From Macrostomum lignano (taxonomy: Eukaryota), in contig NIVC01000936.1 of the NCBI GenBank assembly GCA_002269645.1, forward strand, positions 157,530 to 221,529: DNA of 64,000 bases, in the 5' to 3' direction. The notes below the pieces were generated by a model. The model worked only from the letters and a program-made list of their open reading frames with translations, was not told the origin of the DNA and did not search any database. Below, one piece after another: positions 1-64,000 of this stretch. Numbering within the stretch: the stretch's first letter is position 1; every line of letters starts with the position of its first letter. The position numbers were made by a program, and so were the translations under genes.

Positions 1-197
1 ATTCAGCATCCTGATTTTAACATTAAGATGCCGACTTTGGAAAACCAAAGCTAAAATTAAAAGTTTGACACATTCTAGAAGCAAAAACTTTTGTTACTAT
101 GTCTAGAGACTATTTTATCTATTGGGTGGGATCAGGATCCCTTAGCTCTTAATTGCCAACTTGTCTCGCCTTTTTCATGCCACAAACAGCCTCTAAA

Positions 198-467
198 ATG
201 TCTGGCGGTCCAATGGTGTTCCCCTATACCTACCTGGCCAAGGTGAGAAACTTTCCCTGGCGGGCATTCTGGAACGAGAGTCGAATGTTCCGCTTCATGA
301 CTTACACCCTGCCGGTGCCCATCTTCGTGCTGGCCAAGATCCGCAAAGCACTCGACTCCGAGGACAACCGGCGCCAGTGGAAGGAGATCCGCGGCCGGCG
401 CTTGATCAACTTCTTTGATCCGTACGCGATTCCGCCTAATAAGATCCACCTGGATGATCATCATTGA
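198..467 (+). CDS. Small (89 aa) single-exon protein MSGGPMVFPYTYLAKVRNFPW...DDHH; resembles small mitochondrial membrane proteins of the insect roh/CG30415-like type
   Basis: ATG at 198 after an AG-ending pyrimidine tract, GC-rich coding-like composition in AT-rich flanks, MxFPYTxxAKxxxFP motif, central hydrophobic stretch, C-terminal HH, AATAAA near 629. Family assignment is from memory, not from a search. Confidence 0.7.
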   Translation: MSGGPMVFPYTYLAKVRNFPWRAFWNESRMFRFMTYTLPVPIFVLAKIRKALDSEDNRRQWKEIRGRRLINFFDPYAIPPNKIHLDDHH

Positions 468-884
468 GTTGCTCATCCGGCTGTTTTAATGAAGCTTTAC
501 TCTGTCCTGACAGAAGTTAGTAAATTTGATAAGAAACATTAAGTTAAAATTCTAAAGCACCAATATATTTAGCATTAGAAAGAACTTTCTCTCTCTGTAG
601 CAAAAGTGCATCCTTGAGGTCAAGTCCAATAAATTAACAACCTGGCCATCTCTCTGATAGTTTTGTCCAATAAGTTACTAGGAAACAAATATAATCAGTG
701 TGGCATAAAACACAATTGACTCCTGGCCTACACTCTCTAGACTGCTACTTATAACTTTAGCGAAAACTGTTATTGTAAAGTGTTTTGTTATTTCTTTCTT
801 TGTCAGTTCTTTTAACACGAGACATGGGACTGGAGAAAGTTTTTTTCTTTGCAGATAGTAAGGAATGAAAATCAATATTCTCAA

Positions 885-1500
885 ATCAAGGCTCAGTAGT
901 CGTAACTATCGATGAGGCAACAGTTCTGCTCGTACGACTTACTTGACTTAGCTGCAGGGGCAGGGTGGTCCGTAGACACAGCGGGGAGGCGAGGGTCGCC
1001 CATTCCGCTAGCCCCTGAAAGCCCGCAGACAGGCAGAGGCGTGTGGGGCCGGTCAAGGTGGCCCGCCGGTGCGTCCTGCAGCGTGATCTTCCGTGGGGAA
1101 GAAAGTGGCCCGTCTTGTGGCCTGAAGGAGCTGCTGGATGCATGAGCCATGTGGGATGCTGTCGGGCTGGCAGACCTCATCAATGGACTGGTTCGACCCG
1201 AGGTAGCGTAGCCGTAGAAAGGGCAGTGACAAACAAAATGCTGAGCATCTTCGTTGTCGTGCTCGCAGAAAGGGCCAAGTTCACTCTCGAGGTCGCCTCG
1301 TATGAAGCAGTGCCTGGCGAGGTAGCCCATGGCCGGTAAAGGTCGTGACAAGGGCTGGAATATCCTTTTCGATTTGGTTCAAAAGGACGTTCCTGTGCCT
1401 GCGAGAGGGGCGCGGTGCGTGATTACCGGCAGTTCTGGGCGCCCGTCCATCTGTCCCTGTGAAGCTGCTCGTCAAGGACCACTAGGAACACTTCGTTATA
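885..1500 (-). mobile_element. Degenerate 3' fragment of a LOA/I-group non-LTR retrotransposon (post-RNase H region, TGH motif, CCHC knuckle, 3' UTR)
   Basis: Frameshifted translation gives ...RWTGAQNCR*SR...LLNQIEKDIPALVTTFTGH... then ...ESEL(G)PFCEHDNEDAQHFVCHCPF, matching the C-terminal pattern of LINE ORF2. Confidence 0.7.
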
Positions 1501-1945
1501 TAAGGACGTAACACTCTCGATTCGTGTAAAAATAGTTGAAGGCCGATTTCAGTTCTCGTATACATTAGTGAGATAGACGAATTGCATGATTTTCAACATA
1601 ATGTGCTGTTTGCATAAGCCTATGGCTATTGATTTCCGAAATTTTGCAGTATGTAACCAGAAACACTTAGCTAAATTATATTATTTTGTGGTTTTTAGTC
1701 ATATTATTAGGTTATTTACCGTTTTTTTACATTACTTATGACTAGGCTAGGCCTATTACTAAGGACAAATGTTTATCGACTTGGATGGCCGAACCTAGTA
1801 ATAGATACTTTATAGACCTATAGACCTGTTTGATTTCTAGCTAGTCATAACCCTAACTGTCTAACTGCTGCTCGTACGAGAGCTCTCTGGCCAATTTTCG
1901 TTCACAAGCCCCAAAAACAGCAAAAGAAAATAGTAAAACAACGAT

Positions 1946-2227
1946 ATGCCTGACTGGCGGTTAAAATTGGTCGGAGAAAGTACATGTAAGTTTCTATATG
2001 TGCTAGTCAACTAACTTAAGGGGAAGAAAAGAATTGAAGTTTTTGCACGCACTACAGTCTACAGAATCTTTCACAATCACCAGCTGCTTGACAAACTCAT
2101 CGACCTGTGCGGAGTGAAGTACAGACTGTACCTTGACTTTGGCACCTGGACGCCAAGCAGGCAGAAGTGCGAAGCGGAGAATGGCCTGGCCACCATGGCT
2201 GACGTGATTATAGCGTCGAAGAAATGA
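1946..2227 (+). CDS. Possible two-exon orphan gene, 69 aa (MPDWRLKLVGEST/FYRIFHNHQLLDKLIDLCGVKYRLYLDFGTW...ASKK)
   Basis: Exons 1946-1985 and 2058-2227 joined by a 72-nt GTAAGT...CTACAG intron with matching phase 1; no recognisable homology. Confidence 0.4.
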
Positions 2228-2287
2228 ACCATGTCGAGGCGATCTCTTACACGTACGGGGTAAAGACAACATCTTATGGTTATGACC

Positions 2288-2470
2288 CATGAGCTCTGCA
2301 GTGACAACTGAACCTCTTCATCTCATGCTTTGACTCTCATGAGCTTTGCAGTGACAACTGAACCTCTTCATCTCATGCTTTGACTCTCATGAGCTTTGCA
2401 GTGACAACTGAACCTTTTCATCTCATGCTTTGACTCATGAGCTCTGCAGTAAAAACTGAACCTCATCTCA
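2288..2470. repeat. 50-bp tandem repeat, ~3.5 copies
   Basis: CATGAGCTYTGCAGTGACAACTGAACCTCTTCATCTCATGCTTTGACTCT starts at 2288, 2338, 2388 and partially ~2436. Confidence 0.9.
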
Positions 2471-3074
2471 TTCCTCCACTCTCATCCTCTAATCTCTTTA
2501 CACTTACACCCTCCTCCAGCCTTTCACACCCTCCTCCAGCCTCCCACACCCTCTCCAGTCTCTCACACTCTCCTTCATTCTCTTTCAAGAACTGTAATGC
2601 ATTAAATATTACCGCTGCTCAAGGGCTTCCACACCGTACCAAGAATCATAAGCATTAACCACAGCAAGGCAGTGTCTTTTTAACGCGGGCCAAGTAGAAA
2701 GCACAAACCCCGGTAAAACAGCATTCAGGCAGGTCCCTGCCCGTTGGGTCTGGGGCCAGCCTATAGTTTAGTCCACCGCAGTCAAATTTCATGCCTTCCC
2801 CGGGGTCAGTCCCGCCAACTATTCATACTCCACCCTTCCCTCACTCCTCGTACAGCTAATTTAGATTTCTAGGAAAATATGCAGCAGCAGAAGATAGCAA
2901 CTGCGTACTCTACGCGTATGTACATTCTGTCTACAGTCTAGACTGATAAACTACCACGCACGCAGTAAATTGAGGTTTTTCCAGGATATCACTAGCCCCG
3001 TTGAGCCTCTAATTCTATATGGTGATATAAATTTTTTAACTTGGGGAGCCCGGATGACTCGACTGAGTTAGACA

Positions 3075-6000
3075 ATGTCCACCACTGCTGCTTGGAATTT
3101 GCTCTGCCACCGGCTCGGCCGTCAGGGCGAATCTCAGCTGCGCGCCGAGGCCGCCCAGGCGCCGGACGCCACCGACCGGGATGTCCGGCGACGTCTGGCC
3201 GAACTGCTGCCGGACGAGCGGGCCAGGCTGACGCTGCGGCCGGACAGCGGCGACCATGGCCTGACGGGAGCTCACCTGCTGGCCGACCTGGGACTGGCCT
3301 TGACTCTGCAGCAGGTGCTGCAGTCCGTCGCTGACGCCCGCTGTCCGGCTGCCGCTTCCGCCGACGCCAAGGGCCGGACGCCGCTGCATTGGGCGGCCAG
3401 AGCCGGACACTGGCCAGCCTGCAAAGTGCTGCTTGACTCTGGAGGGTGCGGCGATTTGGATTCTAAAAATTTGATTCACTGGCCAACTTATTGTGTGATC
3501 CCTTCTCGTCTCCCTGCCTCTCTTCTCCCCTCCATGCCTCTGTTCTCCCCTCCCCGCCTCTCTTCTCCCCTCCATGCCTCTCTTCTCCCCTCCATGCCTC
3601 TCTTCTCCCCTCCATGCCTCTCTTCTCCCCTCCCCGCCTCTCTTCTCCCCTCCATGCCTCTGTTCTCCCCTCCCCGCCTCTCTTCTCCCCTCCATGCCTC
3701 TCTTCTCCCCTCCATGCCTCTCTTCTCCCCTCCATGCCTCTCTTCTCCCCTCCCCGCCTCTCTTCTCCCCTCCATGCCTCTCTTCTCCCCTCCATGCCTC
3801 TCTTCTCCCCTCCATGCCTCTCTTCTCCCCTCCCCGCCTCTCTTCTCCCCTCCATGCCTCTCTTCTCCCCTCCATGCCTCTCTTCTCCCCTCCATGCCTC
3901 TCTTCTCCCCTCCATGCCTCTCTTCTCCCCTCCATGCCTCTCTTCTCCCCTCCCCGCCTCTCTTCTCCCCTCCATGCCTCTGTTCTCCCCTCCCCGCCTC
4001 TCTTCTCCCCTCCATGCCTCTCTTCTCCCCTCCATGCCTCTCTTCTCCCCTCCATGCCTCTCTTCTCCCTCCCCGCCTCTCTTCTCCCTCCATGCCTCTC
4101 TTCTCCCCTCCATGCCTCTCTTCTCCCCTCCATGCCTCTCTTCTCCCCTCCCCGCCTCTCTTCTCCCCTCCATGCCTCTGTTCTCCCCTCCCCGCCTCTC
4201 TTCTCCCCTCCATGCCTCTCTTCTCCCCTCCATGCCTCTCTTCTCCCCTCCATGCCTCTCTTCTCCCCTCCATGCCTCTCTTCTCCCCTCCATGCCTCTC
4301 TTCTCCCCTCCATGCCTCTCTTCTCCCCTCCATGCCTCTCTTCTCCCTTCCATGCCTCTCTTCTCCCCTCCATGCCTCTCTTCTCCCCCCCATGCCTCTC
4401 TTCTCCCCTCCATGCCTCTCTTCTCCCCTCCATGCCTCTCTTCTCCCCTCCATGCCTCTCTTCTCCCCTCCATGCCTCTCTTCTCCCCTCCATGCCTCTC
4501 TTCTCCCCTCCATGCCTCTCTTCTCCCCTCCATGCCTCTCTTCTCCCCTCCCCGCCTCTCTTCTCCCCTCCATGCCTCTGTTCTCCCCTCCCCGCCTCTC
4601 TTCTCCCCTCCCCGCCTCTCTTCTCCCCTCCATGCCTCTCTTCTCCCCTCCATGCCTCTGTTCTCCCCTCCCCGCCTCTCTTCTCCCCTCCCCGCCTCTC
4701 TTCTCCCCTCCATGCCTCTCTTCTCCCCTCCCTGCCTCTCTTCTCCCCTCCATGCCTCTCTTCTCCCCTCCATGCCTCTCTTCTCCCCTCCATGCCTCTC
4801 TTCTCCCCTCCATGCCTCTCTTCTCCCCTCCATGCCTCTCTTCTCCCCTCCATGCCTCTCTTCTCCCCTCTCCGCCTCTCTTCTCCCCTCCCTGCCTCTC
4901 TTCTCCCCTCCCCGCCTCTCTTCTCCCCTCCATGCCTCTCTTCTCCCCTCCCCGCCTCTCTTCTCCCCTCCCCGCCTCTCTTCTCCACTCCATGCCTCTC
5001 TTCTCCCCTCCCCGCCTCTCTTCTCCCTCCATGCCTCTCTTCTCCCCTCCCTGTCTCTCTTCTCCCCTCCCCGCCTCTCTTCTCCCCTCCCCGCCTCTCT
5101 TCTCCCTCCATGCCTCTCTTCTCCCCTCCCCGCCTCTCTTCTCCCTCCATGCCTCTCTTCTCCCCTCCCCGCCTCTCTTCTCCCTCCATGCCTCTCTTCT
5201 CCCCTCCCCGCCTCTCTTCTCCCTCCATGCCTCTCTTCTCCCCTCCCTATCTCTTTTCTCCCTCCATGCCTCTCTTCTCCCCTCCCTGTCTCTCTTCTCC
5301 CTCCATGCCTCTCTTCTCCCCTCCATGCCTCTCTTCTCCCCTCCCCGCCTCTCTTCTCCCCTCCCTGCCTCTCTTCTCCCCTCCCCGCCTCTCTTCTCCC
5401 CTCCATGCCTCTCTTCTCCCCTCCCTGCCTCTCTTCTCCCCTCCATGCCTCTCTTCTCCCCTCCATGCCTCTCTTCTCCCCTCCATGCCTCTCTTCTCCC
5501 CTCCCCGCCTCTCTTCTCCCCTCCATGCCTCTGTTCTCCCCTCCCCGCCTCTCTTCTCTCCTCCCCGCCTTTCTTCTCCCCTCCATGCCTCTCTTCTCCC
5601 CTCCATGCCTCTCTTCTCCCCTCTCCGCCTCTCTTCTCCCCTCCCTGCCTCTCTTCTCCCCTCCCCGCCTCTCTTCTCCCCTCCATGCCTCTCTTCTCCC
5701 CTCCCCGCCTCTCTTCTCCCCTCCCCGCCTCTCTTCTCCACTCCATGCCTCTCTTCTCCCCTCCCCGCCTCTCTTCTCCCTCCATGCCTCTCTTCTCCCC
5801 TCCCTGTCTCTCTTCTCCCCTCCCCGCCTCTCTTCTCCCCTCCCCGCCTCTCTTCTCCCTCCATGCCTCTCTTCTCCCCTCCCTATCTCTTTTCTCCCTC
5901 CATGCCTCTCTTCTCCCCTCCCCGCCTCTCTTCTCCCTCCATGCCTCTCTTCTCCCCTCCCCGCCTCTCTTCTCCCTCCATGCCTCTCTTCTCCCCTCCC

Positions 6001-9000
6001 TATCTCTTTTCTCCCTCCATGCCTCTCTTCTCCCCTCCCTGTCTCTCTTCTCCCTCCATGCCTCTGTTCTCTCTGACATGAAAGTTGATAAAAAACTTGA
6101 TACCTGAAGTACCAACGAAGGAAAGACTGCTTACACGCAGTACGCACAAAATACACGCAGAAGCAAACTTGCACCCCAGGACCTGCATGACCGCACTGGA
6201 CAGTCGCGGCCGCACACCGCTGGACCTCGCCGTCTCTGGCGGACACGCCGAACTTCTGGAGGCGGCATTCAACCAAAATGACAACTGGCGCCGATTTTTA
6301 TCGCGTCAGCGCGACTTCAAAGGCCGAACGGCGTTGCACGCGGCGTGCCGGGCAAAATCGACTTCTAAGGGCGACGGCGGCGGCGCGCAGGTGCTGGAGC
6401 TGTTGCTGCGCCGGCTGGAGGCGCCGGAGAAGCTGGCGCGGTTCCTCGACGAAGCGCGCGGCTGGCCGGCCGGATTTTACGCCGCCGAACGGGGCGACGT
6501 CGCCTGCCTGCGGCTGCTGGCCAGCCGGCCGGACACGCAGCTGGCCGGGCTGATTCAGCGCGCCGAAGACGGCCGGTCGCTGCTGCACGCGGCGGCTCAG
6601 GGCGGCAGCGTCGAAGCCTTCGAATTCGGCGTCAGCCTCGGTCTCGACCCGTCCTCGTTGGTGACCGACGAAGGCGAGACGCCCGCGCACGACTGCGCCC
6701 GCGTCGGTCACGCCGAGCTGCTGCGCCGCCTTCTTGACGGCGACACCGGCGGCGCTTTAATCGGCGCGGCGGAACGGCGCGGCGGACAGACGCTGCTGCA
6801 CTGCGCGGCTGAGTCGAACAGCTTGGAGGCGGCGCGAGCCCTCATCGAAGCCGGGCACCCGCTCGATGCGCTTGACGACTGGGGCCGCACGCCGGCTGAG
6901 GCGGCTCGAGTTGTTGGAAGCCACGACGTGGCGGAGGCGATCGAGGCGGAGCTGTCCGCCGCGGCTGCGACCCCGGAGCTGCACGCCGCAGTCCTGACCG
7001 AGGCGGCGCCTGACGATCAAGACTGCGACCCGGCAGCTGGCGTGGTTGAAGTTCTGCAGTCTCTTGAAGGTGACGAGCGGCGCCGGCGGCTGTGGCAGCG
7101 CGATGAAGCCGGCCTGACGGCAGCTCACGTGGCGGCTGGAGCCGGCAGTGTCGGCGCTCTGGCGCAGCTTCTGACTGCCGAGCCGCGCCTGCTGCGGGCG
7201 CTGACGCCGCGTCGCGAGACGCTGCTCTACTTGGCTTTGAAATGCGACAAAGACGAGGCGCGTGACGCTACCATTCAGCGGCTGCTTGACTGGGGCGTTC
7301 GGACAGACGTTGCCGACGTGAACGGCATCACGGCGCTGAGACTGGCCGCTCACAAAGGTCTCTCCGGAGCGTTCGATGCGATTTCAACTGCCTGCGGTGG
7401 CCTTCGCGCTGCCTGCAACCGCGAGTGCGTCTTCGACAGCGGCGTCGGCGGCGTCGGGAAGCAGCGAGGCAGCCTCCTGCATCTGGCCGCTGCAGGTGGC
7501 TCGGTGCACATTGTTCAACGCTTGCTCGCTCTGCGCATCCCGGCTTTCGATCCGTTTCTGGCGCGGGATGCCAAGGGCCGCCTTCCGGTGCGTCCGCGTC
7601 TCATGTTTTGCTTTTTTCTGTGCCAAGAAACGTCGGTGTGAGTCAAGACAGAAATTCTAGAATCTCCGGTTCCTTTATTTGGGATAAAATGAGGAATTCG
7701 CGTCAATTTGAGGCTCCAACTGGAATGGCAATTGTCTCCAATGTCGCCTTCTAGTATCGACAGAAAAAGATGCCTCCGATTCTAGCGCTAATTAAAATAT
7801 GAAAGCAAAAAAACCTCCATTCTTCGTAATGTATTTTAAAAACCTGCCTCCCAAATTTTTTTTCCAAGAAACGTACTTTCTATTCTTCTACTTGAGTAGT
7901 CATTGGTGAGCACTCTGTGCCTTTGGGGGAGGGTTTTTCTCAATCAACTGGTCTGACAAATTGCCAATTGCAGTCAGCTCAATGTTAGAATACCTTTCTT
8001 AAAGCACGATAGCCGTTCCTCCGTTTCTACAGGTGCACTGGGCAGCCCGGGCCGGCTCCGCTGATTGCTTGGCCTGTCTTCTGCGCCTGGAAATTGCGGC
8101 GGGTCGCGCGGCACCGCAGCCGCCCAGCCTCCATCATCTGGCGATGCGGAGCGGCTCTGAGCAGGCGGTCGCCGTGCTTGACCGGCTGCGCGTGCCCGCC
8201 CTGCGCTTGGACAGCCGCGGCCGCTCCCTGCTTCACTCGGCAGCGGCCGGTGGCAGCGAGGGCCTCGTCAAACGCCTGCTTGACACGCCAGCAGCGGCGT
8301 TGAAGCAGTCGCTGACCGCTGTGGACAATCGAGGAGCCACGCCGGCTCACGCTGCTGCGGCGGCCGGTCGTGCGGACATCCTTCGACTGCTGTTGGACGG
8401 AGGCGACTGCAGCACCGCGGCGGAGACGCTGCTTCGCGCAGCAGCTCGCGGCGGCTGCCTTGAATCCGTCCGGCTGCTGCTTGACAGAGCGGAGGGTCGC
8501 TTGAGCTTTGATCGTTCTGTGTCCGAAGATGCTGAAGGTGTGTGTTTCTGCAACTGCTTTATGAGTCAGCGTGAGTATGCTAGTCCATTACAAGTACAAG
8601 TTCCACTAATACTCGGTGCACATCAAGTGACAGCAGATCCCTATCAGTGCCAGTTCATCTGCCTCAGCTGCCCGAGCCCACTCAATTTCTTAAGTTCAGT
8701 GCTCAGTTAGGTTTATTTTATTAGGTTAATTTTATCATTGTTTTAGTTTCTTTTACGAGCTAGTTTAGTTCACTTTAGTTTAGTTCACTTTAGTTCAGTT
8801 TAGTTCACTTTAGTTCAGTTTTGTTCAGCTTAGTTTATTTTAGATCAGTTTAGTTCAGATATTCGTGTTAATTTAGTTTAGTTCAGTTCAGTTCAATTTA
8901 GTTCTGAATCTAGTTTAGTTTAGTTTAGTTACTTTACCATTTTTATTTTAGTTTCGTTTCGTTTCGTTTCATTCAGTTTAGTTTAGTTAAGTTTAGTTTA

Positions 9001-11987
9001 GATCAGTTTAGTTCAGATAATCGTGTTTAGTTTAGCTTATTTTTTATTTTCGTTTAGTTTCGTTTAGTTTAGTTTAGTTAAGTTTAGTTAAGTTTAGTTA
9101 AGTTTAGTGTAGTTCAGTTTAGTTTAGCTTAGTTTAGTCTAGTTCAGTTTAGTTCAATTTAGTTCAGAGGATCCCGTTTAGTTTAGTTTAGTTTAGCTTA
9201 TTTTTTAATTTTAGTATAATTCAGTTTAGTTTAGTTCAGTTTTTTACTGGTAGTTTACTTCACTTTAGTTCAGTTCAGTTTCGTTCAGTTTAGTGCAGTT
9301 TATTTATCTGCGAGATGCATCACCGACCCTAGGTGTGAGTATTCTCCAGCACCCGATGCTCCTGATAGAAAAACAAACAAACCAAAAACTGGGTCGCCAA
9401 TAAACTCACTTTAACGAGCTGCTTGCTCATCAAACGCGCAGACGCTCCGCCACTGGAACAGAGCCGATTCCGCGAAACAGCGGCGCACGCAGCCGCCAGA
9501 GCGGGCCAGACGGAGTTGCTGTCCGAGCTGGTGCTCAGTCGAACGGAGCCGCCGCCACCGGGGCTGCTCCACGCGGCTGCGGAAGCTGGCCAGGCCGCCA
9601 CGGTGACTCTGCTGCTGGAGTCCGGCCGCTGCTGCCCGTTCGATAGGGACCCGGCCACTGGTCGGACGGTGGCCCACTGCGCCGCTGCGTCTGGCGACCC
9701 CAGGACACTGAGAGCTGTGCTCGCTTTCGATCAAGACGATGCGATGTCCAAGTCGACTGACTCCGCGGGACGGTCGCTGCTGCACTCGGCAGTGGAGACG
9801 GAGGCGGCCGCTGTGAGCCCCTCAGCCCAGCGCCATCTCGTTGTCCGTCGCCTACTTCGATTGGACGGCAAGGCGGGCCAGCCGCTGACGCAGGATGCGG
9901 ACGGCCGGACGCCGGTGGACCTGGCTGTGCTGTCGGGCGCCGGCCCGGCCTTGGCGGTCCTCCTCGGGGCTCTGGTGACGGAGGGCAAGTCGTCCGAGGT
10001 GCTTTCGGAGGTGCGAGATTTGGAGGTAATTTGGAAGAAATGGTGTGGATACCGTTTTTATTTGGTAGGTTGGGGCGAGAAGCTCGGCGATCAACGCATA
10101 TGACTCTTCCGCAACGATCCCTGATTCGATTCCGTACATCCGGCAACTTACACCTTGCGCCTCTGCGCCTTGGGGGTTGGCCCTCATCCTTGTGAACCCC
10201 TGTCCAATAATCGCGCACAAGCCATAAATAAATGCTCACGGAATTGAACCATGCAGGGGTTTACCGCTCCTCTGCCACCACCAGAACCGCATCATCATCC
10301 CAGCCACCCATCGCACACTGAAGGGTCGCGGCCTGTTGCACTCCGCCTGTCTCACTGGCCGCGCAGACACCGTTCTACAATTGGTTGCTATGGGCTTGAG
10401 CCCTTGGCAACCGGACGCGCACGGCCTGCCGGCGGTATGCTACGCCGCAGCCGCCAAGAGTCCGGACGCTCTGCACGCTCTGCTCAACGCTGGCACGGTC
10501 GGCGGGCTCGGCCTCCTGGCAGCTCGCGTGGCCGAAGACGGCGCCACCCTGGCGCACTTGGCCGCTCACGCCAACCGCCCTGCGGCACTTCGTCTGCTGG
10601 CGGCGGCCGGCCTGCCCGTCCTGACTGCGGTCGATTTCGACGGCTGGAGTCCATTGCAACTGGCGATCGCCGCTGGAGCCTGGGACGCCGCTGAGGCCTT
10701 GGTCGATGAGGCCGCTTCGCAGGTAAAACTTTGCATGCCATTCATTCCACAGAATCTACTGAGAACTTTCAAACTCGAGCACGAGCCTCAAATCACGGAA
10801 TCGAACCCTGGGTAGCTTACCACTTTACTGAGTTCAGCAGTGCCGTTTCGTCACTTTGACAGGTGGAAGCTGCCATCGCGGCCGAGGCAGACCCGACGGT
10901 TGAGTGTCCGGCCGCGGCGCGCCTCCCGGACATGCGGACGCCAGACGGTCGATCGCTGCTTCATCTGGCCGTGGCAGCTGGAAACTCCGGCCTGGTGATC
11001 GGCATTCTCTCCATCGCCCGTCTGTTGAGCCCGCCAGCATCGGGTCAGTCCTCCCCGCCGCTGCATCCGACGCACGTCCCCGATCCGCTGGGCTGGACGC
11101 CGCTGCATGTGGCCCTCTTTGCTGGTCGGGCGAATCTCGCTCGCCTGCTTCTGGACATCAGCCCGGTGACGGCTTTGTCAGTCAGCCGTACCGCTGACGG
11201 CCTGACCTGCCTGCACCTGGCCGTGTCCGGCTGCTGCCTCGGCCATGGCAGCGTGGATGCCATTCAACTGTGCCAGGAGTTCTGGCCCTGGCAGGCGGTC
11301 ACCAGAGACAATGAAGGCGCAATGCCGATTCATTTGGCGTCGGCCTGCGGCTGTGAAGCTGCTGTGAGCGCTTTGCTGAGCACTGGCGGCGTGTTTCAAT
11401 CCGTGCATCTGACTGCTCAAGGCGACTCTCCGCTGCACCTAACCGGCTCGGAGTCTGTGGCCCGCCTGCTGTCCAGCCGGATGCTAATGAAGGACCGAAT
11501 TCAGCGTAATTTAGCCGGACGCACCCCCAGCGAGGAGGCGCGAGCTCGGGGCCGCTCTGAGGCGCTTGTCGAACTGCTACGAGAGCTGGAGCTGGAGGCA
11601 CTGGTGGATGCTGATGGGAAACAACCTGCCAACCAGCCTACCAACCAGCCTGCGAACCAGCCTGCGAACCAGCCTGCCAACCAGCCTGCCAACCAGCCTA
11701 CCAACCAGCCTACCAACCAGCCTACCAACCAGCCTGCCAACCAGCCTGCCAACCAGCCTGCCAACCAGCCTGCCAACCAGCCTGCCAACCAGCCTGCCAA
11801 CCAGCCTACCAACCAGCCTGCCAACCAGCCTGCCAACCAGCCTGCCAACCAGCCTGCCAAAAAAATACCAACCAGCCTGCCAACCAGCCTGCCAACCAGC
11901 CTGCCAGCCAGCCTGCCGACCAGGTCTCTCGATCGCGAATCTCTAGTAGTAGGAGATTACGTTAAAAATAGCTATAACTTATATTGA
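3075..11987 (+). CDS. Large multi-ankyrin-repeat protein, 6 coding exons, ~1458 aa
   Basis: Exons 3075-3445, 6180-7587, 8033-8537, 9442-10010, 10324-10722, 10863-11987; all GT-AG with compatible phases, summing to 4377 nt; many G-R-T-P/A-L-H-x-A-A ankyrin motifs; AATAAA at ~12013. The exon 4/5 boundaries are the least certain. Confidence 0.85.
3501..6075. repeat. 20-bp polypyrimidine minisatellite (CCTCTCTTCTCCCCTCCATG)n filling ankyrin intron 1
   Basis: Direct reading; variants CCCG/CCTG/CTAT and 19-bp units. Confidence 0.97.
8750..9300. repeat. Degenerate pentamer array (TTTAG/TTCAG)n in ankyrin intron 3
   Basis: Direct reading. Confidence 0.9.
11620..11920 (+). repeat. 12-bp tandem repeat (AACCAGCCTGCC/ACC)n inside the last ankyrin ORF, encoding (NQPA/NQPT)n
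   Basis: Direct reading; the ORF stays open through it. Confidence 0.9.
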
Positions 11988-12018
11988 AGTCTCTTTGGGC
12001 ACTGAAAAACTGAATAAA

Positions 12019-12323
12019 GGGAGTTGTACGAGCTAGCCTTAGTTGTCAGAGCATCGGACTCACTACTTAATGGTCGGGGGTTCAATTCCCGACCCTTTCA
12101 GAACAATTTGTGTCCTTGAGCAAGACACCTAACTCTGCATTGCTTCAGTTCACTCGGCTGTAAAATGGGTGCCAGCATTAGTTGGGGTAATTGAGGATGT
12201 GTGTGGCGACCCCCCCCCCCAGTCCTTGGACTGAACAGCCGTACGCAGCCTTCAGATGCGCCGCGCAATAGCTGCGGCTGAGGTGTCGGTTGCACATCTG
12301 GCCATTAGGGCAGGTGTAATTTC
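12019..12323 (+). mobile_element. tRNA-derived SINE, copy 1 (degenerate head), with CORE/Meta/V-like central domain
   Basis: Near-identical body to 34071-34346 (TTTGTGTCCTTGAGCAAGACAC...CTCTGCATTGCTTCAGTTCACTCGGCTGTAAAATGGGT...); B-box-like GTTCAATTCC. Confidence 0.85.
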
Positions 12324-13014
12324 AAGATGGCGCTTCTAGTTTAAAGAAGCCTCTTTATTGATTTTAGATATGTCCATGTTGCTGCAACCACATTCATTAC
12401 TTGGAAAATAATGATTCTTGTTTCGAATTGTAATTTCATACGTATTTGACTTTTATATAGTTCTGCCGTTATTGCCCTCCATTGCTACTTGAAGTAGTGC
12501 AAATCTTCTACTATTTAATTTACTAGGTACTGCCGTTAGAAGTTTATAAACCAATAAAAATGCTTATCCTGAATAAAAATAGTCTGTTCATTGCTGCCGA
12601 CATTCTTTTGTCAGTCTGTCTCGGGCTGGGGTTCAAGGCTTTGGATTAAATGGAAGCTGAGATTGTTCGCCTCATCAAAGTATCTCCAAAGTTCTTCGTA
12701 AATAGACTGCCAAGTGAAGTTTGACTGCCAAGCAGAAGAAGAGCAGTGCAATTTAAGCAGTAAATTGTAAAAGATGCTTCAATTTAACAGTGTTGTAAAC
12801 CTGAAAATATGGAACTTCTCGAATTGGGGTAATAAAATATTTGCTAAGAGAACCGGACGTAGATGTGACAGCTGTGGCCCGTGAGGAGATCAGAGTTCAG
12901 GAAATAAAGAGGATAGAGAAACTGGGGGTAGATGAGAACTGGAGAAGGGCAGATATGATAGAAGTGAAATAATAAAAATGAGGGTGAGGGAAATTTGAAA
13001 TGAGAGCTAAAAAG

Positions 13015-13765
13015 GGTAGAGATGAGAGCAGGGGAAGTGTAGAGATGAGAGCAGGAGAAGTGTAGAGATGAGAGCAGGAGAAGTGTAGAGATGAGAGCAG
13101 GGGAAGGGTAGAGATGAGAGCAGGGGAAGGGTAGAGATGAGAGCAGGGGAAGGGTAGAGATGAGAGTCGGGGAAGGGTAGAGATGAGAGTCGGGGAAGGG
13201 TAGAGATGAAAGCCGGGGAAGGGTAGAGATGAGAGTCGGGGAAGGGTAGAGATAGGAGTTGGAAAGGGTAGAGATGAGAGCAGGGAAATGTAAAGATGAG
13301 AGCAGGAAAAGGGTAGGGATGAGAGTCGGGGAAGGGTAGAGATGAGAGTCGGGGAAGGGTAGAGATGAGAGTCGGGGAAGGGTAGAGATGAGAGCAGGGA
13401 AATGTAAAGATGAGAGCAGGGAAATGTAAAGATGAGAGCAGGAAAAGGGTAGGGATGAGAGTCGGGGAAGGGTAGAGATGAGAGTCGGGGAAGGGTAGAG
13501 ATGAGAGTCGGGGAAGGGTAGAGATGAGAGTCGGGGAAGGGTATAGATGAGAGTCGGGGAAGGGTAGGGATGAGAGTTGGGGAAGGGTAGAGATGAGAGT
13601 CAGGGAAGGGTATAGATGAGAGTCGGGGAAGGGTAGAGATGAGAGTCGGGGAAGGGTATAGATGAGAGTCGGGGAAGGGTAGAGATGAGAGTCGGGGAAG
13701 GGTAGAGATGAGAGTCAGGGAAGGGTAGGGATGAAAGCTGGGAAAGGGTAGAGATGAGAGCTGAG
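13015..13765. repeat. 23-bp purine-rich minisatellite (GAGATGAGAGTCGGGGAAGGGTA)n
   Basis: Direct reading. Confidence 0.95.
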
Positions 13766-14000
13766 TACCTTTAGGCCAATATTCACAATCTTTTCAAAAG
13801 AATCGTAAAATGCAAGACGAAAATGAACTTTAAAATCTGCAGCTTCCGGTACGGAAGCGGCGCGTATTTTTAGATTTTTATTACCTGAGTAGCATGCACG
13901 GATATAGTAAGAGTTGTAATTCAAGTCCCATTTAGGTGGTTTATTTACTGATACAATCAACATCGAATACGGACTCGACAGGAATTAAGGGGGTTGAGCA

Positions 14001-16964
14001 TTAGTCGGAGTAGCAGTGCGGGAACTGCTGTCGGAACTCGTTCATGGCCACGTCACCGAATTTGTACAGCTTCTTGCAGGGCGTGCCCACGCTCTCAAAG
14101 ATGCCGTTGTACTTCTGGCGGCTGCTCCTGCGGCGGGTTTGAGAGAGGAGTGTGACTAGAGAGTTTCATTAGAGAGGTTATGATTAGACAGGGTGATTTA
14201 ACAGGGTGATTAGAGAGGTCTGATTAGACAGGGTGATTAGAGGGGCCTGATTAGACAGGGTAATTGTAGAGGCCTGATTAGACAGGGTGATTAGACAGGG
14301 TGATTAGAGAGGCCTGATTAGACAGGGTGATTAGAGAGGCCTGATTTGACAGGGTGATTAGAGAGATCTGATTAGACAGGGTGATTAAAGAGGTCTGATT
14401 AGACAGGGTGATTAGACAGGTCTGATTAGACAGGGTGATTAGAGAGGCCTGATTAGACAGGGTGATTAGAGAGGCCTGATTAGACAGGGTGATTGTAGAG
14501 GCCTGATTAGACAGGGTGATTAGAGAGGTCTGATTAGACAGGGTGATTAGAGAGGCCTGATTAGACAGGGTGATTAGACAGGGTGATTAGAGAGGCCTGA
14601 TTAGACAGGGTGATTAGAGAGGCCTGATTAGACAGGGTGATTAGAGAGGCCTGATTAGACAGGGTGATTAGAAAGGCCTGATTAGACAGGGTGATTGTAG
14701 AGGCCTGATTAGACAGGGTGATTAGACAGGGTGATTGTAGAGGCCTGATTAGACAGGGTGATTAGACAGGGTGATTAGACAGGGTGATTAGACAGGGTGA
14801 TTAGACAGGGTGATTAGACAGGGTGATTAGACAGGGTGATTAGACAGGGTGATTAGACAGGGTGATTAGACAGGGTGATTAGACAGGGTGATTAGACAGG
14901 GTGATTAGACAGGGTGATTAGACAGGGTGATTAGACAGGGTGATTAGACAGGGTGATTAGACAGGGTGATTAGACAGGGTGATTAGACAGGGTGATTAGA
15001 CAGGGTGATTAGACAGGGTGATTAGACAGGGTGATTAGACAGGGTGATTAGACAGGGTGATTAGACAGGGTGATTAGACAGGGTGATTAGACAGGGTCAT
15101 TAGACAGGGTGATTAGACAGGACTGCTACCAGAAGAATTGCTATAAATAGCAATACATTTTTAAGCTACTATTTATAGATCCAAGGGTTTAAAAGTGCAA
15201 GCCAGGCTGACCTGATGGCTCGGGTCAGCGTACTGAACTCCGCGCTGGTGTTGCTCTTGAACTTGCACCAGATCAGAGCCAGCATCTGGGTATTCAGCAC
15301 CAGGAAATAGTTCGATGGCCGATCTGTCGGCTTCCTGCGCTGGTCGCAAAACACGGCCACCTGGCCAAGGGCCGACTGCTCATCAGGAGATTCAAAAGTT
15401 GGCGCCGAGGAGTTGAGAACGCTGTGCAGAATGACGCCCAGGAATGTGTGAATTCGGCGACCGTGACCTTCTGTTGAATGAGTGAACGGTTGTTGCGAAA
15501 TCTATGGAATTCTATCAAACTAATCTAGAGACCTTTTTGGAACTGATCTAGAGATAATCTAGAAACTAATCTAGATACAATCTAGAAACTGATCTAGAGA
15601 CAATGTAGAAACTAATCTAGAGACAATCTAGAAACTAATCTAGAGACAATCTAGAAACTAATCTAGAGACAATCTAGAAACTAATCTAGAGACAATCTAG
15701 AAACTGATCTAGAGGCAATCTAGAAACTGATCTAGAGACAATCTAGAAACTAATCTAGAGACAATCTAGAAACTAATCTAGGGACAATCTAGAATCTGAT
15801 CTAGAGACAATCTAGAAACTAATCTAGAGACAATCTAGAAACTGATCTAGAGACAATCTAGAAACTGATCTAGAGACAATCTAGAAACTGATCTAGAGAC
15901 AATCTAGAAACTAATCTAGAGACAATCTAGAAACTAATCTAGAGACAATCTAGAAACTGATCTAGAGATAATCTAGAAACTAATCTAGATACAATCTAGA
16001 AACTAATCTAGAGACAATCTAGAAACTAATCTAGAGACAATCTAGAAACTAATCTAGAGACAATCTAGAAACTAATCTAGAGACAATCTAGAAACTGATC
16101 TAGAGATAATCTAGAAACTAATCTAGATACAATCCTTAAACTAATCTAGAGACAATCTAGAAACTAATCTAGAGACAATCTAGAAACTGATCTAGAGGCA
16201 ATCTAGAAACTAATCTAGAGACAATCTAGAAACTATTCTAGAGACAATCTAGAAACTAATCTAGAGACAATCTAGAAACTATTCTAGAGACAATCTAGAA
16301 ACTAATCTAGAGACAATCTAGAAACTATTCTAGAGACAATCTAGAAACTAATCTAGAGACAATCTAGAAACTAATCTAGAGACAATCTAAAGATCAGAGT
16401 GTAAACATCAGCTAGACCTTTACGGTCATTAGAAGAATGTCTAGAGCAGATCTAAAGAGCCCGTAGCATCCAAACTCGCTCACCCATTCTCCGTCGAATG
16501 ATGTCTGCAGCCTTGGCGGCCTTCTCGTGCATCAGCGGGTCCAGTCCTGAGCCGCCGAAGCCGCCGCCGCCGCCCTGCACACTTGAAGAAGCAGCCGTGG
16601 CTGAAACACAGCTTACCGCCTGCGGCGGCACGTAGGGTGGCAACAGTCGCAGCGTTAAAATCTGCGGCGGAGAACGGCTGCGGCTGCGGCTGCGGCTGCG
16701 ACTTCGGCTATGACTTCTGCTGCGGCTTCTGCTGCGGCTTGTCCGCTTCATCGAATAGTCAATCGGCTTCTCATCTGAGTCAGTCGGCGGGGACAGCTGA
16801 TGAAGGCTGCTGGGCGGCTTTGACAGGGCGGGACAGGGCTGCAGCGGCGGAGGCGGCAGCGGCTGCTGCTGTTTGATGCCATCAAGATTTCGCCGGTGCG
16901 TCAGCTGCAGCGACACCTCCTGCGGTCCGCGGTGATCGGTAAACAACGCGGGCAGCTCTTGCAT
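14001..16964 (-). CDS. Three-exon protein (~288 aa) with Pro-rich and RS-repeat N-terminal half, PIDYS motif and a helical C-terminal domain (possibly BEN-like)
   Basis: Exons 16964-16484, 15470-15212, 14127-14001; GT-AG introns with matching phases (1, 2) give a continuous frame ending ...QFPHCYSD*; AATAAA on minus near 13940. The start codon and domain identity are uncertain. Confidence 0.7.
14170..15120. repeat. 13-bp minisatellite (TGATTAGACAGGG)n with 14-bp variant, filling an intron
   Basis: Direct reading; the right half is a homogeneous 13-mer. Confidence 0.96.
15520..16390. repeat. 23-bp minisatellite (TCTAGAGACAATCTAGAAACTAA)n filling an intron
   Basis: Direct reading; two TCTAGA palindromes per unit. 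Confidence 0.96.
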
Positions 16965-17560
16965 CCTTGTCAGGCTCTGGCTTGAGGCTTTTCACCTGTG
17001 ACCGTGTGTGTGTGTCGGTATGTGTGCGTGTTGGGTTGCGTGCTTGAGTGCCCGCCTGTGACGCTGAAGCTTCGTTTATTAAATAAAACACGGTCAGAGC
17101 CCAGGTGACCCAGCTGCCCCCACCCTGCCCGCCCAGCTCTGCAATTCTCTCTCTGCATCGAAAAGGAAGGAAAGAAGAACTGCTGCTGCTGCTGTTGTTG
17201 CTGCTGCTGCTGTCGCTAATGCAGTGTAATGAAAAGAGCAGAAGTTTTTGGTCTGATAAGAGAACTTCATCGCGTTCAGAGTTGAATAGGAGGGACGGCC
17301 GAGTGTACATTTAAGGGAGTCACAAGTGGCAGCCCTCCTGTGTGCAGCTGCTGCGTGTGACATAAACAATAGGGGGGCAGGGGTGGCTGCGGCTGCAGAG
17401 GCTTCAAAGCTGAGCGAAGGCTGTACGCAGGCTGGCGGGGCGGCGTCTCGGAACTGCCGAGAGACTTAAGCCCGAGCGCGAGTGCCAGTCATCGGTATGG
17501 GTGAGGGGGCTGCCGCAGAGTGCAGCGATGACACAGGCTAACTCGAATTCATGTCTCTCC

Positions 17561-18000
<440 letters not shown>

Positions 18001-19837
18001 AGAGGGCCATGCTAACTGCTCTGAGGTCTCTGCGGTTGAGCCTGAGGAGGGCTCTACGCAGGAGAGGAGAGGGGCAGAGGACGGCAGCACGGGATTGCCT
18101 ACAATTCCGGGTGTCGTGCCACCTGCAGAGATGCTCGGAGTCAGTCCAGCGGTTAACGCGGGAGTTGATCACCGAGGCGGGATGGGGGCTCCCGGCCCCA
18201 GCAGCACGCCGGCGGAGCCAGCCTTGGCCAGCAGGTCAGCGTGCTCGTTGCCGAGGAAACCAGCGTGGCCCGGGATCCATCTGAGCTCCACCTGGTTGCC
18301 TAGCGCAAGCCCGTCGAGCTGGGTATTGCAGTCCAGGACGGACCTGGGGCTGGCGGTGCTGCGGCAGAGGGCCCGAAGGGCTGCTTGGCTGTCAGAGGGA
18401 AAAATAAATTTCCGACCGCCAAGCTGCCTTCGGCGCAGCTCTGCCGCGCAGGAGCTGATGGCAAGCACCTCGCTCTGAAAAACACTGGAGTTGAGCCCAG
18501 TGTGCTGGGAGTAGCTTCACACCACTTCTCCCTTGAAGAAGACGCAAGCTCTGAAGCCTGAAAGACCATGCCTCATAGAGCCGTCAGTGCAACAGTGGAC
18601 TTCAGAATCGCTCCAGCTGTCACTCGCCTCGTGTCGAGGCTGAATAGTGACCTTATACCTTTGGCTCAGGAGAAGGGTGGCTGGGATCGAGTCCGTGAGG
18701 ATGTTGAGCCCGCCACACTCCTCGAGAGCCTTGAGGCAGAGGTCAGAGTGCGGGATAAGCGACCGCTTCTTAAAGGCCCGCACTTTTTTGAAGGCCACCC
18801 CAGCATCCAGAAGACGCCGGGTGCTCTTCGCCGCCTCTCCTTTAATATAAATATCCAGAGGAGGGGCACAGAGGAAGGCATTCATGCCTTCAAAAGGAGT
18901 AGGGGGTGGAGCGCCCATAGTCATGCGGCAGGCTCTGCCCTGGATTTTGTAGAGGGCGTCGAGGTTGCTCTTGGCGCTCAGGCCGCTGGCCCACTCGAGG
19001 ATGGCGTAACTGATCGAGGGGCGGATGATGGCAGTGTAAATCCACCACAGCTTCCTGGGGGTGAGCCCCCAGGTGGTGCCCACGGCGCGCCTGATCTGGG
19101 CCAGGACAACCAGGGCTTTTTTGGCTTTAGTTTGAATGTGCGGAGTCCAGTTAAGCCTGTGGTCCAGAGTGAGGCCCAGGCAGCGGACCTGCTTCTCCAT
19201 GGAAATATTCTTTCCATAGAGGGTGAGTGGCTTAATGGTCCAGAGCAGTTTGTTGGTAAACATGACTGCTGTGGTTTTCGACTCTGAGAGTCTAATGCCA
19301 CATTGGTTTGCCCAACGCTCCGCTCGTCCCAGAAAGCCCTGCAGAAGGTCTCTGATGGTATCAACCGAGGGGCCCGCGAATATCGCGGTCACATCATCGG
19401 CATAGCCCACCTTGAGAATGGGGTCGTGGAGATCACTGCAAAGCAACTCATCCATGACCATGTTCCAGAGAATGGGGGTGAGAACTCCGCCCTGGGGGCC
19501 CCCTTTCAGGACAGGCACCGAAAGAGAGCTGCCGTTCAGGTGGGCCACAACAGTGCGGTTCCGGATCATGAACATGATCCACCGGACAAGGTGAGGGTGC
19601 GTGGCCCTGGATTCCAGGGCTCTGCAAAAGGCCTCGAAGATGAAGTTGTCGAAGGCCCCCTCAATGTCCAGGAAAAGCGAGAGGGCAAAGCCGATGCCAA
19701 GAACGGCCCTCTCCAGGAAGTCAACAATGACATGGAGGGCACTCTCGGTAGACCTGCCTGCGCGGAAGGCGTGCTGGTTCTGCGAGAGTGGGAAGCGCTT
19801 CAGCTCGACTGAAAGCAGGCGCCAAAGCACCAGTCTC
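18001..19837 (-). pseudogene. ORF2 3' part: reverse transcriptase core, connection and RNase H
   Basis: Track ORFs 18517-20055 and 18169-18468 are in the same frame, separated by a single TGA; a further frameshift near 18175 continues ...LLRLNRRDLRAVSMAL, then (TAGA)n. Confidence 0.9.
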
Positions 19838-20459
19838 ATGCTCTGCAACCGCGGCAGCACTCCTACCTTTAATAATGGCGGATGGACCGAGGTCCTCGAC
19901 GCCACACTCGTTACCCCAAGACTCTTTGACAGAGTTGAGGAGTGGAGAGTCTGGTCTGAGGAGCCCTCCCTGTCTGACCACTGCTTTATCGCCTTTAACA
20001 TCGCGGACACTAAAACCCAGTCTCCGATCACTTGGAGGCGCAATATCCGCAACACTGATTGGGCGGCCTACAAGGCTGCCCTTGATCTGCACCTGCAGGA
20101 ACTCACGGACTTACGTCCGATTGAGACCTGCGAGGATGTGGATCATATGGCTGAGACGCTGACAGGTTGCATTATTGCAGCCTACGTAGCGGCTTGTCCT
20201 GCTCGCGCCTACAAAGGCAAGACCTCGGCGCCGTGGTGGAACCCGGAGCTGGGGAAACTCAGGCGGAAGGCCAAAAGCCTTTATCGCCGTGCCATGAAGA
20301 CTGGAAACCCGGAGGACATGGAGCTTTTCCGGCAAGCCTCCCGCAATTTCAAATCTGAAGTGCGCAAGGCCAAGGAATGTAAGTGGCGCCAATTCTGCAA
20401 TGAATTGGATCAAGACAGACCTACTTCCAGGCTTTTCAAGGCCTTCAGCTTCAGCTTCA
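19838..20459 (+). mobile_element. Inverted ~620-bp segment (APE C-terminus + linker) from a different, related LINE family
   Basis: + strand reads CNRGSTPTFNNGGWTEVLD...SLSDHCFI...RNTDWAAY...APWWNPEL..., about half identical in amino acids to the host's own region at 21600-20980. Confidence 0.88.
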
Positions 20460-22087
20460 GAGAGTGGGAAGCGCTTCAGCTCGACTGAAAGTAGGCGCCA
20501 GAGCACCAGTCTCTCGAGGAGCTTGAGGCAGAAAGAAGTGAGGCTGATAGGCCTGAAGGCCTTCACCGATTGGTAGTCGCTCTTTCCAGGCTTGGGGATA
20601 AAGACCACCCGGGCCTCTCTCCATGCAACTGGTACATAGCCCAGCTCCATACAAGCTCGAAGGAGACGACAGAGCAGGTCCAGGAAGCGGTGGTTTTTCA
20701 CCGCCTCGTGCAAGAACGCTGGGTAGATGCCGTCGGGCCCAGGCGCCTTGAACGGGTTAAAGGACCTTGCCGCTCTAATAATGCGGTCTTTGGTGATCAT
20801 AGACTTTGCTAGGCCTTGCCCTCCCACTGTGTGGTCTGGCGGGCCCTGCTGAGTCGGAGATTTAGGGAAAAAACTGTTGAGCATGAGCTCTAGAGTCTCT
20901 TCCGAACTCTCTGTGACCGAGCCGTCAGGTCTCTTCACAACAGAGAGTTTAGAAAAACGGTCATTAGTGAGTGCCTTAACCACGCGGGCTACGGGGCGAG
21001 AGCCCTCAAGCCCTTCGCAATATTGGCGCCACTTGGCCGTCTTGGCCCTTCTGACTTGGCCCTTAAGCTCGTGGATTGCACGGGTATAGGCCTCTCTATC
21101 AGATGGGTCTTTGGTTTTGAGCGCTCGCCTTTGGAGGGTCCTGGCTCGGCGCCGAAGGGCCCCGAGCTCTGGGTTCCACCAGGGAGCAGATTTCTTGCCT
21201 TTGTAGGCCTTTAGGGGGCAGGCTGCTTCAAAGGCAGTGGTGATCGCCCCGCCCAGGGAGGAGGCGAGATAATCCACCACCTGGCAGTCAGAGAGGTCAC
21301 TGGGGGGGGTCAAGATCCCGAAGGCCGCGGCTCAGCTTCGAGCCAAAGGCGGCCCAATCGGTGTTCCTGACGTTCCGACTCCAAGTGACCTTAGGCTTTT
21401 GCTTGGTCGGCCCAATGCAAAAGCGGATAAAGCGGTGGTCCGAGAGCGAGTCCTCGTCCCACACTCGCCAGCCCGTAACTGCGGAAAGCAGTCCGGGTGA
21501 GGCGATGGTGGTGTCGATGACTTCGGCCCACCGCCCATTATTGAACGTTGGTGCATTGCCCACGTTACAGAAATTGAGGTTTGTGCTGCTGACGTAGGCC
21601 AGCAGCTCCTCGCCTCTGTTGTGTTATTGGTGTTCTTGCTGCCCCAATGCAGGTGGTGTGCGTTCACATCCCCTGCGATGAGCAGCTCGAACCGACGGGA
21701 CGCGGCGTAGTCAATGAGGTTGACTAGTGCCTCGCAGACTACTGGGGCATCGCCTGGGAAATAGGCAGATGCTACCAGCACAGGTTTATTTGGAATGAGG
21801 TTATTGATTTGAACAACACAGATGTCCCCAGTCGAGAGATCAGGTCTCATCCATGCCTCAAAAGCTTTTGCAGCAAAGACCAGAGATCTTGGGCGAGGCT
21901 GAGAGTCCGCCATGCAAAAACAGTGGTAGCCAGATGGCACATTATTTGGCTTACCTTTAGTCATCCAGGGCTCCTGCACGAAGACCAGGCCCGGAAGCTG
22001 TTGCTCTGTCGTGCGCATCAGATTGACTGACGCCGCCACGCAGTGCTGGGTGTTGATCTGCAGATACCAGGTAGCCGCTGGCATCAT
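20460..22087 (-). pseudogene. ORF2 5' part: apurinic endonuclease, linker and RT N-terminus (two frameshifts near 21625 and 21300)
   Basis: Track ORFs 21332-22087, 21297-21563 and 20111-21313 join into APE...APWWN...KAPGPDGI...FRPISLTSFCLKLLERLV. Confidence 0.88.
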
Positions 22088-23597
22088 TGCAGATCGCGTG
22101 TTGCAGTCGCCAGGAGTTCCTCCTCCTCCTCGGCGCTCACCAGCTTCGGGTCGGGGTCGCCGGTGTCCATGGGCTCCTCTTCAGCAAAAGGCCCCCGATT
22201 GGCTGGAAGGCAGTAGGCAGCGTTCGCCGCCCTTCGCCCACCGGCCACGGGGTCCTCCGCTTCAGACTGGCCCAATGCCCTGGAGCAGCCAGCCGCCTGG
22301 GCAGGCGGGTCCGTCTCCAGTCGGCCCTGCCCCGAGGGGTTGGGCCCAGCTGGGACATCCCCACCCTCCCTGGACGAACTGGTGCGCATAGGCGTCCCGG
22401 CGACCTCTCTCCTCAGCTGGGTGATTTTAGCGGTGCGGACCGCCTCAGCTGCGCGCTGGTACAGGCCGCGCCGCTTGGTGCTGCGCGCCGGGCGTCGGTC
22501 GCCTCCGCCCTCAGCAGCGCGTTCGGCTTTACCCGCGCGGCCGTGCTGCCGGGCGGGGCGGTTTGCTTTGGCAGCCTGAGCAGAAGCTCGCGCCTCGGCC
22601 CCGGCTGCCTCGGCATTCCGCCCGCCCTGCTCACTGCCACGGGGAGGGTCGGCCTCGTAGGAGCGGATGCGCAGCTTCCAAAGGCCGACGTTGATGAAGC
22701 TGCCGTGTGGATAGCGCCTCATCCAGGCGTCCGATAGCCCCAGGATGGCTGTGAAGCCAGTACCGTCGGTGCGCTTAAGGGTGTCATGCACCACTAGGCC
22801 CGCGGCGGGAAGCTCTCGGTTGACTGCAAGCAGTCCTCTCCGGAGCTCGTCAGCAGAGGTAACGACGCTCCTGGCCGGAACCCAGATTCGATGCCTCGTG
22901 GTCCGGGGGCGCTCGTCCTCTCTGCAGAAGGCTAGATTGAGGTCCCAGCTCTGCTCGGGCAGCAGCTCAAGGAGCCGCCGACCCGAGTCAGCATCACTGG
23001 GCCAAATGAGAAGGCACGAGTCCCTCGTCGCATTCGAATGAATGTTCAGAGGCGTGCCCTTCAGTTTGCTTCCACAGGAGGCCATCAACGGCACCTCTCA
23101 CCTGCTTCAGCTGGTCGGGAGACAGGCGCGCGTCCTTCCCCAGAATGACAACCACCGGTTGCCTCTTTGCCGCATCAGCGTAGGAGGCCCAGGGGTCGGT
23201 GGAGCCTTCTTCAGGTGGGCTGTCCACCGGCTGCATCGGCCTCCCTATCCTGGGCAGGGGCTTCAGTGGGCTCGAGGCCCTCTTCCGCCACCGCCCCAGA
23301 TTGGGAAGCTTCCGCTGCCGCGGGCCGTTGGCCCCTGGCACCGGTTTGGCTTCCGCCCTCCCTGGCCCGCCTCGCCTTGTTAAGTCGACGGCGGGCAGCT
23401 CCAGAGGTGGTGCTCAGCTGCTTGGCAGCTGGAGTAGCAGGTGTCTTCTCGGAGGCACCGCTCAGAGTTTGCTCCACGGGTCTCGCTGAGGCGTCCCCGA
23501 TGGTAGCAAGTGGTATGGCCGCGGAGTCCACGGCCCCAGCCGAGGCCGGAGGCACTGTGTCATCCACAGCCGGTTGGTTACTTCGGTTAGAAGCCAT
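22084..23597 (-). pseudogene. Retrotransposon ORF1 (gag-like, DUF4780-like), frameshifted
   Basis: Reconstructed from track ORFs 23211-23717, 22994-23341 and 22084-23094; ATG at 23597 (MASNRS...); stop overlaps the ORF2 start as ATGA. Confidence 0.75.
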
Positions 23598-24072
23598 TGG
23601 CTGGAAGTAAAAAGGTGGGACTTCCTGCAGAACACAGGCAAAGAGCCGCAAGGCCGCAACCCCAAACCAAGCGGCAGGCCCCCAAAGAGCAAAATACCAC
23701 CCTGCGGGGGGACCCAAAAGCGCAAGGGGAACCGTTAGCGACCAGACTACTCCCTGGCCAAGCGTCCATCAGCACGGAGTTACACTGGGACATTAGAGGG
23801 TGCGTTTATATGGTCACACCAGGACCCGGCACCAACGAATCAGCTCGGCAAGGCCCAAGAGCCTGCCTTAACACCCACGGGACGAGTACCCTTCGAAGTG
23901 CGCCTTGCAAGATGAAAATCAGGAGACAGAGTCTCTTGAGCTATCAGCCCGCCAGGGGAGGCAGGTGTGAGCATCGCTGGCTGGGATAAGGGCCATACCA
24001 GTCTCATACTGCACAGATAGTTCACCACGCCATTGCGTGCAGGACCCGGGGTCCTGGGGGCAACAGCCCCGG

Positions 24073-25316
<1,244 letters not shown>

Positions 25317-25884
25317 ATCTCTAGTATCTATCAGTTCGATTCCTATCATATTACTTTTAGTAAAGGGCTTGGAAAATTTAACTGCCTTTATTTGTTAGTG
25401 AAGTATTGCAAAATTGCAGTGTTGTTCAGCTCAATGAAATATCGGAAGTCGAAGAAGAAACACAATTTCTGCTTCTAGAAGAAGCACAGCAAGTAAGAGA
25501 GACTCGAGCTTTCTATTTCTCACTGTTTTCCACTTTCCTCACTCGCTGTCTCCGTCTCTCTGTGCCGGTGATTTATGACCCCGGCTGGGCCGTCCCTGAT
25601 TTATCTCCTCCGAGTGCTACAGGGCAGCTGTTTCGAACATGTGTTTCAACCCCCCCCCCCCTGCTGTAAGAAGTGAGTCAGGCCCTGAGCAGATAACGCG
25701 CTTTCATGATGGGATTTGCCAGCCAGCCAGCCAGACCAGCCTCCCTTGGGAGTTTGACTCCCCCTTCACTGCTACAAGACGATAGAGTTTCTGACTGTCT
25801 TGGCGACTTGGAGATTACATTATCAGTTTTTTTAATTCGACTTTTACTTTGTAGGTGAATGATTCGTTTTAGAGTGAGTGAAGC

Positions 25885-26235
25885 GTCGTGACGGGTGAGT
25901 GAGGCGCCAAGGGAAGTAGTGGGGCGCCGTGATGGGTGAGTGAGGCGCCAAGGGAAGTAGTGGGGCGCCGTGACGGGTGAGTGAGGCGCCAAGGGAAGTA
26001 GTGAAGCGCCGTGATGAGTGAGTGAGGCGCCAAGGGAAGTAGTGAGGCACCGTGATGGGTAAGTGAGTTGCCAGCAGAGATACTGAGGTGCAAACAGAGA
26101 TACTGAGGCGCAAACAGAGATACTGAGGCGCCAACAGAGATACTGAGGCGCCAGCAGAGATACTGAGGCGCCAGCAGAGATACTGAGGCGAAAACAGAGA
26201 TACTGAGGCGCCAACAGATACTGAGGCGCCAGCAT
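25885..26235. repeat. Adjacent 41-bp (x~4) and 20-bp (x~7) tandem arrays sharing a GAGGCGCCA core
   Basis: GTGAGGCGCCAAGGGAAGTAGTGGGGCGCCGTGATGGGTGA followed by GAGGCGCCARCAGAGATACT units. Confidence 0.9.
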
Positions 26236-27087
26236 TGACAATGACGCGCCACAGTTTCGCATCGGTGTTAGCACATATTAAAACTAAGCGAGCGAGCGAA
26301 CTCTCGAGAAGGCCGGTGCCGGGGAGGGGATGAGGGGAGTTTGCGGCGGCTTATCTATTCGAGGCGGATTCGGGGAGCGCCGCGATGCGAAGTGAAAGAG
26401 CTACGTGACACGGCCGGATAAGGAGATACTCGCTAGCACTCGTTGCCCCATGCCACGGTTGAATGGGCGGCGGCGGCGGCTTCGCTAGAGACCCGAGTGA
26501 GAGCGAAGATGAGCAGAGAGACAGAGAGAGATTCGAAAGCTGAGCTGCTGGGCAGCCACCGCCCCCTCCCTCCATTCTTCCCAAAGCCGGCCGCACTCCA
26601 GCGAGCCGAGCGCCGAGCAGGGCAGGCCCCGATGATTGACTACCTGTCAGATGTGACACTAATCCGGAGCAAAACAGGTCTCCGGTCTGGGGATGGAGAT
26701 GCAGGCGCGATGGGGAAGAGAGAGATTGGCGACCGGCGCGCGGTGGGGATCTGATTAATGGCGGGGAGATTTGCCCGAGCCCTAATCTCTGCCTCATTTG
26801 CTGCTCCATCGCAGCCTCGCAGCCAAAGTCCGGATCAATAGGGGGGGGGGGGGCTTGCGTGCCGCCGCTCTCTTGCAAATGAGGAAATTCGAAAAGACAA
26901 AACAGAGTAAAACCTTGGAAAGATGCAGGATGAAACTCTCTCTCTCTCTCTCTCTCAGCTTGCGTGAGAGATTTTCTAAGAAATTTGGCCACGCCTAATT
27001 GGCCAATTAATCTCTGCGCTCGGCTCGGCTTGGCTGCTTTAATAATTGGAGAAGGCAGGCAACAGGCTGCGGCTCGGGTGCGCGAAT

Positions 27088-27540
27088 TCTCCCTCACTCC
27101 CCCACTCGCTCCCTCACTCTCTCCCTCACTCTCCCCCTCACTCTCTCCCTCACTCGCTCCCTCACTCTCTCCCTCACTCTCCCCCTCACTCTCCCTCTCA
27201 CTTTCCCCTCACTCTCTCCCTCACTCTCCCCCTCACTCTCCCTCTCACTTTCCCCTCACTCTCTACCTCACTCTCCCCCTCACTCTCCTCTCACTTTCCC
27301 CTCACTCTCTACCTCACTCTCCCCCTCACTCTCCCTCTCACTTTCCCCTCACTCTCTACCTCACTCTCCCCCTCACTCTCCCTCTCACTTTCCCCTCACT
27401 CTCTCCCTCACTCTTCCTCACTCTCTCCCTCACTCTCCCTCTCACTTTCCCCTCACTCTCTCCCTCACTCTTCCTCACTCTCTCCCTCTCTCTCCCTCAC
27501 TCTCTCTCTCTCACTCTCTTTCTCGCATTCTCACTCTCTC
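27088..27540. repeat. CT-rich minisatellite (CCCTCACTCT-type units)
   Basis: Direct reading. Confidence 0.9.
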
Positions 27541-28138
27541 CGTCTCACTTTAACCTTTTGTCTATCTCATTCCCTCTGCCTTTCCCCCTCTCTTCTTCTC
27601 TCCTACTCCCCAAGGAATTCCTCAAGAATCAATGGGTGCAGGTTGAGCTAGACCAGACTCTTGGCTCCCACACTTTCGATGCAGAAATTTTTCAAACACA
27701 GTTTTTCCTTAACATTTGTTTTTTTGTTTTTTTTCTTCGTTCTGTTTCGCACTCCTTCTTCTGCCAAGCTGTCACAGAGTCTCCTGATTTGGGACAGGAC
27801 GGCAACTGGAAGCTTTTCAGATATTTTTGCTTGGATACCAGGCCTCTGCAGTTCCTTCTGCTTCTGCAGCTCCCAAGGTCTGCAACAGATTCTGGAATTA
27901 GTGAATTTGCCAATTTTTTTCTAATAAGAAAGTCAGCAACGGAGCGGGGCCTGGAGTTGCTCTGCAGAAATGTTCCAGTCGATATTTCCGCTTTCTGGTT
28001 CAAATGTTTTTGACACAATCTCTTCTTTTAGAAGTGAGACGTTTGACGAGCAGATGGGAAAAGTAGTGAACTGATTCTGCTCTGACTCTTTGGCGAGTTT
28101 TATCTATGTAAAATACCCCAATGTACGTAGTGAAATAT

Positions 28139-29372
28139 TAGGGGCTTCGCCACCGGGAGGGACAGGGGGACATGTCCCCCACAGTAAAAGTTGTGGGGGG
28201 GGACATGCCAATGCTTTGTCCCCCTCACCCAACCTCATGACCCGTTATGAAAATCAATAATTTTGCTTCAGGGTGACAAAATATAGTGCCTGTGGCGCTA
28301 AATGATTGCCTGCCGCGCTAAAATGAGTGCCTGCGGCGCTAAATGAGTGCCTGTGGCGCTAAATGATTGCCTGCCGCGCTAAAATGAGTGCCTGTGGCGC
28401 TAAAATGAGTGCTTGTGGCGCTAAAATGAGTGCCTGTGGCGCTAAAATGAGTGCCTGTGGCGCTAAAATGATTGCCTGTGGCGCTAAAATGAGTGCCTGT
28501 GGCGCTAAAATGATTGCCTGCCGCGCTAAAATGAGTGCCTGCGGCGCTAAATGATTGCCTGCCGCGCTAAAATGAGTGCCTGTGGCGCTAAAATGATTGC
28601 CTGCGGCGCTAAACTGAGTGCCTGCGGCGCTAAATGATTGCCTGCGGCGCTAAAATGAGTGCCTGCGGCGCTAAAATGATTGCCTGCCGCGCTAAAATGA
28701 GTGCCTGTGGCGCTAAAATGATTGCCTGCGGCGCTAAAATGAGTGCCTGCGGCGCTAAATGATTGCCTGCCGCGCTAAAATGAGTGCCTGTGGCGCTAAA
28801 ATGATTGCCTGCGGCGCTAAACTGAGTGCCTGCGGCGCTAAATGATTGCCTGCGGCGCTAAAATGAGTGCCTGCGGCGCTAAATGATTGCCTGCGGCGCT
28901 AAAATGAGTGCCTGTTGCGCTAAAATGAGTGCCTGTGGCGCTAAAATGATTGCCTGCGGCGCTAAAATGAGTGCCTGCGGCGCTAAATGATTGCCTGCGG
29001 CGCTTAAATGAGTGCCTGTTGCGCTAAAATGAGTGCCTGTGGCGCTAAAATGATTGCCTGCGGCGCTAAAATGAGTGCCTGCGGCGCTAAATGATTGCCT
29101 GCGGCGCTTAAATGATTGCCTGTGGCGCTAAAATGAGTGCCTGCGGCGCTAAAATGATTGCCTGCGGCGCTAAAATGAGTGCTTGCGGCGCTAAATGATT
29201 GCCTGCGGCGCTAAAATGAGTGCCTGTGGCGCTAAAATGATTGCCTGCGGCGCTAAAATGAGTGCCTGCGGCGCTGACAACACCGATTCTAAAAAGAATA
29301 TGTACGAGCGTACATGTACATGTAGAATTCTTGGCTTTGTCCCCCTATCAAAAAACCATGGCGACGCCCCTG
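28139..29372. mobile_element. Putative non-autonomous DNA transposon with short TIRs, filled by a 20/21-bp minisatellite
   Basis: Left end AGGGGCTTCGCCA versus reverse complement of right end AGGGGCGTCGCCA (12/13); subterminal GGGGGACA/TGTCCCCC motifs at both ends; no clear TSD. Confidence 0.55.
28285..29275. repeat. 21-bp minisatellite (GCGCTAAAATGAGTGCCTGTG)n
   Basis: Direct reading. Confidence 0.96.
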
Positions 29373-29809
29373 AGCATGATAAGCATAGATTGAAAATCAA
29401 TCTATGTTTGATGCTGCAAGATTATAATAAACTCTATAAGCTTAAGCTGAAACAAAAAAAACATGATTTGAGCACAAATTGAGTCAGTCGAAAAACTCAG
29501 GAAAACATTAGCAAGCCCATTAAAGCGGCAGACAATGGAGTACCTGAACTCCACGTGAAATAAAGTTTTTTTCCTATCCCAAAGCTTTTAGCAGGGAAAA
29601 ATTGTTAAATTCCCAAATCACTGCTGTTCCCACCGACAGAAATTAATTCTTTACAACTTTCCTCCATTGTGTCCGACTCCTGCCGTATTGGGAATAATAA
29701 TGGCTGCATTTTTATGCAATTAGCCATTTAGTAGCGATGAGAAAAATTCTTCACTGCAGACTAAAAATTCTACAAAAAAACTGCCTAATTATCTTTCTAA
29801 AGCAGAACT

Positions 29810-30570
29810 CATCACAAACTAGGCACTTCACAAACTAGATGATTCACAAATTTGACACTTCACAAACTAAAAACTTTTTCACAAACTATAAGATTTACAA
29901 GCTTGACAATTCACAAACTAGACAATTCACAAACTGGACAATTCACAAGCTAGACAGTTCACAAACTAGACAGTTCACAAACTAGACAGTTCACAAACTA
30001 GACATTTCACAAACTAGACAGTTCACAAACTAGACAGTTCACAAACTAGACAGTTCACAAACTAGACAGTTCACAAACTAGACAGTTCACAAACTAGACA
30101 GTTCACAAACTAGACATTTCACAAACTAGACAGTTCACAAACTAGACAGTTCACAAACTAGACATTTCACAAACTAGACAGTTCACAAACTAGACAGTTC
30201 ACAAACTAGACAGTTCACAAACTAGACAGTTCACAAACTAGACAGTTCACAAACTAGACATTTCACAAACTAGACAGTTCACAAACTAGACAGTTCACAA
30301 ACTAGACAGTTCACAAACTAGACATTTCACAAACTAGACAGTTCACAAACTAGACAGTTCACAAACTAGACAGTTCACAAACTAGACAGTTCACAAACTA
30401 GACAGTTCACAAACTAGACAGTTCACAAACTAGACATTTCACAAACTAGACAGTTCACAAACTAGACAGTTCACAAACTAGACAGTTCACAAACTAGACA
30501 GTTCACAAACTCGACAGTTCACAAACTGGTCAATTCACAAACTGGTCAATTCACAAAGTGGATAATTCAC
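29810..30570. repeat. 16-bp minisatellite (TTCACAAACTAGACAG)n
   Basis: Direct reading. Confidence 0.96.
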
Positions 30571-31116
30571 AGACTATAAGCTCCGAAAACTACAGTCCTA
30601 TCATTTCTAACAATCTATGATATTAATATAAGGCAGTTACAGCAAAAATTATAGTTCCTGGTGTCCTTGAATTACGTCTTGTTGGCACTGCAGCGGCGTT
30701 TACACAATCGAGGGAACAGGCAAGTGGATAGTATTTGTTGCCAGGCGCGACCACTCAAACTGATAAGCCAGATGATGGTAACATACTTGTAACTTTGGGC
30801 ATCCGGTTTGGTCAGCATTTTGTAAACGGAAGCAATTGTAAATTCTTGAATTTTGGTTTGGGCGCCAGGAAGATCAAGTGGATTGCTAGACTGGCTGGTA
30901 GACAGCGGCTGGGATGGGACCAATGAATTAGGTCAGGTCAAATCTGGCAATTTAAACCACTGTTAACTGACTGTGCAGGCCTGGTGTAAACACTTCCCAC
31001 GATGGGATGAGGGAAATTGGATGGCTAATGGAAGATTGGGATTATGGGATAGCGCTGGAATGAATCACAGAGACCAACTATTTGACAGCGGCATAGGGAG
31101 ACGCTGTCAGACAACA

Positions 31117-32508
31117 GGGTGAGGCTCAGAAAGGGTGAGAGAGTGAGACAGAGTGAGATAGTGAGACAGGGGAAGAGAGTGAGCCAGGGTGAGAGAGTGA
31201 GACGGGGTGAGATAGTGAGACGGGGGAAGAGAGTGAGACGGGGTGAGATAGTGAGACAGAATGAGAGACAGGGTGAGAGAGTGAGACGGGGTGAGATAGT
31301 GAGACAGGGTGAGAGACAGGGTGAGAGAGTGAGACGGGGTGAGATAGTGAGACAGGGTGAGAGACAGGGAGAGAGAGTGAGACGGGGTGAAACAGTGAGA
31401 CAGGGTGAGAGACAGGGAGAGAGAGTGAGACGGAGTGAAACAGTGAGACAGGGTGAGAGACAGGGAGAGAGAGTGAGACGGGGTGAGAGAGTGGGACAGG
31501 GTGAGAGACAGGGAGAGAGAGTGAGACGGGGTGAGAGATTGGGACAGGGTGAGAGACAGGGAGAGAGAGTGAGACGGGGTGAGATAATGAGTCAGGGTGA
31601 GAGACAGGGGAAGAGAGTGGGACAGGGTGAGACAGTGAGATATGGTGAGAGAGTGAGACAGGGTGAGACAGTGAGACATGGTGAGAGAGTGAGACGGGGT
31701 GAGATAATGAGTCAGGGTGAGAGACAGGGAGAGAGAGTGAGACGGGGTGAGATAGTGAGACAGGGTGAGAGACAGGGTGAGAGAGTGAGACGGGGTGAGA
31801 TAGTGAGACAGGGTGAGAGACAGGGAGAGAGAGTGAGACGGGGTGAGAGAGTGGGACAGGGTGAGAGACAGGGAGAGAGAGTGAGACGGGGTGAGATAAT
31901 GAGTCAGGGTGAGAGACAGGGGAAGAGAGTGGGACAGGGTGAGACAGTGAGATATGGTGAGAGAGTGAGACAGGGTGAGACAGTGAGACATGGTGAGAGA
32001 GTGAGACGGGGTGAGATAGTGAGACAGGGTGAGAGACAGGGTGAGAGAGTGAGACGGGGTGAGATAGTGAGACAGGGTGAGAGACAGGGAGAGAGAGTGA
32101 GACGGGGTGAGAGATTGGGACAGGGTGAGACAGTGAGACATGGTGAGAGAGTGAGACGGGGTGAGAGAGTGGGACAGGGTGAGAGACAGGGAGAGAGAGT
32201 GAGACGGGGTGAGAGATTGGGACAGGGTGAGACAGTGAGACATGGTGAGAGAGTGAGACGGGGTGAGATAATGAGTCAGGGTGAGAGACAGGGGAAGAGA
32301 GTGGGACAGGGTGAGACAGTGAGATATGGTGAGAGAGTGAGACGGGGTGAGATAATGAGTCAGGGTGAGAGACAGGGGAAGAGAGTGGGACAGGGTGAGA
32401 CAGTGAGATATGGTGAGAGAGTGAGACGGGGTGAGATAATGAGTCAGGGTGAGAGACAGGGGAAGAGAGTGAGACAAGGTGAGACAGTGAGACAAGGTGA
32501 GAGAGAGT
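31117..32508. repeat. Complex minisatellite of GTGAGACAGG/GTGAGAGA modules (purine-rich on +)
   Basis: Direct reading. Confidence 0.95.
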
Positions 32509-32894
32509 AAAAAAAAGCTGACTGCTCTAGACAAAACGATGCTCCAAACTTCGGTGACCATTTCTGCCCAGAAAGGTGCATCAGTTCAGTAAAAAAGGCT
32601 ACGAATTCTGGTAGTTAATTAAGCAATCAGCTGAACTGGTCTGTCCCAAGTTGGTTTAATTCAGATCGTTAATAAACTCCCGGATTTGCATCGGATCGCT
32701 AGGCAGACTTAATTAACGACTCCGCCTGGCTGCCAGTGGAGCAGAGAATGGCGAATCAAATGCAGCTCATCAAAGAGCTCATCAAAAATCTCCTGCTCGT
32801 ACCCTGCCAACAGTCTAGGATTAAGAAGGTCCGGCCTGTCCTCCAAGCTATGAGACTGCAAGAGTCTGCAAATTTATTCAACTGGCTTTCTGTC

Positions 32895-33545
32895 CCTGAG
32901 TCTCACTGTCTGACCCTGTCTCACTCTCACACTGTCTCACTCTCACCCTGTCGCACTCTCTCACCCTGTCTCACTCTCTCACCCTGTCTCACTGTCTCGC
33001 CCTGCCTCACTCTCTCGCCCCGTCTCACTCTCTCACCCTGTCTCACTGTCTCGCCCTGTCTCACTCTCACCCTGCCTCACTCTCTCGCCCCGTCTCACTC
33101 TCTCGCCCCGTCTCACTCTCTCACCCTGTCTCACTGTCTCGCCCTGTCTCACTCTCACCCTATCTCACTCTCACCCTGTCTCACTCTCTCGCCCCGTCTC
33201 ACTCTCTCACCCTGTCTCACTGTCTCGCCCTGTCTCACTCTCACCCTATCTCACTCTCACCCTGTCTCACTCTCTCACCCTGTCTCATTGTCTGACCCTG
33301 TCTCACTCTCACCCTGTCTCACTGTCTGACCCTGTCTCACTCTCGCCCTGTCTCACTCTTTCACCCTGTCTCACTCTCACCCTGTCTCACTCTCACCCTG
33401 TCTCACTCTCTCACCCTGTCTCACTCTCTCACCCTCTCTCACCCTATCTCACTCTCTCACCCTATCTCACTCTCTCACCCTATCTCACTCTCTCACCCTA
33501 TCTCACTCTCTCACCCTGTCTCACTCTCTCACCCTGTCCCTATTT
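32895..33545. repeat. Same family as 31117-32508 in opposite orientation (TCTCACCCTGTCTCAC)
   Basis: Reverse complement of the preceding array. Confidence 0.93.
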
Positions 33546-34070
33546 CACTCATGGTCAGAGCCGTGACCATTAAGTCACGCTACTGATGCTGTCAATCGCA
33601 CATCAAAACACCAGCAGCCACACAGTTGCTTGCATCTCGCGCACAAGCCCTACAAGAGACTGTCAGTTCCCCCAGCCCATACTCGTAATTAGCGCAGTGC
33701 AAGTCTCGCAGTCTCTCTGGGCTTTGGTCCCCTGTGCCAGCAGTGGATTTCAAACAACCACCAACTGCATTCCAGCTCGGAGTCAGCTGTCTGGCTTGAC
33801 AACTCGGCCATGAGAGAGAGAAATGGAGAGGGGGCAAGACAGGATCCGAAAGATGCTGGAATTTTAGCGCGGCAGAATTACGTATCGACAAAGGCGGAGT
33901 TTTTCGGACGGTACAAGCTAGAACGTTTCACCGGCGGCTCGGAAGAGAGGGGAGGTCAAGGAGGCCCACTAACGACCGTCTGGAGTGCGGTCCTTTCCTC
34001 TCAGACCTTAGTTTTCAGACAATTACTTACACAGTCAAAGCTCTTTCAGGGTGTACATGTACAGCTAAAA

Positions 34071-34346
34071 GGAGGTTGTAGCCCAGTGGTTAGAGCGTCG
34101 GACTCGCGACTGAAAGGTCGGGAGTTCGATTCCCGATTCCATTGGAACAATTTGTGTCCTTGAGCAAGACACAAAACTCTGCATTGCTTCAGTTCACTCG
34201 GCTGTAAAATGGGTAATTGAAGATGTGTGTGGCGACCCCCCCCCCGGTCCTTGCCTTCAGATGCGCCGCGCAATAGCTGCGGCTGAGCTGTCGGTTGCAC
34301 ATCTGTCTCAATTGGAGCAGGTGTAATCAATTATTATTATATATTC
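34071..34346 (+). mobile_element. tRNA-derived SINE, copy 2 (intact head), CORE/Meta/V-like domain, (ATT)n tail
   Basis: A box TAGCCCAGTGG, B box GTTCGATTCC, tRNA-like 5' ~70 nt, shared body with 12019-12323, ATTATTATT tail. Confidence 0.88.
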
Positions 34347-35065
34347 TGAATGGCACTGAATGGCCTCCTTAGTGTATAAAAAAAGTTCTAGTGCGCGAGG
34401 ATTGCGCACTCCTGACTCCCAGTTTTGAATCTCCCTGGCCGAAGGCGGAAACAGCTGCATATGGCACCGGCGCTTCTCTCATTCTTTCCTCCTAAATATT
34501 CCCCTTTTTCCATCCGCTGTTTGGTTGCCATGCCAAGGGGTTGTGTGGGGAGGCGGGGCAAATCCCAAATCCCTTTCCTTCCAAGGGTAAGCGCCCCCCG
34601 CTGACATTTCAAAAGCTACCGAGGCCGCCCCCCCCCCCAGCCTCTCCAGCCGAAACACTCGCGCCACTAGCGGCTCGGTAACAGAAACAGCCTCTCTGCA
34701 GATGCAGGGGGAGACTGAGAGAGGGGCGAGTTTTCCGCATTCCAACAATCTCTGCATAACCCGTGTTGGAAATTCGCGATTGTCCTGCCCCGCCACCCCA
34801 CGGCTAACAACTGGCCTCGGTCGGGGTTCGGCCGGCTCGCGAGCGCGCCGCGCCTGCCCGATCATTAGCAGGTTGGAGGCGTCCCGCTGTGCGTTTGGGC
34901 TGGGCGGCCGCTTCCAGCTGCTACTGCCGCCCATCCAGCAATAATATAACAGCTATAATCTGATAGCCATTGTCTGCCCTGATCGGAGCTGCCCCCCCCC
35001 TGATTTATTGTGTCCGCTGATCACCGATTTGTTTCAACTGCTGCCGGCCATATATCACTCTTATA

Positions 35066-35597
35066 GTCTCACTCTCTCACCCTGTCACTCTCACCCTGTC
35101 TCACTCTCACCCTGTCTCACTCTCACCCTGTCTCACTCTCACCCTGTCTCACTCTCACCTTGTCTCACTCTCACCCTGTCTCACTCTCACCCTGTCTCAC
35201 TCTCACCCTGTCTCACTCTCACCCTGTCTCACTCTCACACCCCGTCTCACTGTCTCACCCGTCTCACTCTCTCACCCTGTCTTACTCTCTCACCCTGTCT
35301 CACTCTCTCGCCCCGTCTCACTGTCTCACCCCGTCTCACTCTCTCACCCTGTCTCACTGTCTCGCCCCGTCTCACTGTCTTACCCTGTCTCACTCTCTCA
35401 CCCTGTCTCACTGTCTCACCCAGTCTCACTCTCTCGCCCCGTCTCACTCTCTCACCCTGTCTCACTGTCTCACCCTGTTTCACTGTCTCGCCCTGTCTCA
35501 CTCTCTACCCCTGTCTCACTCTCTACCCCTGTCTCACTCTCACACTGTCTCACTCTCACCCTGTCTCACTCTCACCCTGTCTCACTCTCACCCTGTC
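35066..35597. repeat. Third array of the TCACCCTGTCTC family
   Basis: Direct reading. Confidence 0.93.
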
Positions 35598-36719
35598 TAA
35601 TCTCAATTTAAAACACACCAAGACGCGCAAGCCGCAGTGAAGTTGTTAGTCTACACATACTAAAGACACACGCAATAGAATCTTCATGTATTTATATTTA
35701 AATATAATTATCATTTCTTTGACATTCCAGCTGACCCAGCTTAGGTTAGCAATGTCAAATCATACGCCTGTGACGGGACACTTGAGAAAAGTTTGGATGC
35801 ACAAGCAAACATTTTATCTTATTCAATATTAGCAGAGCTCATTAATTCATCAATGTTTGAAGCGGTACTGCATAGATACAGAGCTACATATTATTTGTGT
35901 GGGGAGACACGGGTGCGCTGGCGGACAAGCAATGACAGACAAGAGATTTCTGGGCGCGAAGCGGTGTCAGGGAGGGTGGGGAACCGTTGCTTTATCAAAG
36001 CCAAAGCGAAAGAGAAAGATTTAAAAAACACACGGCACAGAGAGTGTCCTCAACAAAGACTGACAAACATGTAGTCTTGAGATTTTCAATATTATTTATG
36101 CAAAGCGAAAAACTTACAATAGGCAAATAGACGGGTTGAAACTGAACATCTTTGCTGAGATGTTATTAATTTGTCAATAGCGCTGAGCGCTTGACTGGCG
36201 GAGCAAAGTGAACTGTGAATAAACAGGAACAAGAGACCCTCAGCGGCACTTCAGCAGTCTCTGTCTCTCCCTCTCCCTCTCTCCCTCTCTCCCTCTCTCT
36301 CTCGTTAGCGCAAAAATCACCAACAACTCAGAAAGCCACCCGCGCCTCAAACAAAAGCAATTGCTGTGTTCAGAATGCGTTCGAGTAGCTTTGAGTTGCT
36401 TCGGGAGAGAAACATGTACAGATTATGTGAGCGATGGGATTTTGGGAGCGGGAACAATGGCTATCTGACAATGCGACATATTTATATTGTATACCGGCCA
36501 AACAATGCCCCTAGAGTTAATACCATGGAATTTATGGGAAGTATGCTCGAATGGGATAAAAATTGAGTCATCGAGTCGCCGGCAGGATCCGGGAACGGGG
36601 GGGGGGAGAAGGATGCGGGCCAAGCCAGGTCCATCCATCATCCTGCTTTCCCGCCGGTGTCTGCGGCGAAACAATGCTGTCTCCGGGTTGCACAAGGGCT
36701 AGGGAAGGAAAGGGAGAGA

Positions 36720-36825
36720 CAAAGAGAGATCGAGAGAGAAGGAGAGTGGGAGAGGGAGAGAGGGAGAGAGAGAGAGGGAGAGGGAGAGGGAGAGGGAGAG
36801 GGAGATGGAGAGGGGGAGAGAGAGT
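36720..36825. repeat. (GAGAGG)n simple repeat in the putative Meis 3' UTR
   Basis: Direct reading. Confidence 0.85.
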
Positions 36826-36924
36826 AATCAAGATAGTGTAAAGATGCTCTGTTAATCCGGGGATTAAGCTGCTCGGTACGAGGGGGAATCGAATGGTTAG
36901 GAACAGTCAGTCGGTTTTTCGGCG

Positions 36925-39900
36925 TTACGACAGCAGGTCGGGCGACACAACGGAGACGCCCTCAGCGGCTACGGCAGCCGCGGCCGCGGCAGCTGCCGCC
37001 GCAGCCGCCGCAGTCGAATGATGATGAAGATGATGCTGGTGCTGGTGATGCTGGTATCCTTGATGATGCGAGCTGGGCCCGACAGCGTGATGATGCAGCG
37101 ACTGCTGCTGCTGCTGCGGCTGCTGCGACTGTGGCGGCGGCGAAACTGCCTGCTGGCCGATGCCGCTGCCGCCGTACATGTAGTGGGCAGCCGAGGCGGC
37201 ATGGGCGGCAGACATCATCATGTGCGGATGCTGGAAGCCGGCCAGCATGTCCTGGCCAGGGTAGGCCGCGTGATGATAGCCCTGGTAGGACAGGGCGGCC
37301 GCCGCTGCCGCGCTGGGGAAGCCTGCGGATTGTGAGCGATGTGGATTTATGGTTTGGGATCTGGGATTTGGGATCTGGGATTTGGATTCTGGGATTTGGA
37401 ATCTGGGATCTGGAATCTGGGATTTGGGATATGAGATTTGGGATCTGGGTTTGGGATCTGGAATTTGGGATCTGGATTTGGGATCTGGGATTTGGGATCT
37501 GGGATTTGGGATTCGGGATTTGGGATCTGGGATTTGGGATCTGGGATTTGGGATCTGAGATTTGGGATCTGGGATTTGGGATCTTTGGCTGCATCACAAA
37601 TGTACTGCTTTATTTTTAAGTTTGAATTTTGATGGTTGATTATCTCAGTCGATAGAAAGGCCAATTCTCACCTGCTCTGCCGTAGGCCAGCTGCTGCGTC
37701 TCCATGGTATAGGGTGAATAGGCGGCTGCTTCTGGACTGTAGCCGTGGGGTCCTGTGGTTCGGGATTGTTGCAAGAGATTATGAATTTAGCACGGGGAAT
37801 TCGGGTCCTAAATGGCCATTAATTATTTGGAATTGATTGGGGAAATGAATAATGGGACTTATGATTCGGGAATTGAATTCGAGATTTGGAAATCGGATTT
37901 GGGATTCGGGAATGGGATTTTGGATTCGGGAATGGGATTTGGGATTCGGGAATGGGATTTGGGATTCGGGAATGGGATTCGGGATTCGAGAATGGGATTT
38001 GGGATTCGGGAATGGGATTCGGGATTCGGGAATGGGATTTGGGATTCGAGAATCCAATTTGGGATTTAGTTGGGATTTTCGGGTATGGGACTGGGATTTA
38101 GGTAGCAGGAATTGTGGAATTTAAGAACGAAATTTTCTTGTTTGAAATCAGTTTTTGAATTTGATAAATTGTGACAAATTTTTCCGATTTAAAATTTGTT
38201 TTTTTCAATTGCTACAAGTTCAGCTGCCGTCTGCAGTGCCAACAGCCCAGCTGTCCGAATCCCACCCGCTGCCCCGTTGTCGGATTTGATTTTGCTGTGA
38301 GATCCTTGAGCAGGATATTGGGCGCGATGAGGTTGTGACAGATTTATGAGCTCCGAGCGGTCAGCAGTGGGGATCACCTGGGGGGAGCGGCTCTTCCGCC
38401 ATTGATTTTCCATTTTCTAGCGTGTTTTTTTTCAGTTTCAGAAAAACTCGTCAGTTTTTTTGCTGACTCTTTTTCTAAAATTGTCTGTCTTTCTCTCGCT
38501 GAGGGGGGGGGGCAGCGGATCCGAACCCCAGCCCCCCGCTTTCAGACAATTGTAAGCTATGCATCTGCCCATGCCAGCCTGGTTTTTGAAAAGCTAGATT
38601 GGCCAATTGCATTCGACGTAGAAAAATAAAATTTTGTTTTAATTGACTAAACAGTAACTTTAAGAGGGAGCGGAGGGAGCGGAGGGAGCGGAGGGAGCGG
38701 AGGGAGCGGAGGGAGCGGAGGGAACGGAGGGAGCGGAGGGAGCGGAGGGAGCGGAGGGAGCGGAGGGAGCGGAGGGAGCGGAGGGAGCGGAGGGAGCGGA
38801 GGGAGCGGAGGGAGCGGAGGGAGCGGAGGGAGCGGAGGGAGCGGAGGGAGCAGAGGGAGCGGAGGGAGAGTAGGGAGCGGAGGGAGCGGAGGGAGCGGAG
38901 GGAGCGGAGGGAGCGGAGGGAGCGGAGGGAGCGGAGGGAGCGGAAGCGAAATTCCTGGAATTCAACGATTCGTATCACTACAATCAGGCCGCAGTTGTCT
39001 GGAAACAAGGGCTTAGGGGGAAGCTGCTGCGACTCCAGACTCTGGCCCTGGGTCTCCTTGGGCGGCCACTTTGAGCCCCCATCATTGCAGGAGGCTACAA
39101 TTCCAAATCCGACTGAGCTTTGAGCAGCCCCCCCCCCCAAAACCCCCGATCCAAGGCCAAGCCCGGCTGGTCCCAAGGCGGAAGTTCAAGCAGCGCGGCC
39201 GATCAATCAAAAAAGCGAGGCTGGCGGAGGTTTTGACAATAAAATTGGCGCGCCACCAGCAGCCAGCCATCCAGACAGACACAGGCCGCTCCTGAGTCCG
39301 TAATAAGCGGTATCGTTTCACTGGAGCTGCTCTCTCTTTCACATGCACACACAGTGAGTGAATAGAGAAGCAGACCATTGCAGAGCGTATTTTTCTGCTG
39401 GGTCATTCAGTGGGCGTCATTTCTATGCTATCATTGCGGGGGGGGGGCGACAGTCCTCGGTCTCGCTATGGCACAGTTAATTGGGGGAGGCGAGCTGGTG
39501 CGAACTGGGTGGCCCGCCCTGTGTTTATGGATAATTATCAATCACTGATAATAATTTATCCCTTTGATTTTTTCCTGCGGTCGCCGGCGGCCAACGGGCA
39601 GACGCAAGACAATGAGTGCGAGAGCGGAGTTGATTTAGGATGCCAGGCTGCGATCCGGTATTTGGGATTTGGGATTTAGGAGCTGGAAGCTTCGAAATAT
39701 GTCATTTAAGATTGGGATCTGGGATTTGGAATATTGGATTTGGGATTTGAGATTATAGATTATGACTTGGGATTTGGAATATTGGATTTTGGATTTGGGA
39801 TCTGGGATTTGGGATCTGGGGTTTGGGATTTGGGATCTGGGATTTGGGATCTGGGATTTGGGATCTGGGATTTGGGATCTGGGATTTGGGATCTGGGATT

Positions 39901-42900
39901 TTGGATTTGGGATCTGGGATTTGGGATCTGGGATTTGGGATCTGGGATTTGGGATCTGGAATTTGGGATCTGGAATTTGGGATCTGGGATCTGGGATTTG
40001 GGATCTGGAATTTGGGATCTGGAATTTGGGATCTGGGATCTGGGATTTGGGATCTGAGATTTGGGATATAGGATTTGGGATCTGGGATCTGAGATTTGGG
40101 ATATAGGATTTGGGATCTGGGATTTGGGATATAGGATTTGGGATCTGGGATCTGGGATTTGGGATCTGGAATTTTGAATCAGGGATTTGGGATCTGGAAT
40201 TTAGGATTTGTGATCTACGATTTGAATCTGGGATCTGCGATTCGGAATCTGATATTTTGTGTTAAAGTCTATCGTTGAAATATCTTGTATTAGGACTCTT
40301 TGTTTGCAATATTGGTCACTGATTATATTTGAAACAAACAAACATAGTAATTCATCAGTTGGAAAGACAGTCTCACCTGCTCGATTTGATTGGTCAATCA
40401 TTGGCTGGACAATTCTTCTCCTGGCGTTGATGAACCTGAAGAATCGTTAATAATGTCATGTTAGCATACTGTGAGGACAGGTGCAGTCAGGTACACAGAT
40501 GCGGGCCGCTCACCAATTGTTCACCTGCAGTATGGTCAGACCGGTGTCCGAGGCCAGCTGTTTCTTCTGCTCCTCAGACGGGTAGGGATGCTGAAATCGG
40601 ATGAGGTTGGGGATTTAGCTGGGTTGATGGTGAGTCCCTGAGAGTTAAAGTATAATTTTCTCCTCACATTGAGATGCTGGAACAGCCAGGCGCGCATAAT
40701 GTTGGTGGCGCATTTCGGGAAGATGCCGCGCTTCTTCTGCCGTTTGGCGCCTTTCTCGTCCGCATCGAGATCGTCCGTGTTCTCGCCGCTGCCCACGGAG
40801 TTGTCCATGCCGTCGCCTGCGGGGCCGTGGAAAATTTGGGTTGAACCTCATATTGGAGTTGAGGCAGCGGAGTGAAGAGGAGGGAGCGGAGGGAGCGGAG
40901 GGAGCGGAGGGAGCGGAGGGAGCGGAGGGAGCGGAGGGAACGGAGGGAGCGGAGGGAGCGGAAGGAGAGTAGGGAGCGGAGGAAGCGGAGGGAGCGGAGG
41001 GAGCGGAGGGAGCGGAGGGAGCGGAGGGAGCGGAGGGAGCGGAAGGAGAGTAGGGAGCGGAGGGAGCGGAGGGAGCGGAGGGAGCGGAGGGAGCGGAGGG
41101 AGCGGAGGGAGCGGAGGGAGCGGAGGGAGCGGAGGGAGCGGAGGGAGCGGAGGGAGCGGAGGGAGCGGAGGGAGCGGAGGGAGCGGAGGGAGCGGAGGGA
41201 GCGGAGGGAGCGGAGGGAGCGGAGGGAGCGGAGGGAGCGGAGGGAGCGGAGGGAACGGAGGGAACGGAGGGAGCGGAGGGAGCGGAGGGAGCGGAGGGAA
41301 CGGAGGGAGCGGAGGGAGCGGAGGGAGCGGAAGGAGAGTAGGGAGCGGAGGGAGCGGAGGGAGCGGAGGGAGCGGAAGGAGAGTAGGGAGCGGAGGGAGC
41401 GGAGGGAGCGGAGTCAGCTTGGTGAGGGTGGTGGTGCAAAATGCATGGGAGAGTCCTGAAGTCCGTTACCTACCAAGATATCTCTTTCGCAGCTGGTTGG
41501 CCATCTTAGGCGGGATATTTTTAACAATTTAGTTCACGCGCTTCAAAGCACGGGTTGATTATACGGACTTTCTCTCTTGGCTTTGAGTATCGAGTCACGG
41601 CCTCTACCGATTTCGAGTTGTTGAGGGGTAGTTATAATCGTTTTAAGGTAGAGAGAGGGAGGCAGGGAGCGGCGCCCAGTCAATATTTGAGCAAAGTTTG
41701 CCGGTGCGCTAAGAGAAACGGGCGAGAGAGAGAGAGGGGGAGAGAGAGAGAAAAAGAAGGGAGACGGAGATGGGGCTACAGACCAGTCTGCAGTCTGCCG
41801 GTTTCCCAGACTCTCTCCTTCGTCTCTGTATTTGCGTCGACCTCTCAAATCGGGACTCTATGGGGTCAGGAGAATCAAGTGGTAACAGAGTCTCAGCAGC
41901 GCCCCCACCAATGTTGACATTTGTTGCTAGAGAATCTCTATTACACAATGCATATAAAACTTAGAGGCTGGCCTCTCGTTGGGATTAAGAAGCAATTTGT
42001 AGTATCGAAGAGTTGAGTAGATTTGAGTAGGGGGGGGGGGGGTTGCGGCTGGGCAGAGGGGGCCATCCATCACCCCGGGCGTGTACGCATCTGGATTTTG
42101 CGAGTTTCGCTCTTCATCAGTCAGCAGCCTCTTCATCTGTACTCATTTGCACTCATTTGACTTTCTCTACCGAATGCGCTGGCCAGTTTATTAATTCCTT
42201 CTCCGAGCTTTTCTTAATCCCAATCTCCATTAAAACTGGGATTTAAAAAAACAAATCCCAGGTAACTCAACGCCTGTCACGGACAGCAGCTACAAGGACG
42301 CTGATGATGCCGAGCTGTCAGCGCCAACTTTCAACTGTCTGTCCCAGGCTGTAATCCCCCCCGGATTATCTAGTCACAGATTATTTACTTTTCTTCACCG
42401 AGTGAGTTGATCAGCCGAGGATGTCTCATTGCGGCGGATCTGCTAATTAACTACTGATTAGACTCTAATCTGCTTAATGAGCCGGCTCCGACTGACCTAT
42501 GACTGACACATGACTGACCTTTGACTGACACATGACTGACACACGACTGACACATGACTGACACACGACTGACCTATGACTGACCCATCACTGATCCATG
42601 AATGACACACGACTGACCCATGACTAACCTGGCCAGGGCGCCAGCGGCCCTCTGGCGAATATTATTGTTATTACTACGAGTGACCCACTACTGACCCATG
42701 ACCCAATCAAGACTGACCCATGTCCGAGCTGGTGTCCGGCTGCGAGCAGTGACTGTCCAGCCTGGGTCCGGGCGTGTCGCCTGAGCGAGTCGACTGCGAG
42801 TCGTTGTCGGGCATCGCCATGGGGGCCAACTGGTGCATGGCGAACATCTGCTGCTGCTGCTGCTGGTGATGGTGAAGCTGGTGGGGGTGCTGTTGCTGAT

Positions 42901-45177
42901 GCTGATGATGCTGCATGTGGTGATGCTGAGGATGCTGATGATGAAGCTGATAATGGCTGCTGACTGGCGGCGACAACTGAAACAAAGTTCGAACGAATGA
43001 GTTTTTTGAATGTTAATTATCTCATGACAGATCCACGACTGCCGTATGACTGACCCATGACTGACCAATGACCAATGACTGACCCATAAATGACCCATGA
43101 CTGACCCATGACTGACCCTGACCCATGACTGACCCATGACTGACCCTGACCCATGACTGACCCATGACTGACCCTGACCCATGACTGACCCATGACTGAC
43201 CCATGACTGACCCTGACCCATGACTGACCCATGACTGACCCATGACTGACCCAGGACTGATCCAACCTGACCCATGTCAACTTCGCTGCATGAAAACCTT
43301 CAACCGAGCCATGAAAATCCATGATTAAGCCATGACTAGTCATGACTTAAATAGTCAGAAGTCTGGCCCAAACGCAGTTTTCTGTTCGGCTGCCACTAAT
43401 TCTGCTTTGAGAGGCAGACAACTCCAATTTTCTCTCTCAACACACAAGAGCAGCCCGCCGGGCCCCCTTGTCGTACTGAAGAGCTACTCGATGTCAGCTC
43501 CGACCCTCTTGACCACCAGACACGAGACCCGAAGATCCCCTGACCAGTTAAAGTCTGGACTGGCCCTCGTTTGCAATCTCAAATTCGAGGAGCTCCCAGC
43601 TTCGGTTTGGCCCTACTCGAACTCGCGAAAAAATAAATGCTCATATTTATAATCCAGCGGATTATCGCCGGCTCTCAATTTCGACAAGTCAATCGAGTTA
43701 AACAAAGCCCTTAGGCGTGAGAGTTTTTGCCTGTGGGGTCACGCGTCAGACTGTTACACCTCACTGCACTCACACGCACGCTCACACCGGGTGTACAGCG
43801 GTCCTGACTTTCTAATCATCAGGCATGTACACTCTCTCTGTGAATCACAAAGCCCCAAGCCCCAACTCAATGTGTTCGCGGCTAACTTGCGGGCGGTGCC
43901 CAAAGCCAGCCGCCCCCCGCTGCGAACTAAACTAACTTGTCTACCGTCTGTCTATCAGTCTCAGCCGCTGTTACTTTCAAGCCCCATCTTCTCCGTTGTG
44001 AATTTCTGTCTCCATTGCGGCGCCCGCCCAGTCTGGAGCATAGCCGGAGCCGGAGCGACTCTCTTCAAACTTTCTATTTACCGAGGTTCGCTCTGTCAAG
44101 TCTGCGCAGCCATTTAATATTTTCTTTGCTAGTCTACCAAACGCAGGCATCAAAGGGACGCCGCTTAGCCAGTGCGGCTGGGACTCTGGCTTTGTCTCTC
44201 TATGATTTTGAAATTTTTCGGAATATCTGATGACTTTTAGTCGGCGGGTCTGCCGCCAGAGGGTCTGATGCTGCCACGGAGTTAAGAATTTTTGACTCTC
44301 AGCTTCCCACAGTCTGTGTTCTGCGACATCATCGAGCGCGCATCGGTTGTGTCGCGTCAGGAGCGGTTTTTTTCTTGCTAAATCTCGAACTCTGCCGGCT
44401 AAGCATTCCTGGCCAGCTCGCCAGTGGTCACCTATGGCATATAGTCGGTTAATAAGCTTGCAGAGGTGGCTGAAGGTGATTTCAAGGGCTGCCCAGCCCA
44501 GTTGACAAACCTGTAATTATTGATCAACAACCAACTGCAACTGCCATCATGAGCCCCCGTAATCTGAGCCGCGGGGGCCTTCAGGGGGGAAAGTGGGTGA
44601 GCAGTTTATGTTTGTGTGTGTGTGTGGGATGAGAGTGGGCGGGTCCTGACCCTGAAGCTTGTGAAGGGCTGCGCCCCCTCACCCACCGGAGAGGCCCTCC
44701 GCCAGTTGGTGCCCCAGCAGAATCCCATTAATCAAACTGTCAGATACTCGTCACTGAATTCGGCCCGACGATCTTCATCGCTTCGGGTCCGAAACAGAGG
44801 GTGGGGGCGGCTCCAGTCCAGACCGAGAGACAACACATAGGGCAACTGAGTGAATGAATCTGGCCACTTTCCATTTCTCTAACCGCCCCTCCCCCCCTTA
44901 GGTGTGTTTCTTCCGATATCTATATCTGGCCAGTGTAAGCCGGGGGTGTAAACAAGCGCAACAGCTGGCCGCCCCTCTTGAAAGGGGAAGAAAGTGGACA
45001 AGATCTGTTGTTTGGCCCGTCCCCCCGAACCAGCCTGCAGACCCCGATGCCTGGGACAACAACGTCTCGATGGCTTGGTGCGATAAGGACCCGGGGCCCC
45101 CGCCGTCCCCCCCAGCACCAACTAACCCAGCGGGGGGCGGAGTGAAAACGTAAACTCACCATAGTGGGGGGTAGCGG

Positions 45178-45213
<36 letters not shown>

Positions 45214-48200
45214 TGGCGGCGGCGGCAGAGTCTGCAGCTGCTGAGCCGCCTGAAGGTTGTGACTCGACGGCGACAGGCAGGCTTGTTCGGCCGAAGTTGT
45301 CAAGCAGTCGATGCTGCTAGCGGCGCCTGTTGGAGCAGCGGCCGACTGGCTGGACGAGCTCCCGCTGGCGTGGTGCTGGTGCTCATCTCGCTGGCCGCCG
45401 CCGGCGCCCTCCTCAACGACGAGGTCCATGGGCATCTTGCCCTTCAGGCAGGAGATGTAGCGTGAGCAAAAGTTGTCGCAGAGCTCATGCACCTTGAGCA
45501 GGGTTGAGTCATGCGGGTAGGGATGGAGAAGTGTGAAGCGTCGAAAAGTGCCGATTTGTTTGTTAGGAGGCGCACTTTTGGGTGTCAGAAAGCGCCTAGG
45601 TGTAATGTCAGACAGAGCCTAATTTAAATGTCAGACAGAGGCAAATCTAAATGTCAGACAGCCGCCTAATTTTAATGTCAGACAGCGCCTAATTTCAATG
45701 TCAGACAGAGCCAAATTTCAATGTCAGACAGAGGTAAATTTCAATGTCAGACAGCGCCTAATTTCAATGTCAGACAGAGGCAAATTTCAATGTCAGACAG
45801 AGCCAAATTTAAATGTCAGAAAGCCGCCTAATTTAAATGTCAGACAGCCGCCTAATTTCAATGTCAGACAGCGCCTAATTTCAATGTCAGACAGAGCCAA
45901 ATTTAAATGTCAGACAGCCGCCTAGTTTCAATGTCAGACAGAGCCAAATTTAAATGTCAGACAGCCGCCTAATTTTAATGTCAGACAGCGCCTAGAAGTG
46001 CCGCCCAAGTTGCCCTCCAACAAATTTCGCCCAACTGTTTGCGTTTGGGAAAGTCAACCACAAAACGCACGCACCGTCAGTTGCACCACGGTTTCGTAAT
46101 CAAAATCTGTTTACGCTTAGTTGTGCTTGATTTGCATTTTTGCAACCGAATTCTGCTCCCCCCTCCCTCCCTGGCGGACAGGTGGCAGGGAAGGGAAACG
46201 CGAAATCTCCCAGTTTGACAGGTCGTCAAACCGGCGCAGAGTCATTGCCCATTGTCTTATACAATGCTACCCGTCACCCACTATTATAAACACATTATGG
46301 CTATAAGTTGGCAACCAAAATAAGTTGGCACAGCTGATTTCTGGGGCAGGCAAAAGCTGAGCAGATGGTCAGTCAGCCAGTGATCCCGTGTCAAACGAAT
46401 TGTTAGGGACAGCATGCTCCGCTCACGAGGGAGTTGAAAAAAAATTCGTAAGGAATTTATTTAAGTTTAATATGAGAGTCCTTGCATCTAATTTAGCGGT
46501 TAATAAGGCGTGGAGTTTGGGGTCCCAGTGTCCAGACACCGGAACTGCCTGCACTCTAAACTGTGCAGGGCCCAGTTCCCTCACTCGGGTGCTTTTGCAT
46601 CAGAGAGAGGCTTAAGTTTAATCCGCCCTTGAGCCGTTTGAATATGATATCAGATAGCGGCTTCTGTGAAAAGAGCACAGAAGAGAAGACTTCATCCAGC
46701 TTCAAACGGGGAGACTTACCTTTTCAATTTCTAGCAGATGAAATCGAAGCACTTGGACAGCTTGAATCATCTGTAAAATTGTGTAAACATTTCTGGTTGT
46801 ACAAACTTTATTTCTCTTTTTCGTATGGCTAAATCGGGTGCCAAGGGTGTCAGGAGTGTCAGGGATGTCATGGGTGTCAGGGGTGTCAGGGTGTCAGGAG
46901 TGTCAGGGATGTCATGGGTGTCAGGGGCGTCAGGGTGTCAGGAGTGTCAGGGATGTCATGGGTGTCAGGGGTGTCAGGGTGTCAGGAGTGTCAGGGGTGT
47001 CAGGAGTGTCAGGAGTGTCAGGGGTGTCAGGAGTGTCAGGGATGTCATGGGTGTCAGGGGTGTCAGGAGTGTCAGGGATGTCATGGGTGTCAGGGGCGTC
47101 AGGGTGTCAGGAGTGTCAGGGATGTCATGGGTGTCAGGGGCGTCAGGGTGTCAGGAGTGTCAGGGGTGTCAGGAGTGTCAGGAGTGTCAGGGGTGTCAGG
47201 AGTGTCAGGGATGTCATGGGTGTCAGGGGTGTCAGGGTGTCAGGAGTGTCAGGGGTGTCAGGAGTGTCAGGAGTGTCAGGGGTGTCAGGAGTGTCAGGAG
47301 TGTCAGGGTGTCAGGAGTGTCAGGAGTGTCAGGAGTGTCAGGGGTGTCAGGAGTGTCAGGTGTGACATGGGTGTCAGGAGTGTCAGGGTGTCAGGAGTGT
47401 CAGGGGTGTCAGGAGCGTCAGGGGTGTCAGGAGTGTCAGGTGTGACATGGGTGTCAGGAGTGTCAGGAGTGTCAGGAGTGTCAGGAGTGTCAGGAGTGTC
47501 AGGAGTGTCAGGAGTGTCAGGAGTGTCAGGAGTGTCAGGAGTGTCAGGGGTGTCAGGGATGTCAGAATGTGTCAGGCGTGTCAGGATGTGTCAGGGGGTG
47601 TCAGGGATGTCAAGATGAGTCAAGCGTGTCAGGATGTGTCAGGGGGTGTCAGTCATTCGCTCACCACCGCGTCAAGATCCTGGTTGCCGCTATAGATGGA
47701 CTTGTCGGAGTTCTCCAGCTGCAAAGTGTAAAGAATTTCACTATCAATTGGATTCTTAGCATAGGATTTTCCTTTTGATTGACCAAGCGATCTAATTTTT
47801 AAGTTGAAGATTTTTTGGCTCCCAGAGAGAGAGAGTCAGTCAGTCCCGGTGACAGCTTGTTGCCAACCAAGAGTCGGGCACGGGGAAGCACGCGGCTTCC
47901 AAATTGAACTGAGGAATAATAGCGATGAAGAGGGTAGAGAGAGGTGGAGAGAGGAGGCTGCGGGGTCCCCGGCGGCCGGAAAAGCTGAGCAGCGGACTGA
48001 GCAGCGATCAAAGAGCTCCGCTGCTCACAGTTTCTCCAACGGCATTGGCAATTGTCAAGCCGTCGCGCTCTGGAACTGATCCCCCAAAGCATCTCCCCAG
48101 CATCCACCATCAGCTCACTCAGCTTCACGCCGTCTTCCTTCCTAGTCGGGTCCTCATTGATATGCCGTCTTATTCTTCAGACGATATGAAAACGGGAGGC

Positions 48201-51200
48201 CTGTGAGCCCCAGTCATGAGGACACAAAGAAATGCCGGGTCGGCAAAAAAATTTTTTCAAGAATCCTCTTGCACGATTCTCCAATACTTTTGACATGGAG
48301 AGCTGGCGGGCCCGCGGGTTCCCCCTGTAGAAAGAGGGAAGAAGCTGAAGCACTCACTTTTTTCTTCTGTTTTTCTTTCAAAAATTTTATGCTAAGGAAA
48401 AATACGTCAGGGGTGTGCGAATGTTTCGAGGGGTGTCGTGATGTGTCAGGGCGTGTCATGATGTGTCATGATGTGTCAGGGCGTGTCGTGATGTGTCAGG
48501 GCGTGTCATGATGTGTCATGATGTGTCAGGGCGTGTCGTGATGTGTCAGGGCATGTAATGATGTGTTTGGGGTGTCATGATGTGTCAGGGCGTGTCGTGA
48601 TGTGTCAGGGCGTGTAATGATGTGTTTGGGGGTGTCATGATGTGTCAGGGCGTGTCATGATGTGTCAGGGCGTGTCATGATGTGTCAGGGAGTGTCATTA
48701 TGTGTCAGGGCGTCAGGATGTGTCGATATTGATGTGTTATGATGTGTCAGGATGTGTCATGATGTGTCAGGGCGTGTCATAATGTGTCTGGGGTGTCAGG
48801 GAATGTCATAATGTGTCAGGGCGTGTCATGATGTGTCAGGAGGTGCCATAACTTGTCAGGGGGATGTACGGATGTGTCAGGTTTGTTGAAAAGTGTCAGG
48901 AACCCGTGAGCACCGGTGAGATGGTTGTTTATTTTTAGAATTTTCATAAAGCTAAGTTATGGATAATTCATTCAGCTGTAAGATGAAACGGAATTTAGAT
49001 TAAAATCTGTGACAAGGTGCTCTGAAAATTGCTTGTTTCGGGATCGAGATGGATTTTCTTGAGTTTAAGCCTAAATTTGTCAGTTCAAAATGCAAATCTT
49101 GAAGTATCTGGGCTTTCTGTAGTGGGCGAACACGAAATTCTTTCTAAGAAACGACCAAAATAGGTCGCTAATTAGCCCTGGGCGATGCACAGGACTTGAT
49201 GTCCGACAGCGTTAGGAAGGCTCTGCAACTATCGCATCCAAGGTGCTAATGACGTAACCATGGCAACCGAGAAAACTCCCCCCTCTCTCTCCCTAGACGG
49301 CAAGTCGAAGACCGCGGAGACCCGACCGACCGGAATTCTCCCGGCGGCTTTGAAGTCCCGCTCGGGCCGGGCCGGCCTCGACCTCATCAATCACGTCGGT
49401 TGGCTTTTTTCTTTAAGGCCTCGACGAGAAGTCGAAAATTAAACTCGGGGGGGGGGTGGTGGGGAAGCCAGCCAATTGTTTCATTCCCCCAGCTCACTCA
49501 TATTATACACTGTACTCCTACAGCTCAAGCCGATGCCTTGAATTGTCCCGTCCTAACTAAAGAAGAATAGCCGGGCCTCAACTTCCTCCTCATTTTCTGT
49601 GAAGAAGCGAGCAGGCAATATCGCCCTTCTAGGGGGGGGGGGCGCAGGGAACAGGCACGGCTGGGCCTTGCTTGTGTATTGCCAAAGCAGCAAAAAGCAC
49701 TGGGAATTGGGTGGGGGGAGCGGAGGGGATCGGAGGAGAGGCCGTGGACCATCAATCATGGGCTGTCAAAAGGCCCCGCACGCTGCCGCCCCCCCCCACA
49801 CACACCTGGTTTGTGCCCGATCCTTTCTTCTCTCTCTTCCTTTCTCTCTTCCTCTTTCTCTGCTTTTGGCTTTCCCTTCAGTTCCAAAAATTTCCCCCTC
49901 CTTTTCGCTTGGCTTCCTTCCTACACACCGCGGCCCGGGCTCCGCTCCCTGCTGCATAGATCTCTAAGAGCGAGCCGCCATGGTGTATGGGCTATAGATA
50001 GCTTGAATGCTTGCTCCATTTCGCCCGCCCCCGCCGCTGGGCCCCGCTGCAAAAGCAGCAAAATAGCAATCGAAACTTCTTGGAAAACAGGCCGGCTAAG
50101 CCTCCCTGTCTTTTGTGTTTTATTTGAAAATTTGTCAGGAAATTTTATAATTCGATCGCGTTTGGAAAGAAGTTGGATGGCCGGTGCGCTTGTACTGGGG
50201 TGTGATAAATTTTAGCTGAGATAGCCCCGTGTGCGGTCGGTCTGCATCAAGTGCAGATTTATAATCTACCATAAATTGTGATTACCGTGGAGTATACTGC
50301 AAAAGCAAGTCTTTAGGTTTCTATTTAATGGAAATCTATAAATGTAACAGTCTGGATAGAGTGATAGAACAGGCTGGATAGTGATAGAACAGTCTAGATA
50401 GAGTGATAGAACAGTCTGGATAGAGTGATAAAACAACCTGGATAGAGTGATAGAACAGTCTGGATAGAGTGATAGAACAGCCTGGATAGAGTGATAGAAC
50501 AGCCTGGATAGAGTGATAAAACAGCCTGGATAGAGTGATAGAACAGCCTGGATAGAGTGATAGAACAGCCTGGATAGAGTGATAGAACAGCCTGGATAGA
50601 GTGATAAAACAGCCTGGATAGAGTGATAGAACAGCCTGGATAGAGTGATAAAACAGCCTGGATAGAGTGATAGAACAGCCTGGATAGAGTGATAGAACAG
50701 CCTGGATAGAGTGATAGAACAGCCTGGATAGAGTGATAAAACAGCCTGGATAGAGTGATAGAACAGCCTGGATAGAGTGATAAAACAGCCTGGATAGAGT
50801 GATAGAACAGGCTGGATAGAGTGATAGAACAGTCTGGATAGAGTGATAGAACAGTCTGGATAGAGTGATAAAACAGCCTGGATAGAGTGATAGAACAGCC
50901 TGGATAGAGTGATAAAACAGCCTGGATAGAGTGATAGAACAGTCTGGATAGAGTGATAGAACAGTCTGGATAGAGTGATAAAACAGCCTGGATAGAGTGA
51001 TAGAACAGGCTGGATAGAGTGATAAAACAGCCTGGATAGAGTGATAGAACAGCCTGGATAGAGTGATAGAACAGTCTGGATAGAGTGATAGAACAGTATG
51101 GATAGAGTGATAGAACAGTCTGGATAGAGTGATAGAACAGTATGGATAGAGTGATAGAACAGTCTGGATAGAGTGATAGAACAGTATGGATAGAGTGATA

Positions 51201-54200
51201 GAACAGGCTGGATAGAGTGATAGAACAGTATGGATAGAGTGATAGAACAGCCTGGATAGAGTAATGCCGGCACAGGCAGTGTCGAATTCGTGTTACCTCT
51301 CTGGCGAACTCGGCGATGTCCTGCTCAAAGCTCTGGCTGCTGCACACGTCACCGCCTGGCACGCTGGCCGCCCCGATCTCGCGCGGTGCACTGGTGGCCA
51401 GCTCGCACTTCTCGAAGATCAGACACAGCAGCGGGAACATCGGGTGTCTGCAATAAAAGCAAGTGTTAATTAAATTCTTGATGGAAACAGAGAGCCCAGA
51501 CGAAGACCACAATGTGTGCAAGAAGCGTGACAGCCTCTTCCCCATCAACGCGCCATCATTTCTTTCAGTCGGGTATGCTTTGAAACTGCAATTGCGGCAC
51601 CAGCAACAGGCGGGGAAGTTGTCCGTCTGCCGCTGCCCTCCCCGCCTCCGCCGCCTCTCCCCTCTCTCACCAGAACCCCTGCAGTTATTTACTAAACGTG
51701 CCGACAGAAGTTTGGTTAAGTGCCGCTCTTTCGGGGCTCCTCTCACCAATACACAGAGAGAGGGGGGATTAAGGTCACGATTCGTTATCCCATACGCGAA
51801 AGAGAATTGCGGCTTGCGAATCTCTGATGCCGACATAGCACAGTAGTTCTATCTGCTGCTCTATCCACTCTCCATCCGTGATCCTGCCGCCACTAGCACC
51901 CTGCACAGAGCCTCTTACTGTTTTTTCCTAGCATATTCTTATTTCCATTTTTAAAATTCATTTCATAACTTGCCCCATTCTATCCCTGCACATCTCTATC
52001 TCTCTCCCTGTCCATCTCTATCTCTCTCCCTGTCCATCTCTATCTCTCTCCCTGCCCATCTCACTCCCTGTCCATCTCTATCTCACTCCCTGCCCATCTC
52101 TATCTCTCTCCCTGCCCATCTCTATCTCTCTCCCTGTCCATCTCTATCTCTCTCCCTGCCCATCTCTATCTCTCTCCCTGCCCATCTCTATCTCACTCCC
52201 TGCCCATCTCTATCTCTCTCCCTGCCCCTCTCTATCTCTCTCCCTGCCCATCTCTATCTCACTCCCTGCCCATCTCTATCTCTCTCCCTGCCCCTCTCTA
52301 TCTCTCTCCCTGCCCATCTCTATCTCACTCCCTGCCCATCTCTATCTCTCTCCCTGCCCATCTCTATCTCTCTCCCTGTCCGTCTCTATCTCTCTCCCTG
52401 CCCATCTCTATCTCTCTCCCTGCCCATCTCTATCTCTCTCCCTGCCCATCTCTATCTCTCTCCCTGCCCATCTCTATCTCTCTCCCTGCCCATCTCTATC
52501 TCTCTCCCTGCCCATCTCTATCTCTCTCCCTGCCCATCTCTATCTCACTCCCTGCCCATCTCTATCTCTCTCCCTGCCCATCTCTATCTCTCTCCCTGCT
52601 CATCTCTATCTCTCTCCCTGTCCATCTCTATCTCTCTCCCTGCCCATCTCTATCTCTCTCCCTGCCCATCTCTATCTCTCCCTGCCCATCTCTATCTCAC
52701 TCCCTGCCCATCTCTATCTCTCTCCCTGCCCATCTCTATCTCTCTCCCTGCCCATCTCTATCTCTCTCCCTGTCCATCTCTATCTCTCTCCCTGCCCATC
52801 TCTATCTCTCCCTGTCCATCTCTATCTCACTCCCTGCCCATCTCTATCTCTCTCCCTGTCCATCTCTATCTCTCCCTGTCTCTTCTGTCTTTGTCCCTAT
52901 TCACAGCCTGCAATATCCTTTCTCCATAGCTCTTAACCTTTCCATATTCGCTCCTGCCTTCCCATGCCATGTCAATAAAATAGCCACTTATGACTGTCAT
53001 CTGCAGACGCCTAGTGCATTATATTTATACATTGCAGCATCATCAAAGGCATTCCGACTAGGTCATAAATCACGCTATAGGCGCGCACATCAGTTGTTGA
53101 AACAGTTTAAATATCGTGGCGAAGTGACTGCTCGCGGCCCTGCAATCTCAGGGAAGTGGGTCAAGAAGCCGTTCCCAATATTATTTGAATTTATTCCCAA
53201 CCCGATGGGCTCTGGGAATGAAAAGTCAGCAGCTCAGCTCCATCTATATCTGGCCAACCCTGCAGGTCTGTTTGCCCGCGAGCTTATCGCTATCTGCTTC
53301 CATATATGTATGTGTATATATACTTGTGTGTGTGCAGGAGACGGTGAACTTGCGCTCACCGCGGGCACCCTACCGCTTTATCAGTAGTATACAATACAAG
53401 AGATTGCGGACCCCATCTGCCTGCTCAGGTTGCATGTGGCAGCCAGCCATGAAACGGCGGTTTTCTTAATCCTGGGATCAACGGGGGGCGGCCTCTGATA
53501 AACCGGAGGGGTCAAAGATTCACGGTCCCTTGATATATAGTGATATGGCTCTGTCACGTCTGAGTAACTGTCACTGGAAAACCTGCCTTTTTTGCCTGTC
53601 ACACCAATGCAACTGTCACTGCAGGAAAGCCGGTCTCTCTGTCTCTCTCACCTGTCTGTCACACCAATGCAACTGTCACTGCAGGAAAGCCGGTCTCTCT
53701 CTCACCTGTCTGTCACACCAATGCAACTGTCACTGCAGGAAAGCCGGTCTCTCTCTCACCTGTCTGTCACACCAATGCAACTGTCACTGCAGGAAAGCCG
53801 GTCTCTCTCTCACCTGTCTGTCACACCAATGCAACTGTCACTGCAGGAATACCGGTCTCTCTCTCACCTGTCTGTCACACCAATGCAACTGTCACTGCAG
53901 GAAAGCCGGTCTCTCTCTCACCTGTCTGTCACACCAATGCAACTGTCACTGCAGGAAAGCCGGTCTCTCTCTTTTAACTGCCTGTCACACCAATGCAACT
54001 ACCAGTGCAAGCCGGTCACTATCCCCGGTGGTACACCTGTTCTATATACTGTATACCTGTGCACTCACTTGAACATCTGGTCTCGGCCTTTGTTCAACTC
54101 GTCCTGCCCTCCCGGATGGTGCGGGCTGCCTCCAGCGCTGCAGCTGTTGGCGCTGTTGTTGAAGTGCCCGACTCCGACGCTTGATGCCGATGTTGACGCC

Positions 54201-55279
54201 GCTGCAGCCGCTGCCGCTGCCGCTGCCATAGCGGCGGCCGCCGCTTGAACTACGGAGTTGGAGCCCACCGAGGCAGCGTCTCCTGCCGAGTTCGGGGTGC
54301 AGGATGAGGCCGAGTTGCTGGCAGCTGCTGCCGCGTAAGCGCCAGCGCTATTGAAGTCCTCAACTCCATCAGAAGCCAAGGATAACTGCGGTGGGTGGTG
54401 AGGATTGCAGAGAATGGGCTTTTGCGGATGAGGAATGGGAGGCTGAGGAGGACCGTGGAGACATGAGATGGAAAGAGGAGACTAGATAGAATGAGACTAG
54501 ATAGAATGAGACTAGATAGAATGAGACTAGATAGAATGAGACTATAGAAAGAAGGAGACTAGATAGAATGAGACTAGATAGAATGAGACTATAGATAGAA
54601 TGAGACTATAGATAGAATGAGACTAGATAAAATGGAGACTAGATAGAATGAGACTAGATAGAATGAGACTAGATAGAATGAGACTAGATAGAATGAGACT
54701 TGATAGAATGAGACTATAGATAGAATGAGACTATAGATAGAATGAGACTATAGATAGAATGAGACTAGATAAAATGGAGACTAGATAGAATGAGACTAGA
54801 TAGAATGAGACTAGATAGAATGAGACTAGATAGAATGAGACTAGATAGAATGAGACTAGATAGAATGAGACTAGATAGAATGAGACTAGATAGAATGAGA
54901 CTAGATAGAATGAGACTAGATAGAATGAGACTAGATAGAATGAGACTAGATAGAATGAGACTAGATAGAATGAGACTAGATAGAATGAGACTAGATAAAA
55001 TGGAGACTAGATAGAATGAGACTAGATAGAATGAGACTAGAAAGAATGAGACTAGATAGAATGAGACTAGATCGAATGAGACTATTCAATGTCATCAGAG
55101 AATCGATAATGAAAAAGATAAAGCACAAAATTTCCATATGAGCTGATAGATGAGTTTATAATTCTGGATGGAAGCATTAGTGCACCACAGAGCAATCTCT
55201 AATGATGACATAACCCTACAAATTTGAGACTGTCACTGGCTAAACAGCTCACCATATGCTGCTGCGACTGAGAAGTCAT
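36925..55279 (-). CDS. meis: Meis/homothorax TALE-class homeobox transcription factor, 12 coding exons, ~651 aa
   Basis: Exons 55279-55253, 54385-54069, 51447-51297, 47718-47665, 46770-46720, 45492-45160, 42976-42718, 40816-40668, 40590-40514, 40435-40377, 37752-37672, 37322-36925; all GT-AG and phase-consistent. MEIS domain [18 protein letters not shown]...[38 protein letters not shown]; homeodomain [61 protein letters not shown]. The first exon is the least certain. Confidence 0.95.
37350..38100. repeat. Two (GGGATCTGGGATTT)/(GGGATTCGGGAAT)-type 7-bp arrays (37350-37585, 37890-38100) flanking Meis exon 37752-37672
   Basis: Direct reading. Confidence 0.93.
38665..38945. repeat. 9-bp array (GGAGCGGAG)n
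   Basis: Direct reading. Confidence 0.96.
39660..40245. repeat. (GGGATCTGGGATTT)n array
   Basis: Direct reading. Confidence 0.95.
40377..40816 (-). CDS. meis: Meis TALE homeodomain exons (three exons)
   Basis: HPYP three-residue loop extension and WFINARRR motif across exons 40816-40668, 40590-40514 and 40435-40377. Confidence 0.97.
40880..41412. repeat. 9-bp array (GGAGCGGAG)n, second copy
   Basis: Direct reading. Confidence 0.96.
42485..43280. repeat. Two (GACTGACCCAT)n arrays (42485-42720, 43035-43280) flanking Meis exon 42976-42718
   Basis: Direct reading. Confidence 0.92.
44725..44742 (-). promoter_or_regulatory. Candidate Meis + Pbx/Hox composite site TGACAG-TT-TGATTAATGG in a Meis intron
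   Basis: Exact match to the TGACAG and TGATNNAT consensus cores; function is inferred only. Confidence 0.4.
45604..45993. repeat. ~22-bp array (AATGTCAGACAGMGCC...)n
   Basis: Direct reading. Confidence 0.92.
46840..47655. repeat. 8/9-bp array (GTGTCAGGA/GG)n
   Basis: Direct reading. Confidence 0.95.
48405..48900. repeat. Related array (GATGTGTCAGGGCGTGTCAT)n
   Basis: Direct reading. Confidence 0.92.
50345..51262. repeat. 22-bp array (GATAGAGTGATAGAACAGCCTG)n
   Basis: Direct reading. Confidence 0.96.
51975..52880. repeat. 22-bp array (CCCATCTCTATCTCTCTCCCTG)n
   Basis: Direct reading. Confidence 0.96.
53590..53995. repeat. 54-bp tandem repeat, ~7 copies
   Basis: CTGTCACACCAATGCAACTGTCACTGCAGGAAAGCCGGTCTCTCTCTCACCTGT repeated. 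Confidence 0.96.
54478..55085. repeat. 15-bp array (ACTAGATAGAATGAG)n in Meis intron 1
   Basis: Direct reading. Confidence 0.96.
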
Positions 55280-56704
55280 AAGGAGTTCTCCTCTCTCTCT
55301 CTCTGTGCTTTGCAAAAGTTGGCGGCGGCCCCAGCCGATTCAGCTGTCCAATTAGCAGCTAATTGAAAGTGACAATTCTTAAATACAGAACAGAGTTGGG
55401 ACTGCAGGCTGGCTTGGTCAGCCTCGGGGCGATTCTCCTGTGTGCGATGCAGCTTCCTCAGACTCCGATGGTCTTGTTTGTGACGCGGTTCTCTCTGTGT
55501 CTGTCCGTCTCTTGGATTGTTTTATTAATCTTTAACAAGAAGCCGGTTGCGGTCTTCTGGCGGTGGGAACTGTCTCTTTGGCAAAAGTAAATTCAATCAG
55601 GAGAAGGTCGGGGAGCCTCAACTGTCAGTTTTAGCAAAGGCTTATTTGACGTTTTTAGAATGGCGCGGCTTGAAATCCGGGACAAGAGGAGGTGGGGGCT
55701 GCGGACCACCGGAGCCGCCTGCTGGCCAATGGCGGCTCGCCCTGGCGGATCCACGGCCAGGCCGCTATTCGCCAACCATCGGGTCTGGGAGGATATTATT
55801 GGGTTGCCTGGCTGTGGGGATTAGCCTAATATTCCGGGATGTTGAGGTCTAACAGCTCAGCTGCCTGTGAATCAATGCACATGCGTTTTGTAGTCAAGTC
55901 AGCGATGAAATCTATCGGATGCTTCATCATGACCCCGGGCAGTACAGTGATTTGGGAGGCTGTCTGACAGGAGAATCGCAGGGACATCGGGGGGGGGGTC
56001 CAGTGCTGAGGATGCGGAGCACTTCATCAGGCTCACTTACCTCACCTAGCCTAATATGTAATATGTGTTTTATGCCGTGTATACTTCTTGCCTCACAGTT
56101 TGGCCTTTTGTTATTCCAGTTTCAATTATTTTTCTGTTCAATGTTTTTTTGTGGATGAGTTCTCCTCCCTCCAACCCGCCTCAAAATCCTCATTCTGAGG
56201 ATGGCGACGGCGGCGGCGGCGCCAGGCAACAAAAAAGATTTTTTTTTAAATCAAAGCAACGCTTGAAGCAGATGAAAGCAGACAGCCTGATGTCATTTCG
56301 CTCGGGCTATAGGAAAAATGAGTCCAGGAAATTGCTTGGAAACAATTGAAGACAGACAAATTTTCCGCTTCCGGCCCTACAAAAGACAATTTCTTGCAGA
56401 GTCAAGCGGAGACAGGCAGAATCTGCAGCGCAAGATTTGCAAAGCACGCAAAGGCCCTGTCAGGCAAATCCAGCGGTTCCGGCCTTTGCCAGCAATGACA
56501 GACAGACCGGCACGCAGGCAGGCAGGCGGCTGCTTCAGTTGAAGCAAAACGAGACCTTGATGGCATCGACATCTTCTAGGGATTCGTTTTTTTGAAGACA
56601 GCAGCCTCATTGCAGTGAAGACGGATTTGATAAGATGGCATGAAATTAAAGTTGCGATGAGATTTTGCGCATTGAAATGAATGATCAATAGAAATTTATG
56701 AGTT

Positions 56705-58420
56705 CTAGTGGTTTCCCATACACAATGATTCCCTAGTGGTTTCCCATACACAATGATTCCCTAGTGGTTTCCCATACACAATGATTCCCCAGTGGTTTCC
56801 CATACACAATGGTTCCCTAGTGGTTTCCCATACACAATGATTCCCTAGTGGTTTCCTATACACAATGATTTCCTAGTGGTTTCCCATACACAATGATTCC
56901 CTAGTGGTTTCCCATACACAATGATTCCCTAGTGGTTTCCCATACACAATGATTCCCTAGTGGTTTCCCATACACAATGATTCCCTAGTGGTTTCCCATA
57001 CACAATGATTCCCTAGTGGTTTCCCATACACAATGATTCCCAGTGGTTTCCCATACACAATGATTCCCTAGTGGTTTCCCATACACAATGATTCCCTAGT
57101 GGTTTCCCATACACAATGATTCCCTAGTGGTTTCCCATACACAATGGTTCCCTAGTGGTTTCCCATACACAATGATTCCCTAGTGGTTTCCCATACACAA
57201 TGATTCCCCAGTGGTTTCCCATACACAATGATTCCCTAGTGGTTTCCCATACACAATGATTCCCTAGTGGTTTCCCATACACAATGATTCCCTAGTGGTT
57301 TCCCATACACAATGGTTCCAGTGGTTTCCCATACACAATGATTCCCTAGTGGTTTCCCATACACAATGATTCCCTAGTGGTTTCCCATACACAATGGTTC
57401 CAGTGGTTTCCCATACACAATGGTTCCCCAGTGGTTTCCCATACACAATGATTCCCTAGTGGTTTCCTATACACAATGATTCCCTAGTGGTTTCCCATAC
57501 ACAATGGTTTCAGTGGTTTCCCATACACAATGGTTCCCTAGTGGTTTCCCATACACAATGGTTCCCTAGTGGTTTCCCATACACAATGATTCCCCAGTGT
57601 TTTCCCATACACAATGATTCCCCAGTGTTTTCCCATACACAATGGTTCCCTAGTGGTTTCCTATACACAATGATTCCCTAGTGGTTTCCCATACACAATG
57701 ATTCCCTAGTGGTTTCCCATACACAATGGTTCCCTAGTGGTTTCCTATACACAATGATTCCCTAGTGGTTTCCCATACACAATGATTCCCTAGTGGTTTC
57801 CCATACACAATGATTCCCTAGTGGTTTCCCATACACAATGGTTCCAGTGGTTTCCCATACACAATGATTCCCTAGTGGTTTCCCATACACAATGATTCCC
57901 TAGTGGTTTCCCATACACAATGATTCCCTAGTGGTTTCCCATACACAATGGTTCCCTAGTGGTTTCCCATACACAATGGTTCCCTAGTGGTTTCCCATAC
58001 ACAATGGTTCCTTACCTTAGTCATTAGTGGTTTCCCATACACAATGGTTCCTTAGTCATTAGTGGTTTCCCATACACAATGGTTCCTTAGTCATTAGTGG
58101 TTTCCCATACACAATGGTTCCTTAGTCATTAGTGGTTTCCCATACACAATGGTTCCAGTGGTTTCCCATACACAATGGTTCCAGTGGTTTCCCATACACA
58201 ATGGTTCCCCAGTGGTTTCCCATACACAATGGTTCCCCAGTGGTTTCCCATACACAATGATTCCCTAGTGGTTTCCCATACACAATGGTTCCCCAGTGGT
58301 TTCCCATACAAAATGGTTCCCTATTGGTTTCCCATACACAATGGTTCCTTACCTTAGTCATTAGTGGTTTCCCATACACAATGGTTCCAGTGGTTTCCCA
58401 TACACAATGGTTGGTTTCCC
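56705..58420. repeat. 28-bp array (TAGTGGTTTCCCATACACAATGATTCCC)n
   Basis: Direct reading. Confidence 0.96.
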
Positions 58421-59107
58421 ATATAATGAATGGTTACTGTAGTTTAAATTCGTAGTTAAAGGGTTTAAATTCCTTTCCTGTTTCCATGGGGTTCCATACA
58501 ATACACTAGTTTACATGGGTTCCAGGTGGGCCAGGTGTTTGAGTCAAGGCCATCAAGGGTTGCACAACAACCCGACAGAGATACCAGGATGACAGGGATT
58601 TGTCAGCGTCTTTATTCATATTATTGTCTAGTATTAATATTTGGCATCTTCAATTTAAAAGTCAATTCAGCGGCTTCGCTTACTGACACGAACGTTGAAA
58701 TGTTTAACTAAACTGCATGCCTCTCACCTTGAGGAAGTGGGAATTCAAAGTCATTTATCCCCACCCTCAATACTATTGGAATCCCAAATCCCATCGCAGA
58801 GCGTCTCGTCACGGCCCGCTGCTCGTTTTGATCCCCGGCCTCGATTTCCCTCTCCGTTCGGCACAAAAATCCCAGCTCCCAAGTTTTGACGGCGCGCTCA
58901 GGTGAACTGGGTCGTAAAATTAAATTATGATAATTTGAGTGCTCAAGTCGCTCCGTTTGAGCTTTATGGCTCGGTGCGGATTTCGGATCACCGAGTCACC
59001 GTAATGGGGCGGAAAGATTGAAGAATTCTGATTGAAATCTGTTTGCAATAAGCTCTGGGTTTGCAGCCCGCTTTTAGGGGGTCTGCAGATGCGTTTCGAT
59101 GATATTC

Positions 59108-60090
<983 letters not shown>

Positions 60091-61304
60091 TCAATATGCT
60101 AGAACGCCGCCATCACAACTGCTCAAGAAGCCACTAAAATGTTCAGGAACCGCCGCCACCCAGCAGCAGGAGTCTCACAGCGCAGATTGAATCTTCTTCA
60201 ATCTTTGCTCAGGCAGACGCTCAAGGCCAGAGGGCTCTGCAAAGCTACGCCGCCGAGATGGCAGGGGCTTATCTCTGACAGAAATCGGAGCTTTCCGCGT
60301 TGTCCAAAGGGAGCGGCTCGTCTTTCCTAGCCCCGCCTGCCTGAAAGATCGGTGGCCGTCCTTGAGCTGTCTCACTGTTTCAATCGCATGTCAAACAAGA
60401 TAGTCTACATCATTCTTCCTGGTTATAATTTTACGTAATAAAGTTTTTCCTCGTTATCCTACTGGTTATCAGTAGTATTTTGCGAGTTGTCTTTTAAATT
60501 TGAATCCATGTCGCCTAGAATTCGATGCGTCAAAAGGTTTCTAACACGTTTTTCTTGGAGCGACCTGTCCGCGTACGCTTGTACATGTCTGATGATGAGA
60601 TGTCTGCATTGTACACCCTGTATGAGTGCGTGCCTTCGTACAGTATTGGCGTGCTTGAATGTGCTCAGGACTGCTTGCTTCCTGAAAAACGTAGGTAGGC
60701 CCTTCTATCCACTACATACTCGCAGATACTTCCACACGCGCGAATTTCCCTGTTAAATTATGTTATACTCGTATCAACGAAAAGAATGTTTAGCTACTGA
60801 AAGTAGTTAATAGCGTAATTGTTTGCATTTCTCTAGCAATGGACGCTCTAAAAATTTGCAATTTTTTTATTAATCTAAAATTGTTTTGCATTTTGTACTT
60901 ATTCGTATATTTACTGGAGAACGAAGCTTAGGCAGACAGTAATATAAGGCTGCTCTCGAGAGCGGAGGACGGGTGCTTGGGGTTGGTAAGAAATAATTGC
61001 TGCATTAGCAAGCAAAAAATGAATTAAAAGCAGAACTGACAACCCTTCTCAACACGTCTGGAATTCCTCTATACTACTCTGTCATTATGCAGCTCAACAG
61101 GCAATTGCTGTCGCGAGTGAGCAGGCTCGTGGGCGTGGCACACCTAGCTGCAAGTGTCTCTCTCTGCTCATGGATGAATCAAAGTGAACTCAAAAAAACA
61201 GGAACTTGAAGCGATTTGAGTAGCCGACATCAGCATGTAGAATGAATGTTTCTGTTAATTTAAAATTGCACTAACAAAACTACAACTAACATAATGAATG
61301 CAGT

Positions 61305-63216
61305 TCACTCCATTGGGGTTCTCCAGAGCAGGTACACGGCCTCCTGGTACTTGAATATGAAACAGAAGCCGGGCTCGTGCGATACGAGGTTCCAGTACTG
61401 ACCGCGGACGATCACCACGTGGAACAGTCTGCCAAACTGGTCGTCCAGCAGCTGCCTTCACTTCTGGGCAGCTGCTTCGGCTGCGGCGATTCTTCCAGAC
61501 TCTCCTTGACGATGAAGAACGCTTCTGCCTGCCTGTCGGGCGGCATGTCGTTGTAAATCACCTGCACACTGCTGGGCAGGCTGCGCTCTGGACCGCGAAT
61601 ACGCTCTTGGAGCGGTAAGCCCGCCTGCAGGCAGTTTAGGGATTGCTAATCTAGCCAACACCGATGCTGGATTAGAGTGGATTGCTAATCTAGCCAACAC
61701 CGATGCTGGATAAGAGTGGATTGCTAATCTAGCCAACACCGATGCTGGATAAGAGTGGATTGCTAATCTAGCCAACACCGATGCTGGATAAGAGTGGATT
61801 GCTAATCTAGCCAACACCGATGCTGGATAAGAGTGGATTGCTAATCTAGCCAACACCGATGCTGGATAAGAGTGGATTGCTAATCTAGCCAACACCGATG
61901 CTGGATGAAGTGGATTGCTAATCTAGCCAACACCGATGCTGGATAAGAGTGGATTGCTAATCTAGCCAACACCGATCTGGATAAGAGTGGATTGCTAATC
62001 TAGCCAACACCGATGCTGGATAAGAGTGGATTGCTAATCTAGCCAACACCGATACTGGATTAGAGTGGATTGCTAATCTAGCCAACGCATACTGGATAAG
62101 AGTGGATTGCCTAATCTAGCCAACACCGATACTGGATAAGAGTGGATTGCTAATCTAGCCAACACCGATGCTGGATAAGAGTGGTTGCTAATCTAGCCTA
62201 CATGGACATGAGGAAATAGAATGGATTGCTAATCTAGCCAACATGAATATGGGTGAATAGAATGGATTGCTAATCTAGCCAACATGGATATGGTGATAGA
62301 ATGGATTGCTAATCTAGCCTACATGGATATGGGTGAATAGAATGGATTGCTAATCTAGCCTACATGGATATGGGTGAATAGAATGGATTGCTAATCTAGC
62401 CTACATGGATATGGGTGAATAGATGGATTGCTAATCTAGCCTACATGGATATAGGGGAATAGAATGGATTGCTAATCTAGCCTACATGGATATAGGGGGA
62501 ATAGAATGGATTGCTAATCTAGCCTACATGGATATGAGGGAATAGAATGGATTGCTAATCTAGCCTACATGGATATGAGGGAATAGAATGGATTGCTAAT
62601 CTAGCCTACATGGATATGGGTGAATGAGGATTGCTAATCTAGCCTACATGGATATGGGTGAATAGAATGGATTGCTAATCTAGCCTACATGAATATGGGT
62701 GAATATAGAATGGGCTGCTAATCTAGCCTACATGGATATGATGAATAGAATGGATTGCTAATCTAGCCTACAGGGACATGAGGGAATAGAGTGGATTGCT
62801 AATCTAGCCTACAGGGACATGAGGGAATAGAGTGGATTGCTAATCTAGCCTACATGGATATGAGGGAATAGAATGGATTGCTAATCTAATTCATGCATTA
62901 TGATGCAGCTCTGCCAGACCACGGCTTTAGAGTAATAAATCATCTCGCGCTATTTCCATAGCCGTTATTTGAAATTCAATTTCTTCTCTAACTAGTCGAA
63001 TCACCGAACCTTCAAGACTAAAGGCTCCGAGGAAAGGGAGATGGCGAAGAAATTGATAAAAAATTCCTGCACCAGCGAAGGCAATTTATAAATTCAGTGA
63101 GGAAATTGGGAGAGTCGCCAGGACTCACGCTTTCTTAGTTATCAGCCGAGCACATCGCAGTAGTTCTCCAGAGTGATTCGGCCCAAGTGTTGCTGGTCGA
63201 AGATGGCCAGCCACTT
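61305..63216 (-). CDS. Tegument-allergen-like (TAL) protein: EF-hand + dynein light chain (LC8-like) domain; last two exons, apparent single-base frameshifts; 5' exon(s) not seen
   Basis: Exon 63216-63129 encodes KWLAIFDQQHLGRITLENYCDVLG (EF-hand-like); exon 61624-61305 encodes SLPSSVQVIYNDMPPDRQAEAFFIVKESLEE...LLDDQFGRLFHVVIVRGQYWNLVSHEPGFCFIFKYQEAVYLLWRTPME*; GT-AG intron 63128-61625. Indels may be sequencing errors. Confidence 0.8.
61640..62890. repeat. 39-bp array grading into a ~41-bp variant, core GGATTGCTAATCTAGCC, filling the TAL intron
   Basis: Direct reading. Confidence 0.95.
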
Positions 63217-63309
63217 CTGAAATGGCGGTTTAAATAGGACTGAGCTTGAGAAGTTTAACAGGAACTGAGGACTTGCATTCACAGATTGAGTCAGATGGTT
63301 TCCTGTGTT

Positions 63310-63935
63310 TTTATGATCCATGACCCCTGCTTATCTGACTCTGCCTGTGTTTTATGACCATGACTTCACTGGCTTATCTGACTGCTGTGTGTTTTATGAC
63401 CCATGACCCCCTGGCTTATCTGACTCTGTCTGTGTTTTATGACCATGACACCCTGGCTTATCTGACTCTGCCTGTGTTTTATGACCCATGACCCCCTGGC
63501 TTAACTGACTCTGCCTGTGTTCTATGACCCATGACCCGCTGGCTTATCTGACTCTGCCTGTGTTTTATGACCCATGACCCCCTGGCTTATCTGACTCTGT
63601 CTGTGTTTTATGACCCATGACCCCTGGGCTTATCTGACTCTGCCTGTGTTTTATGACCCATGACCCCTGGCTTATCTGACTCTGTCTGTGTTTATGACCC
63701 ATGACCCCCTGGCTTATCTGACTCTGCCTGTGTTTTTATGACCCATGACCCCTGGCTTATCTGACTCTGCCTGTGTTTTATGACCCACTGGCTTATCTGA
63801 CTCTGCCTGTGTTTTATGACCCATGGCTTATCTGACTCTGGCCTGTGTTTTAATGACCCACTGGCTTATCCGACTCTGCCTGTGTTTTATGACCACTGGC
63901 TTATCTGACTCTGCCTGTGTTTTATGACCCACAGG
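63310..63935. repeat. ~43-bp array (CTGGCTTATCTGACTCTGCCTGTGTTTTATGACCCATGACCCC)n
   Basis: Direct reading. Confidence 0.93.
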
Positions 63936-64000
63936 CTGACTCTCGAATATCTATGTAAATATGAGCAGTTCCAATCAACCATGAATGTTTATTCAGAGTC

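What the first reader, a model, noticed from the sequence alone, without database searches (positions are those of the whole stretch)
61305..63216. TAL (EF-hand + dynein-light-chain) gene, a family described mainly from parasitic flatworms
Seen: an EF-hand-like exon (WLAIFDQQHLGRITLENYCDVLG) spliced to a DLC-like exon ending SHEP...FKY...LLWRTP; the ORF track misses it. Established: this fusion and the SHEP/WRTP motifs typify schistosome/fluke/cestode tegument allergen-like proteins such as Sm22.6. Inference: if the genome is a free-living flatworm, as its style suggests, TALs predate parasitism and the neodermis.
Basis: partly seen in the sequence, partly recalled or inferred. Interest (0 to 1): 0.75.

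Follow-up and report, generated by a model that had tools for sequence, protein, structure and literature searches.

The report
TAL-like calcium-sensor gene in Macrostomum

Summary
[quoted passage not shown] A GT-AG intron of 1504 nt, filled with a 39-41-bp minisatellite, separates them.

The source is Macrostomum lignano, a free-living flatworm. A retrotransposon in the same window is 95-98% identical to an M. lignano protein.

The two exons match residues 46-181 of UniProt A0A1I8GY77 (M. lignano, 181 aa, EF-hand + Dynein_light) with no amino-acid substitution. Three frameshift sites (four indel events) interrupt them. I read these as assembly errors rather than decay. Exon 1 (EF-hand 1) lies beyond the window end.

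Family membership is well supported:
- Pfam scores are above threshold.
- The best solved-structure match is Fasciola FhCaBP4.
- Both introns sit at the same position and phase as in two Schistosoma TAL genes.

M. lignano has at least five further paralogues in GenBank/UniProt, three of them in tandem. The gene lies outside the trematode clade holding Sm22.6, Sm21.7 and FhCaBP4.

It corrects statements still printed in 2015-2025 papers. The sequences are already public and a 2012 table hinted at pan-flatworm homologues, so novelty is modest.

The parts
63129..63216 (-). Exon 2 of the TAL-like gene: codons K46 to the first two bases of A75 (KWLAIFDQQHLGRITLENYCDVLG LITKK A). It encodes EF-hand 2 and the start of the linker helix. 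One base is missing at about 63145/63144 (GG(N)CTG read as GGCTG), which creates an apparent TGA TAA.
   Evidence: The acceptor is cag|AAG at 63217-63219 and the donor is GC|GTGAGT at 63128. After the 1-nt repair the sequence is identical to P0024 residues 46-75. The same repaired reading aligns to FhCaBP4 ...ALGLRTAEM.
61625..63128 (-). Intron 2: 1504 nt, GTGAGT...CTGCAG, phase 2 inside codon A75.
   Evidence: One search gives the coordinates. Position and phase are the same as intron 2 of the Schistosoma Sm22.6-type gene (codon 78, phase 2) and of the Schistosoma 206-aa gene (codon 91, phase 2).
61640..62888 (.). Minisatellite filling most of intron 2: about 31 copies of a 39-41-bp unit in two sub-types (GGATTGCTAATCTAGCCAACACCGATGCTGGATAAGAGT, then ...CCTACATGGATATGGGTGAATAGAAT).
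   Evidence: (TRF: period 39/41, 31 copies, 87-91% matches, 3-5% indels).
61305..61624 (-). Exon 3 (last exon): third base of A75, then R76-E181 and the stop TGA at 61307-61305. It encodes the linker (RAYRSKSVFAVQKRSLPSS) and the dynein-light-chain-like domain, including VRGQYWNLVSHEPGF and LLWRTPME. There are two frameshift sites: 1 nt missing at about 61588/61587 (CAG AAG CGC read as CAGAGCGC), and a 2-nt loss plus 1-nt gain at 61455-61462 (AGA ATG GTG AAG CAG read as AGAAGTGAAGGCAG).
   Evidence: Three in-frame blocks are 100% identical to P0024 except for the residues at the shift points. Pfam Dynein_light scores 38.3 bits on the repaired window product and 53 bits on P0024.
63217..64000 (-). 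3' part of intron 1 (phase 0, just before K46). It contains a 43-bp minisatellite at 63302-63937. Exon 1 (aa 1-45, canonical EF-hand 1) is not in the window.
   Evidence: tblastn of P0024 finds nothing for residues 1-44 in the window. The intron position matches intron 1 of the Schistosoma genes (after codon 48 and after codon 61, phase 0).

Best explanation
The locus is the 3' two-thirds of a real, probably functional Macrostomum lignano gene, already deposited as UniProt A0A1I8GY77 (181 aa). It belongs to the flatworm EF-hand + dynein-light-chain-like family, called TAL in schistosomes and CaBP in liver flukes.

Architecture (shown). The protein has an N-terminal EF-hand pair, a linker helix and a C-terminal LC8-type domain with the family's SHEP loop and WRTP C-terminus. 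Exon 2 in the window encodes EF-hand 2. Its loop DQQHLGRITLEN lacks the usual ligands at positions 3, 5 and 12, so it is probably not a calcium site. Exon 1, outside the window, encodes EF-hand 1 with the canonical loop DTDNSEEITVDE.

Mechanism (inferred from characterised relatives). The protein is a small cytosolic homodimer held together by the DLC-like domain. Calcium binding, here probably at EF-hand 1 only, stiffens or re-orients the EF-hand module against the DLC domain. That would change what the dimer binds, possibly dynein- or cytoskeleton-linked partners.

The frameshifts (inferred). The three frameshift sites in the window are most likely local long-read assembly errors, not mutations.

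Evolution (inferred from shown data). M. lignano is free-living and lacks a neodermal tegument, and it shares intron positions with schistosome genes. The fusion gene therefore already existed, and had probably already duplicated, in the common ancestor of Macrostomorpha and Neodermata. It was later expanded and used in the parasite tegument.
For: Species:
- The RT ORF is 97% identical to M. lignano A0A1I8IXZ7; pieces are 95-98% identical.

Gene identity:
- P0024 was found with profile A1. Its sequence maps to the two exons with no amino-acid substitution in 136 residues.

Family:
- Pfam on P0024 gives Dynein_light 53 bits (cut-off 29.1), EF-hand_7 33.8 (cut-off 30) and EF-hand_1 25.8 at aa 11-36 only.
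- PDB phmmer: FhCaBP4 at 4.6e-14 and the FhCaBP2 DLC domain at 5e-9, against at most 20 bits for canonical LC8.
- The AlphaFold model has pLDDT 90.4. The best Foldseek match is full-length FhCaBP4: 176 columns, E = 1.4e-14.
- SHEP and WRTP are nearly invariant across 44 members.

Shared gene structure:
- A phase-0 intron lies one residue before the conserved Trp, and a phase-2 intron lies 28 residues after it. This holds for the window gene and for two Schistosoma genes.

Paralogues in M. lignano:
- Mlig015343, Mlig010873, Mlig009131 and Mlig005207, plus a tandem cluster on NIVC01000459.1. All of those scanned have both domains.

Errors rather than decay:
- There are four indel events and no amino-acid change, mostly at short homopolymers.
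- Real homeologous loci of M. lignano differ by about four substitutions per gap.
- Minisatellites next to the gene show 3-11% indels, against 0-2% in most other arrays of the window.

Mechanism from relatives:
- FhCaBP4 is a homodimer stabilised by calcium (PMC12347358).
- SmTAL1-3 all dimerise and differ in how many EF-hands work (PMC4300400).
Against: - As printed, the window sequence cannot encode the protein: it has three frameshift sites and an in-frame TGA TAA.
- Other coding stretches of the same window run for more than 1.1 kb without a frameshift (ankyrin ORF 6085-7641, RT ORF 18517-20055). Assembly errors would therefore have to be locally concentrated.
- A0A1I8GY77 has no GenBank (PAA...) counterpart in the collection and no gene record. 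Its model rests on another assembly that I could not inspect.
- No transcript evidence was available.
- Calcium binding, dimerisation and cellular location are all inferred from relatives that are 29-38% identical.
- In FhCaBP4 the main calcium site is EF-hand 2, which is the degenerate one here.
Confidence: 0.8

Rival explanations
1. The window copy is a recently inactivated pseudogene: a duplicate of the A0A1I8GY77 gene, in this partly polyploid genome, that has really acquired the frameshifts.
For: There are three frameshift sites and an apparent TGA TAA in 408 coding nt. Long ORFs elsewhere in the window are unbroken. M. lignano carries near-identical duplicate loci, for example L005 and L006. 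The GenBank annotation seems to lack this gene.
Against: There is no amino-acid substitution in 136 codons alongside four indels. Duplicate loci in this species diverge mainly by substitution, about 4:1. The indels sit at short homopolymers. Splice sites and the stop codon are intact. The neighbouring minisatellites show unusually high indel noise.
Confidence: 0.15
2. The resemblance is a chance or convergent juxtaposition of an EF-hand fragment and an ordinary LC8 dynein light chain gene, not a TAL-family gene.
For: EF-hand 2 alone is weak on Pfam (E = 0.061). LC8 domains are ubiquitous.
Against: A deposited 181-aa model joins the exons. The DLC part scores far better against fluke CaBPs than against LC8. 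SHEP/WRTP are present. Both intron positions and phases are shared with Schistosoma TAL genes. The full-length fold match is to FhCaBP4.
Confidence: 0.02
3. The gene is contamination from, or a horizontal transfer out of, a parasitic flatworm.
For: The family is described in the literature as parasite-only (PMC4300400, PMC12347358).
Against: The gene lies on the same 64-kb stretch as an M. lignano retrotransposon. Its introns are filled with the same kind of minisatellites as the rest of the window. It is only 29-38% identical to any neodermatan member. M. lignano has at least five further divergent paralogues on large contigs.
Confidence: 0.01

Closest known systems
Fasciola hepatica FhCaBP4 (PDB 9voa) and the FhCaBP2 DLC domain (5fwz/5fx0)
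   Same: Both have the two-domain architecture of an EF-hand pair plus a DLC-like domain. Both have the FSHEPF-type beta4-beta5 loop (VSHEPGF here) and a WRTP C-terminus. FhCaBP4 is the best sequence match and the best fold match. It forms a homodimer via the DLC domain (PMC12347358).
   Different: Identity is only about 29%. In FhCaBP4, EF-hand 2 (DADENGKITLEE) is the main calcium site. Here EF-hand 2 (DQQHLGRITLEN) lacks ligands and EF-hand 1 is the canonical one. The loop reads RGQYW instead of TGSYW. The host is free-living and has no tegument.
Schistosoma TAL family (SmTAL1/Sm22.6, SmTAL2/Sm21.7, SmTAL3/Sm20.8 ... SmTAL13)
   Same: Same architecture and size. Both introns of the window gene are at the same position and phase as in the Sm22.6-type gene. 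The number of working EF-hands varies within the family, as it does here (PMC4300400).
   Different: The M. lignano gene falls outside the 200/200-supported trematode clade that holds Sm22.6, Sm21.7, the Sm tegument-associated antigen, FhCaBP4 and OvCaBP. Nothing shows it is tegumental or an IgE target.
Schistosoma 206-aa 'Tegument antigen / Tegumental protein' (e.g. S. japonicum C1LEZ4; cluster of P0097)
   Same: 35% identity. Same two intron positions and phases, with even the same split Ala codon. It groups loosely with the window gene in the NJ trees.
   Different: The grouping has only 43/200 bootstrap support. The schistosome gene has an extra N-terminal exon.
Canonical LC8 / DYNLL dynein light chains
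   Same: The C-terminal 85 residues adopt the LC8 fold (TM 0.85-0.9 normalised to the target, rmsd about 1.5 A) and match Pfam PF01221.
   Different: LC8 is a stand-alone protein of about 89 aa. Sequence scores are at most 20 bits against 55 bits for FhCaBP4. LC8 lacks the EF-hand module and the SHEP/WRTP motifs.
Other M. lignano EF-hand+DLC paralogues (PAA57149/Mlig015343, PAA82680/Mlig010873, PAA82679/Mlig009131, PAA61473/Mlig005207)
   Same: Same species and same architecture. All are annotated only as hypothetical or EF-hand domain-containing proteins.
   Different: They are 27-37% identical to the window gene. They are never monophyletic with it (0/200). Mlig015343 has a single intron at a different place.

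Membership tests
TAL / CaBP family (flatworm EF-hand + DLC-like proteins) | [quoted passage not shown] | tested here: met
   P0024 scores EF-hand_7 33.8 bits (cut-off 30) over aa 12-67, and EF-hand_1 25.8 bits (cut-off 25.4) at aa 11-36. Only EF-hand 2 is inside the window, and it is weak on its own (E = 0.061).
TAL / CaBP family (flatworm EF-hand + DLC-like proteins) | C-terminal dynein-light-chain-like domain (Pfam PF01221) | tested here: met
   38.3 bits on the repaired window product and 53 bits on P0024. The gathering score is 29.1.
TAL / CaBP family (flatworm EF-hand + DLC-like proteins) | Family-specific DLC signature (SHEP loop, WRTP C-terminus); closer to fluke CaBPs than to LC8 | tested here: met
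   S157 H158 E159 P160 and W176 R177 T178 P179 are at least 90% conserved across 44 members and are present here. FhCaBP4 scores 55.6 bits against at most 20.5 bits for LC8 chains.
TAL / CaBP family (flatworm EF-hand + DLC-like proteins) | Full-length fold like a solved family member | tested here: met
   The AF2 model has pLDDT 90.4. The top Foldseek hit is 9voa_A FhCaBP4 over 176 columns, E = 1.4e-14. The global TM-score is only 0.48 because the relative orientation of the two domains differs.
TAL / CaBP family (flatworm EF-hand + DLC-like proteins) | Shared gene structure with neodermatan TAL genes | tested here: met
   A phase-0 intron lies before K46 and a phase-2 intron lies in codon 75. 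These equal codon 48/49 and codon 78 in the Sm22.6-type gene, and codon 61/62 and codon 91 in the 206-aa gene. The alignment between them is gapless over 28 residues.
TAL / CaBP family (flatworm EF-hand + DLC-like proteins) | Reversible calcium binding by at least one EF-hand | tested here: inconclusive
   This was judged from sequence only. The EF-hand 1 loop DTDNSEEITVDE has ligands at positions 1, 3, 5, 9 and 12. The EF-hand 2 loop DQQHLGRITLEN lacks them at positions 3, 5 and 12. SmTAL3 shows that family members can bind no calcium at all (PMC4300400).
TAL / CaBP family (flatworm EF-hand + DLC-like proteins) | Location in the syncytial tegument; IgE/IgG4 antigen in infected hosts | not testable with these tools
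   M. lignano is free-living and has a ciliated cellular epidermis, not a neodermis (established knowledge). The name-giving property cannot apply literally.
Trematode clade holding Sm22.6, Sm21.7, the Sm tegument-associated antigen, FhCaBP4 and OvCaBP | Falls inside that clade | tested here: not met
   The clade is recovered in 200/200 NJ bootstraps without any M. lignano sequence. The window gene is 28-31% identical to its members.
Canonical LC8/DYNLL dynein light chain | Stand-alone protein of about 89 aa with high identity to LC8 | tested here: not met
   The protein is 181 aa with an EF-hand module. It is 19-24% identical to LC8 structures, with phmmer E-values of 0.004-1.4.

The most novel reading that the evidence does not exclude
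The EF-hand/DLC fusion is an old, multi-copy calcium-sensor family. It was already diversified before Macrostomorpha and Neodermata split. Its original job had nothing to do with a tegument or a host; it may have been calcium control of dynein- or cilia-linked transport in a ciliated epidermis. It may even reach beyond named flatworms: about a dozen intronless environmental transcripts of unknown origin (for example L001 at 43% GC, L002 at 28% GC, and a Tara-type marine read set) carry the same architecture. M. lignano, which is transgenic- and RNAi-tractable, would then be the first free-living model in which the still-unknown cellular function of the TAL vaccine and drug candidates could be dissected.
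Probability: 0.3. Interest if true: 0.5.

Novelty: new member of a known kind. Interest (0 to 1): 0.33.

Why it matters
Papers up to 2025 describe this family as found only in parasitic flatworms, or only in trematodes. They use that to argue for parasite-specific drug and vaccine targets and for a tegument-linked role (PMC4300400, PMC12347358, PMC3317908). A free-living macrostomorph carries at least six such genes, and one shares both intron positions with schistosome genes. So the family predates parasitism and the neodermis, and its ancestral function cannot be host interaction.

In practice this offers a tractable free-living model for a family whose cellular function is still unknown. 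It does not weaken the point that the family is absent from the hosts.

The finding is a correction of the literature, not a discovery of new sequence. The proteins have been in UniProt and GenBank for years as 'EF-hand domain-containing' or 'hypothetical' proteins.

Tried and rejected
- Two word-index searches with the 118-aa repaired product timed out.
- An 88-aa DLC query returned 'no candidate'. This was a false negative of the word index, because P0024 shares 42- and 49-aa identical stretches with it. It must not be read as absence.
I used an alignment of returned proteins instead.
- Rfam found nothing in the window.
- The look-up of encoding contigs has no record for P0024, so I could not compare the window with the nucleotide sequence behind the UniProt model.
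- I looked for BLAST tables of S. mansoni against free-living flatworms in the supplements of PMC12058154. Only expression tables are held as text.
- Literature searches for TAL with Macrostomum, planarian or Schmidtea found no paper that discusses free-living TALs. The only hint is Table 3 of PMC3510090.
- I first modelled a short linker with an acceptor inside the DLC exon. I rejected it once P0024 showed the exon starts at 61624 and a third frameshift sits at about 61587.
- I considered a dinoflagellate, lamprey or other repeat-rich source because of the 51% GC and the ankyrin genes. One search ruled this out.
- Deep branching order of the family could not be resolved with NJ: support for window gene + Schistosoma 206-aa gene is 43/200.
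- I could not establish whether planarians have members. None appeared among the 30 representatives whose names I could look up.
Full report
**What is in the sequence**

The feature is on the minus strand. Translating 63216 downward gives KWLAIFDQQHLGRITLENYCDVLG, directly after a good acceptor (ccatttcag|AAG). Then TGA TAA follows in frame.

Translating the region 61624-61305 gives, in two different frames:
- ...SVQVIYNDMPPDRQAEAFFIVKESLEESPQPKQLPR
- ...QLLDDQFGRLFHVVIVRGQYWNLVSHEPGFCFIFKYQEAVYLLWRTPME, followed by the stop at 61307-61305.

The mechanical ORF list therefore shows only fragments of 37, 51 and 59 aa.

With single-base repairs the product passes Pfam Dynein_light (38.3 bits, cut-off 29.1). 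Its best matches among solved structures are:
- Fasciola hepatica FhCaBP4 (E = 4.6e-14, both domains aligned)
- the FhCaBP2 DLC-like domain
- Clonorchis tegumental protein 20.8 kDa

Ordinary LC8 chains score 20 bits or less.

**Whose genome**

The window has 51% GC and carries an unusually high density of minisatellites (55 TRF rows). It also contains:
- a large ankyrin-repeat gene
- a non-LTR retrotransposon
- a Meis/PKNOX exon

The retrotransposon's RT ORF is 97% identical to UniProt A0A1I8IXZ7 of Macrostomum lignano. Other top hits are also M. lignano, and individual pieces are 95-98% identical.

**The gene is already deposited**

I ran a profile search seeded with the repaired product plus the FhCaBP fragments printed by the PDB search (alignment A1). 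It returned 54 proteins. All named ones are trematode 'tegument antigen' or CaBP proteins, except P0024. P0024 is UniProt A0A1I8GY77, M. lignano 'EF-hand domain-containing protein', 181 aa, with EF-hand and Dynein_light domains.

tblastn places P0024 residues 45-181 on the two window exons in four blocks. There are no amino-acid substitutions apart from the residues at the frame-shift points. Nothing in the window matches residues 1-44.

The gene model on the minus strand is:
- Exon 2: 63216-63129, covering K46 to the first two bases of A75.
- Intron 2: 63128-61625, GTGAGT...CAG, 1504 nt, phase 2.
- Exon 3: 61624-61305.
- Exon 1, which carries the start codon and EF-hand 1, lies beyond the window end. 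It is upstream of an intron whose last 784 nt (63217-64000) include a 43-bp minisatellite.
- Intron 2 is almost entirely a 39-41-bp minisatellite (61640-62888).

**The frameshifts**

Relative to P0024 the window has four indel events:
- one base missing at about 63145/63144 (GG(N)CTG read as GGCTG)
- one A missing at about 61588/61587 (CAGAAGCGC read as CAGAGCGC)
- a TG loss plus a G gain within 61455-61462 (AGAATGGTGAAGCAG read as AGAAGTGAAGGCAG)

That is four indel events in 408 coding nt with no amino-acid change.

Genuine duplicate loci of M. lignano differ mostly by substitutions. Loci L005 and L006 in assembly GCA_002269645.1 show about four substitutions per gap opening. A decaying copy with four indels should therefore carry many substitutions.

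The indels sit at short homopolymers. The minisatellites flanking the gene have 3-5% and 9-11% indels, against 0-2% for most other arrays in the window. I conclude, by inference, that this is a locally poor stretch of a long-read assembly.

The counter-argument is that the ankyrin and RT ORFs of the same window run for more than 1.1 kb without a frameshift. I keep a young pseudogene copy as a rival at about 15%.

**Family membership**

- P0024 passes Pfam for Dynein_light (53 bits), EF-hand_7 (33.8 bits) and EF-hand_1 (aa 11-36).
- In a 44-member alignment, S-H-E-P and W-R-T-P are at least 90% conserved, and both are present here.
- An AlphaFold model built on that alignment has pLDDT 90.4. 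It shows four EF-hand helices, a linker helix and the LC8 fold.
- Foldseek ranks full-length FhCaBP4 first (176 columns, E = 1.4e-14), then the FhCaBP2 DLC domain, then LC8 chains.

Gene structure gives an independent test. I fetched two divergent Schistosoma genes and mapped their introns.
- Sm22.6-type gene (L003): a phase-0 intron after codon 48, one residue before the conserved Trp, and a phase-2 intron in codon 78.
- 206-aa 'tegument antigen' gene (L004): a phase-0 intron after codon 61 and a phase-2 intron in codon 91.
- Window gene: a phase-0 intron before K46 and a phase-2 intron in codon 75.

In all three the two introns are separated by the same gapless stretch, 28 residues from the Trp position to the split codon. 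Convergent domain fusion would not reproduce this.

**Distribution**

An exhaustive HMMER search was run with a profile of P0024 and two environmental relatives. It gave 513 representatives at E <= 1e-3 and 167 at E <= 1e-10. I could look up names for 30 of them. Every named taxon is a flatworm:
- Trematodes
- Cestodes (Mesocestoides, Spirometra)
- A monogenean (Cichlidogyrus)
- M. lignano itself, with four further gene families: Mlig015343, Mlig010873, Mlig009131 and Mlig005207

Contig NIVC01000459.1 carries three such genes in tandem plus a partial fourth. About a dozen further representatives are unnamed environmental or transcriptome-like contigs (JGI, Logan, ENA, a marine read set, UniParc). 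Examples are the intronless L001 and L002. No planarian appeared in this small sample.

In bootstrapped NJ trees:
- The trematode clade of Sm22.6, Sm21.7, the Sm tegument-associated antigen, FhCaBP4 and OvCaBP is recovered 200/200 and contains no M. lignano sequence.
- The five M. lignano paralogues are never monophyletic (0/200).
- Deeper nodes are unresolved: window gene + JGI P0078 is 109/200, and window gene + Schistosoma 206-aa gene is 43/200.

The window gene is thus a member of the family in the broad sense, not an orthologue of Sm22.6.

**How it probably works**

Shown: the architecture, the motifs, the fold, and a canonical EF-hand 1 loop (DTDNSEEITVDE). The window-encoded EF-hand 2 loop (DQQHLGRITLEN) lacks ligands at positions 3, 5 and 12.

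Inferred from relatives:
- FhCaBP4 is a homodimer through its DLC-like domain. Calcium stabilises it, and the FSHEPF loop is a flexible ligand-facing element (PMC12347358).
- SmTAL1-3 all dimerise and have two, one or no working EF-hands (PMC4300400).

The M. lignano protein is therefore most likely a dimeric cytosolic calcium sensor or adaptor with one working site. Its partners are unknown. An early report linked SmTAL3 to dynein (cited in PMC3317908).

M. lignano has a ciliated cellular epidermis rather than a syncytial tegument. Any ancestral role must therefore be independent of the tegument and of hosts.

**Novelty**

Papers state that the family is 'found only in parasitic flatworms' (PMC4300400), comes 'from parasitic platyhelminths' (PMC3317908) or is 'found only in trematodes' (PMC12347358). 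I found no paper in the searchable library that discusses free-living members.

However, the M. lignano proteins are already public with automatic domain annotation. Table 3 of a 2012 Echinococcus EST study lists a cluster whose best hit is an S. mansoni 'tegumental protein', with BLAST hits in Schmidtea (62.8 bits) and Macrostomum (50.4 bits) ESTs (PMC3510090).

It is a literature correction resting on deposited data. I score interest at about 0.33.

Noticed in passing
window 3075-11987 (+): A large ankyrin-repeat gene in several GC-rich exons (Ank_2 up to 134 bits). One intron or exon region (3502-6071) is a 20-bp minisatellite of about 129 copies. It produces spurious ORFs of 700-1000 aa in all six frames. 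The 3' exon ends in a 12-bp (PANQ/PTSL) repeat at 11625-11923.
   Followed up: partly
window 18107-23094 (-), with an inverted fragment at 20138-20449 (+): A non-LTR retrotransposon with an endonuclease (21332-22087), RT (18517-20055), an RNase H-like tail and an upstream ORF at 22084-23094 with no Pfam match (a gag-like role is only a guess). It is 95-98% identical to M. lignano A0A1I8IXZ7. The copy is rearranged: a duplicated, inverted piece interrupts it. This element identified the species.
   Followed up: partly
window 44920-45492 (-): The ORF begins with [28 protein letters not shown] and matches the end of the Meis/PKNOX N-terminal domain (PF16493, 30.7 bits). It is probably an exon of a TALE-class homeobox gene, followed by a poly-proline tract.
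   Followed up: no
whole window: The window has an extreme density of minisatellites: 55 TRF rows, with units of 4-54 bp and arrays of 0.2-2.5 kb every few kb. These include long (TCTA)n / (CTAT)n / (ATAG)n arrays at 17562-18001, 24073-25332 and 59110-60091. Indel content differs sharply between arrays (0% to 18%).
   Followed up: partly
L007 (NIVC01000459.1, M. lignano assembly GCA_002269645.1) 1023-2874, 8001-8820, 12924-13750, and 16739-16819 on the opposite strand: A tandem cluster of three complete EF-hand+DLC genes (172, 181 and 188 aa) within 13 kb, plus a partial fourth DLC fragment at the locus edge. The first gene seems to keep the intron before the conserved Trp.
   Followed up: partly
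L005 / L006 (NIVC01000240.1 and NIVC01002524.1) 3001-3604: Paralogue Mlig015343 (P0077) exists as at least two near-identical loci. It has a single 88-nt intron after codon 115, inside the DLC domain. It lacks both introns that the window gene shares with Schistosoma, which points to intron loss and gain within the family.
   Followed up: partly
L001 (JGI 3300030740, 980 bp, 43% GC) and L002 (JGI 3300050598, 1274 bp, 28% GC): Intronless, transcript-like environmental contigs encode full EF-hand+DLC proteins that are 40-43% identical to the window gene. One has a poly-Asn-rich N-terminal extension of 100 aa. The source organisms are unknown and could be free-living flatworms or something else.
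   Followed up: partly
tool behaviour: The word-index protein search reported no candidate for an 88-aa query. Yet that query shares 42- and 49-residue identical stretches with a database protein found later (P0024). A 'no homologue' result from that tool can be a false negative.
   Followed up: yes
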